NCBI GenBank assembly: GCA_963702895.1
Contig: OY969767.1
Location: 2,528,001-2,592,000 of the forward strand
From: an uncultured Elusimicrobia bacterium
GTDB taxonomy: Bacteria; Elusimicrobiota; Elusimicrobia; 2-01-FULL-59-12
DNA: 64,000 bases
Direction: 5' to 3'
In this document: one piece after another, positions 1 to 64,000 of the stretch
Layout of the letters: every line of letters begins with the position of its first letter
Position numbering within the stretch: position 1 is the first letter of the stretch
The notes under the pieces: model-generated
What the model saw: only the letters and a program-made list of their open reading frames with translations
Database searches by the model: none
What the model was told of the DNA's origin: nothing
Position numbers and translations under genes: made by a program

Positions 1-22
1 TCGATCAGCTTCTTGGGGTATT

Positions 23-3000
23 TCATTCGCGTGTCGCCATCTTCAATAGTGCCTTGATCTCGTAATTCATGCTTTCTACTCCGAAAGGGGCTTCATCCTT
101 GAACGCGCCGCGAACGTAGAATGGGCCTTCCGTTCGTTCTCCGTCCACCAGAACGATGGCGAGCGCAAATCGGTCCGGCTGGTTGAACCCGGTCAGAATC
201 TCGTTCTTCGTGACCGTTACGGTTTGCGCGTCCTTGGCGCGGCCTTTAACCTCAACAAACTTCAAGTCACCGCTTTTCAATTTGGAAGTGATGTCCCAGC
301 CGCATTTCTGTTTGGAAACGTCTTGAGGAGTGTTGTTCAGCGATAGTTCATGGCGCATGACCGCTTCCATCGCCATCCGTTCGATCTTCTCGCGGACGGC
401 AGGGTCCTGCGTCATCAGATCACCAGACCCCATTTTCTGGCGCAAGAGGCCCGCCGGAATGACCAGAGCGCCGCCCACCACACGCGGAGTGGCAGATATG
501 ACGTGGCGACGGGCTTCCAAGTCGGTTTGCCGTTCTTTGAGCCTCTGGTCCAGCTCCTCAGCCCGTTTGCGGGCATTGTCTGGTTGAAGGCGGGGTTGCT
601 TGCCCAAAGAAACCTGTTCCTGCAACTGGGCGGCACGCTTCTGCCAGTATGTGATTTCCTTGACCAAGCGCTCCTGAACGGCCTGCAAGGTCGCATCAAT
701 TAGCCGCTCTTGCCTCGATTGGACCTCACGGAGGTGCTCTGGCACTATGGTTTGCGCGGCATGGGCAATAATCAATGGCTCAAGGTCTTTGTGTAGCCAT
801 TGCTCTTGCAAAATGTCCTTGATGTGCTCACGTTCCTCATCCTTGAGCGGTCGATAATCCAGATAGGGGGCATAGCCACCTTGCGCCACTTGCCCCTTCC
901 GATCCACCTGCACAAACTGCAATCGCTCAGAAATCGGTCTTTGCTTCCCGTGTCGGTCCACCGCCCCATCACGAATCTGGTGTTCAAGGATAAACATGAC
1001 TCTCGGCTCCACTCCATCGTCGGCGCTGTCCACCAGAACGGTTCCGCGTTTAAGCAGGTCGCGGTACTTCTCGACAACGAGATCGAGTACTGAATCCATT
1101 AAGGGATGACCGGGGCATATTAAAACGGCTGGGGGCTTGCCGTTTTGTCGTATCTTGCTTTTCTCAAAACAGATACGTTCGTACTTTGGCGTAACCGGAT
1201 GCCCGCGTCCGATGACTTTGTCTCTATTGCGGATTACTGATGGGACGTGGGTGATCTCATAGCGACCTGATTCGCGTTGATGGATCTGCCCACCAAAGCA
1301 GGAAAATCCTTCGAGGAAGAATGCGCGGATAAAGTGTGGTTGGAGTTTCCGGGCTTCGGCCTTTTCCATATCGTCTTTGAGTGCGAAGACTTTGCTCGAA
1401 TCCATGTGCTCGGTTGCCAATGCGACGCGATCCATAATATCGCGCAACCGTTCCCGGTCAAGTGCCCCTTCGACCTTCTGATGCAGTCTGGCCTTGGCTT
1501 CCGGTGTTTCTCCTTCCCGGATGGCCTCGATAAGCAACTCGCGTAATGCAACTCCGCTAAAGACTTCACCCAGAATGTCGAATACACGGCCACCAAGCGC
1601 CTGCCGCTCGATATCGAGCTTCTGCAATAGCCTCTCGAACACATCGCCTTCGCGTGTTTCCTTCGCCACCATGTTCCAGCAATGACAGATTTCTTCCTGC
1701 CCGATGCGATGGATGCGGCCAAAACGCTGTTCGAGACGGTTGGCGTTCCACGGAAGGTCATAATTTATCAGCAGGTTGGCCCGTTGAAGATTGATACCTT
1801 CACCTGCCGCATCGGTGGCGACAAGGATCAAAACGTCTTTCTGGTTTGTGAACATCTCTTGGGTTTTGCGCCTCTCATCCCGATTCATGCCGCCATGAAT
1901 CGTCACAACCGCATCGTCGTTACCCATCAAGCCTTTGATCTTGTCCACCAGATAGCGCAGAGTATCTCGATGCTCGGTAAAAACGATCAGCTTGCGGCGG
2001 TTGCCGAACGAATCCTTCATCTCCGGGGTGTCTTGGAGCAGGCGGGAGAGTTCTTCCCATTTTTTATCCTCTCCCGATACTCGGACTTGATGTGCCTGCT
2101 TTTCCAGCCTCTTTAGGCTCTCGATCTCTCCTCCCAGCTCCGTGATGGTCTGAGCCGCTGTCGCCTGATCGACGACCTTTTCTTCGAGCGCCTCGACCTC
2201 AGAGTCCGGCGCGTCATCCAGAAAGTCGGCTATATCTTCTTCGGAGAAAGCCGGAAGATCAGGCTTTGCTACTGGGACGGTCTGCCCGCGTTTGCTGGAT
2301 AGCTCCTCTAACCGACCCTCCAAATTCTTGCGACGACGTTCGAGAGAGCGGAAGATCGCCTCCGGGGAAGATGCCAGTCGCCGTTGAAGCGTAGTCAATG
2401 CAAACCCGACCGTACCTCGACGATTGGTATCGAGTTTGTCGGCGCGGTCCATTTCGCCACGGACGTAGCTGGTCACCGCCTCATAAAGAGCCGATTCCTG
2501 TGCTGAGAGCTTGTAATTGGCCGTGTAGGCTTTGCGTTCCGGGAAAAGGGGTGTTCCTTCGAATGTGAGTAGCTCCTCCTTAATCATGCGACGCATCAGG
2601 TTAGTCACATCAGGTTGAACGTCTTTCTCTCTCGGTTTCCCGTAGAAACGATCTGGGTCCAAGAGAGCCATGAACAGATGGAAGTCCTCCGGCTTGCCGT
2701 TGTGCGGTGTGGCTGTCATCAGCAAGAGATGGCGTGTGATCCGGTCAAGCAATTTGCCGAGGTTGTACCGCTTCGTCGCCTTGATCTCGTTGCCGTAATA
2801 GGTCGCGGACATCTTGTGTGCTTCATCAACCACGATCAGGTCCCAGTCACTGTGGCTGAGACGAGCTTCTAATTCTTCGTCGCGGCTTAGTTGATCCAGA
2901 CGGCAGATTAGAAGGCTGTAACGCGGATCAGCGAAGATTTCTCCGGCGTGGCTGGAATTGTCCAGTTCCCGGCCAAAGATGTCGAAGACAAGGCCGAACT

Positions 3001-3517
3001 TCTCCTCAAGCTCATCCTGCCATTGTTCGACAAGCATCCCCGGCGCGATGATGAGACATCGCTTCACGTCTCCCCGGAGCATCAATTCCCGGATGAACAG
3101 CCCAGCCATGATGGTTTTGCCCGCGCCGGGGTCATCGGCTAAAAGGAATCGCAGGGGTTGTTTGGGAAGCATGGCATCATAGACAGCGGTAATCTGATGC
3201 GGCAAAGCCCGTACGTTGCTGGTATGAATCGCCATCAGTGGGTCAAACAGGTGGGCAAGCTGAATCCGTTGGGCTTCGGCGACAAGCCGGAAAGTCTGAC
3301 CATCCCCGTCAAAGGTCCACGGTCGACCTCCCATGGCGACAGAAAGCTTGTCCTCGTCCTGTCGGAACAGCATCCTCTCGCCCGTTCCACCAGCATCGTC
3401 ACGGTAGAACACACTGACCGCGTCGGTCCCGACCGGATTGACAGCAACGACCTTAGCCGCTTGATGCGGCAGAATCCCCCAGACAAGGGTTTCAGGTTTC
3501 AGTTCTTCGAGTTTCAT
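23..3517 (-). CDS. SNF2/RapA-like helicase with C-terminal DUF3883 (NOV_C-like) nuclease domain, typical of DUF499/DUF1156 restriction-like loci
   Basis: Walker A LLADDPGAGKT, DEAH box, TATPH, helicase-C QRFGRIHRIGQ, C-terminal GWDITS...FVEVKGR motif. Confidence 0.85.
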   Translation of the reverse strand: MKLEELKPETLVWGILPHQAAKVVAVNPVGTDAVSVFYRDDAGGTGERMLFRQDEDKLSVAMGGRPWTFDGDGQTFRLVAEAQRIQLAHLFDPLMAIHTSNVRALPHQITAVYDAMLPKQPLRFLLADDPGAGKTIMAGLFIRELMLRGDVKRCLIIAPGMLVEQWQDELEEKFGLVFDIFGRELDNSSHAGEIFADPRYSLLICRLDQLSRDEELEARLSHSDWDLIVVDEAHKMSATYYGNEIKATKRYNLGKLLDRITRHLLLMTATPHNGKPEDFHLFMALLDPDRFYGKPREKDVQPDVTNLMRRMIKEELLTFEGTPLFPERKAYTANYKLSAQESALYEAVTSYVRGEMDRADKLDTNRRGTVGFALTTLQRRLASSPEAIFRSLERRRKNLEGRLEELSSKRGQTVPVAKPDLPAFSEEDIADFLDDAPDSEVEALEEKVVDQATAAQTITELGGEIESLKRLEKQAHQVRVSGEDKKWEELSRLLQDTPEMKDSFGNRRKLIVFTEHRDTLRYLVDKIKGLMGNDDAVVTIHGGMNRDERRKTQEMFTNQKDVLILVATDAAGEGINLQRANLLINYDLPWNANRLEQRFGRIHRIGQEEICHCWNMVAKETREGDVFERLLQKLDIERQALGGRVFDILGEVFSGVALRELLIEAIREGETPEAKARLHQKVEGALDRERLRDIMDRVALATEHMDSSKVFALKDDMEKAEARKLQPHFIRAFFLEGFSCFGGQIHQRESGRYEITHVPSVIRNRDKVIGRGHPVTPKYERICFEKSKIRQNGKPPAVLICPGHPLMDSVLDLVVEKYRDLLKRGTVLVDSADDGVEPRVMFILEHQIRDGAVDRHGKQRPISERLQFVQVDRKGQVAQGGYAPYLDYRPLKDEEREHIKDILQEQWLHKDLEPLIIAHAAQTIVPEHLREVQSRQERLIDATLQAVQERLVKEITYWQKRAAQLQEQVSLGKQPRLQPDNARKRAEELDQRLKERQTDLEARRHVISATPRVVGGALVIPAGLLRQKMGSGDLMTQDPAVREKIERMAMEAVMRHELSLNNTPQDVSKQKCGWDITSKLKSGDLKFVEVKGRAKDAQTVTVTKNEILTGFNQPDRFALAIVLVDGERTEGPFYVRGAFKDEAPFGVESMNYEIKALLKMATRE

Positions 3518-3519
3518 TC

Positions 3520-3615
3520 AAAAAAAGACGAGGTCCCGGAAACCATTGGGTGGCAAAACCGGGACCTCAAAAACATAGAAATGGCGTTATCCTGCCAGCG
3601 TCCCAATGGTTTTTT
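3520..3615 (-). promoter_or_regulatory. Putative terminator/antiterminator leader upstream of the helicase
   Basis: 10-bp stem GAGGTCCCGG/CCGGGACCTC followed by GTCTTTTTT just before the ATG; upstream AAACCATTGGG...TGGCA is complementary to the loop. Confidence 0.45.
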
Positions 3616-3661
3616 CATTCACGCTCCCGCTCAGTTCAGCATGTGTAGAGCACACCTGTTT

Positions 3662-4270
3662 TCACAATTGAGTTTCTTTTCTAGCTGAATGTAACAATCC
3701 CAGATGACTCAAGGCTGTTTCAACTGCTTCCGTGGCTTCTGATGCAGAGCAACAGAAGACTTCTCCAAATGGAGCTTGCTTATCGTGACGCTCCGCTAAG
3801 ATTTTATGCGTTAGGTATTCAACCTTCTCGACACCTTCCGTATAAAAAGCGGCCATAAATTGCCACTCTCCCACTGGTCGAGGGTAGTGACGATACCTTT
3901 CTATTCGCTTTTCAAGAGTATTCACTATCCGAACGGCTGAATTTCTTTCACTACCGGAAAGTTGGCCGAGACGACTAATAATATTCTCTCGATAGGACTC
4001 AGCAAGCGCCACATCTTTTTCAAGGGGTAACGCGTTGCCCCCCGAACAACCTCTGCCACTTTTAACATGTTGAGGAACAAGCCCCATGATGTTAAGTAAA
4101 CGACCGCCACAAACCTGACAAGTGACCTTTCGCTCTAGCCACATATCATTGAAAGTTCGAAGCCGATCCGCTACATCATTAACTCCAATAGCAGTCATTC
4201 CGATTTTCACGCGCTGAACTGCGGAGTTTTCAAAAATATATACAGCACCGTGGTAGAGAAAATCGCGCAT
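3662..4270 (-). CDS. GIY-YIG / T5orf172-like nuclease family protein
   Basis: GAVYIFEN...VKIGMT...DRL N-terminus, VEYLTHKIL...GEVF C-terminus, CQVC insert. Confidence 0.7.
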   Translation of the reverse strand: MRDFLYHGAVYIFENSAVQRVKIGMTAIGVNDVADRLRTFNDMWLERKVTCQVCGGRLLNIMGLVPQHVKSGRGCSGGNALPLEKDVALAESYRENIISRLGQLSGSERNSAVRIVNTLEKRIERYRHYPRPVGEWQFMAAFYTEGVEKVEYLTHKILAERHDKQAPFGEVFCCSASEATEAVETALSHLGLLHSARKETQL

Positions 4271-4322
4271 TTAACGTTAAGCTATCCCGAGTGACAACAT
4301 AGCGATTCCGCCAACAAAAGAA

Positions 4323-4412
4323 TGGCGGAGGGTGAGGGATTCGAACCCCCGATAAGCTTTCGCCTATAACGCTTTTCAAGAGCGTCGCCTTCAACCGCTC
4401 GGCCAACCCTCC
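4323..4412 (-). tRNA. tRNA-Ser(TGA), intact, CCA encoded
   Basis: GGAGGGTTGGCCGAGCGG...ACGCT CTTGAAA AGCGT, long variable arm, GGTTCGAATCC, ends CCCTCCGCCA. Confidence 0.95.
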
Positions 4413-4425
4413 AAATCTATTCGAC

Positions 4426-5178
4426 TCAGGTCGCATGGGCGACATTTCGCCATGCCCCATCTTTCAACTGCACATAATGCATAACGATCTGTTCAGTTGC
4501 GTTTTGAATGTCTATGGTCAGATCAAAAATATCCTTCCATAAATCATCAATTTTCATTTCGGTTAAATCTCCGAGGACCTGCTGTGCCGCGCCATCCGCA
4601 AAATGGTATCTGGTCGAACCAGCCGTGGCTCCCCTTGATATATAGGGCGTTCTCTTCTCCTCTGGTTCAACTAAATCAAAACGATTCCTAAAGCCTCTCA
4701 ATAACTCGGCGGGGTCGTAATGGAAAGTGACTTTATTTCGAATTCGTAACAGGACCTTATATGTCCTGCTGTTGGCCTTCCCACCAACAGCGAACGCGAC
4801 AAATTCTTTCCACTTGGCTCGCGCTCGCTTATTCATTTTGTCTACTATCTTTTTCATGAGCGGATGTTTCAGCGCATTTTCGTTGTCGACAATGTAGTCA
4901 ACGACGCTAAAGATCAGGCTAATATATTGACGCTGTAGGTGATAAATCAGGCCCCCATATTCACCCCATTCGGGAGTCGCCGCCCACTCGCCCTTAGGTG
5001 TCTGCTTTTTCAAAGTCTCCCATGCCGCCGCAACATCAGCTAAGTCATTATGGGCCAGAGCAAAACTAAGCACCAAACCAGCGACCCCGCTCTCATCTGG
5101 ATCAATCTTCGTAAAGACCTGAGCACTAAAACTCTCCAAGTCGGCCAGCTTGAATTCTCTGATTTCACCGATGCTCAC
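4426..5178 (-). CDS. Hypothetical protein, probable HEPN-fold RNase
   Basis: 250 aa, helical character, RNKVTFH matches the Rx4-6H HEPN motif. Confidence 0.5.
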   Translation of the reverse strand: MSIGEIREFKLADLESFSAQVFTKIDPDESGVAGLVLSFALAHNDLADVAAAWETLKKQTPKGEWAATPEWGEYGGLIYHLQRQYISLIFSVVDYIVDNENALKHPLMKKIVDKMNKRARAKWKEFVAFAVGGKANSRTYKVLLRIRNKVTFHYDPAELLRGFRNRFDLVEPEEKRTPYISRGATAGSTRYHFADGAAQQVLGDLTEMKIDDLWKDIFDLTIDIQNATEQIVMHYVQLKDGAWRNVAHAT

Positions 5179-5294
5179 ATTTACAACTCCCTACGGCCTC
5201 ATTTACAACCTGCCCATAAAAACAGGGCTATCTCTGTCATCCATCGTATCACTCGCTCCGTCGAACAGGTGCGGTAGGTTGGCCGGTTTATTGG

Positions 5295-5334
5295 TTTTCA
5301 AGACAGGCTCCTTAAGCCGCTCGGACATCCCTCC
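5295..5334 (-). pseudogene. tRNA-Ser(TGA) 5' half relic
   Basis: GGAGGGATGTCCGAGCGGCTTAAGGAGCCTGTCTTGAAAA, then non-tRNA sequence. Confidence 0.85.
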
Positions 5335-5360
5335 GCTGCCAATCCTTCCCTTGCGCAACG

Positions 5361-5378
5361 CCACTCTCCCAACCCTCC
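5361..5378 (-). pseudogene. tRNA-Ser 5' fragment (nt 1-18)
   Basis: GGAGGGTTGGGAGAGTGG. Confidence 0.6.
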
Positions 5379-5471
5379 GCTGATCGCTTTCCTCATTTTG
5401 TCACTACGTCCAACCTTCCTTGACTCTAACAGGTTGGGACAATCCTCCCGCTCTATCATGGCGGGAGGACG

Positions 5472-5724
5472 CCTTCGGTACCCTTACGGGCACAGCTGTT
5501 TTCCCCTCCACTACATTGTTGGAGGGCCCGCCTAAGCCGGAGTGGCGGGAAGACATCCGGATCCCTCCTGCCCATTCCTTAAGGAGGAGGACCGCGCGCC
5601 AGTTACGCATCGGCGCGAGGTAAACCTCCGCCACATCCGACACACGTCAGTCGGATCCGCCCGAAGTGTGGCGGACGACAGGCGGAGAGCGCCTGTCGTG
5701 TGGCGCTCACTCTCCCAAGCCTCC
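5472..5724 (-). pseudogene. tRNA-Ser(TGA) relic interrupted by twin-hairpin insertions
   Basis: Joining 5724-5708, 5625-5621, 5562-5550 and 5503-5472 gives GGAGGCTTGGGAGAGTGGTTTAATCCGGATGTCTTGAAAACAGCTGTGCCCGTAAGGGTACCGAAGG. Confidence 0.8.
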
Positions 5725-5739
5725 GAAACGTGGATAAGA

Positions 5740-6093
5740 TCATTTATCTGCTTTCGGTGGGGGCACGGTATGCTCAAGGCATTGGATAAGGGATGGAAGA
5801 TCCTTCATGACTGTGTCCCAAACAATCTCAAGATCAATATCATCATAGTCATGAATCAAAACGCTGCGAATACCGATCATCTGCTGCCAGGGAATATCCG
5901 CCAGAGCCGCCCGCGTCTCGGGCGAAATGCGACGAGACGCTTCCCCAATAACTTCCAGCCGCCGTATAACAGCATCCTGGCATTGCGAATCGGACAGAAA
6001 GGTTTCGTAAGAATGATGGACCAGATACTGGCGGGCTCCTCGAGCCGCGTTCAGGATATCGAGCAGATACCCCGCATCACGCGGCGGCAGCAT
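5740..6093 (-). CDS. HepT-like ribonuclease toxin (DUF86/HEPN)
   Basis: DAVIRRLEVIGEA...IPWQQMIGIRSVLIHDY. Confidence 0.9.
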   Translation of the reverse strand: MLPPRDAGYLLDILNAARGARQYLVHHSYETFLSDSQCQDAVIRRLEVIGEASRRISPETRAALADIPWQQMIGIRSVLIHDYDDIDLEIVWDTVMKDLPSLIQCLEHTVPPPKADK

Positions 6094-6394
6094 AGAGAGA
6101 CTGCGCTGTGGAGAGGATTTCAGTCCGTCGCAAATAATTGGCGCTTCGCTCCAGCCCTCGACGGCTAACCAAATCGACAGGACGCTGGAACAACCTGCTC
6201 AATTCCTCTTGCATCTGGACGAAATCGAAGAGTGTAGGGTGCGACTGTGGCTTGAATGTCACTAACAAATCGATATCGCTCGTATCGGAAAAATCCGGAC
6301 GCAAAGCAGACCCAAAAAGAAATAGTTCCTCGATTCCCTTTTGACGGCAAAACTGAGCAAGACGCTCACGATCAATGTTTATCTTCGGGCTCAT
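6077..6394 (-). CDS. Minimal nucleotidyltransferase (MNT) antitoxin
   Basis: LFGSALR...SDIDLLV...VDLVS; overlaps the DUF86 gene; start taken at MSPKIN. Confidence 0.9.
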   Translation of the reverse strand: MSPKINIDRERLAQFCRQKGIEELFLFGSALRPDFSDTSDIDLLVTFKPQSHPTLFDFVQMQEELSRLFQRPVDLVSRRGLERSANYLRRTEILSTAQSLYAAAA

Positions 6395-6555
6395 AGCTTC
6401 TAGATTATATGTCCTGTACCCACAGCTTTCCACAAAAGGTTTAGACCTTCATACGCCCGACTTTACAACAACAGGACACAAAAGTGTAAAACTCGGTACA
6501 ACTCCGTACAAGTCCTTTGAATGAAAAACTGCGCGACGTTTGGCCGTAGGGTAAC

Positions 6556-6594
6556 TTTCAAGAGCATCGCCCTATACCACTCGGCCATCCCTCC
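6556..6594 (-). pseudogene. tRNA-Ser(TGA) 5' half relic
   Basis: GGAGGGATGGCCGAGTGGTATAGGGCGATGCTCTTGAAA, then non-tRNA sequence. Confidence 0.85.
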
Positions 6595-6632
6595 TAAATC
6601 AGTATGCAGAGCATCCATCGACGCCACTGATT

Positions 6633-7190
6633 TCATTTGACGATCGGTTCATAACGGATCGTCGTTGTGCTCCATTTCACGAAATCCATTCTAATTCGGT
6701 CGACTTTCTCTCCGCCATCCAGATAATACCCTCTCGGATTCGATAACTTGCCGCCTTTAAAATCATACGTTCCACCTGCACATGTCCCTGAGTGCGAGTA
6801 TGTTACAGGAGCGCCGTTTAATTTCTCGAGTTCCTTCAGACTTGTCCCTAGCGTGATACCGTTTTGTAACTGCCATAAGCTCTTATCCCCGGAAATAGTG
6901 AATGATACGAGCATGGCATTCTCGCCCCATTTATCGATTTCGACCTCGGCTTTCTTTAATTTATCATCCGGAAAGATTACTATTCCGGGTTCTGTCTCTT
7001 CAGGACCAACTGCGGCACCAATTACGTTCTTCTTGCCTAGGCGTTCTTCTAATACGCTCACAGAGGTCTGGGCCGTAATCCATCCTGCACGTATGCCCGG
7101 CACAAGCTTCCAGTCATCCTGTTCAGCGGTACTGATCGAACAAAGAAACATCAGTATGCTGCCGATACTGGCAGTTTTACGAAGTCCCAT
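6633..7190 (-). CDS. Hypothetical secreted protein
   Basis: GGAGG RBS before MGLRKTASIG, signal-peptide-like N-terminus, GITLGTSLKELEKLNG motif. Confidence 0.6.
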   Translation of the reverse strand: MGLRKTASIGSILMFLCSISTAEQDDWKLVPGIRAGWITAQTSVSVLEERLGKKNVIGAAVGPEETEPGIVIFPDDKLKKAEVEIDKWGENAMLVSFTISGDKSLWQLQNGITLGTSLKELEKLNGAPVTYSHSGTCAGGTYDFKGGKLSNPRGYYLDGGEKVDRIRMDFVKWSTTTIRYEPIVK

Positions 7191-7556
7191 AATCCCTCCT
7201 ATTCGTGCGGTGAGACTATATGCAATTAAGCTTGCCATATAGACGACCGTTGACAACTTCATTGACGGCCACACCATCTATTTCAGGCTATGCCCGCCAA
7301 CCTCTGTCTCACTCACCCTGTCGTCCCGGTCCCCCATTTAATTTAACCGGCCGGGACGTACCGACTAAGATTCGCTCGCCGGAGGCTCGCTTCACGGTCG
7401 AACGGTACGAACAGGTGCGGCCGCCTTATCGGCCCTCCGAAGCCTTGGCGAAGGAGGGTAGGTCGCCAGACTTCCGGCGACTTCCGCCACAAGACGGGCG
7501 GACTCGACGGCTGTGTGTCGAGCACCGGACGGCTTGGCGAGTTGGCTGGTTTATTG

Positions 7557-7683
7557 GTTTTCCCACCTTCGCAACAACGCGCTGCCGCGCCGCTACGGTG
7601 GGCAAGCAAGACATCCAGATCCCTCCTTCCCATTCTTTAAGGAGGAGGGCCGCGCGCCAGTTACGCATCGGCGCGAGGTAAAC
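7557..7683 (-). pseudogene. tRNA-Ser(TGA) D-loop-to-anticodon relic with two insertions
   Basis: GTTTA|58-bp insert near-identical to 5563-5620|ATCTGGATGTCTT|45-bp insert|GAAAAC. Confidence 0.7.
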
Positions 7684-8035
7684 CTCCGCGTGATAGTCCT
7701 TTGATCTGACGATGGAGGGCAGGAATTTCATGCGCAATGACATCCCAAATGATGTGCACATCGAGCCCAAAATATTCGTGGGCAATCACATCGCGCAGTC
7801 CGGCAATTTTCCGCCAATCGACTTCCGGGTATTTATCCTTTAAGGATGGAGAGAGTCGCTTGACCGCCTCACCGATGATCATCAGATTGTGGAACACGGC
7901 CTGTGATGTCTTTGGGTCCGCGAAGAAAGCTTCTTTGGAAAAGCCTGCGGAAAACTCAAGAATCCTTTCGCAGGATTGTTGGATGTCTTTTAAGAACAGC
8001 GCGTCTTCACGCGACACGGCGGGCGTCTTCTTCAA
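7661..8035 (-). CDS. HepT-like ribonuclease toxin (DUF86/HEPN); the 3' end runs into the tRNA relic
   Basis: AVFHNLMIIGEAVK...VDWRKIAGLRDVIAHEYFG; true start may be the GTG near 8014. Confidence 0.9.
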   Translation of the reverse strand: MKKTPAVSREDALFLKDIQQSCERILEFSAGFSKEAFFADPKTSQAVFHNLMIIGEAVKRLSPSLKDKYPEVDWRKIAGLRDVIAHEYFGLDVHIIWDVIAHEIPALHRQIKGLSRGGLPRADA

Positions 8036-8318
8036 TGAAGGGCCGAATTTCAGGACGAATAGCCGGGCGAGTCAGCAGATCAACGGGGCATCCGAGCAGG
8101 TCCTCCAGATAGAACTTGAGCTTCATGTATTGGTCATAGGTCGGCGGTTTGATGAAATCCACAAGCAGATCCAGGTCACTGTCTGAGCGTTCGTCGCCGC
8201 GAGCAACGGACCCAAAGACATGAAGGGCGGCCACCCCAAAATCCTTCAGGTCTGGTTGAATGTTGTTCATGCGGCTCTTAACCTGTGCAAGATTCACAAT
8301 GGCCCCATTATACTCCAT
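8007..8318 (-). CDS. Minimal nucleotidyltransferase (MNT) antitoxin
   Basis: VFGSVARG...SDLDLLVDF...PVDLLT; start uncertain. Confidence 0.9.
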   Translation of the reverse strand: MEYNGAIVNLAQVKSRMNNIQPDLKDFGVAALHVFGSVARGDERSDSDLDLLVDFIKPPTYDQYMKLKFYLEDLLGCPVDLLTRPAIRPEIRPFIEEDARRVA

Positions 8319-8334
8319 CCCTCATCCAGCCACG

Positions 8335-8367
8335 CACTCGGTACGCCCACCACACACCCACCCCTCC
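8335..8367 (-). pseudogene. tRNA-Ser 5' fragment with a short insert remnant
   Basis: GGAGGGGTGG|16 nt|CCGAGTG. Confidence 0.5.
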
Positions 8368-8407
8368 GCTCACGACCCTTCTTGTGCGCCATGCACCGAT
8401 GCACGAC

Positions 8408-8818
8408 TTACCCTTTGATGCGGCCTGCCCAGCTTTCAACCTTGAGTGAGCTGCGATCTGCCAGCCGGTCAAAGTCTCTGTCCGCGTGCAGAAGCGTAAG
8501 CCCATTCTGTAAAGCTTTAAAGGCAATGAGAAGATCCATCGATTTCGCGGACACTCCTTTTCGTGCCAGCCGTGCCCCCCACTCCGCCGCTTCGCTCCAA
8601 TCCGTTTCTAAAAACGGCAATACCTGCAAGCTCCGCAACCGGTGCTTCAGATGCTCCGCTTCCTTGGGGGTCCGGACACCCCGAAGAATCTCAAACAGGA
8701 TGGGGGGGGTGGTCGCTGCCTGATTGTCCAGCACGAGCGAGCCCACGCGATCTTTCAACAAGTCATGCGGCTTGGGACCCAGAACAAATAACCAGGCTGA
8801 TGTGTCGATTAAGAACAA
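8408..8818 (-). CDS. vapC: VapC PIN-domain toxin
   Basis: LIDTSAW, ILFEIL, SMDLLIA, LHADRDF. Confidence 0.9.
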   Translation of the reverse strand: MFLIDTSAWLFVLGPKPHDLLKDRVGSLVLDNQAATTPPILFEILRGVRTPKEAEHLKHRLRSLQVLPFLETDWSEAAEWGARLARKGVSAKSMDLLIAFKALQNGLTLLHADRDFDRLADRSSLKVESWAGRIKG

Positions 8819-8821
8819 GTG

Positions 8822-9019
8822 TCAGGCCCGCGAGCGCGAGAGCTTGCTGGTCGTCCAGTTGAGTCGGTATCGGCTAAACTCCTTGACGAACGTCTTACGC
8901 TCGATCTCCGCAAGGATGTTCCGGAGACCCGCCTCAAGGGCTTCTCTCTGGGAAGCCGCTTTCATGGCGCGCATCGCTTGAACCAAAAGGCGTTCATCGA
9001 TATTGGTCGTAATTTTCAT
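8822..9019 (-). CDS. vapB: VapB antitoxin
   Basis: MKITTNIDERLL...AM; AGGAGG RBS; directly upstream of vapC. Confidence 0.85.
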   Translation of the reverse strand: MKITTNIDERLLVQAMRAMKAASQREALEAGLRNILAEIERKTFVKEFSRYRLNWTTSKLSRSRA

Positions 9020-9071
9020 TTCATCCTCCTGATTCACTTGAGTATGGCTATACTTGCCATAAAGTATATGG

Positions 9072-9097
9072 CATCTGTTGCCATATTTCAACAGATG
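9072..9097. promoter_or_regulatory. Palindrome upstream of vapBC, probable autoregulatory operator
   Basis: CATCTGTTG...CAACAGATG inverted repeat. Confidence 0.45.
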
Positions 9098-9102
9098 GGC
9101 GC

Positions 9103-9181
9103 CCACTCGGCCTGAGCGCTCTACGTTTATGGCGCTCAGGTGCCGCCTCCTTTGAGAAATAGGATGCGGCGCCATCTCTCC
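9103..9181 (-). pseudogene. tRNA-Ser 5' fragment with a 61-bp twin-hairpin insertion
   Basis: GGAGAGATGG|9171-9111 two abutting hairpins|CCGAGTGG. Confidence 0.7.
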
Positions 9182-9240
9182 AAGATTTTGGCCCGTTCAA
9201 TGTAATCTAGAGGCCATGGTGCATGGACAATTTTTATTGT

Positions 9241-9654
9241 TTATCGAGAGGGCGCAATGAGCGCGATGACAACTCCGGCGAGCAAACATTGAACCATGCC
9301 CCCCACAAACCAGCCCACGGCCATCGAGACCGGAATCGGCACCATAAAATACGTCCCCAGGCTCATGCCCGAGGCCATCAGAAGCCCGATGAGCGCGCCA
9401 AACCGCAAACCCTGTCCGACACGCGCTTTTTGAGGTTCGAAGCCTTTCAGATAAAGAACGGGCAGTATGGCGGCATCGATGAGATACATCACCCACATGG
9501 TCCACATCAGCGCTTGCATCTCTGCCATCGGCCGCCATACGCTCGCTGTCGCTTCATACGCGCTTTTCATGAGAACACCGTGAATCACGAAATCCGTTAC
9601 AAAAAGAACCCCCGCCACCGCCGCCACCGCCGCCAACCATCGTTTCATCGTCAT
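9241..9654 (-). CDS. Small membrane protein with about 4 TM segments (DUF1761-like)
   Basis: Hydrophobic segments, GLRFGALIG; AGGAG RBS. Confidence 0.65.
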   Translation of the reverse strand: MTMKRWLAAVAAVAGVLFVTDFVIHGVLMKSAYEATASVWRPMAEMQALMWTMWVMYLIDAAILPVLYLKGFEPQKARVGQGLRFGALIGLLMASGMSLGTYFMVPIPVSMAVGWFVGGMVQCLLAGVVIALIAPSR

Positions 9655-9673
9655 GTCAAGTTCCTCCTTTTCT

Positions 9674-10057
9674 CTAAATATTGATCGATCCCCCGTTTGC
9701 GCGATTTGGGAATGATACTTCTAAGACGACGCACCCCACGTCCGTTTGGAACGGGCCATGAACCTCTCCGGGTGGCCGACTTGCATAGTGTCCGCTCTCA
9801 AGCCAAAGGTCAAAGGCTTTGTCATAAAGTCTGCCACTGACTACAAATATTTCTTCAGGATAATCGTGGCTCTTTCCCCCCAATGGAGTCGTGTCAGCGC
9901 CAGGGAGAAAACGTGTCAGCCGCGTATACTCTCCCGTTTCCTTGTCGATGCTAAGGGTCACCTCCTCGGCCATTCCCTCAATACCTTGGACGGGGGACCA
10001 ACGAGCGTTTTGAGCCGGTCTCAAGGAGTTCCAGTAAGCGGTTGTTGATTTCGACAT
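9674..10057 (-). CDS. ChrR-like cupin domain protein
   Basis: TRLTRFLPG, HDYPEEIFVVSG, YASRPPGEVHGPF. Confidence 0.85.
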   Translation of the reverse strand: MSKSTTAYWNSLRPAQNARWSPVQGIEGMAEEVTLSIDKETGEYTRLTRFLPGADTTPLGGKSHDYPEEIFVVSGRLYDKAFDLWLESGHYASRPPGEVHGPFQTDVGCVVLEVSFPNRANGGSINI

Positions 10058-10236
10058 GCCGTTTTACTCTTGATCAAAATGTCCTGGGTCAAACCCAGGA
10101 CTTCCCAACTCCATACCACTCCGTTTACAACCTACCTGGGAAACTCCTTACCACATCGTCAACGCCCGACACACGTCCGTCGGATCCGCCCGAAGTGTGG
10201 CGGACGACGGGCGGAGAGCGCCTGGTGTCTGGCGCT

Positions 10237-10353
10237 CGCGCGGCCCCGTCTCTTGCATCGTTCGTCCCTGGCGAACTTATTGGTCGGGACCGTCCCGGCT
10301 ATTATCGCTCACAATCGCGAGCGTGATAAAGAGGATAGGACGGCCACCCCTCC
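10237..10353 (-). pseudogene. tRNA-Ser 5' fragment with hairpin insertions
   Basis: GGAGGGGTGG|insert|CCGCGCG, followed by the same D-loop insert as at 5626-5707. Confidence 0.65.
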
Positions 10354-10355
10354 GC

Positions 10356-10631
10356 TCACGACCCTTCCTGGTTTTCGATCGCCTCGAGCGACTGGGCCAC
10401 GGACGCATTGTCGCTGGGCAGGCAAATCACGCGCTCGCGGCCAACCTCGGTCCGCAAAACGGTCAGGACCTCGTCGAGCCAGGACGGGCCGACGGCCAGG
10501 ACCCCGCTGAAGTCGAGCTCGATCCGGTCCCCCGGAGCGGGTTTGAAATAGGCCTTGATGGCGAGCCCCGCTTCCCGGCCGGATGGCCGAGAGGTCAGGA
10601 TTTCCCCGAATTTACGGACTTCGACTTTCAT
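10356..10631 (-). CDS. STAS-like domain protein (DUF4325)
   Basis: LTSRPSGRE...IELDFSGV...PSWLDE. Confidence 0.8.
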   Translation of the reverse strand: MKVEVRKFGEILTSRPSGREAGLAIKAYFKPAPGDRIELDFSGVLAVGPSWLDEVLTVLRTEVGRERVICLPSDNASVAQSLEAIENQEGS

Positions 10632-11461
10632 GCGATCCTCCCGTCCGCTATTTCCGCTTCGGCGGGCCCGGCGGCGTTTAACTTATCGCCGCAGGGCCAG
10701 AGCATCAGCGTGACCGTGCCCTTCGTATGATGAAACCGTTTATCCAGCAGCTTGGCGCACCGCTCCCCTTGTTCTCCGTAGGAAACGCGGCCTGTCCCGG
10801 AAATGCAGGCGATGCCCCCGCCCGGAGTCTTCACCATGGTGTTTTTGACAAACTTTAATCCATTCCCCCGCCGCTCCGGCGCCCGGCCGGAAATGATCGT
10901 GTCGAACGCCGCGGTCAAAGCGGCCTGCTCATCCGGCAGTTCGGGATGGACTTTCATCAACGATTGATAGACGCCCTGGCCCCGGTCGGCGATGCAAATC
11001 CAAAGATGACGCCCGGTGACTTGTGATTCAAACCAGCAGCCGGGAACATCCCGCCATTGTCCGAGGTTGTGGTCGAACGAGTTGTTTCCGACTTCGCCCG
11101 CCGTGGAAATCACGAGCGGCAGAAGATTCTCGGGCAGCCCGTTCCTGAGAAAGGATTTTAAATGGGGCAGCCGGGCGGTGAAAATTTCCCGCGTTTCGCT
11201 GACCGACGCCTCCGGGCTTTGGGGCGCCGCCGGGGCGTTCGCCCAACGCGACGCCGCTTCGAAATCCGGTACCCCGGCCAGCGCGTAATAGACAAGCGGG
11301 GCCGACCCTTTGATCTCAAGAAGCCCCTGCTGGGTCAGAGTACGAAGATGGCGATGAATTACCTGAGGAGAGATTTTCAGGATATTTCGCAACTCAAAAG
11401 GACGGATCTTCCCGCTTTTCTCAATGATTTGAAGTATTTTGCCTCGCGTCTCTGTCTTCAT
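10628..11461 (-). CDS. Winged-HTH plus HATPase_c (anti-sigma-kinase-like) protein
   Basis: N-terminal HTH; EVGNNSFDH, IADRGQGV, RGNGL motifs. Confidence 0.75.
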   Translation of the reverse strand: MKTETRGKILQIIEKSGKIRPFELRNILKISPQVIHRHLRTLTQQGLLEIKGSAPLVYYALAGVPDFEAASRWANAPAAPQSPEASVSETREIFTARLPHLKSFLRNGLPENLLPLVISTAGEVGNNSFDHNLGQWRDVPGCWFESQVTGRHLWICIADRGQGVYQSLMKVHPELPDEQAALTAAFDTIISGRAPERRGNGLKFVKNTMVKTPGGGIACISGTGRVSYGEQGERCAKLLDKRFHHTKGTVTLMLWPCGDKLNAAGPAEAEIADGRIA

Positions 11462-11465
11462 TGTT

Positions 11466-11486
11466 TATAGTTTACAGTAAACTATA
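11466..11486. promoter_or_regulatory. Perfect palindromic operator directly upstream of the HTH-ATPase gene
   Basis: TATAGTTTAC-A-GTAAACTATA. Confidence 0.55.
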
Positions 11487-11585
11487 GACTATAGCAATAT
11501 CAGTTTTTCGCCCCCGCCTTGTAAAGGCTCAACCTTGAATCGGTCGAACGTTCAGGCGTATTGTACAACGGCTGTCGGCTGGCGC

Positions 11586-11849
11586 TTAGCGCCGACGGCA
11601 AGCGAGCCGGATGGCGAGAAACGGCGTGAGGAAAAACACGATCACCAGAATCTTGGCAAGCCCGATCCCGCCGTAGGCCATGAGCGCGCATTCATGCGGC
11701 GTGAGGCCAAACCACGCGCCCTGCCGAACGATGAGATCCCGCGCACCGACAAAGGCCGCAAACCACACGAGGACGAAAAAGAATCCGATGAGGATGCACC
11801 AACCCAAGATCTGGCGGATGGTGTTTAAGGTTCCATGGAGAGGATTCAC
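11586..11849 (-). CDS. Small membrane protein (DUF6868-like)
   Basis: LGWCILI...WFGLT...YGGIGLAKILVIVFFLTPFLAI. Confidence 0.6.
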   Translation of the reverse strand: MNPLHGTLNTIRQILGWCILIGFFFVLVWFAAFVGARDLIVRQGAWFGLTPHECALMAYGGIGLAKILVIVFFLTPFLAIRLACRRR

Positions 11850-12370
11850 GGTGTTTCTCCTTTCGCTTCATAGCGTCCGTAGCGTTCCCAGTGGAGGACC
11901 TCGACGAGCGCGCGTTTGGGTGTGCGAGCCGTCGTGCCGGCTTCGTAGCCCAAGGCGACGAGCGACACCAGCCGGTAATCCTTGGGTGCACCCAGCTTCC
12001 GAACAATCTCTCCGGCATAGGATTTTTTGTCGCCAGCGACCCAGCAGGACTGGACCCCGAGCGCTTCGGCGGCGACGAGCATGTTCTGGGTCGCCGCCGA
12101 GCCGTCTTCGAGATAATACTTCGTGTCCAGGCACAGGACCGCAATGCAGACGGGGGCTTCCGCGATATGCTTGCCGTACTCGGTGAGACCGGCAATCTCG
12201 CTCTTACACTCCGGAGAGGTGATCACGATGAAGTCCCAGGGCTGGACATTGCGGGCGGTGGCGGCCCAGCGCCCCGCGTCGACGATCTGTTCAAGAATCT
12301 CCCGAGGGACGGGATCGGGCCTGAAGCGGCGTACGCTGCGGCGCCGCTGGATCGCCGTTAAGGCATCCAT
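11846..12370 (-). CDS. Nitroreductase family protein
   Basis: MDALTAIQRRRSVRRF, ARNVQPWDF, ALGVQSCW. Confidence 0.9.
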   Translation of the reverse strand: MDALTAIQRRRSVRRFRPDPVPREILEQIVDAGRWAATARNVQPWDFIVITSPECKSEIAGLTEYGKHIAEAPVCIAVLCLDTKYYLEDGSAATQNMLVAAEALGVQSCWVAGDKKSYAGEIVRKLGAPKDYRLVSLVALGYEAGTTARTPKRALVEVLHWERYGRYEAKGETP

Positions 12371-12386
12371 GGCAGAGGGGACTCCA

Positions 12387-12650
12387 TCATAGGCCGCAGC
12401 CGCCGGGCGAGTCCGCCCCACTGCAGGCTGCGGCACACGAGTCCGCTCGGGCGCAGGCTTCGGCGGACGAGTCCGCGCCTGATTTCGAGGGTTTCGCGCG
12501 ATACTCTTTGGCGCTTTGGTGGCACTCGGGACAAGAGGCGGTGTACTCGCAGCAAGGCCCGTAGAGGGAACTCGTCCATGCTTCGAGCTTGCCTTCCGCT
12601 TCAAAGCGCCGCTCACAGGCCGTGCATTCGAACAATAAAAGTGATTTCAT
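12387..12650 (-). CDS. FmdB-like zinc-ribbon protein
   Basis: FECTAC...CPEC and a Cys-rich tail. Confidence 0.6.
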   Translation of the reverse strand: MKSLLLFECTACERRFEAEGKLEAWTSSLYGPCCEYTASCPECHQSAKEYRAKPSKSGADSSAEACARADSCAAACSGADSPGGCGL

Positions 12651-12701
12651 CGGCGGCTCTTTTCTGGGAATGATTTTATCCAAAATCCCGGGAACCGTGC
12701 T

Positions 12702-13292
12702 CTATTCGTCTTCGGCCAGCGCATGGGGATTATGACAAGCGATGCAATCCATTTCCGCCCCTTCAAGAGCCGCATGGGGCTCCAGGCGCCGGAAAGCCCG
12801 GTTGTTGCGGTGGCATTGGAAGCAAAGCTCTTGGATCGTGGGCCGGATCCACAAATGGGGGTTTTTGCCCGCACCGTGTATGGAATGACACGCCAGACAG
12901 GAGATGTCCCGCGTCTCATGGATGCTGCCGACCCATTTGGTCCGCGCGCTCTTCTCGTGGCACTGGAGGCAGAAACGGTTGAGCGCGGCAGAGGACCATT
13001 TCGCCGGTTTGCGGATTTTGGCGAAATCCGGATTCCGTTTGTCCCCTCCCGCGCCGGCATGGAGCGCCCCTGGACCGTGACAGAATTCGCAGGTGTTCTG
13101 GAAATCGATCTTCTTCGCCTTGGGCATGGCCTTGCCGTGCGGGGAATCCTTGAAGCCCGCCATCGACTCATGGCAGGCCAGGCAAGCGTCGGCACCCACC
13201 GACTCCTCACTTGCTGGCGAAGCGGCGCGGGCCCAGCTTGCCGCGAGCAGGGCCACAACACTTAGGATGCGAAACGAGAATGCTTTATTCAT
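12702..13292 (-). CDS. Periplasmic 6-heme cytochrome c (DmsE/MtrA-like, short)
   Basis: Signal peptide; CLACH, CEFCHGPG, CLQCH, CLACH, CFQCH, CIACHNPH. Confidence 0.85.
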   Translation of the reverse strand: MNKAFSFRILSVVALLAASWARAASPASEESVGADACLACHESMAGFKDSPHGKAMPKAKKIDFQNTCEFCHGPGALHAGAGGDKRNPDFAKIRKPAKWSSAALNRFCLQCHEKSARTKWVGSIHETRDISCLACHSIHGAGKNPHLWIRPTIQELCFQCHRNNRAFRRLEPHAALEGAEMDCIACHNPHALAEDE

Positions 13293-13297
13293 TTGTT

Positions 13298-14662
13298 CTA
13301 CCAGTGATAGCGGATGCCAAGGTCCATCGTGGTCACGTGGACATGCTCCTGGGTCGAAAAGGTGGCGCCCGTGTCCAGGTCCCACTGGCGGGACAGTCGC
13401 CAGGTTAAGCGCGCCGATTCGTCATTATTCTTCCACTTTTTCACGTCGTTCGGGCGTCCGCTGTAGCGGAAGTTCCAGTTCAGGCGTGCCATGAGTTTTC
13501 CCTCCCAGAACGGGAGATCACCCGAGAGCCCTCCGCCATAACCGTCCCCTTCGGCGTCGCTCAGGTTAAACCAGGATGCCGTCAAGAGCGCCCCGCGGAG
13601 CTCCAGGAGCCCTTGGCGACTGAGACTGATTCTCCACAGCGTTGGCGAAAGAGACTCTGGCGACTGGAAAAAGGAGACGTCCCCGTCAGCTCGCAAACCC
13701 CAGGGCAACTTTTCGGATCCTCCCACCCAGTAGCGCCAGGAGCCGCTCGTGAAGTTGTCCGGACCTCCTGCGGCCCGCTCGGCCCGGGTGTCGGGACGTT
13801 CATAATGACTCATGCCGCCGCGCAGCTGAAGGAAAGGGGTGACGGGAGAGAGGCCATAGAGATTCAGCTGCGTGAAGCGCGGCCCCCGGTCAAGCACCGC
13901 TCCTCCAGAATCAAAGTTCAGCTTTGCGGAGACGAAAAGATTCATGAAGCGCGTGAGGTCCGCGCGCTGGTCGTAGAGCAGGGCCAGTTCGTCCGCCTCT
14001 CCTTTGTAGAGCGTCTGCAAAAAACCCAGTGTCCCTGTGTAATACATGTTCCCGCGCGTGCCGGCGTGCGCGGTCGCATAGGCGGAGCCCATCACTTCAT
14101 CACCGGAAACGCTCATGTCCTTTCGGTCAGGTCGGGCGCCCGCCGCCGCTCCAACGCGGAAGGTTGGCGAGGCGACCGTCTCGAGCTGTATTCCATCCAA
14201 GTAACCAAGGCTAGGCAGTTCGACTGGGGCCAGGCGACCCAACCGCGTGAAGCCCTCTTTCTCCCCCTTTCGCGAGAACATGAAGCGTCTGAGGTAGAGC
14301 TTGGGATCGCGGAAATCGGTCGAGACCGAACTAACATTCCCGTCACGATAGGAGACATTGCCTGCCCAAACGAAGGACCAGGGACTTCCGCCCAGCCGTT
14401 CGACGCTGCCGTCTGATACGGCGCGACCTGTCCAATAGTGGGACTCAGGCTGATTCACGGAGTGATACAAGTTCCAGAGCTGCAGCGAGCCGTGTGAGAT
14501 ATTGGAGGACCTACTCGTCACGACGCGTGGGGCATAGGGAGCCAAAAGCGGTGTGAACACATCGTTATCTGTTTCCGCAGCAAAGGAGCTCGCGACCGCG
14601 AACAAGATCGGCGCGAACAACCGATAGGCCCTGACTAGTCTGCTTCTCCGTTGCGGTGACAT
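13298..14662 (-). CDS. Putative outer-membrane beta-barrel (porin) partner of the cytochromes
   Basis: Signal-like segment, amphipathic strands, ends DLGIRYHW; start uncertain. Confidence 0.65.
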   Translation of the reverse strand: MSPQRRSRLVRAYRLFAPILFAVASSFAAETDNDVFTPLLAPYAPRVVTSRSSNISHGSLQLWNLYHSVNQPESHYWTGRAVSDGSVERLGGSPWSFVWAGNVSYRDGNVSSVSTDFRDPKLYLRRFMFSRKGEKEGFTRLGRLAPVELPSLGYLDGIQLETVASPTFRVGAAAGARPDRKDMSVSGDEVMGSAYATAHAGTRGNMYYTGTLGFLQTLYKGEADELALLYDQRADLTRFMNLFVSAKLNFDSGGAVLDRGPRFTQLNLYGLSPVTPFLQLRGGMSHYERPDTRAERAAGGPDNFTSGSWRYWVGGSEKLPWGLRADGDVSFFQSPESLSPTLWRISLSRQGLLELRGALLTASWFNLSDAEGDGYGGGLSGDLPFWEGKLMARLNWNFRYSGRPNDVKKWKNNDESARLTWRLSRQWDLDTGATFSTQEHVHVTTMDLGIRYHW

Positions 14663-15696
14663 GAATAGCATGCAGGGGAGCTGTAGGAATAACCGGGGAC
14701 ACCTCCGTGGTGACCATCCGTGACAGGCTTGGCATGGCAACCTAGACAGCTGAAATTCGAGGGTGTCCCACCCTGGTGGCACTGCATACAGGTGGACCCT
14801 TTATGGTTTTGCGGGAAAGGGTGATTGAGGCTTGCGCCCGACCAGCTGCCGCCAGCCGTATGGCAGGAGCCACAGGTTGTCGGAAAGCCCACCGTGCTGT
14901 GGTTTGGCGCGCGGTTATAGTCGTCTGCATGACAGGCGTAACAGTTGGGATTGGGGCCTAGGCCACTGTGATCAAAACGGGCCCCGCTGAAAGACACGGT
15001 GCTGTGGCACTTCCAACAAACCGTCGAATAGCCATTGGCGACATGGCTCGGCCCGCGCTGGAAGTCGACCGCATGGCAGGCATAACACTCCGTGGGCGTC
15101 CCCCGGTAGTCGCCGGCCGCGGCGCGACTGTGACATTCCTCGCATTGAAGCGTGCGGTGACGTCCGGATAGAGGAAATGGCGTCCGGGCATGCACATCAA
15201 TCACATTGTCCACCCGCCAGCTATTTTGATTGTGGCAGCGCAAGCAGTCGAGCCCGTTGGACCCGCGGTGCGGGTCGAGGTGGCACCCGGCACATCCACG
15301 CGCCGTATAACCCTTAACGGGTCCACGATCGTTGTGGCAGCGCAGACACACGGCGGAGGCATGCCCGCCCTCCAGGGCAAAACCGGTTTCCTTTTTATGG
15401 TCAAACCGAAAGTCTTCGCGCAGCACGCCCCAGTTTTTGGCGGTGTGGCAAAGACCACAGTCTTTTGGGAACTGTTTGTGAGAGATGACGGGACCCCATT
15501 TTTTGCGGTCCCAGCGGACCCGTTCATCGGCCGCGCTCGCGTGAAGGGAGAGCCCTACGGAGACCATCGTTAGCACGCCTAGCCACGCCGGCTTTCTGCG
15601 CGCAGGCGACGGGCTTGATACGACGATGGGGAGAATCAGTGGCGGCCTCCTGTAGTATCCGGCAGTAAGTCTATTCGTAATTACAGGAACTTCCAA
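14635..15696 (-). CDS. 12-heme cytochrome c
   Basis: 12 CxxCH motifs, FDH...F.L.G.H repeats; true start probably downstream of 15696. Confidence 0.85.
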   Translation of the reverse strand: MEVPVITNRLTAGYYRRPPLILPIVVSSPSPARRKPAWLGVLTMVSVGLSLHASAADERVRWDRKKWGPVISHKQFPKDCGLCHTAKNWGVLREDFRFDHKKETGFALEGGHASAVCLRCHNDRGPVKGYTARGCAGCHLDPHRGSNGLDCLRCHNQNSWRVDNVIDVHARTPFPLSGRHRTLQCEECHSRAAAGDYRGTPTECYACHAVDFQRGPSHVANGYSTVCWKCHSTVSFSGARFDHSGLGPNPNCYACHADDYNRAPNHSTVGFPTTCGSCHTAGGSWSGASLNHPFPQNHKGSTCMQCHQGGTPSNFSCLGCHAKPVTDGHHGGVPGYSYSSPACYSCHRNGEAD

Positions 15697-15751
15697 GGCT
15701 TATTTTGCTTAAGCGGCACCCTAAAATCTGGCGTGGCCAGCCTTCCGGTCT

Positions 15752-15844
15752 CTACTCCGGCTTGACGGGTTCGTTCCAGCGGATGGCGGCGACTTGGCCC
15801 TGCCGGGCGTAGTCGGCGGCCTCCCCCAGGATCCGCGCCGCTTC
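15752..15844 (-). repeat. Duplicate of the last 93 bp of nrfA (23924-24016)
   Basis: Encodes [30 protein letters not shown] versus ...[12 protein letters not shown]. Confidence 0.95.
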
Positions 15845-15913
15845 ATGAAGAGCCTCTTCTCTCTAGCCTAAAAGTTCAGTCGCGATCGACTCCATTTCGC
15901 GGAGTCTTGCCTG

Positions 15914-17578
15914 TCAGCCGTTGAAGTGGCGTTCGACGACCATGTGTCTTTCTTTATTGAGTTGGATCAGTTCTTCGGCGGACAGAACAGAGGAAGAACT
16001 TTCTAATTCATAGAGCTGAAAGTACTGGCTCTGCGGGACGTGACGTGTCATAAAATCTGCGCCAAGCGTCATGTGAGCGATGCGATGATCTTTCTCGAGT
16101 CTGAGCGTGTCGCTCAGGCTTATGCCGCGATTTCCGAAGGTACACCGTCGGAGAAATCGAATAGGGACAACTCCTGACCGAAGAATGATAACGCGCCTGA
16201 TCCATCTTTTGAGCCAGTGGCATAATCTCGGGCTCCACCCTAAGACCAAAAGAGTTGCTCGGAAAAGGAAGAAGGTCAGGGGTGTAAAACGTTTGTTGGC
16301 GGGTATGACATGTAAGCAGCCGGCGACCTCCCAACCATTTTGATCAATTGAGATTTGGTACGTTGGATCAACCCACTGAGAGGAAACAAGTTCCCCCGAT
16401 ACCAGTTGTGCCAGAAAGCCCGCATCATTGATCAAAAGATTTCCCGTTGTTCGATCAAACAATTTGAGGACTCCGCCCTTCGCTAAGCTCGCAACCGTAT
16501 ACGAGGCCTCCCGATTCACAACATGTATCCCCGCCTGTGGAAAATATCGGGTGAACGGTTTTTGCTCGTATGGAAGCGCGGGCCATTCTGCGGGGCGCTG
16601 AGCATAATCTCGATAGGACAGAAGATATTCGGGGAGGCGATAGGCCATATAACGGTCCGGCATGATCTCGGGAGGAACGAGCTTTCCTTGTTCCAAGGAG
16701 GACAGCATTTTCTCTGAAATGGAGGCTGCCAACGGGATCTGTTTTGCCATGACCTCAAAACCATGCGGGTAAAAGTGCCGCGTGTTTCGGCTCCCCACAG
16801 AGCCGGCATAGAACCCATCGGGATAGACGAAATAGCTGCAGAATTGGATGGACTGGTCTAAGATACGGAAGACAGAAGGGTCAGGATTGCACTGGTAGAG
16901 CTTCGCAAGAAATGACACGGTCGCCGACAGATAGCCGGGATCAGGTCCGTCGTATTCTCGCGACCATCCTTCATCGTTATTGTGGTACGAAAGAAAACCT
17001 TTCCAAAGCCGCTCGTATCCTCTGACGAGGTTCGGATCTCCAAGAACTTCATAGGCTTTCCAAACGGCTAGACAGGCCATGGCGTGATGGTTCGCTAAAT
17101 GATCGTCCTCGGCCTGTCCATGAGTGAGATAACGGGCCGCTTGGCGAATGGTTTTGCAGATGCGCTTGGCAGCAGCTGGTGGAATTTCGTCTTTGAGCAA
17201 TTGATAGGCTTCGGCACAAGCGTAGGCAGAAAAACCTGTCGGGCCCACCCAGCCATGCTCGAAGGGATAATGTTCATCGAAGGAACCGTCTCGATGCTGA
17301 CGACTCGCCCAAAAATCCATCGCCGCGATTGCCCAATCGAGTATCGTCCTTTGACCCTTAAAAGGGTTCTCAGGGAAATCATGTTTATAAACCAGCGCAA
17401 GTGCCAGTACGCCGAATTGATGGTCCATGTCGGAGAAATCAGAGGTTTTATCATGCCAATAGGCTCTGTCAAATGACCCAAACGTTGTCGAAAGGGGGTT
17501 GCGGTCAAGAGAGCTAAGAAGACGATGCATTTGCCCCATCGCCTTTCTTGCGTAGGTTTCACGGGCAGCGCTTAGCAT
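15914..17578 (-). CDS. Hypothetical polysaccharide-locus protein (possible alpha/alpha-barrel, heparinase II/III-like)
   Basis: Long ORF overlapping the asnB stop; QHRDGSFDE, EGWSREYDGPDPGY. Confidence 0.6.
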   Translation of the reverse strand: MLSAARETYARKAMGQMHRLLSSLDRNPLSTTFGSFDRAYWHDKTSDFSDMDHQFGVLALALVYKHDFPENPFKGQRTILDWAIAAMDFWASRQHRDGSFDEHYPFEHGWVGPTGFSAYACAEAYQLLKDEIPPAAAKRICKTIRQAARYLTHGQAEDDHLANHHAMACLAVWKAYEVLGDPNLVRGYERLWKGFLSYHNNDEGWSREYDGPDPGYLSATVSFLAKLYQCNPDPSVFRILDQSIQFCSYFVYPDGFYAGSVGSRNTRHFYPHGFEVMAKQIPLAASISEKMLSSLEQGKLVPPEIMPDRYMAYRLPEYLLSYRDYAQRPAEWPALPYEQKPFTRYFPQAGIHVVNREASYTVASLAKGGVLKLFDRTTGNLLINDAGFLAQLVSGELVSSQWVDPTYQISIDQNGWEVAGCLHVIPANKRFTPLTFFLFRATLLVLGWSPRLCHWLKRWIRRVIILRSGVVPIRFLRRCTFGNRGISLSDTLRLEKDHRIAHMTLGADFMTRHVPQSQYFQLYELESSSSVLSAEELIQLNKERHMVVERHFNG

Positions 17579-19515
17579 GATGCTGGCTTTGAACGCAGCA
17601 TTGGAGTGAGACCTGTCCCATCCACGAAGGTCTGAAACCACAATTCGAGAATGACAAGCGCTATGATGCGCTTGCTCTGCAATAATTCTTGCGTTTCGAG
17701 CGAAGCGAGCGTTTGCCTCAAAAAATCAGGGGTCAGTATCCCCCGTTCCATACAACGCCTTGTGCCGAGGATGTCCCTCACAAACTGCCGGTAGCCTTCT
17801 CCAAAGACGCTCTGAACAGGAAAGTAAAAGGCCCGCTTCCGTCTTCCGGAAAGATATTGGGGCAACACCTTTGAGGCGGCTTTTCTTAAGAGACGCTTCG
17901 TGATCAGTCCCTTGATCTTAAAGGCGTCAGGCTGCTGCATGGCAAACTCCACAATGCGGTGGTCGAGGTATGGAACTCGAATCTCCAGCGAATTGGCAAA
18001 CCCGATCTTATCCTGCCTGAAAAGTGTGTAGTTCGGCAACCAGTTATTCATATCGAGGCTGATGGTGTTCTCCAGCAGGCTTTGATCCGTGTGGTAATAG
18101 CCCTCCAGCAGTTTTTCTAAAGCGTTATTCGAACCTAATGCGTTGGAAAAACCAGCGGTGTAAATTCCTTTCTTCTCATCAGGTCGGTACAACGAGGCGA
18201 GAGCGAGGTATTCGGCACCAGACTTGCCACAGGCATGATGGAGCAAGTATTGGCTGAGAACTTCCTGTCCCTGCACCCCGAGTGCGGCTGGATAAGGGAA
18301 GAAATAATCAATCAAAGCCCGAGGCGTCATACGAGTCATTTTTCCAGCCAGCCTCGACCATGAACGTGGAAGGTAGTGATCGAAGACTCCCATCGTGTTC
18401 AACGCAAGATGATGAATATAGCCGCCCCAGACTTCATCAGCTCCTTCGCCGGAAGTGACGACCTTGACCGCCCTGGCCGCTGCCTGAGATAGCCGAAAAT
18501 TCGGGATGATAATGGAATCGCCGATAGGCTCATCCAGATGCCAGACGATCTTGGGGAGCAGTTCATAATCATTTTTTTCGATCATGATTTCATGATGATC
18601 GGTCTGCTCGCGGGCGGCCGTTTTCCTGGCTTCTTCGAGTTCGTCCGTCTCCAGCCCGAACCCAATGCTGAATGTTTTGATAGGCCCCGTGTTCAGTTGT
18701 CGCATAAGGCCCACAATGAGGCTCGAGTCTATTCCCCCGCTTAAGTAGGCGCCCACGGGAACGTCTGCGCGAAGCCTTATATTCACGGAGTCTTTCAGGA
18801 GGCTCAGGAGTTCCTCGGCTGCGCTGTTGAGATTACTCCTCGGTGGTGGCGAAGGCTGAGGCAACGTCCAATAAGGGCGAATCTGCAGTTCGCCATGGGT
18901 GAATAAGAGAGTGCACCCGGGTTTGAGCTTCTGGATGTTCTTAAAGAAGGTCTTCTCTTCGGGGACATACCGAAGCGCAAGATACGCGTCGATGGCTGCA
19001 GGATCAAGCGACCGATCCACTTTCTCCCAGCAAAGAAGGCTTTTCAATTCAGATGCGAAGGCCATCTCACGGCCGACGATCGTGTAGTACAAAGGGTGCA
19101 CCCCGAAACGATCACGTGCCAGTAGTAGCCTTGCCTGGGTGTCATCCCATAAGGCAATGGCGAAATCACCATTTAATTTCTGACAAAAGTCAGCTCCATA
19201 TTCTTCATACAAATGAGCAAGGACTTCTGTGTCGCCCCGAGACGCCAGACGGTGTCCTTTTCCTTTGAGCTCTGTTTGAAGTTCTCGGTAATTAAAGATT
19301 TCGCCGTTTTGTATGACGGTGATTGTTTTGTCTTCATTGAAGGTCGGTTGGTGCCCGCCGGCGATATCGATAATGCTGAGCCTGCGGGCCCCCAGGCTCG
19401 CCTGGGCTCCATAAAAAAAACCGCAGTCGTCAGGACCGCGGTGTGTAAGAATTGCCGTCATTCGTTCAAGGAGCTGGCGATCCGTGAAGCCTACAAAACC
19501 ACAAATACCGCACAT
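17572..19515 (-). CDS. asnB: Asparagine synthase (glutamine-hydrolysing) family amidotransferase
   Basis: MCGICG, HRGPDD, RRLSIID, LSGGIDSS, SGEGADE, EIRVPYLD. Confidence 0.93.
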   Translation of the reverse strand: MCGICGFVGFTDRQLLERMTAILTHRGPDDCGFFYGAQASLGARRLSIIDIAGGHQPTFNEDKTITVIQNGEIFNYRELQTELKGKGHRLASRGDTEVLAHLYEEYGADFCQKLNGDFAIALWDDTQARLLLARDRFGVHPLYYTIVGREMAFASELKSLLCWEKVDRSLDPAAIDAYLALRYVPEEKTFFKNIQKLKPGCTLLFTHGELQIRPYWTLPQPSPPPRSNLNSAAEELLSLLKDSVNIRLRADVPVGAYLSGGIDSSLIVGLMRQLNTGPIKTFSIGFGLETDELEEARKTAAREQTDHHEIMIEKNDYELLPKIVWHLDEPIGDSIIIPNFRLSQAAARAVKVVTSGEGADEVWGGYIHHLALNTMGVFDHYLPRSWSRLAGKMTRMTPRALIDYFFPYPAALGVQGQEVLSQYLLHHACGKSGAEYLALASLYRPDEKKGIYTAGFSNALGSNNALEKLLEGYYHTDQSLLENTISLDMNNWLPNYTLFRQDKIGFANSLEIRVPYLDHRIVEFAMQQPDAFKIKGLITKRLLRKAASKVLPQYLSGRRKRAFYFPVQSVFGEGYRQFVRDILGTRRCMERGILTPDFLRQTLASLETQELLQSKRIIALVILELWFQTFVDGTGLTPMLRSKPASC

Positions 19516-21423
19516 TCAAGCACGCCCATGGACGCGGTAGAGCGTGGATTGCGTGGTGCGGTGCTCGACCTCAAAATAGGGAGCGGACAGAGGAGGAACC
19601 CAAAAGCTCAGCTTGGGGTAGGACGTGTAATGCCAATGACCATCTGACCTCACCTCAAATTCACTCTGCACCAAGAGCACATGAGTGATGTGTGCCGCTT
19701 GGAGTGACAAGGCCAACTCCTTGGTGGATTTCCTGAAATGCGCCGGCGAAAATGCGGTCAAAGGCACAAAATCGCACTCCGCATAGTAGAAGAGGGGCAG
19801 CGTCGGGGCCATCCCCAAAACCAAGAAGCGACTGGGTGGCCGGTGATGCGTGCGAAGATACTGCATCATCGGATAGCCTTCACTACCGAGATACTGTTGC
19901 ATTAAATATTGCTCCTCGGATTGAAATCCAAAGAAATAGGGGATGCGCTTGAGCCCATAGTAAGCGCTCAGGGCAAAATTGGGGACGAGAAGCAAGAAGG
20001 CGATCCAGAGTGCAGCAGCCGTTTTGAGCCGTCGTGAGGCACCCTCAAACCACAAGAAGAGTCCTTGGCTCGCGAGGATAGCAAGCAAGGGGAGGGCAGC
20101 AGAGTAGTACCTTGGGCTCATCCATGCCCAAGGAATGAAATGCGTGATGACGAGGGTGACAAGAACGAGAATAATAATTTTCTTCATTCCTTGAGAATTT
20201 CGTGAAAGCCATGCCAAGGGGGCGAGCACCATCGGCAACAGCCCGAAAGACCAGATCAGCATGCCTCCGGAAACAAAGTACGGAAGCCGCACGAGCGTGG
20301 TTAGAAAGCTTCGCCACGTTACCTCTGGTCTCATGGTCATGTGGAGCGGATCCGAAGCGGCACCAGCCCAGAGCGCAGAAGGATAAAAGGGATTGCCGGT
20401 GATTGCATAATTTCGGAGGGGCCAGGGTAAGGCGACGATCGCCGTGACAAGCCCCACCATCAGTGCCGCTTTCGGCTTACGGTCGAAGACCATCATCACC
20501 AACAAGAGTGCCCCGATCCAATTGACAGAATAATTACGAAATCCGACCGATGCTCCAGTCAGGATGCCTATGATGACCAAATAGGATTTCCGTTGGCTTT
20601 GTGTCCACTCCCAGTACAACGAAAGAACGACCATTTCCAAAAACAAACTGAAATGGTCTACGGAAGTCGTGCCATGCAAGGAAGTCATCACAGGAGACGT
20701 ATAGACCAAGGCGACGGCCAAAAGCGTTGATGTGCGGTCCAGTCGGGCATAACGTCGAGAGAAGTTATAAAGGGCCAGCACATACAGAATGCCCATGACC
20801 CACACCATCGCTTTGACAGCGAAGAAGTCGCGCAAGAGAAGGATCGCTGTATGAAAGAGCTCCCCGTTCAAGTAGAAGAAACTTTCAAACATGGTCGGGA
20901 CGGAACCCATACGCCCCATCTTGACGTAGAGAGCAGGCAGACTGATGTGGTAGACCAGCTCATCGTCTGCGGTTGGCGGTGCATAGCCAAACCAGAATTT
21001 GAAAATGGCAGAACACACGAGAAGACCCAACAGCAACACTTCAAGACGTGTCAGCCTCATCGATGGGGGTTCTCCGAAAAGCGCGCGAAGACATTCTCGC
21101 AAGGGCTGAAAGCCAATGAACACCATCGCGACAAGAACGGAGCCCGTGATCGCAGGATGAAGGAGACCGCATACGCCCAAGAGAAAATGGAGATAAGAAA
21201 AGAAGAATAAGCCCAGACTGCACGCCGTCAGGATTCTCATGCGAATATCCAAAAGGTAAGTCTTCAGTGGCGCAATGAATAAGCCCGTACAGGACAACAC
21301 CAGCAGAAGATCAAACCCGAGGCTTAACGGTAGATGAGATGCTGGCATCGGTTTAGGACTTTCGTGAGCGCGGGATCTTTTCTGTAGTGGTGGAACGCAT
21401 AAAGATGGAGACTGAGAAACCAA
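19516..21423 (-). CDS. Multi-TM GT-C/ArnT-like membrane protein
   Basis: PPTADDELVYH, PWPLRNYAITGNPFYP, many TM segments; start uncertain. Confidence 0.7.
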   Translation of the reverse strand: MVSQSPSLCVPPLQKRSRAHESPKPMPASHLPLSLGFDLLLVLSCTGLFIAPLKTYLLDIRMRILTACSLGLFFFSYLHFLLGVCGLLHPAITGSVLVAMVFIGFQPLRECLRALFGEPPSMRLTRLEVLLLGLLVCSAIFKFWFGYAPPTADDELVYHISLPALYVKMGRMGSVPTMFESFFYLNGELFHTAILLLRDFFAVKAMVWVMGILYVLALYNFSRRYARLDRTSTLLAVALVYTSPVMTSLHGTTSVDHFSLFLEMVVLSLYWEWTQSQRKSYLVIIGILTGASVGFRNYSVNWIGALLLVMMVFDRKPKAALMVGLVTAIVALPWPLRNYAITGNPFYPSALWAGAASDPLHMTMRPEVTWRSFLTTLVRLPYFVSGGMLIWSFGLLPMVLAPLAWLSRNSQGMKKIIILVLVTLVITHFIPWAWMSPRYYSAALPLLAILASQGLFLWFEGASRRLKTAAALWIAFLLLVPNFALSAYYGLKRIPYFFGFQSEEQYLMQQYLGSEGYPMMQYLRTHHRPPSRFLVLGMAPTLPLFYYAECDFVPLTAFSPAHFRKSTKELALSLQAAHITHVLLVQSEFEVRSDGHWHYTSYPKLSFWVPPLSAPYFEVEHRTTQSTLYRVHGRA

Positions 21424-21451
21424 GCAAGAAAAAGAAAGCGAGCTGCGAGCC

Positions 21452-22456
21452 TCATTTGTTTTGGTCTTCTGCGTCCTGGGTCCTCAAGCGGTGATGCAGC
21501 TGATCGACACGCAATTTGATGAGCGCTCCGATCTCGGAGAGAAATCCGAGTGTGAAAAGTTGAATCCCGGTTAACACCAACATGGAAATACACAATAGCG
21601 CAGGGAGTCGAACAAAGATGCGCGCAACTTGAAAATGGGCCTGAGCCATCACAACCCAGAACCCGATGAGACCGGCCGCGATCAGGGCAAAGGAAAGACC
21701 ATACGTCCAGCGGATATGATTGCGCGATCGGATAATGAGAACAGGCAGCGTATACATGATGTACCGCACAATGGACTTGACGACCTTGGATTCCCCGTGA
21801 ACTCGTTGGCGCCATACGGAAGCAATCTCTTTAACTCGAAATCCCTTTTCATGGGCATCAATAATGGATTCCTGGACGTAGGTGTGGGTCCCAATGATAT
21901 CGATCGATTCGACCACCTCCACGCGCATGGCACGTAACCCACCATGGGAATCGGTCAGGGGAAGACCGGTGATGGTTCTTAAGATCCAGCTTAAGACGAT
22001 CGTCCCAAAGCGATTGAGGAACGGATACGGATACTGAATTAATCCCGGTTCCAAGAAGCGCGAGCCCACCACCATATCCGCTTCACGCTTGGCGATGGGA
22101 TCGAGAACTTTCATGATTTCTCTGGGATCTGATTGGCCATCGGCATCCAGGCTGACAATCACCTCAGGACGGAAAGCGATAGCAGCTTTGAGCCCTTTGA
22201 GCATGGCAAAGCCGAGTCCCTGTCCGCCCCCGATGACCACATGGACGCCGAGCGTGCGGGCAAGATCTCGCGTGCTGTCATGCGAGTCATCCGCGATGAG
22301 AAGAATGGGTTCTTGCAACCCTTTGTCTTGAAATGCTGAGCGAATCTCGCCCACCACATCGGCGAGGGTCACCGTTTCATCCCGTGTAGGAAGAACCACG
22401 GCGATCTTCCACTGTCTTGGATCATCACTCACTGGCAGGCGAGGAGAGCGCAGCAT
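21452..22456 (-). CDS. Glycosyltransferase family 2 (polyprenol-phosphate sugar synthase-like)
   Basis: VVLPT, ADDS, LDADGQ, VVGSRF, two C-terminal TM segments. Confidence 0.9.
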   Translation of the reverse strand: MLRSPRLPVSDDPRQWKIAVVLPTRDETVTLADVVGEIRSAFQDKGLQEPILLIADDSHDSTRDLARTLGVHVVIGGGQGLGFAMLKGLKAAIAFRPEVIVSLDADGQSDPREIMKVLDPIAKREADMVVGSRFLEPGLIQYPYPFLNRFGTIVLSWILRTITGLPLTDSHGGLRAMRVEVVESIDIIGTHTYVQESIIDAHEKGFRVKEIASVWRQRVHGESKVVKSIVRYIMYTLPVLIIRSRNHIRWTYGLSFALIAAGLIGFWVVMAQAHFQVARIFVRLPALLCISMLVLTGIQLFTLGFLSEIGALIKLRVDQLHHRLRTQDAEDQNK

Positions 22457-22459
22457 GGC

Positions 22460-23806
22460 TTAGGACTTCCCCGCCAAGTTTTGAATTTGCACAAGATCTT
22501 CCAGATGCAAAACGCGGGGCTTCTGCGACCCCTGAGGGATTTGACGTGTGAGGTCAAGAACGACGCAGCGGGCAGGGAACTGATCAGCCACAGAGTGTGA
22601 AGCAAGGAGGATCTTTCCAACGATCAGAAGCTCCGCATGCTGCGCCACTTCGTTAAAGTCTGAATGCAGCGCTTGGGCAAGATGCGGCAACTTGCTTCTT
22701 ATATAACTCAGATTTTGGCCATGGATCTTCTTTAAGTCAATATCAGGGTCATAAATCGCGAGTTCAAAACCTTTGCCGATGAGTCTCTCCGCGAGTTCCA
22801 CCAATGGACTGTTGCGAAAGTCATCGGTACCGCCCTTGAATGTTAAGCCTATGAGACCCACTTTGCGAAGCCCATAATCATCAATCGCTTGTACTGTTTT
22901 TTCGATGAGCATGCGGTTGCTTTTCTCAATGGAGTCCAAAAGTGGCGTGCTAATGGCGGAAAGCGCCGATAAACGCCCTAATGTTTTCAAGTCTTTCGGG
23001 AGGCAAGACCCACCAAAAGCATAACCAGGTCGCAAATAGGCGCGCGAGATGTTCAGGGCTGTGTCCTGGCAAAACAAATCCATGGTTTGATTGGCATCCG
23101 CACTGAAAAGGGGCGACAAGCTAGCGATCTCATTGGCAAACGTGATTTTGAGCGCATGGAAGGCGTTGCAGGCATATTTCAGAAGACTTGCAGCGCCTAG
23201 AGAAACGATATGGAAGGGAGCTTCGATACCCTTGTAGAGGGCCTGAAGGGCCTCCGAGGCTTGAGGATGATCTGTTCCGATCACGACGAACGGCGGGTGC
23301 CGGAAGTCCTCGAGGGCCTTGCCTTCTCTTAAGAACTCTGGATTAAAAGCAAAAAAGAGACTCTTGCCAAAACGCTGCGGCAGCGCCTGCTCGAGAGCTG
23401 GAAGAATGGAGGATTGGATCATGGGGTAAGGCATCGTGCTTCGCAGAACGACGACATACGGCGAAGTTTTCTTCAGCAGATCCTGATTGATCTGCTGGCA
23501 AACTGTCAGGACTTGTCGAATATCTGTTGTACCGTCCCCCAGGCTAGGAGTCCCGACGCATAGGAGAGCCAAATCCGTGGCATGCACTGCCTCCTCCGAT
23601 GATCCGGTCGGAAGAATTTTTTCTTGCTTTATGTGTTCGGAAAGCAACTCTTCAAGGCCCGGCTCAACCACAGGGCATTGTGAGCGTTGAAGAAGGGAGA
23701 GTTTGCTTGGAGAGGATTCCACAAGCCATACGGTATGGCCCAGAGAAGCCAAACTCGCTGCGGTGACACAGCCAACGTACCCGGCACCAAAAACGGATAC
23801 TTTCAT
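22460..23806 (-). CDS. UDP-glucose/GDP-mannose dehydrogenase
   Basis: GAGYVG, CVGTP, NPEFLREG, FGGSCLPKD. Confidence 0.93.
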   Translation of the reverse strand: MKVSVFGAGYVGCVTAASLASLGHTVWLVESSPSKLSLLQRSQCPVVEPGLEELLSEHIKQEKILPTGSSEEAVHATDLALLCVGTPSLGDGTTDIRQVLTVCQQINQDLLKKTSPYVVVLRSTMPYPMIQSSILPALEQALPQRFGKSLFFAFNPEFLREGKALEDFRHPPFVVIGTDHPQASEALQALYKGIEAPFHIVSLGAASLLKYACNAFHALKITFANEIASLSPLFSADANQTMDLFCQDTALNISRAYLRPGYAFGGSCLPKDLKTLGRLSALSAISTPLLDSIEKSNRMLIEKTVQAIDDYGLRKVGLIGLTFKGGTDDFRNSPLVELAERLIGKGFELAIYDPDIDLKKIHGQNLSYIRSKLPHLAQALHSDFNEVAQHAELLIVGKILLASHSVADQFPARCVVLDLTRQIPQGSQKPRVLHLEDLVQIQNLAGKS

Positions 23807-23923
23807 CGTCGGCATCCTACTAATTTTATTCTGCTGAACCAAATGGGGGTAGACGCCTCCCACAAGTCGCTGATGAACAGAAAAAAGCTGCCCAGGGACA
23901 CTTTTGGGAGGCCCGCAGTTTGG

Positions 23924-25366
23924 TTACTCCGACTGGGGGGGTTCCTTCCAGCGCATGGCGGCGACTTGGCCCTGCCGGGCGTAGTCGGCGGCCTCCCCCA
24001 GGATCCGCGCCGCTTCTTGCGGGGCGTGGAACCCCATGGAGTTTTCCGCCGCCACAAAATCGAGTCTCCACTGGGCTTTGCGCTGCAAGTCTAAAGAGGC
24101 GGCCAATTGGGCGTCGGTCGCGCCTTCTTGTCGAGCTCTCTTAACGGCATCGAGCTGGTCCATGAGAGCGGCGGCGCTTCTTTGCAGGAGTTCATGATTG
24201 CGCACCTGAATCGACTCGACACGCGCCCTGATCTCCTCCTCCGGGAAGTGGTGGCAGCTCTGGCAGGCGCGGTTGATGTTCAAGAGCGGACTTCTCACCC
24301 AGTGGTCGGAGACTTTGGTGGCGCCGTCGCGCATGTATGGCATGTGGCAATCCGCGCAGGCGACGCCGCTTCGGGCGTGAATGCCCTGGCTCCACATCTC
24401 ATACTCCGGGTGCTGGGCTTTCAAGAGCTTGGCGCCGGATTCCGCATGCGCGAAGTCGAAGAACGGCGTGCCATCGGGGAACTTAGACTCGTTCCAGAAC
24501 GCTTCTAAGTTTTCGGCCTTGAGACCTTTCCCCCAAGGGTAGCTCAGCGGCTGTTTGGACGAACAGTAGTACTCGACATGGCATTGCCCACACACAAAAG
24601 ACCGCATCTCGGTCTGGGAAGCTTCTTCGTTGGGTTCATACGGTTTCTTGCGGTTGCCTGCCCTCCATTGCTCGATCGAAGGAATGTGGGGCACCGGCGC
24701 TTTGGATTCGGCCAGCATTCGGATGCCCTGGATGAACCCGGGCCTCGTCACGCGAAGGCGCATGCTTTTGGGATCGTGGCAGTCCACGCAGGACACCGGG
24801 TGGGCGTGGCCCATCTCATGAAGCATCTTGTCCAGTTCCTGGAAGCTGAACTTGTAGCTGGCCTCAAGGCCTTTGGCGGCGTCGCCGTCTCCCAACTTCC
24901 GGTAGAGCGGCATGACCGAAGCATGGCAATGCAAGCAGGACCCCGTTTGCGGCTTGGTGAGGCGCTGGGTCTTTTCTTGATCGGACAGCATGTAGGCATG
25001 GCCTCTCCGGTCACGGTAATCGATCGAGAAGGCGTATCCCAGAAACATCCGTTTGAGCCAAGGGTCACGCTCAATTTTCTCGGCCGGCATGGCTTCGCTG
25101 CCGCCGTGCCCGCCAAAGCGCGTTCGCGTCGTGATGGCCGTCTTCTTGTAAGACCCGTATTCCCTGGGCCAATTGACGCCCCATCGGGCCGGATCCGTAT
25201 CCTCCTCCGTGACTTCGACCAGTCGCACGTAGGGGTTTTTGGCTTCACTTTTCCTTTCAAAAATATTCACGAGCAGCGCCGTGACGAGCGCCGTGGTCAG
25301 CGCAATTCCGATCGACAGGACAGCATAGAGTCTGAAACTTTTCAAACGTTCCAACAAGGTTTTCAT
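23924..25366 (-). CDS. nrfA: Ammonia-forming cytochrome c nitrite reductase NrfA (CxxCH heme-1 variant)
   Basis: RGHAY, five Cxx[29 protein letters not shown]. Confidence 0.93.
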
Positions 25367-25863
25367 GATGGTTCCCCTTCCTTTGGATCATATCGGCCCA
25401 TCCCTGTGGTTTCGCCGTGCCCAACGCTTGCGTGACAATGCGCACAACGCAAGGCATCGGGATCCTTGCGAGTGACGGGCGCCAGCCCATGCGTGAGTTG
25501 CTCGTGACACCGCAGACAGTTGGCGTTTAAGATCCGGCTGTTGCGCGGCGTGATCATGATGGGTTCGTTAAAATTCTGAAGCGTAAAGCCTTTGGAATGC
25601 CGGTAGCCGTTGTCCGCTTTGGACAGGTACTTCGGGATCAAGCTGTGCGGCAAATGACAATCGACGCAGGTGGCCGCGCTGTGGTGGCTGGCCTTTTGCC
25701 AGGAGCTGAATTCCGGGTTCATGATGTGGCAATTGACGCAGGCGCGCGGGTCTTTGCTTAGATAAGAAAACCCGTGGGCATAATGAAAGGTAAAAGCGCC
25801 AACCCCAACGAGGACGCCGATCAGCGCGGCGGTAAAAAATTCCCACGGCGATATCGGTTTCAT
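25363..25863 (-). CDS. nrfH: Cytochrome c nitrite reductase small subunit NrfH
   Basis: TM anchor, [11 protein letters not shown], four CxxCH, VGH. Confidence 0.93.
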
Positions 25864-25886
25864 GGCGCCAAGAAGTGCTGCGGGGC

Positions 25887-26800
25887 TTACTCGTTCGATC
25901 CGAAGAGGCGCTCGATCAGGGGTTTGTTCACAGGAGGGCTGTCCGGCACCACGCGCAGGCGTTGAATTTGTTCATAAATCCAGCGCAGGCGCTGCCGGCC
26001 TTCCTCAAAGTAGAGCGCGAGGGTCAAGGCCTTCTCTCGGAGTTCGGAAAACTGCGTGCGTTGAAAAGCCAAGCCCGTCATGAATTCGTCTTTGTTGGAC
26101 TCAAAATAGCCGGGGCTCTGCTCGGCCTTCGCGAACACCCAAGCGTTCGCCTTGGTGAGCCGGTCCAGCATCCGATTGGCGGTCGAACGAATACTTTTCA
26201 TTCGCTGGGAGAGTTGCCCTTCTTCCTCTCTTTCCCGGAAGGCAAAATCCAGATAGGGTTGTTTTCTGGCCTTGGAGACCATGATCTCGGTGGTCTTGGC
26301 CGCTTGGCGATCTAAAAAGGAGCGCAAGTCCGCTTCCTGGGCCCTGAGCCGACCGTCCCACGCTTGAATGCGATGCATGGTGGCGGAAATGGTTTCCTCA
26401 AGCGCTTTCGCTCTGCGCTCAAGAGAAGCGCTGAAGTTGTCCGTGATGTCCTTCAGCCGTTCAAACCCGATCGCGCTTTCCTTCCAGGACCGAAGGGTGG
26501 CGCTTGAGCGCTTGATCTCAGCAGCTTCCTTCAGCCACTCTTCGAGGCGCCGCAGACGCTCTTCCCAGCTGGCCCAGACCGGGGTTCGCGCTTCCTTGAT
26601 TTGGGCGATATCTTCCACACGATGTTGCGTGAACTGCCCCCGGAGAGCCTCCAGATATTGTTTTTTGTCCGAGAGGCCGTCGAGCTGGATCGCGGCATCG
26701 CGACGAAGAAGCATGCCTCGGTCGTTTAAGCGAGTCTGCGAGGTTTCGAGATAGGCGCTGGGGCCAGGCAAGGGGTGGTCCTCAGCCGTCCGCAGGTGCC
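25887..26800 (-). CDS. Hypothetical coiled-coil protein (start not resolved)
   Basis: 3' part of the 428-aa ORF that does not overlap the upstream gene; helical and charged. Confidence 0.45.
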
Positions 26801-27429
26801 GCGTGGTGGTAAATGAGGTCGGAAAGAACGGAAATCTGATAATCCAGGGCCTGAACACAGGCATAGACCAGTTCATCGGATTTGGAGGCGCGCTCTTGCA
26901 GCTGTGCGACGGTCGCCTGGAACTCCCTGAGTTGGCCCTCGAGGGTTTTAATCGTTTCGGGGGAAGGTTGAATCGCCCTTTCAGCCTCATTTTTCTCAAG
27001 CTGCGTGAGCTTTGTCTCAAGTTCTTGAACTTTGGATTCGAGTTCCTTGCGCTGCAAGGGCCAAGCGGACTGGGCCTCGGGGCCCCATTCCAGTTTGTCG
27101 CGCTGCCACGTATCATCGAGCTCGGTGAGCGCCCGTGCGGCGTTTTGCTCGGCCTGGGCCAGACGCGTCTCAAACTCAGACTTCATCTCAGCCAGGCGCT
27201 CCTCGTACGTCTTGCACTGGCGGGCCCATAATTCATCCTGTTCTTGCGCGGCCAGCTCTTTTCGCCCGATCAGGGAGTCAAACGTTTCCTTTTCGTTCGC
27301 CAAGGTGGCGTTCCACACCTGCGTCGCCTGCGAAAGCTCTTGCGCGAGTTTGTCTACGCGGGCTTGAACATCTTCAAGATTTTCGAGAATTTCTTTGGGG
27401 ACCGCGGTGGAGGAGGGCTCGGTGATCAT
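26782..27429 (-). CDS. Hypothetical coiled-coil protein
   Basis: 215 aa, E/Q/L-rich heptads. Confidence 0.65.
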   Translation of the reverse strand: MITEPSSTAVPKEILENLEDVQARVDKLAQELSQATQVWNATLANEKETFDSLIGRKELAAQEQDELWARQCKTYEERLAEMKSEFETRLAQAEQNAARALTELDDTWQRDKLEWGPEAQSAWPLQRKELESKVQELETKLTQLEKNEAERAIQPSPETIKTLEGQLREFQATVAQLQERASKSDELVYACVQALDYQISVLSDLIYHHAAPADG

Positions 27430-27468
27430 CGTGGCCAGCTAAGAGAATAATCTAATTTGGCAAAGCTG

Positions 27469-28653
27469 TCAAACCCCTTCATCCCAACGAGCGGGGATGG
27501 GCTGCCCTTGGGGAACGGCGGACGGCGTGGTCCATTCGATAATGGGGATCGAAAATTGCCACGCGGCCTGCAAATGAATGGCCGATTTCACGAACTGGGA
27601 GACCCCCTGGTTGTTCTCCCCGGCCAGGCCCGCCGTATAGCGTAAAAACAGGTTGAAATCTCTACCTAAAAGGATATCCCAGCGTCCCGTCAAGAGGTTG
27701 AGTTTTGGCAAGGTGAACCAGGGGTCTGAACCCTCATGAGAATAGGAAGAACTACTCCAATACTCGTAGCTGAATTTAAACCGCCTGATCCTCGTATAAA
27801 CTTCATAGAGGCGGGCGCACCCTTGGACATCGAGCGCCAGAGGAGAGTCCTCCAGCGAAGAGTCCTGGATTCGGCGCGAGCTGAGGTAGGACCACTTGGC
27901 GCCCACGATCCAAGACCTGTGCGGCTGAAATTGCATGCCGAGCCCGGCCAACTGGGCGGCATCGTTGATCGTGGCGATCGGGTGGGGATAAAGGGTCCCC
28001 CCTTCGTGGATCCAATGCGCCTGGTAATGAAAGCGCAAGAACTTCCAGGCGTTGCGATGGACAAAACCAATATCAAATTTTTCTGCGTGTTCGGGCGTAT
28101 TTTGAAGCCGATAATTAAAGAAGATATCGTCGTACCAGTTTTCCGTTTTCACCAGGACCTGGGCGCCGGTTTCCACGGGGCTCTCACGCACATAATTCAA
28201 CGACATGAACAAAGAGGGGTGATAATAGTGAGGCGTATTCAGGTTGCCGAGGAGGACGCTTACGGGCTTCACGGGCTGCCAAAGGAGTTGAATCCAGGGG
28301 TCGACCGACCCAAAGCCTTCTTCGTCACCATACCCTCTGAGGGCGACGAGGCCAATCTGGGTCCGGAACCGCTCGTTCCAGAGCACGGTCAGGGTGGGTC
28401 TTAAGGTGTCGGCAAGCCAAGTCCCGTCAATATAGCCGGGGGTGTCGTTGGTTTCGAAATTGTAGAAGTCGGTGATGTTGTAGAGGTCGAGAAAGAGGCG
28501 GTGATGCGGTCCGGGAGGCGTAAAATAGGCGGCGCTGGAAGCCGCCAGATCATAGTCCCGCCTCTCAAACTCATCCAGCTCGACAGCCTGCAAGTGATTC
28601 GTGCACAGGAAAGCCAGGGCGAACGCCAAGCTTCCGTGCGTGATGCGCATCAT
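27469..28653 (-). CDS. Hypothetical outer-membrane/secreted protein
   Basis: Signal peptide MMRITHGSLAFALAF, aromatic-rich beta pattern. Confidence 0.6.
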   Translation of the reverse strand: MMRITHGSLAFALAFLCTNHLQAVELDEFERRDYDLAASSAAYFTPPGPHHRLFLDLYNITDFYNFETNDTPGYIDGTWLADTLRPTLTVLWNERFRTQIGLVALRGYGDEEGFGSVDPWIQLLWQPVKPVSVLLGNLNTPHYYHPSLFMSLNYVRESPVETGAQVLVKTENWYDDIFFNYRLQNTPEHAEKFDIGFVHRNAWKFLRFHYQAHWIHEGGTLYPHPIATINDAAQLAGLGMQFQPHRSWIVGAKWSYLSSRRIQDSSLEDSPLALDVQGCARLYEVYTRIRRFKFSYEYWSSSSYSHEGSDPWFTLPKLNLLTGRWDILLGRDFNLFLRYTAGLAGENNQGVSQFVKSAIHLQAAWQFSIPIIEWTTPSAVPQGQPIPARWDEGV

Positions 28654-28672
28654 CACGGATCGGCAGGTATCG

Positions 28673-28873
28673 CTACTTGGCTTCGATCGTGCTCTGAAAA
28701 CCTGCTTTGGAGTGGGCCCCATCACAAGAGGGCTTTTTGGCCGAATGCCCACAACGGCAAAGCGCGACTTGCGAAGAGGATTGTAGAGTTTTTCCGTTGC
28801 TATCGAGAACGTCGATCGGGCCTTTGACTAACAGGGGCCCGTTCTTTAAGACTTGGATCTTGACTTCGGCCAT
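28673..28873 (-). CDS. CDGSH iron-sulfur domain protein
   Basis: NGPLLV...ALCRCGHS..KPSCDGAH; AGGAGG RBS. Confidence 0.9.
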   Translation of the reverse strand: MAEVKIQVLKNGPLLVKGPIDVLDSNGKTLQSSSQVALCRCGHSAKKPSCDGAHSKAGFQSTIEAK

Positions 28874-29657
28874 GGATAACCTCCTTATCGATATACCACC
28901 TGAGTTCCCCTTGCGCCGGTTGAACGAGACTGGCAGGCGCCTGAGGGTTGAGACCTTTTTGCACTTCTGAAAACGCTTCGGATTTTTTGGCACCCGTGAC
29001 CAAAAACCAGATGTGGCTGGCGGAGTTGAACACGGGATAGGTGAGCGTGAGGCGCACGGTCTGCAGCGAACGCACCACATTATGCACCACCCAGCGAGGC
29101 TGGGGGATGCTGTCCGAGTCCGCGTCTTGGGCTCGACGCTTTTCCGTCGACTCTTCCAAGTGCTGGCTGACCGCGGGCGTGCCTGGCATGAGCGAGGCCG
29201 TATGCCCATCCGGCCCCATGCCCAGAAAAACTAAATCAAATTGAGGCCAGACTTTCGCATCCCGAAAGAAGGACCGCATCTGGTTCTCATAATCCCGAGC
29301 GGCCTGAGGTGGCGGATCTTCGCCATGCATACGGATCACATGGGAAGGCGGTATGGGCACATGCTGAAGCAGGGCCTCCGCCGCCATACGGAAATTGGAG
29401 TCTTGGTGTTCCTTGGGGACACAGCGTTCATCCCCCCAAAAGAACCACAGCTTGGCCCAAGGGATAGCGGATTGATAGGGCTCCTTGGCCAGACGCGCGT
29501 AAAACTGCTTGGGCGTTTGTCCGCCGGCCAGCGCAATCGCGATACGCTGTCGATCCGCCAGGGTCCGCGTGATGAACTCGGAAAAATCGGTCGCGACGCG
29601 CTCCGCCAGCGCTTCCGGTGTGTCCGAGAGGATGATGTTGGGTTGGTTCATGCTCAA
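28800..29657 (-). CDS. pgl: 6-phosphogluconolactonase
   Basis: LAGGQTP, WGDERCVP, LGMGPDGHTASL. Confidence 0.93.
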   Translation of the reverse strand: MSMNQPNIILSDTPEALAERVATDFSEFITRTLADRQRIAIALAGGQTPKQFYARLAKEPYQSAIPWAKLWFFWGDERCVPKEHQDSNFRMAAEALLQHVPIPPSHVIRMHGEDPPPQAARDYENQMRSFFRDAKVWPQFDLVFLGMGPDGHTASLMPGTPAVSQHLEESTEKRRAQDADSDSIPQPRWVVHNVVRSLQTVRLTLTYPVFNSASHIWFLVTGAKKSEAFSEVQKGLNPQAPASLVQPAQGELRWYIDKEVIHGRSQDPSLKERAPVSQRPDRRSR

Positions 29658-29669
29658 GAAGGCACCGTC

Positions 29670-30782
29670 TTACCTTGACACGACCTTTAAGGCTTCGCGT
29701 TTTTGCTCAAGACTTTTCATGAGATCATCGTAGGCGTCCGTAAAGAGCTTAAGGCCTTCCACCTCTAGCTGTTGCGTGACCGATTCCATGGAGATCCCCC
29801 TCTGGCCCAGGTCATTCAACAAGCGGTCCGCTGCCGCGGCATCCCCCGGGAGGGCAAGCCGACATTGAGCGTGGTCCCGTGCGGCCTCAACCGTCGCCAG
29901 CGGCAGGGTGTTGACGGTATCGGCGCCAATGAGTTCTTCCACATAAAGAACATCCCGGTACTTGGGGTTTTTCGTGCTGGTGGAGGCCCAGAGGGGCCGC
30001 TGGACGCGGGCCCCCTTGGAGGCAAGGGCCTGGAAACGTGGGCTGTTCTTCACCTTCAAAAACATCGCATAAGCCAGACGGGCGTTCGCAATGGCGGCTT
30101 TGCCCAGGAGCGTCTCGTAGCCTGCCGGTTTCAGCTGTTCCAGAAGACCGTCCACGGCGCTATCGACACGACTCACGAAGAAACTGGCGACGGAGGCGAC
30201 GGAGGAAAGCGGCTGGCCTGATTGGCCCAGGCGCTCAAGGCCTGCGAGCCAAGCGTTCAGGACTTCCTCATAGCGCTTGAGCGCGAAGATCAACGTCACA
30301 TTGACAGGCACGCCTTCTCCGAGGAGTTGCTCGACAGCAGGCAGGCCTTCGCGCGTCGCGGGGACTTTGATCATGACGTTCGGGCGCGAGACCGCTTGGA
30401 AAAGACGCCGCGCCTCTTCCAGAGTGCCACGGGTATCGCGCGCCAAGTGAGGATTGACTTCGAGCGAAACGTAACCATCAACCCCGCCTGTCTGATCGAA
30501 GATGCCACGAAAGATATCGCAGGCTTTCTGGATATCCTCAATGGCGAGTGCTTCAAAGATTTGGCTGGAGCTTTGGCCTTTTCGAATCAGGGAAGAGATC
30601 GCTTCATCGTATTCCTGGCCCCCCGTGATCGCCTTTTGGAAGATCGTGGGGTTGGAGGTGACGCCCGTTAAACCATCCTGAGCGAGGAGCTGGGAAAGCT
30701 TACCCTCCGACATAAATTTCCGGGTAATAAAATCGAGCCAGAGGCTCTGGCCGGCCTGGTGGATTTGGAGGAGCGCATTCAT
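29670..30782 (-). CDS. tal: Transaldolase
   Basis: GQSLWLD, GVTSNPTIF, MIKVPAT, ASFFVSRVD, RPLWAST. Confidence 0.95.
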   Translation of the reverse strand: MNALLQIHQAGQSLWLDFITRKFMSEGKLSQLLAQDGLTGVTSNPTIFQKAITGGQEYDEAISSLIRKGQSSSQIFEALAIEDIQKACDIFRGIFDQTGGVDGYVSLEVNPHLARDTRGTLEEARRLFQAVSRPNVMIKVPATREGLPAVEQLLGEGVPVNVTLIFALKRYEEVLNAWLAGLERLGQSGQPLSSVASVASFFVSRVDSAVDGLLEQLKPAGYETLLGKAAIANARLAYAMFLKVKNSPRFQALASKGARVQRPLWASTSTKNPKYRDVLYVEELIGADTVNTLPLATVEAARDHAQCRLALPGDAAAADRLLNDLGQRGISMESVTQQLEVEGLKLFTDAYDDLMKSLEQKREALKVVSR

Positions 30783-31658
30783 TTACGGTCTCTCTTTCCG
30801 ATAGATGCGAATTTTCTGATCAACGCGAGGGACAATCGCGAGGAAATAGGGATGGCTCATGGGGGTCGTGCTGATTTGCGTCGTAGTGGCCGGCGCGGGG
30901 ACGGGCGGCGCCAGGATACGGTAAGGCGCTGACATGGCTCCCTCCATTTCTTCGATCACGCCAAGGTCGATCGACGCGCCCGGGGGGCTGGCGCCGGCGA
31001 AAATACCCAGAAGGAGTTTTGTGTTAAAGTCGATCGCGGGCCGTGGCCCTTGGAGGCCCATCTCTCCCCAAAGTTGTTCCCAGGCGTCCAAGCGCCTGAC
31101 GACCACCACGCGCGGTTCCTGTATGCCGCTGTCTGTGCCCTTGAGCGATTGGAGGACCGGCAACGTGAGCGGCGGTTTTGGCGGTTCGGGAGGCTTTACG
31201 GCTGGCACAGCTTTAGCCGTCGAAGAAGCTTCGGATTTCGGTGCTGTTGGTTCGGGAGGAACCGGTTCAGATTTCTCTAAGACGGGCTCGGATGGCTGTT
31301 GTTTTAATGACAAGTCCGAGGGAGCAGACTTCCTGTGCGTCTGCGCGCGCCGCGCGTAGCCCCAATACGCCAAACCGACTAAGGCAACGAGAAATACAAC
31401 AAGCTTCCATCTTCCTGAAGTGGCTGGGCTATTCATAAAAGATTTGCCTTGTCGCGCCAGAAAAAGGTTGGGTATTCGTTCCGGCGAGGCTTTCTTGAGC
31501 GCCTCACGATTGCTGCGCGCTTGCTTGGCGCGCGCCTTATTGAGCGCGGCCTGGCATTTCTCGCAGGCCACCGCATGGGCCTCAATCTGCCGACTGCGGC
31601 TCTCTGTAAGTCCTCCGGCCAGATAGACCGTAATCTCGGATTTAATGTGATCGTTCAC
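30783..31658 (-). CDS. zf-HC2 anti-sigma-like membrane protein with a PrcB_C-like C-terminus; GTG start supplied by the IS end
   Basis: HAVACEKC, one TM segment, Pro-rich linker, PAIDF...HPYFLAIVP. Confidence 0.65.
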   Translation of the reverse strand: MNDHIKSEITVYLAGGLTESRSRQIEAHAVACEKCQAALNKARAKQARSNREALKKASPERIPNLFLARQGKSFMNSPATSGRWKLVVFLVALVGLAYWGYARRAQTHRKSAPSDLSLKQQPSEPVLEKSEPVPPEPTAPKSEASSTAKAVPAVKPPEPPKPPLTLPVLQSLKGTDSGIQEPRVVVVRRLDAWEQLWGEMGLQGPRPAIDFNTKLLLGIFAGASPPGASIDLGVIEEMEGAMSAPYRILAPPVPAPATTTQISTTPMSHPYFLAIVPRVDQKIRIYRKERP

Positions 31659-32927
31659 TGGTGTCCGGTAAAAGTTAGCCGAAGCTTAGCCATAGCTGAG
31701 GCTCCATAGTTCGAACTTTTGAAAGATTCTTTTCGGGCATACGCAATAGATCGATGAGACTGAGCCGGTCGAGAAGGGTATTCTGAACCAACCGGTGCAG
31801 CAAGAACAGCGAACGCTGGAATCGTGTCTGGAACTTGATGTAGGCCAGGAGCAGGAAATAGCACAAGGCCACCCAGATTTGGGTAAAGACGGCATTTTTG
31901 GAAGTGCCGAGGAACGTTTTGATTTTGAGATGCTGCTTGAGCCACTTGAAGAACAGCTCGATCTGCCAACGGGCCTTATAGATTTGGGCAATGGTGAAAG
32001 CGGCCAGTTTGAAGTTATTGGTCATAAACTGGTAAGTGATGGCGGTGTCGGCATCGTAGTAGCCGATGAGTCGTAAAGGTTTCTTGTATTTCGTCTTGGT
32101 GCGTGGGCCTGTAAGCTCAATGGTGCGATCGTACAACAGGCCGTTTTTTAAGGGAATTTCTTGCTGTCCGGTGATGCGGCAGGTGAGGTTGTCTTTGGCA
32201 CGGGTGACGAAGAAAGAGCCGAGATCGTCGATCTGACGGTACCAGCCGTAATCCATGTAGCCGCGGTCGAAGACATAGATGCTGTCCGGTTCTAAGGGAA
32301 AAAGACGTTTGGCGGCATGGTCGAAGCACTTTCCATCGGTGATGACGGCAAAGGAAGGGATTTGGCCACGCAAGTCCAGTTGGCAATGCAGTTTGATCGC
32401 TCCTTTGGCCTGTTTAAAGGTGGCCCAAGGGAAAAGGTTCAGGCACAGTTCCATGTTCGTGGAATCGAAGCAGGTCACTTTGTGTTTAAAACGGAACTGA
32501 TGCTTAGGCGCGATGGCTTGGCACCGATCCAGCAGGTGATAGAAGAGCTTTTCCATGATGCGCCAGTCGCGCCCAGCGTTAGCGTCAGCCAGGGTAGAAC
32601 GTTTCACTGGCGGCAGCCCCAAGTGATAGAGCTTGGGTTGTTGCGTGCCTAAAGCCGTCTGGATGTCACGCAGGCTTGTTTTACCGCTGGCCTGAGCATA
32701 GAGGAGTGTCGTGAGCTGGTTCCAAGTCGAGAATTTTTTAACGTAGGCGTCGCCGCCGAAGCCAGAAACGGCTTGGTCGAACTGATGTCGTGGTAAAAGG
32801 AGAAGCAGTTGGTTCATTATGGTGTTAGAATGCATGAGCGAAATCCTCCCTCGGACAGAATGGTTTGCTTGGTCGCAATCATTCTACCGAACCAGGGGGA
32901 TTTCGCATTTTTAACCGGACACGAGTG
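31656..32927 (-). mobile_element. IS4-family insertion sequence
   Basis: TIRs CACTGGTGTCCGGTAAAA / CACTCGTGTCCGGTTAAAA; 9-bp TSD GTGATCGTT at 31647-31655 and 32928-32936. Confidence 0.95.
31675..32835 (-). CDS. IS4-family DDE transposase (DUF4372 N-terminus)
   Basis: SLRDI, RSTLADAN, VFDRGY, YKARWQIELFFKWLKQ. Confidence 0.95.
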   Translation of the reverse strand: MHSNTIMNQLLLLLPRHQFDQAVSGFGGDAYVKKFSTWNQLTTLLYAQASGKTSLRDIQTALGTQQPKLYHLGLPPVKRSTLADANAGRDWRIMEKLFYHLLDRCQAIAPKHQFRFKHKVTCFDSTNMELCLNLFPWATFKQAKGAIKLHCQLDLRGQIPSFAVITDGKCFDHAAKRLFPLEPDSIYVFDRGYMDYGWYRQIDDLGSFFVTRAKDNLTCRITGQQEIPLKNGLLYDRTIELTGPRTKTKYKKPLRLIGYYDADTAITYQFMTNNFKLAAFTIAQIYKARWQIELFFKWLKQHLKIKTFLGTSKNAVFTQIWVALCYFLLLAYIKFQTRFQRSLFLLHRLVQNTLLDRLSLIDLLRMPEKNLSKVRTMEPQLWLSFG

Positions 32928-32967
32928 GTGATCGTTCATAAAATGATCGCCTCGCCGATTCCTGTCA

Positions 32968-33058
32968 CGGAGGGAGAGGGATTCGAACCCTCGGTACGGG
33001 TTTTCACCCGTACAGCGGTTTAGCAAACCGCCGCACTAGACCACTATGCGACCCCTCC
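32968..33058 (-). tRNA. tRNA-Ser(GCT), CCA not encoded
   Basis: GGAGGGGTCGCATAGTGG...GCGGT TTGCTAA ACCGC, long variable arm, GGTTCGAATCC. Confidence 0.95.
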
Positions 33059-33259
33059 GTGACAGGGACCGATACAAAATCTGCGCCCTGAAGAGACACC
33101 CTCCTTCGGCGGGTCTCTTTAGAGACTATTCGTCTGTGGCGGATTATAACAAAGGCATGCGGTCCGCCCGCTTGCCTGGAGTGCTATGCACACCATCTGC
33201 CAGAGTGTACAATGTGCTCCGGTACTGAGGGATCCTGCTATTCCTACAAGGAGGCTTCT

Positions 33260-33676
33260 ATGCTGAAAGAATTCAAAGAGTTTGCGATGCGCGGCAATGT
33301 GATCGATCTGGCTGTCGGTGTCATCATTGGCGGGGCTTTTGGGAAGATTGTCTCGTCCCTGGTGAACGATGTCCTCATGCCACCCATGGGTCTGTTAATC
33401 GGGAATGTTGATTTTAGCGACCTGGCGTTCAAGCTCAGCTCCCCCATTGGCGACGCCAAGGCCGTGACCATCAATTACGGCCTCTTCATCAACAACGTGA
33501 TCAACTTCGTCATTGTCGCTTTTTCAATCTTCATGGTGATCAAAGCACTCAACAGCATGAAGAAGTCCCAGCCCGCGCCAGCGCCGGCTCCGACAGAAAA
33601 GAATTGCCCGCAATGCTTGATGGTGGTTCCACTCGCCGCCAAGAAGTGCGGCCACTGCACCTCGCCGATCGCTTAA
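33260..33676 (+). CDS. mscL: Large-conductance mechanosensitive channel with a C-terminal double-CxxC tail
   Basis: [32 protein letters not shown]...CGHC. Confidence 0.95.
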
Positions 33677-33702
33677 TCTTGTATTAGTAAAGGAGATTAC
33701 CC

Positions 33703-34440
33703 ATGAACCGCAAAATACAGCGCGCGACCTGGATGGCCTTGCTCCTCGCGAGCGCCTTCCTCCCCGTCGCCTGGGCTGAAGAAGCCCCCGCGAAACCTTG
33801 GAAGAACACCACCGACGCCGCCGTGGCCAGCACCAACGGCAACAGCAAGAACACCACCACCAGTGTCAAGAACGCTTTTTTATACAAGTGGTCGAAGACA
33901 ACGCTGGAGATCATCGGGGGGGGTCTGGGATCCTCCAGCGGTGATGAGGTGACTTCCGAGCAGTATTTCGCGAATGAAAAAATGACCTACAACTTCACAG
34001 AAAAGAATTATCTCTATGAGCGGTTCTCTTGGGAGAAGAACCGCTTCGCCGGGTTTCGTAACCGGTGGGACGGCTCGGCAGGTCTTGGCCGCAATCTCTT
34101 GAACAAGCCCAAGGACAAACTGGACGGCGAGCTCGGCGCCGGCTATCTCAATGAAGAGCGCATCGACTCGCCCCGGTATGACTTTGCCTCAGGGCGCGCC
34201 TACGCGAAATACGTTCGCCTTTTTAGCGAGACGGCCGATTTCAGCCAGTCTGTCGAATACATTCATAATTTCGATGACACCGACGGCTATCATGTCAACA
34301 CGGAAACCGCGCTCAGGGCAGCCCTTACCACCAAAGTCTCTCTCAAAGTGTCTTACGTCTGGAACCGGGCTGGACAGCCGGCGCCCGGCTACGGCAAAGA
34401 TGACACGAAGGTCCTGGCAGGCTTAAGTTTGACTTTTTAA
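33703..34440 (+). CDS. DUF481/YdiY-family outer-membrane beta-barrel
   Basis: Signal peptide, TNGNSKNTT, ends GLSLTF. Confidence 0.8.
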   Translation: MNRKIQRATWMALLLASAFLPVAWAEEAPAKPWKNTTDAAVASTNGNSKNTTTSVKNAFLYKWSKTTLEIIGGGLGSSSGDEVTSEQYFANEKMTYNFTEKNYLYERFSWEKNRFAGFRNRWDGSAGLGRNLLNKPKDKLDGELGAGYLNEERIDSPRYDFASGRAYAKYVRLFSETADFSQSVEYIHNFDDTDGYHVNTETALRAALTTKVSLKVSYVWNRAGQPAPGYGKDDTKVLAGLSLTF

Positions 34441-34486
34441 ATCAAAGGCTTCCCCCTGTCGGCCTTCTAGCGCACGACAGGGAGGG

Positions 34487-34768
34487 TTAGAGGATGTCAA
34501 ACGATGGGGAGACCTGAGAGGGCGCTGCCCAGGATGCGACGACCGATTCGACCCTCGAAAGTGGCGGCCCTTCGTTGAGGCGTTCCCGCAGGCTTTGAAG
34601 CCGGGAACGCGGGCCCTGCGCGTAGACTTCAACGGAACCGTCTGGAAGATTGCGGACCCAACCGGTAAGCCCCCATTCGATCGCGACCTCCTGCGTAAAA
34701 TAACGAAATCCTACGCCTTGGACACGGCCTCGAACGACAAGATGAATAGCAGAAATTGGAGGTTGCAT
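34487..34768 (-). CDS. acyP: Acylphosphatase
   Basis: GRVQGVGFR, GWVRNLPDGSVE. Confidence 0.93.
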   Translation of the reverse strand: MQPPISAIHLVVRGRVQGVGFRYFTQEVAIEWGLTGWVRNLPDGSVEVYAQGPRSRLQSLRERLNEGPPLSRVESVVASWAAPSQVSPSFDIL

Positions 34769-34776
34769 AAATGATC

Positions 34777-34854
34777 GATCCCGTCCCCATCCCTATAACT
34801 TCTTGAAAGGGACAGTCCCCCGGACGTAAGGGGGACGGTTTTCGCCGGGATGAC
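34777..34854 (-). repeat. GTCA-type REP carrying a 54-bp twin-hairpin insertion
   Basis: GTCATCCCGGCGAAAACCG|TCCCCCTTACGTCCGGGGGACTGTCCC...GGGGACG|GGATC; homologues at 54740 and 62146. Confidence 0.8.
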
Positions 34855-34882
34855 GCCGTTCCCTATGGGTATAGGGCCGGCG

Positions 34883-35239
34883 TCACTTAATGATAGCGAG
34901 TTTTCCTGAGGCGTGGTTGCCTTGGGGATCGATGAGAAGGTAGATGTAAATGCCGGAGGCCACGGCTTCACCGGAACTGTTGGTGCGGTCCCACAGGGCC
35001 TGGCCTGAAGAATCGGCCGTAATGTCCTTGACCAGATGTGCCGCGATCGTGAAGATTTTGACATGGGTCCCCACGGGGATCCCGGCGAATGTGACGAACA
35101 TGCCGGCATGTCGGTCGACCCGCCAGGGGTTCGGGTAGGCTTTGGCGCCGCTCAAAGGAGAGGTGGCCACACGGCCTGCCCAGAGCGGCGAAAGGGCAAA
35201 GCAGAGAGTCAGAACACCCCAAAGAGCAATTTTTTTCAT
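34883..35239 (-). CDS. Stand-alone T9SS-CTD/FlgD-Ig-like domain protein with signal peptide
   Basis: AYPNP...VKIFTIAAHLVK...WD.TN..G..VASGIYIY...GKLAIIK. Confidence 0.8.
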   Translation of the reverse strand: MKKIALWGVLTLCFALSPLWAGRVATSPLSGAKAYPNPWRVDRHAGMFVTFAGIPVGTHVKIFTIAAHLVKDITADSSGQALWDRTNSSGEAVASGIYIYLLIDPQGNHASGKLAIIK

Positions 35240-35243
35240 GGAA

Positions 35244-36371
35244 TTACCGAGGGATCTCTTCTCCGGCACTCTTGCGGCGCGCCAGATGAGAGTCGTCATC
35301 AGACAGGAGCTGCATGAGCTGCTGATATTCGGGTTCCGTGTCATCTTCTTTGTTCTGGCCAGATCGGACCGTCCGGTGCTTTTTAATGTTCTGATAGTGA
35401 ATCAGGTTCCGCTTCTGTTCCTCGATGGCGCCAAAGCGAACAAGCAGGGAAATGTACTGGGCGTCCCCAAGCTCCCCGTAAGGGGACCAGGCATAAGCCA
35501 GCTCCTGTCCCCAGAGGTGAACGCCAAGCCCGGCCGTCAGCCCGGCGAGCGCGCTCAACTCCTTTAAGGTATCCGTTTTATACCCCATGCGCAAGGACAC
35601 GGCTTCCAGAGGCCGCCACTGTCCGCCCAAATGAAAACTTGCGGGGCCATGCCTGCGATACACAACTTCTGTGGACGCCAGGTAACGGGAGTTCGGACGC
35701 CAGGCTCCTCCCAGCTTCAGAGCGAACGGAAGATCATCCCCCTCGCTAATAAATTTGAGTTTGCTGCCCATATTCACCAAAGAGGCGCCCAACTGGACCT
35801 TATCTGTCCACTGATAATGCCCGGCCAAATCCGCCGCGTAGGCGCTTGCGGAAACATCATCCAACTTGGCGCTGATCATTTTACCCGTGAGGCCAAGAGC
35901 AAGCTTTTCCGTAACGGTCTGGCCATAGGACAAATTATACGAAGCGTAATAGTTTGAGAATTCGTCCGTTAAGGCGCCCGTCTCATCCCGGCCTGTGATG
36001 TCACCGGACCCTAAGTACTGAACAGAGAACCCGATGCCACGATGCGTTTTGGAATCGCGTTGCTTCGCAAAGGGATGCACGTAGCTGACATACTCATAAT
36101 GGATCGCGTCTAAATAGGAGAGATGTTGGCCGGCCAGCTCATGACCGCTTAAGCGGGCAAGTCCTGCCGGGTTCCAGACTGGAGCATAGGCGTTGGTCGC
36201 TAAGGCTGTATACGCCGACCCCAAGGCTGCAGGACCGGCGCCCACCGGGATATCCAGGAATGACGCTCCTTCTTTGCCAGCGGAGGCCATGGCCGGATAG
36301 GACTTCAGGATCATTCCCGCGAGCACGAGGCCGCGCAGGAGATATTTGATGATGATTTTTTTGTTGGTCAT
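35244..36371 (-). CDS. PorV/PorQ-family outer-membrane protein
   Basis: FLDIPVGA...ALGSAYTA...WNPAGLA, YGELG near the C-terminus. Confidence 0.85.
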   Translation of the reverse strand: MTNKKIIIKYLLRGLVLAGMILKSYPAMASAGKEGASFLDIPVGAGPAALGSAYTALATNAYAPVWNPAGLARLSGHELAGQHLSYLDAIHYEYVSYVHPFAKQRDSKTHRGIGFSVQYLGSGDITGRDETGALTDEFSNYYASYNLSYGQTVTEKLALGLTGKMISAKLDDVSASAYAADLAGHYQWTDKVQLGASLVNMGSKLKFISEGDDLPFALKLGGAWRPNSRYLASTEVVYRRHGPASFHLGGQWRPLEAVSLRMGYKTDTLKELSALAGLTAGLGVHLWGQELAYAWSPYGELGDAQYISLLVRFGAIEEQKRNLIHYQNIKKHRTVRSGQNKEDDTEPEYQQLMQLLSDDDSHLARRKSAGEEIPR

Positions 36372-36542
36372 ATTTTATTCTCCGAACCAAGTCTGACTGA
36401 ATATTGTTAAGCTCATATGACGCGCATGTTAATTCAAAGTAACAATTCATCACTAGCGCGATTGTTATGTAATGTAAAGTAAATTTAAGTTGAGTTAACT
36501 ATTGCTCAGTTTGCTTTGATATATAGATATGAAATGATGCAG

Positions 36543-38627
36543 CTACTTCTGGCGTGGGAGATGCTTTGCGCGGGAGTAATATTTTTTAGCTTCTGCTGGG
36601 TTGGGATTAAGACCTAACCATCCATTTTCATAACACTTACCTAGAAGCTCCATGCCTTCCTTGCTGCCTGCTTCTGCCGCTGCTTTGATCCAATGGAGGG
36701 CTGCCTTATTGCTCTTCTTGACACCCTCTCCCTTGGCATAGAGCTGTCCCAGGCCAAGACAGGCCGCGGCATGGCCTTTCTCGCCTGCTTTTCGGTACCA
36801 CTGGGCGGCTTTGGCCGTGTCGGTCGCAACCCCCACCCCTGTTTCGTACATCACGCCCAGACGATAGGCCGCGTCCAGATTGCCCTGGGCGGCCGCCTGC
36901 GTATACCAATGTGCCGTTTGAGAGAGGTCCTTCGGGAAGCCCTGGCCCAGGTAATACATGGCGCCGACTTTCAGTTGGGATTCGGCGTTGCCCTGACGGG
37001 CAGCCTGTAAATACAACCCGGCGGCTTTGCCGAGGTCTTTTTCGCCCGCCATGCCCGTCTCATAAAGATAGGCGAGCTGCAGTACCGCAGAGAGATTCCC
37101 CTGATCAGCGGCTTTCTTCAACCACACGACAGCCTGACCTGGATTTTTTGCAACACCCAGACCTTCCAAGTACAGTGACGCGAGCTGGACTTGAGCATCG
37201 ACGAGGCCCTCTTCGGCTGCTTTCGTAATCCATTTGGCGGCGGCCACGGGACTTTTCGGCACGCCCTCGCCATTCAGGAGCATGAGGCCATAATAAAATT
37301 GCGCGTCGACATGGCCTTGCTCAGCGGCTTTTCTGAGATACTCTGCCGCCTGCTTCGGGTCCTTGTTGATGCCCGAACCGTTGGCGAGCATCGCTCCCAC
37401 ATAGACTTGGGCTTCGCTAATGCCCTTGTCCGCCGCCTTCTTGTACCATTCTGTCGCTTGAGCTGGGTCTTTCGCGACACCTTCGCCTGTCGCGTACATC
37501 ACAGCAAGATTGTATTGGGCTTCGCCAATGCCCTTCTCGGCCGCCTTGTGATACCACGAGGCGGCGAGGATCGGGTCCTTCGCCACCCCTTGACCTGTGG
37601 CATACATGACGCCTAAAGTGTATTGAGCTTCGGGCATTCCCATTTCCGCTGCCTTTTTAGCGATGGGAAAGGCCTGAGCGGGGTCCTTCGGGAGTCCGAG
37701 GCGATACTGGGCGCGCGCGTCATGCTGAGCGGCAGCTTGTTCATACCATTGACGTGCGGTCGCAGGATCTTTGGCTGCGCCACGCCCGACAGCCACCATC
37801 TCGGCCAGTGCGAATTGCGCGCCCGCATGGCCTTGTTTGGCCGCCGCGAAATACCACTCTGAGGCTTTGACGAGATCCGCCGGGACACTTTCTCCCCTCT
37901 CCAAGATGGACCCAAGGCGGAATTGTGCCGGGGCATATCCCAGATCGGCCGCTTTTTCGATGAGAGCAATGCCGCCTGGCACATCTTTGGCTGTTCCTTC
38001 TCCTGCAATCATCATCTCGGCCAGTACATAGCGGGACTGAACATGGCCCTGATCGGACGCTTTACGGAACCACTCCGCCGCACGGGCAGGATCTTTGGAA
38101 ACGCCAACACCATGTCGATAGAACACGCCAAGCTGGTATTGTGCCTGAGGGTGGTTTTGTTTCGCGGCCTGCTCCATCCACTTAGCCGCTTCCGCGGGAC
38201 TCTTGGGAACGCCGCTTCCTTCGAGGTACTGCGTCGCTAAAGCGAATTGTGAGTCGGTATCGCCCTGGATCGCAGCCAGGCGGTTGTAATAGGCGGCCCG
38301 CTCGGGGTCTCGGGGCACCCCCACACCTTCGCCGTAGAGGCGCCCCATATGATATTGGGCGACGGCTGATCCCTTATCAGCAGCTCGCTGGATGAAAGGA
38401 GCGCCTTTTTTGGGATCCTTGGAGACTCCCTCTCCGTACACATACATCTTGCCGATCGTAAATTCAGCAAACGTATTGCCTTCCTCCGCCATGGGGGTCA
38501 AGAGCTTGAGCGCAGTCTTGAAATCACCGCGAGTATACGCGGACAGCGCGTCGTCCTGGACAGGCTCGGCCGCGTGTAGAGGGATAACAATTGCGCTGAA
38601 GATTAAAATCTGTAAAGCTTTCCGCAT
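36543..38627 (-). CDS. Secreted Sel1-repeat protein
   Basis: Many 36-aa AQY.LG.MY..G.GV.KD...A..WY.KAA..G repeats. Confidence 0.93.
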   Translation of the reverse strand: MRKALQILIFSAIVIPLHAAEPVQDDALSAYTRGDFKTALKLLTPMAEEGNTFAEFTIGKMYVYGEGVSKDPKKGAPFIQRAADKGSAVAQYHMGRLYGEGVGVPRDPERAAYYNRLAAIQGDTDSQFALATQYLEGSGVPKSPAEAAKWMEQAAKQNHPQAQYQLGVFYRHGVGVSKDPARAAEWFRKASDQGHVQSRYVLAEMMIAGEGTAKDVPGGIALIEKAADLGYAPAQFRLGSILERGESVPADLVKASEWYFAAAKQGHAGAQFALAEMVAVGRGAAKDPATARQWYEQAAAQHDARAQYRLGLPKDPAQAFPIAKKAAEMGMPEAQYTLGVMYATGQGVAKDPILAASWYHKAAEKGIGEAQYNLAVMYATGEGVAKDPAQATEWYKKAADKGISEAQVYVGAMLANGSGINKDPKQAAEYLRKAAEQGHVDAQFYYGLMLLNGEGVPKSPVAAAKWITKAAEEGLVDAQVQLASLYLEGLGVAKNPGQAVVWLKKAADQGNLSAVLQLAYLYETGMAGEKDLGKAAGLYLQAARQGNAESQLKVGAMYYLGQGFPKDLSQTAHWYTQAAAQGNLDAAYRLGVMYETGVGVATDTAKAAQWYRKAGEKGHAAACLGLGQLYAKGEGVKKSNKAALHWIKAAAEAGSKEGMELLGKCYENGWLGLNPNPAEAKKYYSRAKHLPRQK

Positions 38628-38664
38628 GCGAGTGAGTGTAACAGGACATCCCCTTTGTTTCAAT

Positions 38665-40350
38665 ATGTCCCTGGGGAAATTCGCCAGCTGGCTCTTCGTG
38701 TTGGGGACAAGCATGGTCTCCTTCGCGGAGGCTGCGCCGAAAGTGCGTCGACCCATCAAGCCGGTCGTCGTCCGTGATATCTACGTTGAGCAAAAGAACG
38801 TCTTTGACCCCAACGTTCCCGGCGAAGACATGTGGCTTTTTCGCTGGGCCAACCGGTTTCATATTCAAACCAGGGCCTCCGTGATCCGGCGTGAGCTTCT
38901 GTTTCGCCCGGGGGACCGTTCGGATACGGAGCATATCCAGGAGTCGGAACGTAACCTTCGCGCGCTTCCCTTTATCAAAGACGCAACCCTCCGGCAACGG
39001 GCCAATCCCGACGGCAGTGTCGACTTGACGGTCACCACACAAGACTCCTGGACCACGCAGCCGCAATTCAACGTTTCAAGCGAAGGCGGGCAAACCATCT
39101 ATTCCGCTGGCTTTGAGGAAATCAATCTCCTCGGTTATGGCAAACATTTGTCTTATTTTTATAAGGAAGACGAGGAAGGCGTCGGCCACGAGGTTGGCTA
39201 CAGCGATCCGCAATTCCTGAACACGCGCTGGCGCTTCACCTCTTCTTTTGAGGACATACCAACGGGCGACGAGGAGACCGTGAATCTGGACCATCCCTTT
39301 TACTCTCTGACCACGCGCGTCGCGGGCGGCGTTCCTTTGAACCGCTCCCGGCGCATGGAGAAAATCTTAGAAGACGGTGTGGAAGTCAGCCGACATGAGC
39401 ACGACCATCTCGAGATGCGCCCCTACACGGGCCTTTGGGTGAACCGTGACCCCTTAAATGTTTGGCGCCTCACGCTCACCTATCGTTACACCGAGGATTT
39501 CTATCAGTCCGAAGCCGCCACGCTCCCGAGCTATCTTCCTTCCAACCAAGCTCTTTCAGGCCCTATCTTGGCCGCCACGTTTACGCAGTCGGACTTTATC
39601 AAAGAGACCTTCATCGACAAAACGGGCCGGACGGAAGATATCAACCTCGGTCATGAGGCGCAGGCAGGGGTAGGTTATGTGGGAAGAACTCTCGGCGCGA
39701 CGGAAAATTCCATCCCCTTTTCGGTGAACGACGCGTTTGGTTTTGGAAATCGCAGGACCGGCTTTGGACTCATGTCCTTTGGCACCTCGAGCCGCTATTA
39801 CCTCTATTCCGATGGGCAAACGGGTGGTAGACTCATGAACGCTCTTTATTTCGCTAATTTCAATTACTATCGCCACCTGCGAAAGGACTTCCCCATGACG
39901 GGTGTCCTCCACGCCGAATCGGCTTATGTCCAAAACCCGGACGTGGAAAACCTTTTAACTTTGGGCGGGAATTCCGGCTTACGTGGATTTAAGAATGACT
40001 TCATGACCGGCAATAAAAGTCTCTTGATGAACTTGGAAACACGCTTTTACTATCCAAAAGAGGTGTTCCATTTAGCTTACGTGGGGGGCGCTGCCTTTAT
40101 CGACGCGGGCCAAGTTCAGCCGCAAGGGTATTCTTTCACCCGCCAGGATTTCCACGCCAACGTGGGGGTGGGCATGCGCTTTGGCCTGACCCGCTCCGCC
40201 GAAGGAACGGTGCTCCGCGTGGATCTCGCCTATGCCCTAGGCCCTATCCAGCAATCCAATCGATGGATTCTGTCCGTCTCCTCCGCTCAAGGCTTCAAGC
40301 GCGAGGCCAATACCTATAAAAACTTCGTCTCCGCCAAATCGACGCAGTAG
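38665..40350 (+). CDS. BamA/TamA (Omp85) family outer-membrane protein
   Basis: POTRA-like VIRRELLF...ESERNLR; LGGNSGLRGF; GVGMRF...RVDLAY. Confidence 0.8.
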   Translation: MSLGKFASWLFVLGTSMVSFAEAAPKVRRPIKPVVVRDIYVEQKNVFDPNVPGEDMWLFRWANRFHIQTRASVIRRELLFRPGDRSDTEHIQESERNLRALPFIKDATLRQRANPDGSVDLTVTTQDSWTTQPQFNVSSEGGQTIYSAGFEEINLLGYGKHLSYFYKEDEEGVGHEVGYSDPQFLNTRWRFTSSFEDIPTGDEETVNLDHPFYSLTTRVAGGVPLNRSRRMEKILEDGVEVSRHEHDHLEMRPYTGLWVNRDPLNVWRLTLTYRYTEDFYQSEAATLPSYLPSNQALSGPILAATFTQSDFIKETFIDKTGRTEDINLGHEAQAGVGYVGRTLGATENSIPFSVNDAFGFGNRRTGFGLMSFGTSSRYYLYSDGQTGGRLMNALYFANFNYYRHLRKDFPMTGVLHAESAYVQNPDVENLLTLGGNSGLRGFKNDFMTGNKSLLMNLETRFYYPKEVFHLAYVGGAAFIDAGQVQPQGYSFTRQDFHANVGVGMRFGLTRSAEGTVLRVDLAYALGPIQQSNRWILSVSSAQGFKREANTYKNFVSAKSTQ

Positions 40351-40566
40351 GGCCTAAGTTAAACCATGGGCCTATTGGTTTTAGCCCGCCTGCCCACTTA
40401 TCCACCGTCGAAGACACCTTAGAATTGAATGTGTGTCGAACGTGCGCGCGTAGCGCGTCAGGTGTTAACTTCCAATCGCTCCCAAACGCGACCGCCGCCG
40501 GTCCAAAACGCTTCTCGACGCGATAGCCCCACGGTAACCCAAATAATCCGATAAGCCACCCCTGAC

Positions 40567-40599
40567 GTCATCCCCCGCGGCCGTCAGCGGGGGATCCAT
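40567..40599 (+). repeat. REP-like palindrome
   Basis: GTCATCCCCCGCGGCCGTCAGCGGGGGATCCAT. Confidence 0.6.
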
Positions 40600-40783
40600 C
40601 GACGGCCTTGGTGTAGGTGTTGGTGGCGGGATCGAAGACGAAGGGTTTCACTTATTGGGTGAAAAATGAGGGGTCAACACAGGAGGCTTTGAAAAAGGGT
40701 GCAGCGCGTGATTTTACAGCGACGCGCAGAGGCAATAAAATACCTCGCAAGCCAGAGTGGAATCTGAACTGCGAGGTGCTTTT

Positions 40784-42103
40784 ATGTTACTGAAGAACTT
40801 GGACGTATACAAGGTCTCGACGACGGATCAAGCGGTGACGAGTTTTGCAGGGCTGCCGTTGTTGTTGGGGACGGCACGGAGCCTGGGGTTGGAGGAGCGG
40901 CTCAATGCGCTGCCGGTGAAGGAGCGGGCGCGGGGATACGATCCTGCCGAGAGTATTTTGGGGTTGATGGGATCGATCCAGGCGGGCGGGGAAGCGCTCG
41001 AAGACATCGGGCTGCTGCAAGGGGACGAGGGGATACGGCGCTTGCTGGGGGATTTTCCGGCAGCGAACACGTTGGGCGAATTTCTTCGGCGTTTTGGGCG
41101 CAAGACGATTCATGGGTTGGGATGGGTCCAGCTCAAGACGGCGGCGAAGGTGATCCGGGCCTGCGAGCTGTCTATTGTGACGATCGATATCGACGCTTAT
41201 TTTTTGGAGTCACAGAAGGAAGGCGTCTTGATGAATTACGATGGACTGGAAGGGTATTGTCCGGTGATGGTCAGTTGCGCGGAGCTGAAGATGCCGCTGG
41301 CCGGGGCGTTTCGGGCAGGCAATGCGAGCCCGATGGCGAACCTGGCGAGTTTGTTGCGGCGGGTCTTGCGGCAGTTTTCCGGTTTGCGGATGAGGGCGCG
41401 CTCAGACAGCGCGGGGTATCAGGCGAAGGTGGTTCGGGAATTGGATCGGGCCGGGGTGGACTTCACCATCACGGCGCGCAAGGATGATGCCGTTTTGGAA
41501 GCGATTCGGTCGATTCCGGAGAAGGCCTGGAAGAAGTACAACTCGCCGGTCTATCCCCATAAGGGATCTGAGATTGCCGAGACGGTGCATGCTTTTGGGG
41601 AGGCGGACAAGGATATCGCCGCATTTCGGTTGGTCGTGGTGCGCTGGCAGCAGGAGCCGCAAGGCGAGCTTTTCGATAAGGAGCACTTTGAATACCATGC
41701 GGTGGCGACGCGGTTCACATGGGAACCGGGATTGGTTCTGCAATTTCACCGTAACCGGCAGGATGGGTCGGAGAACGTGAACCGGGAGATGAAGAGCGAG
41801 GGTGGGTTTGGATTATCCAAGCTGCCGTGCCGGGATTTTATGGCCAATGCCGCCTATTTCCAGATCGCGATGTTGGCGTCGGTGGTCACGGCAGCCTTCA
41901 AGCATTTGGTTCTGCCGAAAGCCTGGCAGAGCTTCACGATCCAGACGCTGCGGCACCGGCTGATCCGCTTGGCCGGGACAGTGTGCCGGAAGTCGCGCTA
42001 TCTGTGGTTAAAGATTCCGGAAAACTACCCGTTCCGGCGGGTTTTTGAAGAGGCGCGCTATGGCGTGTTGGGGCTGTCTGTGGTGATCGCGTCTACCGGT
42101 TGA
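40784..42103 (+). mobile_element. IS1380-family transposase (element ends not resolved)
   Basis: TSFAGL, IDID, RSDSAGY, FHRNR...EN...EMK, FMANAAYFQ, TLRHRLI. Confidence 0.88.
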
Positions 42104-42408
42104 TTGACGGGACGGCGACACCGAAGGCATCGACGGAGGGAAAGAACCGAACAGAGGGTCGGAGCGGCGAAAACTGCCGCAAAAGGCCGACAATTGATCA
42201 GACGGTAGTCTGAACCGCCTCCGAGGGAAGCCAAGGGTACCCGAAGCAGGCGAGAAACCTGGTCGCCGCGGCGACCGAGCGGTGAAAAATTGGGACCTAT
42301 GTGTGGCCTACGTCAAAACGCAGCGCTGCAGAAAATTACCGGAGCTTTTGGGACGGTAAGAATTCGCTGGCACACCCACGCCCTCAAGACATATGCTTAG
42401 CTCTTCCT

Positions 42409-43440
42409 ATGCACCTGCGCCCACCATCCGCGCTTCAAAGGGTCGCCGCCCTCGGCGCCGTGGTCGCGATGCTGGCCGCGTGTGCCACTGACACCAGTAT
42501 GCATCGGACTCTGCAAGAGATGCAGGACTACGACGCCTACATCGCCAGTCGCGAGGCATTTCTTGCGAAGTACCCACAATCCGCGTATGCGACCAAGGTC
42601 CGCGACGAGATTATTCGCGGGGCTGCAGCGAGTGGCGATTTCGCCACGTTTCGGCGCTGGTTTGAGCGTCTTCCCGAGCCCGAGCGCAAGGATGCCCTGC
42701 GAAGTGGCCTCTGGAGAGCCGTCGAAGGGTGGCAATTCAATATGCGGCCGGATAAGACGTTGCGCCAATCTGAACTGACGAGAGCCGCCTTCATCCGCGA
42801 ACTTGGAAAGATGGGGTTAGATGTTCGCGACGCCTGCAAGCCATATCGGAGCGGCGGTCAAAACCTCTTCGAGAATCCTAAGCTGTACGAGGAACAGCCT
42901 ATACTGCTCGGTATCCTTGTCAAAATGGGTGCGGAACCAAATTACTGGCTTTCAAGAGCGATCGAAGACAATAGCATTGGCCTCGTGGAGGTTCTCCTTG
43001 AGCATGGCGCCCAAGCCAACGGAGTCGGAAGAGGCGGAGAGCCTCTGCTGATCGGGGCCTCTCGTCGAAACCAAGCCAAGATGGTGTCGCTCCTTCTCGC
43101 TCACGGCGCCGACGCCAACATACGCTGGAAAGACCAGACACCCCTAAAAGCAGTTGTCGGCCTCTGCGGCCAATACGAGGGCCTCCGCCCGCTGGAGATT
43201 CTTCAAGGTGCATCCCCGAAGCCACTTGAGCCTTCCCCCGCCCTCGTGAAGGCCCTACTGGATGCCGGGGCGAAGGCGGCGGACGTCGCCATCCCTAAGC
43301 CGGCGGAGCTACAGCGCTCCATGGAGATCATCACAGGCGATGGTAAGTCTAGGGTCAATGTGTCCACTCCAGTGAAGACCACGCCCGCATGCGAGGATGT
43401 GGCTCGGCTACTACAGAACGCTAGGTTGAGGCAGCGCTGA
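42409..43440 (+). CDS. Putative lipoprotein with ankyrin repeats
   Basis: LAAC lipobox; LLEHGAQAN, LLAHGADAN...TPL. Confidence 0.75.
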   Translation: MHLRPPSALQRVAALGAVVAMLAACATDTSMHRTLQEMQDYDAYIASREAFLAKYPQSAYATKVRDEIIRGAAASGDFATFRRWFERLPEPERKDALRSGLWRAVEGWQFNMRPDKTLRQSELTRAAFIRELGKMGLDVRDACKPYRSGGQNLFENPKLYEEQPILLGILVKMGAEPNYWLSRAIEDNSIGLVEVLLEHGAQANGVGRGGEPLLIGASRRNQAKMVSLLLAHGADANIRWKDQTPLKAVVGLCGQYEGLRPLEILQGASPKPLEPSPALVKALLDAGAKAADVAIPKPAELQRSMEIITGDGKSRVNVSTPVKTTPACEDVARLLQNARLRQR

Positions 43441-43515
43441 ATACACGACTGAGACAAGAACTATGCCCAGATCCTTGCCTGTACTGCACGGGGACGCTCC
43501 ATCTCCTCCTCGCCC

Positions 43516-43575
43516 GGCTTCAAGCGCGAGGCCAATACCTATAAAAACTTCGTCTCCGCCAAATCAACGCAGTAA
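43516..43575 (+). repeat. Duplicate of the last 60 bp of the BamA-like gene (40291-40350)
   Basis: GGCTTCAAGCGCGAGGCCAATACC...CGCAGTAR; two differences. Confidence 0.95.
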
Positions 43576-43627
43576 AGGAACTTATGGCAACGTCTGACAT
43601 GGCCGGTGCTGTCTGTTGAAAATACGA

Positions 43628-45907
43628 TTACTTCCTCAAGGACTGAATGTGCTGCGCCAGGGCGGGATCAGGCGCGAGCTCTAAAGCGCGCTGGTAGTAT
43701 CCTGCAGCCAGGCCCGGGTTCGCAAGGACGCGCTCGGCAAAACTGGCCAGCTCGATCCAGCGAGCCGGGAGGAGGGGGTTCATCTCGACAGATTTTAAAT
43801 AAAGCTCGTGGATGCGATAAGACCCCTGGCTCGCGGAGGGAGATAGTGCAAGGTGGTGCGCGACCAGATACGGGAGGTCGGGATTTTTGGGGTCCAGGAC
43901 CATCAGTTTCTGAAAACAATCAGCGGCCTCCGTGAAGCGGCCTGTTAAAGAGCAAATCATCCCGACGTAATAGAGTCCGGAGGTGCTTTTCCCCCTCCCC
44001 ATGGCGGCCCTGCAAACAGGTTCAATTTTACGCAAATCCTCTTCTTTCAAACGACCCTTTTTCGCGAGCGCGTTGTATTGGGCTGAACAGGCGGCGTCCA
44101 ATCCCGGTCCATAGGAAGGGGCGGTTTTCATGAGAAGGTCTGCGACCTCCAGGGCCTCTTCGGTGTGGCCTGTGATATTGAGCCCCGCAATGAATTGAGA
44201 CAGCCCCTGCGCCGCCATCGCATGGAAGCCCGTGAGCAGCGAGGCCTCTTGAAGAATGGCATGGGCCTGGCGGAGAACCGGCTCGAGCGCGCTTGCCGGC
44301 ATGGGCGGGATATCCTCCCGGTAGCCTTTCTTGAGGAAAATGGTGCTGACTTCATCCAGATAGACGAGCCGCCAATCGGGAACGCCCAGGATCCAAAACA
44401 GAAAAGACCGCCATATCGTCGACGGATGGAGGATCACGACGGCCTGGAAATCGTAGGCTGCGTCTTCCGAGGTGAATTGACTGGGGGTCTCCAAAATGGC
44501 GATCTGTCGCCTGTAATGCTCCGGTGAATAAACCTCGACATAACGGCTGTCAATATAGGGACGAAAGCGGGCATCTTCCCACAGCATCTGATTGGTGAAA
44601 TCGGAGTCTGCAAAAGTTCTGGCCTCCACGAGATTTTTTTCGATGAGATAGCGGCAGGCTTTTTCAGGAAGGGTGAAGGGCGTGAGCCCGAGACCGGTCA
44701 AGAGTCCCTTGTTGAGCCTGAACAGATTCGTCCACATCCCCGCCGCAAACAAAAGCGAAAGAAAGACTGGGACGAACGTGACCCGGCGAATCACCTGAGC
44801 AGCGCCTAGGCGCGACAAGACAGGAAGGAGTTTTGGGAACAACCACCCATGAAGGCCGCGCGCCAGAGCCAAGAGCGCAAACGGCAGAATGAGAAAATAA
44901 GCCTGAATGATATTGCGCAGCATCAGCTCCCCAAAATAGAGGGTAAAAAGGAGAAGGACCGAATAGCCTTCACCAAGCGCACGCCTCCCGGCCCGCCAGG
45001 ACATGAGACCCAGCACCGCAAGGATCCCCCAGAAGATTTGTCCCTGCAGGGTGTTCCATGCGGGATTTCCTTCGCCAATGGTTCGCGTAAACATCGGATT
45101 CTGGGTCACTTCGTACAAATTGAGCGGGTAGCTCGCGCCCGCCAAGCCCCGCGGGTTCACAAGACAGGCCAGAACGACCAGAATCAAGATCATCGTCATC
45201 GGGAGTCGGTCTGGGTAAGGCTGTGAGGGCGCTTTGAACAGGCACGAGATCCACGCGGCCCCCGCGAGGGCGATCCCCAGAACAAACATGCCATGGGTGT
45301 TCACCCAGATCAGCTGTAAGACGGGGAGCAAGAGCAAGAAGCGAAATCCTCGATGCTCCTGGAACGCCTTGACCAAGACCAGGATAAAGGCAGCGGAGAG
45401 GATCTGACTGCATGTCTCCGGCCTGGGGACCCAGCGTGAGGAAATAATCGGAAGGAGCAAGATCAGCGCTGAAAATCCAAAAAGACGTTCCAGTGCGGCA
45501 CGGGAGGGTCGATCAAGTGTGACCGCCTGTAGGGATGACTTCTCGCGGGATTTGCCTGCCACGGACTGCCTGAGCGGATCCTGAACGCGATCGATCAGCA
45601 GACAAGCGGAGAGCCAGGAGAGGACCAGAGCCCCTCCCGCAAGGAGGGAGTGGAAAACAGTGGTGCCGGCGTAACCTGCGATCCTGGAAGCTGTATAAAG
45701 GAGCACTTCGTAACCCCAGGTGATGTCCATCCAGGGACGTCCATAAAACGTAAAAGAAAAGGGATCCATCTTGGGCACCCGTGCGTGTTCCCAGATCCAC
45801 CGGCCTGTCGCCAGATGCCAGAAGAAGTCCGTGTCGTTGATCGTCGTATGCGAGGCAAGCAAGACCAGCGCCATCAAGGCGACAGAAGATCGCAAGGTTG
45901 TTTTCAT
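43628..45907 (-). CDS. Multi-TM membrane protein (GT-C-like) with C-terminal TPRs
   Basis: DTDFFWHLATGRWI, WVNTHG, YIDSR, TPR-like tail. Confidence 0.75.
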   Translation of the reverse strand: MKTTLRSSVALMALVLLASHTTINDTDFFWHLATGRWIWEHARVPKMDPFSFTFYGRPWMDITWGYEVLLYTASRIAGYAGTTVFHSLLAGGALVLSWLSACLLIDRVQDPLRQSVAGKSREKSSLQAVTLDRPSRAALERLFGFSALILLLPIISSRWVPRPETCSQILSAAFILVLVKAFQEHRGFRFLLLLPVLQLIWVNTHGMFVLGIALAGAAWISCLFKAPSQPYPDRLPMTMILILVVLACLVNPRGLAGASYPLNLYEVTQNPMFTRTIGEGNPAWNTLQGQIFWGILAVLGLMSWRAGRRALGEGYSVLLLFTLYFGELMLRNIIQAYFLILPFALLALARGLHGWLFPKLLPVLSRLGAAQVIRRVTFVPVFLSLLFAAGMWTNLFRLNKGLLTGLGLTPFTLPEKACRYLIEKNLVEARTFADSDFTNQMLWEDARFRPYIDSRYVEVYSPEHYRRQIAILETPSQFTSEDAAYDFQAVVILHPSTIWRSFLFWILGVPDWRLVYLDEVSTIFLKKGYREDIPPMPASALEPVLRQAHAILQEASLLTGFHAMAAQGLSQFIAGLNITGHTEEALEVADLLMKTAPSYGPGLDAACSAQYNALAKKGRLKEEDLRKIEPVCRAAMGRGKSTSGLYYVGMICSLTGRFTEAADCFQKLMVLDPKNPDLPYLVAHHLALSPSASQGSYRIHELYLKSVEMNPLLPARWIELASFAERVLANPGLAAGYYQRALELAPDPALAQHIQSLRK

Positions 45908-47097
45908 GAGCCTCTTTTCGCGCCTGGCTTGTACTCCGGGGGCCACAGGGTGAAAAGCCCGTCTTCTTTCAGGTCCGGCTCAAACAGGCGCCGGATGCAG
46001 ACATTGTCTCCCTGGCAAGGCGTGGTCTCGGCGATGTGCAGACAGGGGGAGCATGGAATTTTTTGATAAAGAATTTCTTCGTGAATGTTCGCAAGGGGGT
46101 CCAGGCGCGTGCTCGGGTCTGTCGGCCCCCAGAAGGAGACGCAGGGCACTCCGAGCAGGCGCGCCAGGTGCGTGAGCCCGGAATCGATGCCCCAGAATTC
46201 CTCGGCGCTGGCCAGGAGCGTGAGCGAGTCCGGCAAGGACAAGGCACCGCAACGGTGGGAGCAGGCCAGGTCTTGGCGGTCGGCTTTGAGAAGTGTCATC
46301 GTCTGCTCCGCCAAGTCGCGCTCCGCGCTTGCGCCAAGAAAGATCACCTCCGCGCGCGTGCCGCGCGGGAGGCGGCTCATGATGAAAGTTTTCCATTGGG
46401 ATGCGCTCAGCATCCGTTCCTTGCCGAAATCCGAGCATCCCTGGCCCACCGCGATTCGACGCACTCCCGTGGGAGGGGCGGCCTCGGGCAGGGCAAGTCG
46501 CGCGCGCAGATGCTGCCGGCTCTGGTCCCAAGACGCCGGTTCCGCCCCTAAAAGGCGCGTGATCTGCGCATAGAAGAGGTAGGCGGCAGAGGTGCGATTA
46601 AAGAAAATGAGGTGGGTGTTGAGATACTTGCGCCAGTAGACATTTTCAAGATAAAACCCGATACGGTTTCGTGCCATCGTCAAGAGTGAAAAGATGGTGG
46701 AAAGACGGCTGTAGACTTCGAGATCGATCAGGACATCCGCCCCAAGACACGCAGACCAGGCCCGCGCGCAGGACCATAAGAGGCGCAGGAGCGACCGCTC
46801 GTCAAGCACTTGGATCTTGTCGAAGACACCCAGCACCTCCGCAAAAGGGCGAACAGAACCAGAAGTCACAAGGACCAAGCTCGCCGTGGGATATCGCTTC
46901 CGGAGGCCCAGAATGGACGGGAAGGCCAACACAAGGGAACCGCCCCCTTGGTACTTGAAGTAAGCGATGGTCTGGATATGGTCGAGTGAGCGGCGGCGGC
47001 GTAAGACCTTGCCCAGCATCCAAGTGGCGGGACGCAGGAACAACAGAAGCGCTCCGCCCAGATAAGAGTCAATCCATCTTTTTTGATGAAACGTCAT
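45904..47097 (-). CDS. Glycosyltransferase family 9 (heptosyltransferase-like)
   Basis: DSGLTHLA...VSFWGPTDP...CSPC. Confidence 0.88.
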   Translation of the reverse strand: MTFHQKRWIDSYLGGALLLFLRPATWMLGKVLRRRRSLDHIQTIAYFKYQGGGSLVLAFPSILGLRKRYPTASLVLVTSGSVRPFAEVLGVFDKIQVLDERSLLRLLWSCARAWSACLGADVLIDLEVYSRLSTIFSLLTMARNRIGFYLENVYWRKYLNTHLIFFNRTSAAYLFYAQITRLLGAEPASWDQSRQHLRARLALPEAAPPTGVRRIAVGQGCSDFGKERMLSASQWKTFIMSRLPRGTRAEVIFLGASAERDLAEQTMTLLKADRQDLACSHRCGALSLPDSLTLLASAEEFWGIDSGLTHLARLLGVPCVSFWGPTDPSTRLDPLANIHEEILYQKIPCSPCLHIAETTPCQGDNVCIRRLFEPDLKEDGLFTLWPPEYKPGAKRGS

Positions 47098-47940
47098 TTA
47101 GCCTTCCCGGGCAAACAGCAGGCCCATCTCCCCTATATTGAATGGAATTGGGATTCGAAATGAAAGTCCTGTCCTGAGAGAAACCTCATTTTGCGGTCCG
47201 GCCCAGTGTCTGAAATGATGCCAAAGCATTTTCCAGGAAGTCCACTTCGCTGGATAAAAGCGTTTTTTTAAGAAAAACCCGTAAGGCCTCAAAAAGAATT
47301 CAAGACCCTGTTGGGACCAGTGAAACCGATGGTCGGAAAGACGATGCGGCCAAAAGCGTCCCATCACGCGCTCGGAAAAACATCCCGCCTCCGGAGCAAC
47401 GATCAAGAGCTCGGAGCGCTGCGCGCTGGGAATCATCCATTCCACAAAGGCGCGGGGTCGATCCAAATGCTCAAAACTGTCGGCAAAGATCCAGAGGTCC
47501 ACATTCTCCGGGAATTGCGGCGGCAAGCGGGAAGCCAGGAACAGCCGGTCTGCCGGAACACCCAACTGCTGAGCGCGGGAGAGATGGTCCTCCGAGGCTT
47601 CAATGCCATAGACAGAACGGGCCCGGCCCGCCAGGTCCATCAGGGTCCATCCTCCGCCAAAACCGACTTCGCAAACGCTTTTTTGCGACAAATCCAGGGC
47701 AAGCTGAGAAAGCCAGTGGCGGTGTGTGCGCGCTTTCAAGTGGCCTTCCTCGGGATCATCGTGGCTTCTTTGGGAAGCATAGGAGGCGTCGTAGGAAACG
47801 CTGGCGCGGCAGGCTTGCAGGTCCCAAAAGGAGCCGCAGGCCGGGCAAACTCTGCGCGCGGCGCTCACGGAGAGGCTGTTCGATGCATGGCCGCACAGAA
47901 GCTCGGCAGCCGGAGAAACAGAATGTTCTTGGGCTGTCAT
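47098..47940 (-). CDS. Class I SAM-dependent methyltransferase
   Basis: CPACG, EVGFGGG, DSFEHL. Confidence 0.8.
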   Translation of the reverse strand: MTAQEHSVSPAAELLCGHASNSLSVSAARRVCPACGSFWDLQACRASVSYDASYASQRSHDDPEEGHLKARTHRHWLSQLALDLSQKSVCEVGFGGGWTLMDLAGRARSVYGIEASEDHLSRAQQLGVPADRLFLASRLPPQFPENVDLWIFADSFEHLDRPRAFVEWMIPSAQRSELLIVAPEAGCFSERVMGRFWPHRLSDHRFHWSQQGLEFFLRPYGFFLKKRFYPAKWTSWKMLWHHFRHWAGPQNEVSLRTGLSFRIPIPFNIGEMGLLFAREG

Positions 47941-47975
47941 TTTAGTGCACCATGCCCCCTATGTGGGCCAGGCCT

Positions 47976-49337
47976 TTATTCAAGAGTGATGCGCGAAAAT
48001 CCAAGGGAGGGCCGAAGCGCCTCGGGGATAACGACGGAGCCGTCCGCTTGCTGGAAGTTCTCAAGGATCGCTGCGAACGTGCGGCCGACGGCGACCCCGG
48101 AACCATTTAAGGTGTGCACAAACTCTTTTTTTCCATCAGCGCGTTTGAACTTGATATTCATGCGCCGTGCCTGAAAATCGGTGAAGGTGGAACAGGAGGA
48201 GATTTCGCGCCACCTCCCCTTCCTCTGTCCCGCGTCCTGTGTCCCGCGTCCCGCGCCTGTCCTGGACTCTGGACGCGAGACTCGGGACTCGGGACCGTCC
48301 TCGGAGGGTTCACCCGGCATCCACACTTCCAAGTCATAGGTCTTGGCGGAGGCAAACCCCAGGTCCCCCGTACACAAAGCGACGACGCGGTAAGGGATTT
48401 TGAGCTTGTCGAGGATTTTTTCTGCGCTTGCCGTGATCAGCTCCAGCGCTTGAAGGGAGTCCTCGGGCTTTACAAACTGGACGAGCTCCACTTTGTTGAA
48501 CTGGTGGTTGCGGATGAGTCCCTTCGTGTCCTGCCCGTAGGACCCCGCCTCGCGCCGGAAGCAGGAGGAATAGCACACGTATTTTTTGGGGAGGTCTTTC
48601 TCATCGAGCACCTCGTCCCGGTGGAGATTGGTGACCGAGACTTCGGCGGTCGGGATGAGATACAGGTTGTCCCGCTCAACGCGGAAGAGCTCTTCTTCAA
48701 AGCGGGGGAGTTGTCCTGTCCCTTGCATGGATTGAGGTGTGACCAGATACGGCGCAAAGATCTCGGTATAGCCGTGCTCCTGGGTATGGACATCGAGCAT
48801 GAAGGTGATGAGCGCGCGCTCGAGCGCTGCTCCCTGGCCCTTAAGCACGGGAAATCCCGAACCCGAGAGCTTCACCCCAGACTTAAAGTCGAGGATGCCC
48901 AACGCCTCGCCGATCTCCAGATGCGATTGAGGGACAAAACCGAACTCCGTTTTTTTGCCGACCTCACGCAGGACTTTATTGTCGGCCGCTTCAGCCCCCA
49001 CGGGAACCGAAGCGTCCGGCATGTTATTGAGGCGCAAAAGAAGATCGTTGAGTTTGGGGTCGATCTCGGCGAGCTGAGCTTCGAGGACTTTGATTTCCCC
49101 CTTTTTGAATTCCACCTCTTTCAGGAGGGGCGCGACGTCCCCTTTCTGGGCCTTCACGCGTCCAATTTGGTCGGCGGACTTGTTGCGCGCGGCCTGCAGG
49201 CGCTCGAGCTCCGCCAGAACCTGACGACGCTCGCCATCCAGGACATAGAGAGTGCCGATATCGAGCTTCGAGCGGCGATGAACGAGCATCTGCTCGAGGG
49301 CTTTCCTGTTTTCGCGGATCCACCGTATGTCAAGCAT
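47976..49337 (-). CDS. serS: Seryl-tRNA synthetase with an in-frame insertion of about 27 aa
   Basis: MLDIRWIR, YLIPTAEV, FRREAG, HQFNKVE, EISSCS, HTLNGSG. Confidence 0.97.
   Translation of the reverse strand: MLDIRWIRENRKALEQMLVHRRSKLDIGTLYVLDGERRQVLAELERLQAARNKSADQIGRVKAQKGDVAPLLKEVEFKKGEIKVLEAQLAEIDPKLNDLLLRLNNMPDASVPVGAEAADNKVLREVGKKTEFGFVPQSHLEIGEALGILDFKSGVKLSGSGFPVLKGQGAALERALITFMLDVHTQEHGYTEIFAPYLVTPQSMQGTGQLPRFEEELFRVERDNLYLIPTAEVSVTNLHRDEVLDEKDLPKKYVCYSSCFRREAGSYGQDTKGLIRNHQFNKVELVQFVKPEDSLQALELITASAEKILDKLKIPYRVVALCTGDLGFASAKTYDLEVWMPGEPSEDGPESRVSRPESRTGAGRGTQDAGQRKGRWREISSCSTFTDFQARRMNIKFKRADGKKEFVHTLNGSGVAVGRTFAAILENFQQADGSVVIPEALRPSLGFSRITLE
48225..48300. repeat. Heptamer-repeat hairpin inserted in frame in serS
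   Basis: GTCCCGC-like heptamers followed by GGGACTC-like heptamers. Confidence 0.85.
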
Positions 49338-49376
49338 CAGGAGCCTCCGAGGGCATCATGAAGGGGATTATAGATA

Positions 49377-49958
49377 TTAGGGGGAGAGGCGGGCGATCTT
49401 CCATGAGCCATCCGTCTTCGTGTAGAGAAAGCGGTCATGCAGGCGGCTGGCACGGCTGCGCCAGAATTCAATTTTTCTTGGGAGGATGCGGACGCCGGTC
49501 CAATGGGGCGGGCGCGGCACGGGCCCCACGCCGAACTTGAGAGCATATTTCGCCACGTCCTTCAAAAGGAGAGCGCGACTGGGAAGAGGCTCACTTTGCT
49601 GAGAAGCCCAGGCCCCCAGTTGCGCCAGACGCGGACGGGTTTCCCAATAAACGTCCGCCTCTCCATCGGAAACAACCTCGGTCTCTCCCTGGATGCGCAC
49701 CTGGCGCTCGAGCGGCACCCAATGAAAAGTCAAGGCTGCTTGAGGTGTCTTGGCGAGGGCCTGGCCCTTCACGGAATGCAGATTGGTATAGAACACGAAA
49801 CCGCGCTCGTCAAAGTCTTTGAGCAACACCATCCGCCCATCCGGGAAACCCTCGAGATCCACCGTCGAGAGGCAGGCGGCCGTCGCGTCCTCGATGCCTT
49901 TCGTGTGCCGCGCCGCCTCAAACCACGCCTTAAATTGTTCGACCGGATTGATCTTCAT
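49377..49958 (-). CDS. pdxH: Pyridoxamine 5'-phosphate oxidase
   Basis: RMVLLK, FYTN, RQVRIQG, ASQQS, EFW...RLHDR, RLSP. Confidence 0.95.
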   Translation of the reverse strand: MKINPVEQFKAWFEAARHTKGIEDATAACLSTVDLEGFPDGRMVLLKDFDERGFVFYTNLHSVKGQALAKTPQAALTFHWVPLERQVRIQGETEVVSDGEADVYWETRPRLAQLGAWASQQSEPLPSRALLLKDVAKYALKFGVGPVPRPPHWTGVRILPRKIEFWRSRASRLHDRFLYTKTDGSWKIARLSP

Positions 49959-50033
49959 GAGAGCCTAGATTATACACGCCGAGAATATTCGATTGATCGA
50001 ATTCTATCGTCGCTGATGCCCGGACTTGATTGT

Positions 50034-50144
50034 CCCCCTCTCCCGCCGTGAGGCGGGAGAGGCTCAGGGTGAGGGCACGCTCGTTAAGCTCGACGAATAT
50101 CTGCCCTCACCCCCGCCCTCTCCCACGTTCCGCGGGAGAGGGAG
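50034..50144. repeat. Inverted pair of CCCTC(A/T)CCC-type REPs
   Basis: CCCTCTCCCGCC...GGGTGAGGGC / GCCCTCACCC...GGGAGAGGG; homologue at 57826-57925. Confidence 0.75.
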
Positions 50145-50194
50145 ATAATGGGCAAGCCGCGTTGCCGGAAACCTCGAAGACAAGGGAGGCGCGT

Positions 50195-50935
50195 TTAAAT
50201 GATTTCGACGGAGGATTCGGGGACCCAGCCGCGAAGGCCTTCCCGCGGCACGCCGATTTGGCGCCAGCCCTGAATGGGCTCTTGCTCCTCCAGGATGATG
50301 ACGCGATGTCCTTCCGGCACCGTAAAGTTGGCAGGGTACGTGGTGCTCGGTCCGCTGCGCACTTCCGCGACGGAAGACACCACAACCCCGCGCGGATGCT
50401 CCAGAACATAGATCCTGGCGGCAAGCCATGCGGCTGACATCAAAAACAGAATTCCGGCCAGCGCCGAGAGCTCCGCCCGCAACAGGGGCCGACCGGCCAG
50501 CGCGAAACCAAACCCCACTCCCAGAACGAGAAAAAGCAATGACACGAGCACCGTCCAGGTGTTGATCGAAAGAAAATAGAAGATCCGCCAGGCGAGCAGC
50601 ACGAGCGCGCTTGAAGGAAGCCGCGGGTCGCCCGCCTTGGACGTGGCGAGACCGAGATTGTAGATCACATCGGACTGACTGGAATTCATGCGGAAAGCTC
50701 TTTCATAGTGAAGAATGGCCTTCCCCCATTGACCCTGACGATAATAGGCATTGCCCAGATTGTATTCGAGAACCCAGTGCTTCTGCCCGGCCTGAGCCGC
50801 TGTCTCATACTGCTGCGCGCTTTCGGCAAACTTTCCTCCCGCGTAGAGCGTATGGCCCGCCTGAAAAGGATCCCCCGCGGCGACGGCCAAGGAGGGAGCT
50901 GAGAGCAAGGCGCAGAGCAGAATCAATTTTTCCAT
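50195..50935 (-). CDS. batE: BatE-like TPR/SH3 protein
   Basis: YNLGNAYY...AILHYERA, TM segments, VRSGP...GWV. Confidence 0.8.
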   Translation of the reverse strand: MEKLILLCALLSAPSLAVAAGDPFQAGHTLYAGGKFAESAQQYETAAQAGQKHWVLEYNLGNAYYRQGQWGKAILHYERAFRMNSSQSDVIYNLGLATSKAGDPRLPSSALVLLAWRIFYFLSINTWTVLVSLLFLVLGVGFGFALAGRPLLRAELSALAGILFLMSAAWLAARIYVLEHPRGVVVSSVAEVRSGPSTTYPANFTVPEGHRVIILEEQEPIQGWRQIGVPREGLRGWVPESSVEII

Positions 50936-52932
50936 TGAACTTCCTTTTCCACTTCTTCCAGGACATGGCTCACCCGCTCCAGAGAGGACCGAATATCCTC
51001 GGCTTGAACCTGCGCTGGCGCGAACTGATAAAGATCGAGCGTTTCCCAAATGTTGCGGATCTTTTCGCCGGAATGATCGCTTAAGCCCCGCGCTTTGAGG
51101 GCATCGACAATCTGCTTCAGGGACCTCGTGCGCGTGCCGATCCCGAGTTTGGCGGCAAGATATTCCTGCAGCACATTGGCCAGGTGGCTGCCGGCTCCCT
51201 TCATGTCCCGACGGGACAAGCACTCTTCGGTCTTTCGGATATCGCCCTGGGCTCGTTCAAAGGCCTTCCGAAATCTGTATAAGGCGGTGTTGGACATAAA
51301 AAGCCGGAAGTAGAGACGCGCCGCTCCACCGAGAGCGAGCAGCCCGACCAGAATAAGGTGAAGCACCCTGTACCAGGTTCTTCGGTACAGTGGTTCGCCC
51401 GCGGACGAGATCGAATCCGGGGTGTGAATGTAGCGGATATCCTCCCCCAGTCTCTTGATCCCTGGCTGGGCGAATCCGGAAAGCGGCGCCCCGGATGCCC
51501 CAGCGGGACCCACGACCCCCATGGAGCCGTCCGGTGCGGGCGACACATGGACCACCAGGGGTCGCGAGCGTGCGGTGCGATAAGCATGCTCGGAAAGGTC
51601 AAAATACGTAAAGGAAATCTGCGGGATCGTGAGATCACCCGAAGCCGTGGGAATGAGAACGGTCTTGAACACCTTGGAGCCTTCCACGGTGCCCTCTTTT
51701 TTCTCGATGTTGGTGGCCGCGCTCGCGTCAAAGGTGCGGAAATTGGTGAGGGACGGAAGCGGCAGGTCAGGGATCGACTTGATATGCCCGCGCCCCGCGA
51801 TCGTCAAGGAGAGCGTGAGCGGCTGGCCCACGGCAATTTTGGGCTTGTCGACCTGCGCGGACAGAGAGTAGGTTCCGACCGCGCCGCTAAAATCCGCAGG
51901 CTTCGGCGACGGGAGGGCCTTGACGTGGATGGAGATGGGTTCGGTGCGCAGCTCCTTTTCTTCGCCCCGGCCAAAAAATTGTGCAAAGAAATTGCTCCCA
52001 AAAGGATCCGTGCCGAAATTCTCGAGGTTCACGTTCAAACGCGCCGAACCGATCTGCGACTTTCCAGGCGCGCTCGGGAAAAGAGCGGTGCGGACCTCCG
52101 TGACGTTATAGGGCATCCCTTTGTAGCTGGTCGTAAAATTGCGCTGGGGCGGAAGGTCTTCCGTCCAGAAGCCTGTCATCTCAGGCGGCTGATAGCGGGG
52201 CTGGCTGAGCAGTGGCACACGGTTGAAGAGCCTGAACGTAAAGACAAGCGGTTCGCCGACATAAACAGACGCCTTATCGACTGTCCCCGCGATAAAGACA
52301 GCGTGTGCTCCTTGTCCTGGAGGGGCCGGGCGCGCGGCGCCTTCGGGACGCGCAGAACCTTGGACCGCAGAAGGATCGCCGCGCGTCACCACCAAGGCGA
52401 GCGCGGAAGATTCCACGGTTTGTCCCTGCTCGCTCACGCGCACGGGGGGAATGTTGAACTGCCCTTCTTTCGAAGGCGTCAGGACAAAATTATGCGTGAC
52501 GTTGGAAGACGCTTTGCCATTGATCCAGGTAAAGTTCTGAGAACGCCCGGCGTTGTAAACCTGAAAATCCGGCAGAGCCGGCAATTGCGGGTCCGGCAGA
52601 TTGCCGCCCGCGCCCGAAACGGTGACGGAAAGCACAGCCTGTTCGGTTGTGGTGATTGGGTTGCGATCGAGACTCGCCGAGACCTGCAGGTCACCCGCTT
52701 GAGCATGGCCTGCACAAACGATCAGCCATCCCGCCATCATCAGTGGCGGGACGAATCGGCGAACCGGCGAACCGGCGAACCGGGGACACGGCGTCACGGA
52801 GTAACGGTGTATCGGGGTATCGGGGTATCGGCTGTGACTCCGATACTCCGATACTCCGACACCCCGACACCGGTTTTCCGCCGATACGCCGACGCGCCGA
52901 CTCGCCGATTCGATCCTGTTACCAGTCTTCAT
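50923..52932 (-). CDS. batD: BatD-family protein with an N-terminal repeat insertion
   Basis: SQNFTWINGK, VYVGEP, FSGAVG, YFD. Confidence 0.85.
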   Translation of the reverse strand: MKTGNRIESASRRVGVSAENRCRGVGVSEYRSHSRYPDTPIHRYSVTPCPRFAGSPVRRFVPPLMMAGWLIVCAGHAQAGDLQVSASLDRNPITTTEQAVLSVTVSGAGGNLPDPQLPALPDFQVYNAGRSQNFTWINGKASSNVTHNFVLTPSKEGQFNIPPVRVSEQGQTVESSALALVVTRGDPSAVQGSARPEGAARPAPPGQGAHAVFIAGTVDKASVYVGEPLVFTFRLFNRVPLLSQPRYQPPEMTGFWTEDLPPQRNFTTSYKGMPYNVTEVRTALFPSAPGKSQIGSARLNVNLENFGTDPFGSNFFAQFFGRGEEKELRTEPISIHVKALPSPKPADFSGAVGTYSLSAQVDKPKIAVGQPLTLSLTIAGRGHIKSIPDLPLPSLTNFRTFDASAATNIEKKEGTVEGSKVFKTVLIPTASGDLTIPQISFTYFDLSEHAYRTARSRPLVVHVSPAPDGSMGVVGPAGASGAPLSGFAQPGIKRLGEDIRYIHTPDSISSAGEPLYRRTWYRVLHLILVGLLALGGAARLYFRLFMSNTALYRFRKAFERAQGDIRKTEECLSRRDMKGAGSHLANVLQEYLAAKLGIGTRTRSLKQIVDALKARGLSDHSGEKIRNIWETLDLYQFAPAQVQAEDIRSSLERVSHVLEEVEKEVQWKN
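52750..52916. repeat. Nested octamer-repeat hairpin in the batD 5' coding region
   Basis: GAACCGGC x3, GTATCGGG x3, CCGATACT/CCGACACC x4, CGCCGA repeats. Confidence 0.85.
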
Positions 52933-53659
52933 CTCGTGTAGGCACTCCTGGCTTGGCTGCTTGCTGATTCCCTTTCTTCTTCTCATTGGAAGCGGCGGCG
53001 GAAAGAAGCCTCTCCGCATCTTCCTTGCTCATTCCGCCTTCGCGCGAGGCTTCGGCGGACGAGTTGTCCTTCTTTCCGGATGACGCGCCTTTGTTCTGAT
53101 CCTGCTTGGGCGGCTTGCCCGCCGAAGCTTTAGCGGAGGCGGGAGGGTTTTTCATCGCCTTGAGCGCAACGCCCAAATTATACTTTGCGTCCTCGTCTTG
53201 CGGGTTGGCGCGCAGGCTGTCTTTGAAAGCCTCGACGGCTTCTTCCCACTTGCCCTGATAAAAGAGGGCGTTCCCCCGATTGTAGTGGCTCGCGCCGCGC
53301 AGGATGGGGTTGGCCGATTTGGCTGCTTCAGTAAAGGAAACCTCTGCTTTCGGGAATTCCCCCATCATCATCGTGGCGTCCCCGGCGTTGAAGTGGAGGA
53401 TGGCGGAATACGGCGCATCAATGAGGCCGTCCTGATAGAGCTCGAGCGCCCTCTCGTAATGGCCATTCTTAAACTGGCGGTTGCCTTCCTTGAGCTGAGA
53501 CGGGGAGGCGCCAAAAGCAGGGGGCAGGGGGCACAGGAGAGGGAACAGGAGAAAAATGCCAAAGCAGACCGACGAAAGCAAAGAATGGAAAGCAGAGCGT
53601 TTTGCTTTCGCTTCTCTGCTTTCGTTTCTCTGCTTTGATCGTTCAGCTTTCCTGTCCAA
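52919..53659 (-). CDS. batC: BatC-like TPR protein
   Basis: EGNRQFK, HYNRGNA, DAKYNL, MSKEDAERLL...DW; start uncertain. Confidence 0.8.
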   Translation of the reverse strand: MDRKAERSKQRNESREAKAKRSAFHSLLSSVCFGIFLLFPLLCPLPPAFGASPSQLKEGNRQFKNGHYERALELYQDGLIDAPYSAILHFNAGDATMMMGEFPKAEVSFTEAAKSANPILRGASHYNRGNALFYQGKWEEAVEAFKDSLRANPQDEDAKYNLGVALKAMKNPPASAKASAGKPPKQDQNKGASSGKKDNSSAEASREGGMSKEDAERLLSAAASNEKKKGNQQAAKPGVPTRDEDW

Positions 53660-53699
53660 GGCCGTTCCCTTTCCCCTTTCCCCTGTCCTCTATTCCCTG
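53518..53699. repeat. Nested short-repeat hairpin at the batB/batC junction
   Basis: Outer CAGGGGG-like versus TCCCCTG-like heptamers; inner AAAGCA versus TGCTTT repeats. Confidence 0.7.
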
Positions 53700-54709
53700 A
53701 CCATGGTCTTCCATCCCTGCTCCGGGATCACGAGGCTCGCAAGCAAAAGCAGAAGGCCCAGCGCGAGCGGCCACTGATATCGGTTTTCAAACCGGTTAAA
53801 AAGGCGCGACTTCTGATCGCCCTGCTCAAGCGCTTCCAGGCGCCGAACGAGCTCATCGACCTCATCTCCGACGGGGCTCGCCCGCAGATAGTGGCCGCCT
53901 GTTTCCTGCGCCAGATCGAGCAGCGTCTTCTCATCCAGACGGCTCAGCACCACGTCTCCTTTTTTATCACGTTTATAGCCCGCGCGATGGCCCTGGACAT
54001 CGATGACCGGGATAGGCTCTCCCTGCGGAGTGCCGATTCCGATGGGAAAAATCTTCACTCCCGCCTTGGCCGCTTCCTTGGCGGCGCCTCGAGGATCGCT
54101 CTTATGATCTTCGCCGTCCGTGAGGAGCACGAGGACACGGTGTTGCCCTTCGCCGGCCCGCAGGCCCTTGGCCGTCACGCGGATGGCATCTCCAAGGACC
54201 GTGCCTGGGATGGGAACGGTGCCGGTATCCACCGTTTCCAGGATATCCTTGGCCGCATTCTCATCCACCGTGAGCGGGCACTGCACATAGGCCTGACCGG
54301 CGAAGGCGATGATCCCGATGCGGCTTCCGGCAAGCCGGTCGATGAGCTGCCCTAAAATCAATTTGGCATGCGCCATACGGCTGGGCTTAAAGTCCTCCGC
54401 CTGCATGGACAGCGAGCAGTCGACCGCGATAAAGATATCCAGCCCCTTCTGCTTGTATTCGACGAGTTTCGAGCCAATGAGGGGGCCCGCTAGAGCGATC
54501 ACGAGGAACAAAAGCCCCGTCGTTCGCAAGTGCTCGGTCAAGCGTCTGCGGCGCTCGAGAGCCTCCGGCAGCATGCGCGCGATCGTCGACGGCTCTCCCA
54601 GGATCTGAAAGGCCTTCCTTCGCCTGCGCCGCAGCAATCCGTGGCCGATCGAAAGAGCCGCGACCGCCGCCAGCCATAGAAACATCGAAGGATAAGCGAA
54701 ATAGTTCAT
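53690..54709 (-). CDS. batB: BatB-like VWA protein
   Basis: DCSLSM, PSRM, CPLTVD, LTDGEDH. Confidence 0.88.
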   Translation of the reverse strand: MNYFAYPSMFLWLAAVAALSIGHGLLRRRRRKAFQILGEPSTIARMLPEALERRRRLTEHLRTTGLLFLVIALAGPLIGSKLVEYKQKGLDIFIAVDCSLSMQAEDFKPSRMAHAKLILGQLIDRLAGSRIGIIAFAGQAYVQCPLTVDENAAKDILETVDTGTVPIPGTVLGDAIRVTAKGLRAGEGQHRVLVLLTDGEDHKSDPRGAAKEAAKAGVKIFPIGIGTPQGEPIPVIDVQGHRAGYKRDKKGDVVLSRLDEKTLLDLAQETGGHYLRASPVGDEVDELVRRLEALEQGDQKSRLFNRFENRYQWPLALGLLLLLASLVIPEQGWKTMVRE

Positions 54710-54739
54710 CTATTCCTCATCATTTAGATCGCTTACGCC

Positions 54740-54954
54740 GTCATTCCGGCGAAAGCCGTCCCCCTTACGACCGGGGGACTGTCCCTTCCTATGATCTCTA
54801 GGGATGGGGACGGAATCCAGAACAGCATCGACGAACTGGACCCCGGGTCTCCACAAGACCGGCGACCCTCCGCCACACGACAGGCGGAGAGCGCCGGGTG
54901 TGTGGCGCTCGGCCCGCCGGATGTGTGGAGGGCCGGCTTTCGCCGGGGTGACGA
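54740..54954. repeat. Inverted REP pair with nested twin-hairpin insertions
   Basis: GTCATTCCGGCGAAAGCCG|54759-54812|GAATCCAG ... CTGGACCCC|nested inserts|CGGCTTTCGCCGGGGTGAC. Confidence 0.8.
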
Positions 54955-54963
54955 CTTTGGAAC

Positions 54964-55956
54964 TCATGGAACGGTCCTCCAGATCGTCAGCTTCAATCCG
55001 TAGCCTGCACACAAAAGCATCATCGCGAAGAGAAGCCATCCCAAGTAGTGATCGCGATATTCCCGGATCGAGGGCCCTTTGATCTCTGTTTTTTCCAGGC
55101 TGTCGATCTCCTGATAGATAGCGTCAAACTCTTTGGTACTGGCGGCACGGTAATATCGGCCGCCGGTCGCGCGGGCAATGTCTTCGAGTCCTGGCTCATC
55201 CAGATCCTCCGGGACGGGAACCAGTTGTTTTCCCCAAACGGTGTCTACGGGAATGACGGATTGTCCGCGTATGCCCACGCCGATCGTGTAAATCCGGATG
55301 CCGAGGCCCGCCGCGGCTTTGGCCGCGGTGGCGGGATCGATTTCGCCAGAATTCGACCGTCCGTCGGTCACAAGAATAATCACCTTGCTCTTGGCGGTGG
55401 AACGCTTCAGATGATGAGCGGCGGTCGCGATCGCTGTTCCGATCGCGGTGTTTTCCGTGGAGGTGATACCGACTTCGACCTGGTCCAGAAACTCCAGGAG
55501 CGCCCCATAATCGAGCGTCATGGGACATTGCAAGAGGGACACCCCCGCGAAGGCCACCAGGCCAATCCGGTCAAACTGCCGGTGCGAAATGAACGTCTTG
55601 GTCGCCTGCTTGGCGACCGCCATGCGGTCCTTGGGATTAAAGTCCAGCGCCCGCATGGACCCCGAGGTATCGAGCGCCGCGATGATGTCAATGCCGCGAG
55701 CTTTGGCCTCATCGCCCTTCATGACGGTCCTCGGCCGGGCCAGCGCCACGATGGCCAGTGCCAGCCCCCCATAGACCAGGAACTCTGGCACCTTCCGGAA
55801 GCGCGTCCGCCAGGTGACGGGCAAGGGCGAAAGGATCTGCAGGTGCGGAAACGGCAGGCGCGCGACATACGCTGCTGTTTTTTTCTCGCGAAGCGCGATG
55901 ATCAGCCCCAGTGGCACAAGCAGAAGGAAAGCCATCGGATTTCCAAAATTCATCAT
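54964..55956 (-). CDS. batA: BatA-like VWA protein
   Basis: ALARP, DTSGSM, DRIGLVAF, TAIG, VTDGRSNSG. Confidence 0.9.
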   Translation of the reverse strand: MMNFGNPMAFLLLVPLGLIIALREKKTAAYVARLPFPHLQILSPLPVTWRTRFRKVPEFLVYGGLALAIVALARPRTVMKGDEAKARGIDIIAALDTSGSMRALDFNPKDRMAVAKQATKTFISHRQFDRIGLVAFAGVSLLQCPMTLDYGALLEFLDQVEVGITSTENTAIGTAIATAAHHLKRSTAKSKVIILVTDGRSNSGEIDPATAAKAAAGLGIRIYTIGVGIRGQSVIPVDTVWGKQLVPVPEDLDEPGLEDIARATGGRYYRAASTKEFDAIYQEIDSLEKTEIKGPSIREYRDHYLGWLLFAMMLLCAGYGLKLTIWRTVP

Positions 55957-55971
55957 ATTCCTTTACCCTGT

Positions 55972-56051
55972 CGTCACCCCGGCGGATTGTAAGCCGGGGT
56001 CTATCATGGATGTTAAATGCCACGGTGGATCCCGGCGTTCGCCGGGATGAC
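55972..56051. repeat. Inverted REP pair
   Basis: GTCACCCCGGCGGATTGTAAGCCGGGGTC...GGATCCCGGCGTTCGCCGGGATGAC; homologue at 58971-59054. Confidence 0.75.
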
Positions 56052-56080
56052 GGCAAAAACAGAAACGCGGAATGAGGTTC

Positions 56081-56959
56081 CTATGCATTGTTTCGCTCAG
56101 GTCTCGTATTCTCCACAAACGCAACTGCGATTTTATGAGCCAGCGTTGCCTCGGTGGTATCCGGACGGAGCTTGGCGAATTTTACCAGGTCGCAGATCTC
56201 CAGAAGATCCTTCAGTTCAACCTGGTTTTGCATGGGTAATTCCTGAACCCGGCGAAGGTCACGCATGAGTTCGCTCGTGGTGCGCTCGAGCGCCGGTGTC
56301 TGGAAAGCTCCTTCGATATAGGCACGGACAATCTCGGAAAGCGCGATGTAGAACTCCTTGATCTTTCCGCTCGCCAGCCAGTCGCTCCGCAACAGGTCCT
56401 CCAGTTTCTGCATTGCGTCGATGTCCGCGGGGACAGGGGGAGGCGGCGGCGGGCCCTGAAGCGCTCGCTTCCGCTTGCGCCAGAGCAGGAAGCCGACAGC
56501 GCAGAGCAGCGCCGCGGCAAGGAACCACCACCCAGGAGACCAAGCGGTGGGGCCGATGACGCCTTTGATGCCGCGAATGTCGTTTGTGTCTTTGGGGCCG
56601 GGCGGGACCTCTTCGATCGTGACGGTGAGCGGCGGGGTTGTGAGCGTATGGGCTTTGCCCATGGGGTCGCGATAGTTGAGGTCAAGGCCCGGCAAGGTCT
56701 GTTGCCCTGTCGTAAAGTTTTGCAGGGTCGCCTGGAAGCGCTCCACGGCTTTGTCCCCCGACAACTCGGCCGCCAAGCGCGTGCTGGCATAAACTTCAAA
56801 GGTGCCGAGGCTCTTTGAGAATTGAGGGGCGTCCACCTGAAGCGCCTGATGGTGAGTCACGCGAATGGAGAGATTGACCAAATCTCCGAGTTTGGCGGTG
56901 GAGGGATCCACCTGGGCCTGAACTGACGGCGCTTCGATGTCAGCGAAATCGTTTGACAC
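56081..56959 (-). CDS. Bat-operon membrane-anchored hypothetical protein
   Basis: Ig-like N-terminus, DIRGIK, TM segment, ALERTTSEL, DLVKFAK. Confidence 0.75.
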   Translation of the reverse strand: MSNDFADIEAPSVQAQVDPSTAKLGDLVNLSIRVTHHQALQVDAPQFSKSLGTFEVYASTRLAAELSGDKAVERFQATLQNFTTGQQTLPGLDLNYRDPMGKAHTLTTPPLTVTIEEVPPGPKDTNDIRGIKGVIGPTAWSPGWWFLAAALLCAVGFLLWRKRKRALQGPPPPPPVPADIDAMQKLEDLLRSDWLASGKIKEFYIALSEIVRAYIEGAFQTPALERTTSELMRDLRRVQELPMQNQVELKDLLEICDLVKFAKLRPDTTEATLAHKIAVAFVENTRPERNNA

Positions 56960-57815
56960 GGTTTTGGAAGAAGCGGAGAAGCGGGATCACAAAGGACTTC
57001 TCCGTGGTCAGGACAATATGGTCAATGCCGTGACGCGCCAGCAGCTCATCCAGAGACTTCTGGCGAAGCATGGCCTCTTTGGCAAAGCGCGAACGCACGG
57101 CTTGATCGGAGGTATCCAGACAAAGCCTTCGGCTGCTCTCGGCATCGCGCCACTCCAGAAGCCCTGCAGGAGGAAGGGTCGCTTCCCGTGGGTCGCGGAC
57201 TTGAAGAGCGACCAGATCATGGCGTTTGGCTGTCACCGCCAGGAGTCGCTCATCCACGTCATAAAAGTCGGACAAGAGAAAGACAACGGCTTTCCTCTTG
57301 AGCACACGGTTGAGATACCGGAGGGCCTCCTCCATGTGCGTCGCCTGTCGACGAGGAGAAAAATCCAGAATCTCGCGCACGAGTCGCAAGGTATGGAGCC
57401 GCCCTTTCTGGGGACGTACAAATTTTTCCACATGATCCGAAAAGAGGCAAAGCCCCACCTTGTCGTTGTTGCGCATCGCTGAAAACCCGAGCACCGCGGC
57501 CACTTCGGCGGCGAGCTCCGACTTCCACTTGAGCGCGGTGCCGAAGCGCAGGCTCGCGCTGCCATCGATCATGAGCATGACCGTCATTTCGCGTTCGGCA
57601 ACAAATTTCTTCACGTAGGGATGGCCCATGCGCGCGGTGACGTTCCAGTCGATCGAGCGCACCTCGTCGCCGGGGACATACTCGCGCACCTCCGCGAACT
57701 CCATGCCCAGGCCGCGGAACACCGACCCGTACTGGCCCGAGAACACCTCGTTCACGAGCCGGCGGGTCTTAATTTCTAATCGATGGACTTGACTGAGCAG
57801 TTCGCGTGTCAACAT
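56940..57815 (-). CDS. DUF58 family protein
   Basis: GMEFAEVREYVPGDEVRSIDWNVTAR, LLSDF. Confidence 0.93.
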   Translation of the reverse strand: MLTRELLSQVHRLEIKTRRLVNEVFSGQYGSVFRGLGMEFAEVREYVPGDEVRSIDWNVTARMGHPYVKKFVAEREMTVMLMIDGSASLRFGTALKWKSELAAEVAAVLGFSAMRNNDKVGLCLFSDHVEKFVRPQKGRLHTLRLVREILDFSPRRQATHMEEALRYLNRVLKRKAVVFLLSDFYDVDERLLAVTAKRHDLVALQVRDPREATLPPAGLLEWRDAESSRRLCLDTSDQAVRSRFAKEAMLRQKSLDELLARHGIDHIVLTTEKSFVIPLLRFFQNRVKRFR

Positions 57816-57825
57816 GGGATTTAGT

Positions 57826-57925
57826 CCCCCTCTCCCGCGGAACGTGGGAGAGGGCGGGGGTGAGGGCACGACCAGCATGGGCCCTCATCCCAACCTTCTC
57901 CCGCGCTAACGCGGGAGAAGGAGGT
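57826..57925. repeat. Inverted pair of CCCTC(A/T)CCC-type REPs
   Basis: Homologous to 50034-50144. Confidence 0.75.
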
Positions 57926-58915
57926 TTAAGGCACCTCCACAGCAGCAAAAAGTCTGTTCACGACGTCTTCGGAAGTGGTGTTTTCGGCTTCCGCCTCATA
58001 CGTCAGGAGCACGCGGTGCCGCAGGACGTCCGGCCCGACGGCTTTGACGTCCTCCGGCGTCACATAGCCTCGTCCCTGCAGGAAGGCGTAGGCTTTGGCC
58101 GCCTGGGTCATGCAGAGGGTCGCCCGGGGAGAACCGCCGTAAGCGATCAGAGGCTTCAAAGCTTCCAACTTGAACTTTTCCGGGTAGCGTGAGGCGAAGA
58201 CAAGGTCCAGAATATAGTTCTTGAGTTTCTCATCGACATAGATCTCGTTGACCGTCTCGCGCGCGGCCAGGATTTCCCTCGGATGGACCACCGGCTTGAT
58301 GTCGATCGCTCTCCCCGTGGTCATGCGGTCCAGGATCATGCGCTCCTCATCCCGGCTCGGGTAATTCACCTTGAGCTTGAGCATGAAGCGGTCCACCTGG
58401 GCTTCCGGCAAGGGGTAGGTCCCCTCCTGCTCGATCGGGTTCTGGGTCGCCAGCACCAAAAAGGGCTCCGGCAAAGGGAACGTCTGTTCGCCGATCGTCA
58501 CCTGGTGTTCCTGCATCGCCTCCAGGAGCGCGCTTTGGACCTTGGAAGGGGCGCGGTTGATCTCGTCCGCCAATAACAGATTGGTGAAAAGGGGACCTTT
58601 CTTAACGGTAAATTGATTGTCCCTGGGGTTGTAGATTTGAGTCCCGATAAGATCGGCCGGCAGCAGGTCCGGGGTAAATTGAATGCGCGAAAACTGCGTG
58701 TCCACGGCTCTGGCGAGCGTACGCACCGCCAGAGTTTTCGCCAGGCCCGGTACGCCCTCGAGAAGCACATGACCATCTGCCAAAAGCCCGATCAGCATGC
58801 GCTCGATCAGGTAATCCTGACCCACAATGACGCGTCCGATTTCCTGCTTGAGCGCCTGTACGAAGACGCTCGCCTGTTTCACTTTCTCATGAATCGCTCG
58901 AATACTTTGGTCCAT
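57926..58915 (-). CDS. moxR: MoxR family AAA+ ATPase
   Basis: GVPGLAKT, RIQFTPDLLPAD, DEINRA, ATQNPIEQEGTYPLPEAQ. Confidence 0.95.
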   Translation of the reverse strand: MDQSIRAIHEKVKQASVFVQALKQEIGRVIVGQDYLIERMLIGLLADGHVLLEGVPGLAKTLAVRTLARAVDTQFSRIQFTPDLLPADLIGTQIYNPRDNQFTVKKGPLFTNLLLADEINRAPSKVQSALLEAMQEHQVTIGEQTFPLPEPFLVLATQNPIEQEGTYPLPEAQVDRFMLKLKVNYPSRDEERMILDRMTTGRAIDIKPVVHPREILAARETVNEIYVDEKLKNYILDLVFASRYPEKFKLEALKPLIAYGGSPRATLCMTQAAKAYAFLQGRGYVTPEDVKAVGPDVLRHRVLLTYEAEAENTTSEDVVNRLFAAVEVP

Positions 58916-58970
58916 CGTTGTCACCCTCCTTGATGGGTGTGGGATGTAACTTAAGCGATTGCCTCCAGCC

Positions 58971-59054
58971 GTCATCCCGGCGGATTGTTAGCCGGGATCC
59001 ATCACGTCTTATCGCATCCAGGATAGACCCCGGCTTACGACATGCCGGGGTGAC
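58971..59054. repeat. Inverted REP pair
   Basis: GTCATCCCGGCGGATTGTTAGCCGGGATCC...GACCCCGGC...GCCGGGGTGAC. Confidence 0.75.
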
Positions 59055-59125
59055 GTCATAGACAAGTCTCTCATTTTTCGCCCCGCCTCTTCCTTCATCC
59101 TCTCTGGGATAGCATTATTTATATA

Positions 59126-60481
<1,356 letters not shown>

Positions 60482-60582
60482 TCCCTTGTACGGCAGCGCA
60501 GACCGAACAGCTCCCATCGCCGCCGCCTGAGCGCAACGGTCACCCCTCACTTGAGCTGATAGGCTTTTTGTACGATTGCCGC

Positions 60583-62088
60583 ATGCCAAAAAATGGAGGA
60601 CTAGTACCCCAAGCGACTCTCCTGCTGCGTTCTGTAATGGCCGTGACCTTGGCACTCGCTCTCGCGCGGCCAGGCCTGGCCGAGGAAGAGGAACTTCGTC
60701 CCACGCCCCCGACCCCTGCTCAGCGCAAGCAGATCAAGAATGAGCACAAGCCGCGCAAAGCGCCCGCCAAACAAATTAAAGACATCGAACGAAAGTTTAA
60801 GCGGGCCATCAAAAACACATCGCCCAATCCCAAGGTCCAGGGGACTGACCTATCACCCATGCCGCCAAGCGCCCCGGAGATGCCCAAGGCCCCCCAAATG
60901 CCACCTCAGCCTTCCAAAACCGAAAGGTTCTTGGGGGCAGCCGCCAAGGTGCTGACCAAGTCGTGGGGGTCTAACATCTTTGTATGGCTGCCCGCCATTT
61001 CGACCGACCCGAACACGGGCCCCACGATGGGGATCATGCCGGTGCTCGTTCTCGCCGATCAGCAGAACCGGACCATTCGTCATTTGCTGGCTCCATCCTA
61101 TACCTACAATTCCCTCTTTGGTCAAACGGGGACTGTCCGCTATTACTGGTATCCGACCGCTTCGAGCCAGCTTTATACCGTCGGCAGTTACTCCGAGCAC
61201 ACGAACCGCGAACTGAAAGCGCGCTACGAGAACCCTGCTCTCATGGACGGGACCGTCTACCTTCGCGCGGAGATGTATAACAATGTCAATGGATCGAAAC
61301 GATTTTTTGGTCTTGGGCCGCAGTCGGTCGAATCAAACGAATCCGGTTATACCGCCAATAATAGTGTGGAGAGTGTCCGCATAGGAGTGAACTTTGCTCG
61401 TTCCTGGCGAGCCACCTTCGGACAGCGCTTCCGGAGAACGGCCACGGAAGACAACATCATCCCAGACATCCCGGATGCGGCGACGCAATTCCCGGGACTC
61501 CCTGGCGTTGGAACGCAAAGAACCTCGGCGCTTGAATTCCGGCTCCTGTGGGACACGCGCGACCTGCCGATCACGCCTTCCCGGGGGAGTTCCGGCGAAC
61601 TCTTTGCGGAGACCACGAGCGGCAATTTAGGGAGTGATTCGGAATTCATCCGCTATGGCCTTGAAGGAAAACATTTATTTGCCTGGAAGAGCCCCAAACA
61701 CCGGACGATTGTGCACAGCCTCTATGAATGGGCCAATGGCCCGGACATCCCGTTTTATGAACTCCCCTCTTTAGGCGGCCGCGAGACGCTGCGCGGCTAC
61801 GGCGAAGGGCGTTTCGTGGACCGTGGACGCTTCGTCTTCAACGTTGAGCATCGCATCACCATGGCGTCCCTGGCTCTGATGGGCATTCAAACCAACTTTG
61901 AGGTGGCGCCCTTCTTCGATATCGGCTCCGTCTTTCCTACGCTGCCGGAAGCCCAGAGCAAGAACTTCCGGCCCGTCTATGGCGGAGCGTTTCGCGCGGC
62001 CGTGAAGCCCAATGTCGTTGGCGATGTCGAGGTCGGCGTCGGCCAGGAAGGCATCGCCGTCTTTGTGGATATCAGTTACCCCTTCTAA
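60583..62088 (+). CDS. BamA/TamA (Omp85) surface-antigen family protein
   Basis: Signal peptide, Pro-rich linker, LGGRETLRGY..GRF.D, ends ISYPF. Confidence 0.8.
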   Translation: MPKNGGLVPQATLLLRSVMAVTLALALARPGLAEEEELRPTPPTPAQRKQIKNEHKPRKAPAKQIKDIERKFKRAIKNTSPNPKVQGTDLSPMPPSAPEMPKAPQMPPQPSKTERFLGAAAKVLTKSWGSNIFVWLPAISTDPNTGPTMGIMPVLVLADQQNRTIRHLLAPSYTYNSLFGQTGTVRYYWYPTASSQLYTVGSYSEHTNRELKARYENPALMDGTVYLRAEMYNNVNGSKRFFGLGPQSVESNESGYTANNSVESVRIGVNFARSWRATFGQRFRRTATEDNIIPDIPDAATQFPGLPGVGTQRTSALEFRLLWDTRDLPITPSRGSSGELFAETTSGNLGSDSEFIRYGLEGKHLFAWKSPKHRTIVHSLYEWANGPDIPFYELPSLGGRETLRGYGEGRFVDRGRFVFNVEHRITMASLALMGIQTNFEVAPFFDIGSVFPTLPEAQSKNFRPVYGGAFRAAVKPNVVGDVEVGVGQEGIAVFVDISYPF

Positions 62089-62145
62089 CCGGGAATTTTC
62101 ACTTGAGTTTATCCTATCCTCTGAGCATCGTGCGCTTTTTAGTCC

Positions 62146-62269
62146 GTCATCCCGGCGGACGCCGTCCCCCTTACGTCCGGGGGACTGTCCCTTCCTATGA
62201 TCTCTAGGGATGGGGACGGGATCCAGAACATCGTCGATGGACTGGACCCCGACTTTCGTCGGGGTGACG
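62146..62269. repeat. Inverted REP pair with the 54-bp twin-hairpin insertion
   Basis: Insert 62165-62218 is nearly identical to 54759-54812 and sits at the same position in the REP. Confidence 0.8.
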
Positions 62270-62334
62270 TCAACAGAAGATCCCAGGCTAACGTAGGGAT
62301 GTCGGCCCGGCGCGTTGTTGGCTGGGATGACGAC

Positions 62335-62991
62335 TTAGCGGGTTGTGCGGGGGATGTTGAGAAGCGAGACCCGATCTGAGGAGACGAGCGGAGAGCGCTG
62401 CCACACAAAGCGGACCGATCCCTCCGGACGTACAGCGCGGTCGATAAAGAGCTCGGCGGTATCAGATTCTGTGCTCCAGCGACGGACAGGGCTCGAGGGC
62501 CGGGCGCTCACGATGGGCTTCTCGACCATCGAAGCTCTCCCGAAGAGCTCCTGGACGGGTCGCCGGAAATCATCCAGCAGGTTCTCATCCGATGCATGGA
62601 CCCGAATGTCCAGGGCCTGAAGGGTCGCACTTTGACGGTTCTCGCTGGGATAAAAAAAGTAATAGCCGTTCCCCTGGCCCGTAATAATTTCGCAGCGATA
62701 GATCCAAGTCTCTTTTTTCTCCGGGCGGTCGCAGTCTGCCATCTCCCGGCCCCCCCATTGCTCAAAGCTCGTCTTGCGAAGGCCGAGGTGCACAAGTCCC
62801 TTGAACTCGACGAGGAGTTCGTTCCGCTGCGAGAGGGAAAGGGGAAGGGCCGGGCTCTGGGATTTTTTGCTGACGTCCAGCGGCGCATAGGAAGCGCCGG
62901 CCGTTGAAAGTTTGGGCTCTGCGGCCCCAGCCAACATCGGCCACATCAGGACGACCAGGGCCAGGAGCCTCCGCGCAAAAGCGTGACGCAT
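62335..62991 (-). CDS. Hypothetical secreted protein
   Basis: Signal peptide MRHAFARRLLALVVLMWP. Confidence 0.6.
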   Translation of the reverse strand: MRHAFARRLLALVVLMWPMLAGAAEPKLSTAGASYAPLDVSKKSQSPALPLSLSQRNELLVEFKGLVHLGLRKTSFEQWGGREMADCDRPEKKETWIYRCEIITGQGNGYYFFYPSENRQSATLQALDIRVHASDENLLDDFRRPVQELFGRASMVEKPIVSARPSSPVRRWSTESDTAELFIDRAVRPEGSVRFVWQRSPLVSSDRVSLLNIPRTTR

Positions 62992-62999
62992 GGGGAAAA

Positions 63000-63332
63000 T
63001 TAGTCTCGGTCCCTTGAAAGGAGCGCTCCGATAATGACCCCCACCAGAAGCGTCAGGCCCATCGCGCGCGCGGGATGCTTCTTCACGGCCTTCTGGGCGT
63101 CCTCCCAGAGCTCTTCGCCCTGGTCGCGCAGATCATCCACCGCATTCAAGCCACTCGCGCGGGCTTCGTCCCATACCTGACGGCCTCTTTTTCGCGCAGC
63201 CTCCAGGACATCCTCGCCTTTTTCTTTGGCCAGTTCCGCCGCTTTGGCCATTTCGCGACGTCCTTGTTCCAGAAGTTCCTGGGCTTTTTCCATCGTGACT
63301 TTCCAGTCATCGTGACCATTTGATTCACGCAT
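63000..63332 (-). CDS. ElaB/YqjD/DUF883-like tail-anchored protein
   Basis: Helical N-terminus, VKKHPARAMGLTLLVGVIIGALLSR. Confidence 0.8.
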   Translation of the reverse strand: MRESNGHDDWKVTMEKAQELLEQGRREMAKAAELAKEKGEDVLEAARKRGRQVWDEARASGLNAVDDLRDQGEELWEDAQKAVKKHPARAMGLTLLVGVIIGALLSRDRD

Positions 63333-63494
63333 TGAATTCCTCCAGCGAGTCTGTTGTCGTGTGCGGCTTCAATTGTATGTCAGTATTTCGTCTGAAAGTC
63401 AATGATATTTAGAGAGGCCGAAAGGTCCCACGAAGGGAAAGTCCACACATGGGATTATCGACGAATTTTCGCATGAATTTGATATTCTTCCACC

Positions 63495-64000
63495 ATGCGA
63501 CTTGGGCTCGTTTTGCTCGCCATCTCCGCTCGGATCATCGGGCCCCTCCCCTGTGGGGCCAGTATTCTTCCGTCAGCCGATCAGACGGCGACCTTTGTAG
63601 TCCCTGGCCAGGAAGGGATGCACCGGGAACTCATCCCCGCCCACATCGCCATCGTCCATTGCTCCTACGAATTGGAGGTCGTGGCCCCTGGCACAACGTT
63701 TGGCTTTGATATTGTAGGGTCCGGCTTTACGGAAGCGTTCTACAAGATTATTTCGGTCGACGCGAATGCTCTTGATATCACGATCAAGAACCTGCGCCTT
63801 GTTACGGCGAATCAAATCCACGGCCAGATCGAGGTCGGGACCGAAGCCACAACACAATATATCCGACCCCTCGTGATCATCCGGGGCCTGCCGGTCTTCC
63901 GAGCGCCGGAACCTTTTGGGGTCGTCCGTTTTGGCGAAGTGCTGGATATCGAACTTGCTTCCATCAACGATTCGGGTCAATGGGGGCGATTCCGCGTCAC
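63495..64000 (+). CDS. Hypothetical exported protein, truncated by the window end
   Basis: Open frame MRLGLVLLAISARIIGPLPCGA... with no stop before 64000 (translated by eye). Confidence 0.55.
   Translation, partial: MRLGLVLLAISARIIGPLPCGASILPSADQTATFVVPGQEGMHRELIPAHIAIVHCSYELEVVAPGTTFGFDIVGSGFTEAFYKIISVDANALDITIKNLRLVTANQIHGQIEVGTEATTQYIRPLVIIRGLPVFRAPEPFGVVRFGEVLDIELASINDSGQWGRFRV

What the first reader, a model, noticed from the sequence alone, without database searches (positions are those of the whole stretch)
4323..11461. Integron-like cassette array delimited by divergent 5' fragments of tRNA-Ser, ending in the intact tRNA
Seen: seven co-oriented 1-2 gene cassettes. Each ends within about 60 bp of a tRNA-Ser start, or overlaps a relic: 10353 GGAGGGGTGG, 9181 GGAGAGATGG, 8367 GGAGGGGTGG, 7683 (D-loop onward), 6594 GGAGGGATGGCCGAGTGG, 5724 GGAGGCTTGGGAGAGTG, and the intact gene at 4412. 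Two more relics (5378 GGAGGGTTGGGAGAGTGG, 5334 GGAGGGATGTCCGAGCGG) have no gene directly upstream. The relics are different alleles and stop at different points: the D-loop, the TTGAAA anticodon loop (three times), and the T-stem. No integrase or attC is visible. Known: most tRNA-targeting islands duplicate the 3' end; 5'-half att sites are known (e.g. tycheposons), but those elements typically carry a recombinase. Inference: non-autonomous mini-cassettes are captured serially upstream of the tRNA, each renewing its 5' part, so the tRNA acts as the recombination site of an integron-like array.
Basis: partly seen in the sequence, partly recalled or inferred. Interest (0 to 1): 0.9.

Follow-up and report, generated by a model that had tools for sequence, protein, structure and literature searches.

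The report
Nested tRNA-replacing islands stack gene cassettes
The string of small toxin-antitoxin and defence cassettes in front of this serine tRNA gene is the set of left ends of mobile islands that each cut the resident tRNA gene in two, brought a complete new copy, and were then cut in turn by the next island, so an ordinary phage-type integrase has built an integron-like gene stack.

Summary
The relics are real: 7 of 7 profile hits in 7 kb, against 0 of 772 genome tiles reaching that count. They are not integron sites. Four (10353, 7683, 6594, 5334) carry a conserved arm, found in the genome only here, that marks the left junction (attL) of a lambda-like tyrosine-integrase island. The integrase lies 10 kb outside the window. 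The 'intact' tRNA-Ser(TGA) is island cargo: relic 5334 pairs 12/12 with an orphan 3' half 16.45 kb away and 8/12 with the adjacent gene; relic 6594 matches a second 3' piece behind it. So islands split the tRNA in its anticodon loop, carry a whole replacement near their left end, and the next island lands in that copy; left ends pile up. Four other Elusimicrobiota-type loci share this layout, one with an empty-site relative. Close integrase homologues instead renew the 5' half. Hairpin repeats explain the ragged relic ends. Split-plus-replacement is published (tRNA-dependent lysogeny; Pasteurellaceae ICEs) and this scan found it on other DNA (25 notes); the cassette stack and both modes in one integrase clade were not found in my searches. 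New variant of a known kind.

The parts
23..3517 (-). HmaA helicase; first gene of an Hma defence system in the right part of the newest island. The island continues beyond window position 1: HmaB, HmaC, CHC2 primase-like gene, 78-aa HTH gene, integrase (genome c2518013-2516958), arm repeats, core and orphan tRNA 3' half (loop at genome 2516848), second plugged 3' piece (loop at genome 2516759)
3662..4270 (-). T5orf172-domain gene, island cargo right of the tRNA
4323..4412 (-). Only tRNA-Ser(TGA) of the genome; island-borne complete copy (own stems 12/12)
4426..5178 (-). 250-aa cargo gene of the newest left module; no Pfam/NCBIfam/PADLOC family; weak HEPN AbiU2-like lead; 45% homologue also ends just before a tRNA-Ser 5' end in L094
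5178..5294 (-). attL arm: CCTACCGCAC motif 17 nt after the anticodon loop, then GYYGTAAA-type direct repeats
   Evidence: (E 2.8e-23)
5294..5334 (-). Newest attL: orphan 5' half; 13-bp core 5294-5306 shared with the attR 16,454 bp away
5361..5378 (-). 18-nt 5' stub, same allele class as the intact tRNA of G003; no arm
5472..5724 (-). Dead near-complete tRNA-Ser (G003-type allele) broken by hairpin repeats in the D-loop (two), anticodon and T-arm; not a junction
5740..6433 (-). MNT-HEPN (HepT-like) toxin-antitoxin pair with its own promoter-like site; follows an arm in L092 and precedes a similar stub in L084 (83% nt)
6439..6555 (-). attL arm, divergent copy
   Evidence: E 1.4e-5
6556..6594 (-). 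Second attL: orphan 5' half; 16-bp core and 5/5 stem match with the second downstream 3' piece
6633..7190 (-). Probable secreted protein of unknown family (ORF open to 7277)
7243..7692 (-). Third attL, truncated at its 5' end; D-loop, core and arm interrupted by hairpin repeats; 19/20 match to the 5334 junction just after the loop
   Evidence: D2, D7; E 1.7e-6
7661..8318 (-). Second MNT-HEPN pair; HEPN frame runs into the relic
8350..8367 (-). 5' stub without arm; shares a 27-bp leader-plus-stub with 10353
   Evidence: (D12)
8408..9019 (-). vapBC pair with its own promoter-like site at 9091-9063
9171..9181 (-). 11-nt 5' stub without arm, followed by hairpins
9241..10057 (-). ChrR-like cupin gene and small membrane-protein gene (weak DUF2177)
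10103..10353 (-). Outermost attL remnant: 12-nt stub, hairpins, arm-repeat remnant 10184-10103
   Evidence: (E 0.013)
10356..11461 (-). Winged-HTH/ATPase-like plus STAS-like pair; accessory gene pair near tRNA-Ser in 6 relatives' loci, but outside the outermost junction

Best explanation
A family of lambda-like tyrosine-integrase islands recombines in the 7-nt anticodon loop of tRNA-Ser. In the form present here the island does not rebuild the host tRNA; it carries a complete tRNA-Ser(TGA) 0.2-1.2 kb from its left end, behind an arm and a one- or two-gene cargo slot. That copy becomes the cell's only UCA-reading tRNA and the next target. Each new island therefore lands inside the previous one and cuts it in two: the short left module (old 5' half, arm, cargo) stays upstream, and the long right part with integrase and the old 3' half is pushed downstream, where it is later lost. 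Repetition stacks co-oriented left modules, newest next to the working tRNA. REP-like hairpin repeats then insert into dead tRNA loops, cores and arms. Shown by sequence: junction identity of four relics, the complete newest island, two nested levels, the same layout in relatives, an empty site. Inferred: integrase activity, arm binding, order of the outer units, how right parts are lost, essentiality of the island tRNA.
For: Relic 5334 pairs 12/12 Watson-Crick with the orphan 3' half beyond the integrase and 8/12 with the adjacent tRNA; ARAGORN calls only the first combination a clean tRNA-Ser; core 13 bp. Relic 6594 shares a 16-bp core and 5/5 stem with a second 3' piece 89 bp further out. 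A profile from 28 relatives' arms hits the 2.72 Mb genome only at four places in the array, plus weakly the integrase leader and the repeats at the integrase end. Integrase keeps R-K-H-R-H-Y; model shows three strands plus helix at the N-terminus (pLDDT 85-89), best fold match lambda integrase. Same layout in G008, G423, L085 (12/12 with distal half in 4 of 4 parsed, own included; cores 7-13 bp) and L089 (distal half has a 2-nt loss; not parsed). G028 holds the uninterrupted tRNA with flanks collinear to G423 (89% over 9.5 kb, 80% over 3.8 kb). In 10 of 12 parsed loci the proximal relic mispairs with the adjacent tRNA (8 with two or more mismatches). Left modules of intact islands (197-1244 bp) have the size of array units (about 430-2860 bp between arms).
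Against: Matching 3' halves are readable for only two levels; right parts of older islands are missing (one integrase only). Stubs 9181, 8367, 5378 and the dead tRNA 5724 have no arm. The plugged copies 7683 and 5724 share D-loop insertions (95% over 82 nt), which needs an extra duplication. In 2 of 12 parsed loci (and G252, G406) the 5' halves are identical, which is plain 5' renewal. Several loci with an incompatible relic show no distal 3' half in 2-9 kb of downstream sequence, and G023 has none genome-wide by exact pattern. Arm-DNA-bind_4 scores only weakly (5 of 7 homologues, best E 0.006, not this protein). No reads, no excision data.
Confidence: 0.75

Rival explanations
1. Dedicated non-autonomous mini-elements (arm, cargo, whole tRNA, core; about 1-2 kb) circulate and are integrated in trans by the island integrase: a tRNA-relay cassette system, closest to the first reader's idea.
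For: The second level here is only about 1.35 kb once the newest island is subtracted, bounded by a 16-bp repeat, with 30 bp and no integrase or second arm on its right. L094 and G006 have a decayed 3' half 200-300 bp after the full tRNA. The same cargo recurs with the same boundaries in other genomes, once at tRNA-Ser(CGA). 10 of about 31 distinct arm-bearing loci hold two or more arms.
Against: All five well-preserved split-type elements carry an integrase or a fragment of it. Small units lack the second arm that lambda-type attP sites need (established knowledge). Deletion explains the short right parts. No circles or reads.
Confidence: 0.15
2. Tandem accretion of 5'-renewing islands that decayed to cis-mobilisable remnants (CIME model), the adjacent tRNA being the rebuilt host gene.
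For: The same integrase clade has complete 5'-renewing members (G252 C1 18.8 kb, G406, G252 C12 at Ser-GCT with stacked junctions, G425 at Cys); identical 5' halves in L041, L044.
Against: In this array stems differ at each step, and the matching 3' halves lie downstream of the working tRNA.
Confidence: 0.06
3. The stubs are debris of the genome-wide tRNA partial duplications with hairpin repeats, and genes arrived by other routes. Plausible (about even odds) for the arm-less stubs 9181, 8367, 5378 and 5724, not for the array as a whole.
For: Most tRNA genes of this genome have adjacent partial copies; the hairpins belong to families with 46-65 pattern hits; relatives without arrays have such stubs 37-230 bp upstream.
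Against: Those duplicates copy the neighbouring allele; four relics here carry the integrase arm found nowhere else in the genome.
Confidence: 0.03
4. A true integron, a serine-recombinase system, or a misassembly.
For: Cargo resembles integron cargo; one large serine recombinase exists in the genome.
Against: No attC pattern; integron-integrase score 49 vs cut-off 265; the serine recombinase sits at tRNA-Met, where the arm profile has no hit; relics are divergent alleles and independent assemblies show the layout.
Confidence: 0.01

Closest known systems
tRNA-dependent lysogeny of actinobacteriophages (Guerrero-Bustamante and Hatfull 2024, PMC10865867; passages and Discussion read)
   Same: [quoted passage not shown]
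   Different: Non-phage primase/defence islands; the replacement tRNA sits next to attL and is re-targeted, giving nests and a cassette stack; the sister form renews the 5' half, not the 3' half.
Pasteurellaceae ICEs at tRNA-Leu (PMC6028734; passages read)
   Same: 10-13 nt anticodon-loop core, disrupted gene replaced by an intact copy in a non-phage element.
   Different: Conjugative; no stacked left modules described in the passages seen.
tRNA-targeting genomic islands with 5' fragments (Islander, PMC4383910; passages read: 159 of 3919 islands)
   Same: Tyrosine integrase, anticodon-loop site, 5' fragment upstream; the renewing members of this family fit fully.
   Different: Here the island does not restore the target; Islander's rules (integrase between tRNA and fragment, at least 2 kb) would miss these units.
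CIME accretion (review PMC5704250) and recombinase-less cassettes beside SCCmec (PMC11470126); passages read
   Same: att-bounded remnants without recombinase accumulate at one site, often with defence cargo.
   Different: Accretion there is tandem; here it is concentric, and a unit is the severed left end of an island.
Tycheposons (bioRxiv 10.1101/2020.12.28.424599; passages read, supplements closed)
   Same: Integrase-primase elements at tRNAs including Ser(TGA); older material and partial tRNAs pushed away from the tRNA.
   Different: The passages seen describe no whole-tRNA replacement and do not say which half is carried; homology of the integrases was not tested.
Integrons
   Same: Output: co-oriented 1-2-gene cassettes, TA and defence cargo, newest at the active site.
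   Different: No IntI, attC or attI; double-strand arm-type integrase; cassettes carry their own promoter-like sites.

Membership tests
Integron | Integron integrase (IntI) | tested here: not met
   Island integrase 49 bits vs cut-off 265; the other three tyrosine recombinases score best as XerC, XerD (catalytic parts only) and a short generic one
Integron | attC sites | tested here: not met
   No RYYYAAC-N40-130-GTTRRRY on either strand of 4301-11600; simple pattern, no attC covariance model run
Integron | Co-oriented cassette array, newest proximal | tested here: met
tRNA-dependent integration | Tyrosine integrase with arm-type domain and sites | tested here: met
   binding itself not tested
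tRNA-dependent integration | Short common core; tRNA not rebuilt at either junction | tested here: met
   13-bp core; ARAGORN finds no tRNA at either junction
tRNA-dependent integration | Element encodes same-isotype tRNA, host has no other copy | tested here: met
   single Ser(TGA) among 49 tRNA/tmRNA genes, inside the island
tRNA-dependent integration | Element tRNA required for viable integration | not testable with these tools
   inferred from single copy and 3,643 TCA of 43,786 Ser codons in long ORFs (crude count)
tRNA-dependent lysogeny (strict) | Temperate phage | tested here: not met
   Island holds Hma, primase-like, HTH and integrase genes; motif and integrase not found in viral contigs
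CIME | Lost recombinase, keeps attL and attR | tested here: inconclusive
   second level has both junctions but a plugged 3' piece and no second arm; outer units show attL only
CIME | Mobilised in cis by a neighbouring element | not testable with these tools
   no reads listed
Tycheposon | Integrase of the tycheposon clade | not tested
   no comparison with tycheposon integrases was run

The most novel reading that the evidence does not exclude
The left module (arm, cargo slot, whole tRNA, core) is itself a mobile cassette that the island integrase captures in trans, so Elusimicrobiota run an attC-free 'tRNA relay' gene-capture platform: every cassette brings the essential tRNA, which both locks it in and supplies the next landing site, and hairpin insertion into old cores fixes older cassettes.
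Probability: 0.2. Interest if true: 0.8.

Novelty: new variant of a known kind. Interest (0 to 1): 0.56.

Why it matters
It shows how an ordinary arm-type integrase can build an integron-like stack of defence and TA genes with no attC: put the replacement tRNA next to attL. An essential tRNA gene is then serially swapped for mobile alleles. The Hatfull paper leaves open how tRNA-dependent integration relates to tRNA-rebuilding integration; here both forms sit in one integrase clade (55-66% identity), tRNA-Ser stems vary so much between hosts that a carried 5' half would often not fit, and that gives a testable reason to carry a whole tRNA. Island finders that need an integrase between tRNA and fragment would draw wrong boundaries at such loci.

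Tried and rejected
Rfam scan finds only the intact tRNA; relics give no hit. Serine-recombinase idea from an apparent inverted repeat between arm and tRNA start: dropped once the tyrosine integrase, shared repeats and attR were found. Leader/trailer complementarity as a record of order: the trailer of the distal 3' half is complementary to the leader of 10353/8367, but only 1 of 20 intact tRNAs scored shows long complementarity (G003 and G009 by eye), so it is only a hint. Integrase tree: split and renewing forms interleave inside one clade (100/99) but one origin of the split form is not rejected (p-AU 0.15; 11 rows, one partial). Viral contigs: no motif match, no integrase relative. Sequencing runs: none was listed; no evidence either way. 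Y1 transposase as mover of the hairpins: one weak partial hit (E 1e-4), inconclusive. Pairing script parsed no full tRNAs; the corrected run parsed 12 of 16 loci (L037, L038, L047, L052 not parsed). Of 16 genomes matching the loose arm pattern, 8 were judged chance because no tRNA half precedes the match. Literature searches for a nested or cassette-stacking version listed none; subscription papers are mostly outside this library and bioRxiv supplements were closed.
Full report
Observation. The window is G000:C1:2528001-2592000 of a single-contig 2.72 Mb genome. The intact tRNA-Ser(TGA) is at c4412-4323 and is the only one among 49 tRNA/tmRNA genes. A profile from 24 relatives' 5' halves picks exactly the 7 GGAG-starting relics in the array; none of 772 genome tiles reaches 7 (threshold set by the weakest relic). 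Cargo: two MNT-HEPN pairs, vapBC, a cupin with a small membrane protein, an HTH/STAS pair and two proteins without family.

What lies outside the window. The genome has four tyrosine recombinases and one large serine recombinase. One tyrosine integrase lies 10 kb before the window start, at the far end of a region with an Hma defence system, a CHC2 primase-like gene and a small HTH gene. Behind it are direct repeats of GYYGTAAA type, then an orphan tRNA-Ser 3' half, then 89 bp further a second, hairpin-broken 3' piece. Relic 5334 pairs with the first in 12 of 12 stem positions and with the adjacent intact gene in 8 of 12; they share a 13-bp core, 16,454 bp apart. Relic 6594 shares a 16-bp core and a 5/5 stem with the second. 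The intact tRNA is therefore inside an island that split the previous gene, which was itself inside an older unit.

The arm. In relatives, orphan 5' halves are followed by CCTACCGCAC exactly 17 nt after the loop and, 60-110 nt on, by two or three of the same repeats. A loose pattern matched 16 of 401 phylum genomes, 8 with a tRNA half in front. A strict pattern matched 11 loci among 185,579 species genomes, all titled as Elusimicrobiota (one under a Candidatus genus name), 17 metagenome loci and no viral contig. A profile of 28 such arms hits this genome at window 5294, 7323, 6547 and 10184, and weakly at the integrase leader and the integrase end. So four relics are attL junctions of this family. 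The integrase keeps its catalytic residues, has a predicted arm-binding N-terminus (mean pLDDT 70) and matches lambda integrase best; it is not an IntI, and no attC pattern is present.

Two forms in one family. Close homologues (57-66% identity; one at 45%) were found in 5 other genomes of 301 searched, and no further ones among 393. In G252 (two elements), G406 and G425 the integrase is followed by a full tRNA whose 5' half the element supplies. In G000, G008 and G423 it is followed by core and 3' half only, and a full tRNA sits near attL; metagenome loci L085 and L089 show the same with integrase fragments. G028, same genus as G423, has the uninterrupted gene in collinear flanks. The forms interleave on a small tree, without statistical rejection of a single origin. 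G000 and G008 keep a few acceptor-stem letters before the attR core, a hint, no more, that the 5' half decayed after a whole tRNA was gained.

Why an array forms. Left modules of intact split-type islands are 197-1244 bp: arm, zero to two genes, tRNA. If the next island targets that tRNA, the module is cut off upstream as a tidy cassette. Arrays of two to five arms occur in 10 of about 31 distinct arm-bearing loci (28 arms built the profile, many contigs are short). In 10 of 12 parsed loci the proximal relic mispairs with the adjacent tRNA; 2 are identical. Of 46 cargo ORFs from relatives, 24 hit Pfam, among them TIR, HNH, Mrr, ParE, Fic, STAND and Schlafen domains. The 250-aa gene, one MNT-HEPN pair and the cupin are followed by tRNA 5' ends in relatives too; the HTH/STAS pair is not (0 of 6). 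How right parts disappear is inferred: recombination between the near-identical T-arm/acceptor ends or between integrase genes, or plain deletion.

Ragged ends. Relic 5724 is a near-complete tRNA of the G003 allele with hairpins in D-loop, anticodon and T-arm; 7683 has hairpins in D-loop, core and arm. The hairpins belong to genome-wide repeat families that also break partial copies beside most other tRNAs. Insertion in the middle of the core recurs in G002, G008, L079 and L081 and should inactivate the site (inference). Stubs 9181, 8367 and 5378 lack an arm and may be such debris.

Comparison and novelty. Split-plus-replacement is published for actinobacteriophages (PMC10865867) and Pasteurellaceae ICEs (PMC6028734); 5'-fragment islands are 159 of 3919 in Islander; accretion of recombinase-less remnants is known. 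This scan has 25 notes on split tRNAs with replacement in other genomes, some nested; I had reached this reading before seeing them (notes). Six literature searches listed no report of concentric nesting producing a cassette stack, or of this family. Verdict: real, mechanism largely resolved, works like an integron in output only, new variant of tRNA-dependent integration. Interest 0.56.

Noticed in passing
L048:8026-8050 (genome +2518026-2518050): The arm motif recurs inverted between the TATAAT box and the ribosome-binding site of the integrase gene, also in G008, G406 and, varied, G425 and G252; candidate operator for the HTH (excisionase-like) protein or the integrase.
   Followed up: partly
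L048:6958-6960: A TAA at the first right-arm repeat ends this integrase 10-40 residues earlier than homologues, whose tails run through the repeats; catalytic residues are upstream of it.
   Followed up: partly
L049:8977-12215 (genome 372976-376214): tRNA-Met(CAT) has a 34-nt 5' half with duplicated promoter 1.49 kb upstream, enclosing a Sel1 gene; a large serine recombinase gene ends inside the tRNA's 3' end on the other strand. No arm match.
   Followed up: partly
G000 genome-wide: Most tRNA genes have adjacent partial 5' or 3' copies broken by two-hairpin repeats.
   Followed up: partly
L070, L071, L072, L073, L074, L075, L076, L078: More distant integrase homologues also end directly before or inside full tRNA genes (Thr, Ser, Val, Gln, Lys), suggesting 5' renewal is common in this phylum; G036 and G419 homologues are followed by a Thr 3' half instead.
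   Followed up: no
window 12702-15696: Multiheme cytochrome c genes and a probable outer-membrane protein gene upstream of the array, inside a further accessory stretch absent at this place in G003.
   Followed up: no
L007:5178-5266: The tRNA-Ser(TGA) of G007 has G instead of A just 3' of the anticodon.
   Followed up: no
L048:5134-6318: Fic gene behind the second 3' piece; homologues lie directly downstream of the tRNA in G006 and inside the G008 island, so it may be right-part cargo of an older island.
   Followed up: partly

Follow-up and report, generated by a model that had tools for sequence, protein, structure and literature searches.

A dead tRNA-Ser(TGA) copy in a bacterial genome carries four tiny twin-hairpin inserts of a site-preferring kind

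A dead copy of tRNA-Ser(TGA) was found in which four insertions of tiny, site-preferring twin hairpins are recorded, and the junctions of the main insert family mirror the target sequence. The window, i.e., the whole stretch of 64,000 nt that was analyzed, lies inside a 2.72-Mb genome in one contig (G000), and positions below are those of the window unless a contig is named. Four inserts at three sites and one terminal twin can be read directly from the DNA. As to their origin, it stands about even in our judgment that these twin hairpins are non-autonomous and were built at a cut site by GIY-YIG nucleases acting in trans. The dead copy and its inserts are arranged as follows, from the 5′ end of the tRNA.

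5708..5724, minus strand: positions 1–17 of the dead copy (acceptor 5′ strand, D-stem 5′ strand, and D-loop up to the first G)
5688..5707, minus strand: outer part of insert 1, first 20-nt hairpin unit; the same unit type opens the inserts between the two G of the D-loop in L018 and L019
5687..5687, minus strand: central spacer of 1 nt, C, complementary to the target G that is duplicated
5627..5686, minus strand: outer part of insert 1, second 20-nt unit (inverted), interrupted by the nested twin
5636..5675, minus strand: nested twin hairpin of 20+20 nt, with no spacer and no duplication; near-identical copy at 10165–10204
5626..5626, minus strand: target base G, duplicated; L018 and L019 share this layout
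5621..5625, minus strand: rest of the tRNA D-loop, 5 nt
5563..5620, minus strand: insert 2, a 29+29-nt twin hairpin at the D-loop/D-stem junction, with no duplication; second copy at 7621–7678, and in L016 a related insert occupies the same junction
5550..5562, minus strand: D-stem 3′ strand, then the 5′ strand of the anticodon stem with the first three bases of its loop
5504..5549, minus strand: insert 3, a 23+23-nt twin hairpin inside the anticodon (between TT and GA), with no spacer and no duplication; relics of G002 and G008 are filled at the same site
5472..5503, minus strand: tRNA from the 3′ side of the anticodon through the variable arm to the 5′ T-stem strand, where the tRNA homology stops
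5407..5471, minus strand: fifth twin, of the TCC...GGA family, with a 3-nt spacer TTG and CG on either flank; the relic ends here

The inserts were excised by script, and the remaining 67 nt were compared with a profile HMM of 88 positions made from 20 intact Ser tRNAs. The excised sequence matched positions 2–68 of 88 with 31.8 bits (E 1.7e-7), whereas the unexcised sequence reached 4.6 bits, the intact gene 85.2 bits, and 60 random excisions of the same size at most 12.3 bits. The preliminary description, which had been made from the sequence alone, was thus right that splicing restores 67 nt of tRNA-Ser(TGA). Its insert coordinates on the minus strand (5626–5707 with a 40-nt twin at 5636–5675 nested in an outer twin, 5563–5620, and 5504–5549) were also right, and the D-stem, the TGA anticodon loop, the variable arm, and the 5′ T-stem strand matched what it had described. 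Two of its claims needed correction. The pair at 5407–5471, counted there as a fifth splitting insert, terminates the tRNA homology and does not interrupt it. Target duplications, said to be lacking, exist: the outer D-loop insert duplicates G (5708 and 5626) around a central C (5687), and the fifth pair is flanked by CG. The folding z-scores against shuffles were −6.1 for 5626–5707, −1.9 for 5563–5620 (a 58-nt block whose fold is just weakly significant), −3.0 for 5504–5549, and −4.6 for the fifth pair.

Only 67 of approximately 88 nt of the tRNA return on excision. Past the fifth pair, no T-loop, 3′ T-stem, or acceptor 3′ strand resumes, and therefore no whole tRNA was restored; ARAGORN, also under relaxed settings, returned nothing from the excised sequence beyond an undetermined tRNA-???. 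The dead copy was identical to the 20 intact Ser tRNAs at 41–48 of 67 positions and to the neighboring gene at 45 of 67. It represents another allele than this neighbor, with compensated changes in the D-stem and one broken pair in the anticodon stem. Since an intact tRNA-Ser(TGA) is located 1.1 kb away and the fifth pair ends the homology, it was concluded that the 5′ tRNA-Ser piece is a dead copy rather than an intron-split gene. Moreover, all amino acids and codon families in G000 are served by an uninterrupted tRNA gene. Thus, no tRNA relies on insert removal, and the removal at the RNA level that had been raised earlier is not needed.

The dead copy belongs to a row of relics. At least eight 5′ tRNA-Ser pieces, starting at 5334, 5378, 5724, 6594, 7689, 8367, 9181, and 10353, lie upstream of the working gene up to approximately 10,350, and the copy starting at 5724 is the longest of them. 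The other main features of this row are listed below.

4323..4412, minus strand: working copy, the intact tRNA-Ser(TGA)
5160..5334, minus strand: 5′-half tRNA-Ser relic without insert, leading into a conserved arm-like sequence with GTTGTAAA repeats
5360..5378, minus strand: second short 5′ tRNA-Ser relic
6550..6594, minus strand: 5′-half tRNA-Ser relic without insert
7540..7689, minus strand: relic with insert 2 and the same D-arm allele as the dead copy; its anticodon insert differs
9100..9181, minus strand: 5′ relic with a twin hairpin between positions 10 and 11
10150..10353, minus strand: 5′ relic in which position 13 is followed by a TCC...GGA twin; it also has a degenerate copy of the nested insert 1

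The relics at 5724, 7689, and 10353 have inserts in common by descent. The 5′ halves without insert run from the anticodon loop into the conserved arm-like sequence, and this was found in G000, G002, G004, G005 (tRNA-Ser(CGA)), G006, G007, G008, and G010. At 5270–5292 and 7540–7562 (minus strand), the D-arm of the tRNA reappears, inverted and shortened, at the start of the arm that follows the 5′ relics, and repeats like GTTGTAAA also follow an integrase gene at G000:C1:2517030–2517503. The small genes between the relics comprise two nucleotidyltransferase (MNT)-HepT pairs, VapBC, a cupin, and orphans; the orphan ORFs at 4426–5178 and 6633–7277 received no NCBIfam name. The region 4412–10400 (minus strand) is an integrase-free row of cassettes with one or two genes each and a 5′ tRNA-Ser relic at every boundary. 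Several family genomes contain comparable cassette rows with the same arm-like sequence and with spacers down to approximately 200 bp. Downstream of the working tRNA, a 15.5-kb island (window 1–4270; G000:C1:2516560–2532323) ends in an integrase gene and carries a T5orf172-domain gene, an SNF2/NOV_C helicase, and the 351-aa integrase; past its 3′ tRNA fragment lies a further dead Ser 3′ copy holding three twins. Elsewhere in the window, multiheme cytochrome genes occupy 12700–15700 and 23900–25400 (minus strand), one of them for a cytochrome c552 (NrfA-like), and a DDE transposase gene at 31675–32835 (minus strand) adjoins tRNA-Ser(GCT).

The insertion sites of the dead copy are filled elsewhere as well. 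Two of the recurrences in the window that had been pointed out earlier stood as described: at 7679, a 58-nt insert with 94.8% identity has the same flanks, and at 9172 the tRNA continues past a twin (z −4.2). Others stood in part. At 7608 the flanks fit but the insert is a single weak hairpin (z −0.7), and at 10237 the same nested element is present (59 nt at 96.6%) but the resumption of the tRNA is not clear. For 10344, an insertion behind position 13 that duplicates CG (compare L025) is a better parse than one between positions 10 and 11. At 8358, a 16-nt insert without twin hairpin was found, and this case is weak. In other genomes the recurrence is observed directly: related, non-identical inserts fill the site between the two G of the D-loop in G001 and G007, and further inserts are located at the D-loop/D-stem junction in G008, between TT and GA of the anticodon in G002 and G008, and after position 13 in G009. 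Near-identical anticodon twins were found across genera. The proposal of tiny site-preferring inserts in spare tRNA copies was thereby borne out. The genome-wide extent of the inserts, their junction rule, and a candidate enzyme, described below, were not part of that proposal.

It had been left open whether such inserts accumulate in copies released from selection or trigger the replacement of the tRNA. Since one copy carries four inserts, at least three of the four entered an already dead gene. Insert-free 5′ Ser relics exist at 5334 and 6594 of the window and in L021 and L022. The spare copies at this locus likely came from integrase-type events, and with such an origin of the uninterrupted 5′ halves, the copies likely died first and were filled later. 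Accordingly, release from selection is the better order at this locus, while insertion-triggered replacement may apply at other loci.

To catalogue genomic copies and their flanks, as had been suggested, a detector for a 19–24 nt hairpin unit followed by an inverted unit was applied to G000 and to three block-shuffled genomes as a control. The insert boundaries recurred at other loci, and 106 twins were catalogued in G000 vs 1, 0, and 0 in the shuffled genomes. Of these twins, 44 lie within 700 bp of a tRNA, in zones that make up approximately 2.7% of the genome, and they cover 24 tRNA types; many tRNA genes in G000 are flanked by their own pieces, split by like inserts. The remaining twins mostly occupy the 3′ arm of NTS-like repeats, and some lie in terminator-like stems or in other twins. 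Identical stub-plus-twin units form tandem arrays at tRNA-Gln(CTG), -Phe, and -Asn. A single hairpin of 14–20 nt exactly replaces the anticodon arm in eight copies at six tRNA genes (tRNA-Ala, -Pro, -Arg, and -Thr stubs of G000), and likewise in the metagenome loci L156 and L157. A preference of the inserts for hairpin loops was not supported: of 87 distinct empty sites, 36 fell in loops, compared with 180 of 400 sites chosen at random.

The exact 20-nt twin pattern was present in 8 of 11 family genomes and in none of 150 other genomes of the phylum; in the genome collection, 26 of the 32 loci with it belong to Elusimicrobiota, so that G000 probably belongs to this phylum too, and the viral contigs gave no match. 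The family genomes without a twin match are G004, G009, and G010, of which G009 still has a TCC...GGA insert. The following side observations were also made. In G000, Ssn-like genes lie between NTS-like repeats at C1:543339 and 554279, where one IS110 family (five copies) sits in the repeat loops and twins sit in the 3′ arms, i.e., nesting is three layers deep. Tandem arrays of tRNA 3′ ends consist of 120-bp units at Val-GAC and 82-bp units at Gln-CTG (G000:C1:1171100–1171700 and 2455060–2455470), and a long 4-nt microsatellite follows tRNA-Ala(GGC) at approximately G000:C1:1700700–1700830.

The junctions of the main insert family were read directly as L-X-H1-revcomp(X)-inverted H2-X-R, where X is 0–4 nt of target. 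A twin with a central spacer is flanked on each side by a copy of X, as long as the spacer itself, and the spacer reads as the reverse complement of that X. The rule held for 70 of 77 spacer-bearing twins in G000 and 21 of 27 in the loci of other genomes. After pooling, 83 of 93 distinct spacer-bearing twins followed it; this count leaves out six loci from other phyla (L034, L036, L038, L049, L051, and L057), two of which gave twins, both breaking the rule. As CG and CCGG are self-complementary, a mirrored copy and a direct copy cannot be told apart for them. Among the 44 twins with non-palindromic X, the spacer was mirrored in 40 and a direct copy in none, and the direct-copy reading was rejected. 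When the spacers were permuted within length classes, 15.6 mirrored cases were obtained on average and at most 25 in any of 2000 rounds, vs the 40 observed. The 44 cases are not independent, as 19 belong to one family embedded in NTS-like repeats, 11 are G/C, and the T/A case is single.

Eight different values of X obey the rule. T-loops reading CA take TG and those reading CG take CG, and one homologous non-tRNA site shows X = T with spacer A in L069 vs X = C with spacer G in L055. In the dead copy, X is G with spacer C for the outer D-loop insert and has length 0 for the nested, D-junction, and anticodon inserts. In the TCC...GGA family, two bases are duplicated, and in the 3-nt spacer an additional base separates the two mirrored ones; 8 of 13 members fit fully, and the fifth pair fits with one mismatch.

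The units themselves are variable. The 195 units of 20 nt comprise 142 distinct ones; their stems are fixed, and their outer two pairs covary, an effect that the detector in part imposes. None of 86 twins with 20-nt units had two identical units, and partners in a twin resemble each other no more than randomly paired units do (6.5 vs 5.8 differences). Partner swapping was directly observed: among 24 units present at more than one site, 19 have another partner and 10 another spacer length, whereas 5 hold nearly the same partner. The first unit of the anticodon insert recurs in G000 with another partner at a tRNA-Leu(CAA) stub, and one 22-nt unit of G000 has a CG spacer and a CG duplication at tRNA-Leu(TAG) but neither at tRNA-Gly(GCC). 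An AG-stem unit is present in 12 of 12 twins with a one-base spacer, and 20-nt units seldom mix with 22–23-nt units. Because of these two regularities, the five kept partners, and the near-identical anticodon twins across genera, the twins are not random assemblies, and this fits unit movement or gene conversion. As the units have few free positions, identity across genomes may be due to chance.

Small nuclease genes lie close to the twins. G000 has eight short GIY-YIG frames and one of UvrC size, and five of the eight short ones are beside tRNAs; the two at tRNA-Asn terminate within the twin of a tRNA stub. No small GIY-YIG gene was found at the dead tRNA-Ser locus itself. A GIY-YIG frame with an internal TGA stop lies between tRNA-Ile and tRNA-Ala in the spacer of an rRNA operon (G000:C1:580617–580811). 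A tree of 31 proteins sorted by HMM was built, with loci for 30 of 50 matches, from which four UvrC-sized ones were left out and to which four other loci were added. It contains an 11-member clade (support 100/98), nine of whose genes lie no more than 350 bp from a tRNA, a second, Ssn-like clade of nine with NTS-like repeats flanking eight, three proteins linked to tRNA-Gln, and eight housekeeping-like ones. Two tRNA-linked proteins are encoded at L101:232–471 and L100:534–794 (both minus strand). Among solved structures, the closest are UPF0213 proteins, with Slx1 as a weak further match.

In G004, G009, and G010, GIY-YIG proteins are of UvrC size or housekeeping-clade only, and each of the other eight family genomes combines twins with one or more proteins of the tRNA-linked or Ssn-like clade. 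This co-occurrence fails to separate the two clades, the genomes are related and thus no independent samples, and in G009, where neither clade was detected, a TCC...GGA insert is present. Outside the family, 27 of 150 genomes of the phylum have relatives of the nuclease, and the 20-nt twin pattern was found in none. Among 38 metagenome loci with relatives of the Asn-linked protein, 20 have a tRNA, and 18 have interrupted duplicate fragments as judged by eye; L136, L138, and L161 contain the same twins and obey the CG rule. In L139–L154, nuclease relatives lie beside tRNA-Arg(TCG) copies with another conserved hairpin insert, between positions 32 and 33 of the anticodon loop. Judging from this sequence evidence, the mobilizer is probably the small tRNA-linked GIY-YIG nucleases acting in trans.

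A mechanism in five steps is proposed. First, integrase-type events at the anticodon loop would push 5′ tRNA pieces upstream, leaving spare copies. Second, the nuclease would nick both strands of structured DNA with a stagger of 0–4 nt, with X as the 3′ overhang of each end. Third, a hairpin unit of 20–23 nt from a pool would be joined onto each 3′ end, and the two units would face in opposite directions because one is joined at each end. Fourth, the hairpins would fold back and prime the copying of X, giving revcomp(X) at one end and X at the other. Fifth, revcomp(X) and X would anneal, followed by fill-in. These steps give the observed string with no added assumption; the extra central base of the TCC...GGA family is not explained by this model. 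A hit in a working gene would be lethal, and inserts would therefore survive, pile up, and even nest only in spare copies. Many GIY-YIG enzymes leave 2-nt 3′ overhangs. As GIY-YIG enzymes are hydrolases, joining would require a host ligase and polymerase or a further activity. More tentatively, this could represent mobility without a fixed element: single 20–23 nt hairpins would be ligated to both 3′ ends of a staggered break made by an 80-residue GIY-YIG nuclease reading the tRNA-DNA cloverleaf, fold-back synthesis would write an inverted copy of the overhang through which the ends rejoin, and recessed ends would swap the anticodon arm for one unit, the arrangement seen in the eight copies at six tRNA genes.

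The main rival, which we consider somewhat unlikely, is that the twin moves as a whole, in the manner of a REPIN or MITE, by a Y1/RAYT or IS110 enzyme, with the spacer as a guide pairing with X. It predicts the same junction rule, unit types follow spacer classes, and some pairs recur. Moreover, TnpA-REP cuts and transfers strands at REP hairpins, as described in the main text of PMC3333891, and G000 has 13 IS110 matches, one family of which lies in the loops of twin-hosting NTS-like repeats. However, an identical unit occurs with varied spacers and partners in one genome. RAYT was rejected as the mobilizer, since G000, the richest in twins, has one Y1 fragment of 55 residues only, whereas the twin-less G004 and G010 carry full-length Y1 genes. 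IS110 was rejected likewise: the mapped ends of two of the three families contain no hairpin unit (the third family consists of two diverged subgroups, and the end mapping covers the other two), and no copy lies beside a tRNA gene. A reverse transcriptase as writer of templated hairpins was also considered; three 507-aa frames exist at G000:C1:230277, 463860, and 1962540, none beside a tRNA gene.

It is also unlikely that a few old insertions were spread by recombination or gene conversion with no active mobilizer, the complementarity being kept by selection or hairpin-templated correction. The tandem arrays of identical stub-plus-twin units, the inserts shared by descent among the relics at 5724, 7689, and 10353, and the near-identical anticodon twins across genera are in its favor. 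Against it, the flanks fit each locus's own tRNA at many positions and in many isotypes (24 tRNA types), twins are nested inside twins, the T/A vs C/G case at one site would need three concerted changes, and 142 of 195 units are distinct. That the inserts are introns, removed at the RNA level to give a working or regulatory tRNA-Ser, is highly improbable. The register is exact after excision, and the D-stem changes are compensatory relative to the intact gene, but the 3′ part of the tRNA is absent, the anticodon stem has one broken pair, the uninterrupted tRNA set is complete and includes an intact tRNA-Ser(TGA) next door, and Rfam shows no intron family in the window. A search of sequencing runs listed none containing this stretch, which weighs neither for nor against RNA-level removal. 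Finally, GC-rich DNA had been parsed by eye and the side sites 8358 and 7608 are weak, but chance parsing or an assembly artefact is next to impossible given the shuffled-genome and random-excision controls and the same sites being occupied in separately assembled genomes.

Taken together, the preferred reading remains a dead copy filled by twins that were likely built at the target. In the literature searched, which covered main texts without supplements and few subscription journals, neither twin hairpins in bacterial tRNA copies nor such a junction rule was found, and the main text of a paper on tRNA fragments (PMC9897764) does not mention hairpins. The origin and spread of REP-like hairpin repeats is an old problem, in large part because unoccupied target sites and junctions are difficult to observe; from dead tRNA copies, the exact sequence before insertion can be read. 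The junction rule, with the target duplicated outside and mirrored inside, goes unmentioned in the main texts of PMC3733652 and PMC3333891, where the word "duplication" does not occur, and it provides a sharp prediction for the bench. It also points to very small nucleases that may recognize DNA structure, cousins of the Ssn enzymes, which have already been put forward as ssDNA tools. For annotation, the relics are misleading: with introns allowed, ARAGORN called several spurious intron-bearing tRNAs in G000. If the build-at-target mechanism is true, which for so broad a claim is possible rather than probable, a new mode of DNA mobility would have been found.

Among known systems, tRNA introns (group I, group II, or bulge-helix-bulge) leave a complete tRNA on removal, unlike the match to HMM positions 2–68 of 88 obtained here, and at the gathering threshold Rfam returned only the two intact tRNAs of the window. 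As in MITEs, the ends are inverted repeats, yet the two units are never identical (0 of 86), and in place of the fixed-length target duplication of a DDE transposase, 0–4 nt are duplicated with a mirrored copy inside. The double-hairpin elements and GC clusters of fungal mitochondria are tiny, GC-rich, geneless two-hairpin units thought to be mobile; they are organellar, unlike the inserts here, and the likeness is one of general description rather than of compared junctions. The tRNA-targeting islands in the Islander collection leave a tRNA fragment on integration (PMC4383910, main text), which explains the spare copies, and islands with a 5′-side fragment are known but rare there (159 of 3919). 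In contrast, the row described here comprises at least eight 5′ relics with one or two small genes between and no integrase, and islands leave the hairpin inserts unaccounted for.

The closest likeness on the DNA side is to REP dimers, BIMEs, and REPINs with their RAYT/TnpA-REP proteins. According to the main texts of PMC3733652 and PMC3333891, these are GC-rich hairpins of 20–40 nt with fixed stems and variable loops, like the inserts, and they form inverted pairs, often heterodimers, some 1–2 bp apart and some within other palindromes, like the twins. Short GC-rich units in inverted, multi-copy dimers were indeed found (106 twins in G000). However, no GTAG or CGTC tag marks the foot of a unit, as the flanks are target sequence up to the stem; no intact Y1 (HUH) transposase was found in G000; no linker is carried, the spacer in 83 of 93 twins being instead a reverse-complement copy of the target bases that are duplicated; and fixed positions inside tRNA copies set the inserts apart.

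On the enzyme side, the Ssn/NTS (SRM) system (Chenal et al. 2025, PMC11893778) is alike, since its hairpin repeats are tied to a stand-alone GIY-YIG protein of approximately 80–95 aa. SsnA is a small GIY-YIG enzyme that cuts ssDNA just upstream of its hairpin; the main text of the paper shows cleavage and not insertion and does not contain the word "tRNA," and a mobile origin is proposed by its authors themselves. A separate NTS-like family with Ssn-like genes exists in G000. The insert units lack the CGTC-tagged palindrome of NTS/SRM and use NTS-like repeats as targets, and the tRNA-linked proteins fall outside the NTS-flanked clade (cd10448, with the CDD clade judged by the 31-protein tree). 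The Ssn-type adjacency of a single-domain GIY-YIG gene is lacking at the dead tRNA-Ser locus and occurs beside twins at other tRNA loci. Thus, while the defining features of both systems fail, the inserts work like a REP dimer or REPIN, and the enzyme side works like Ssn/NTS.
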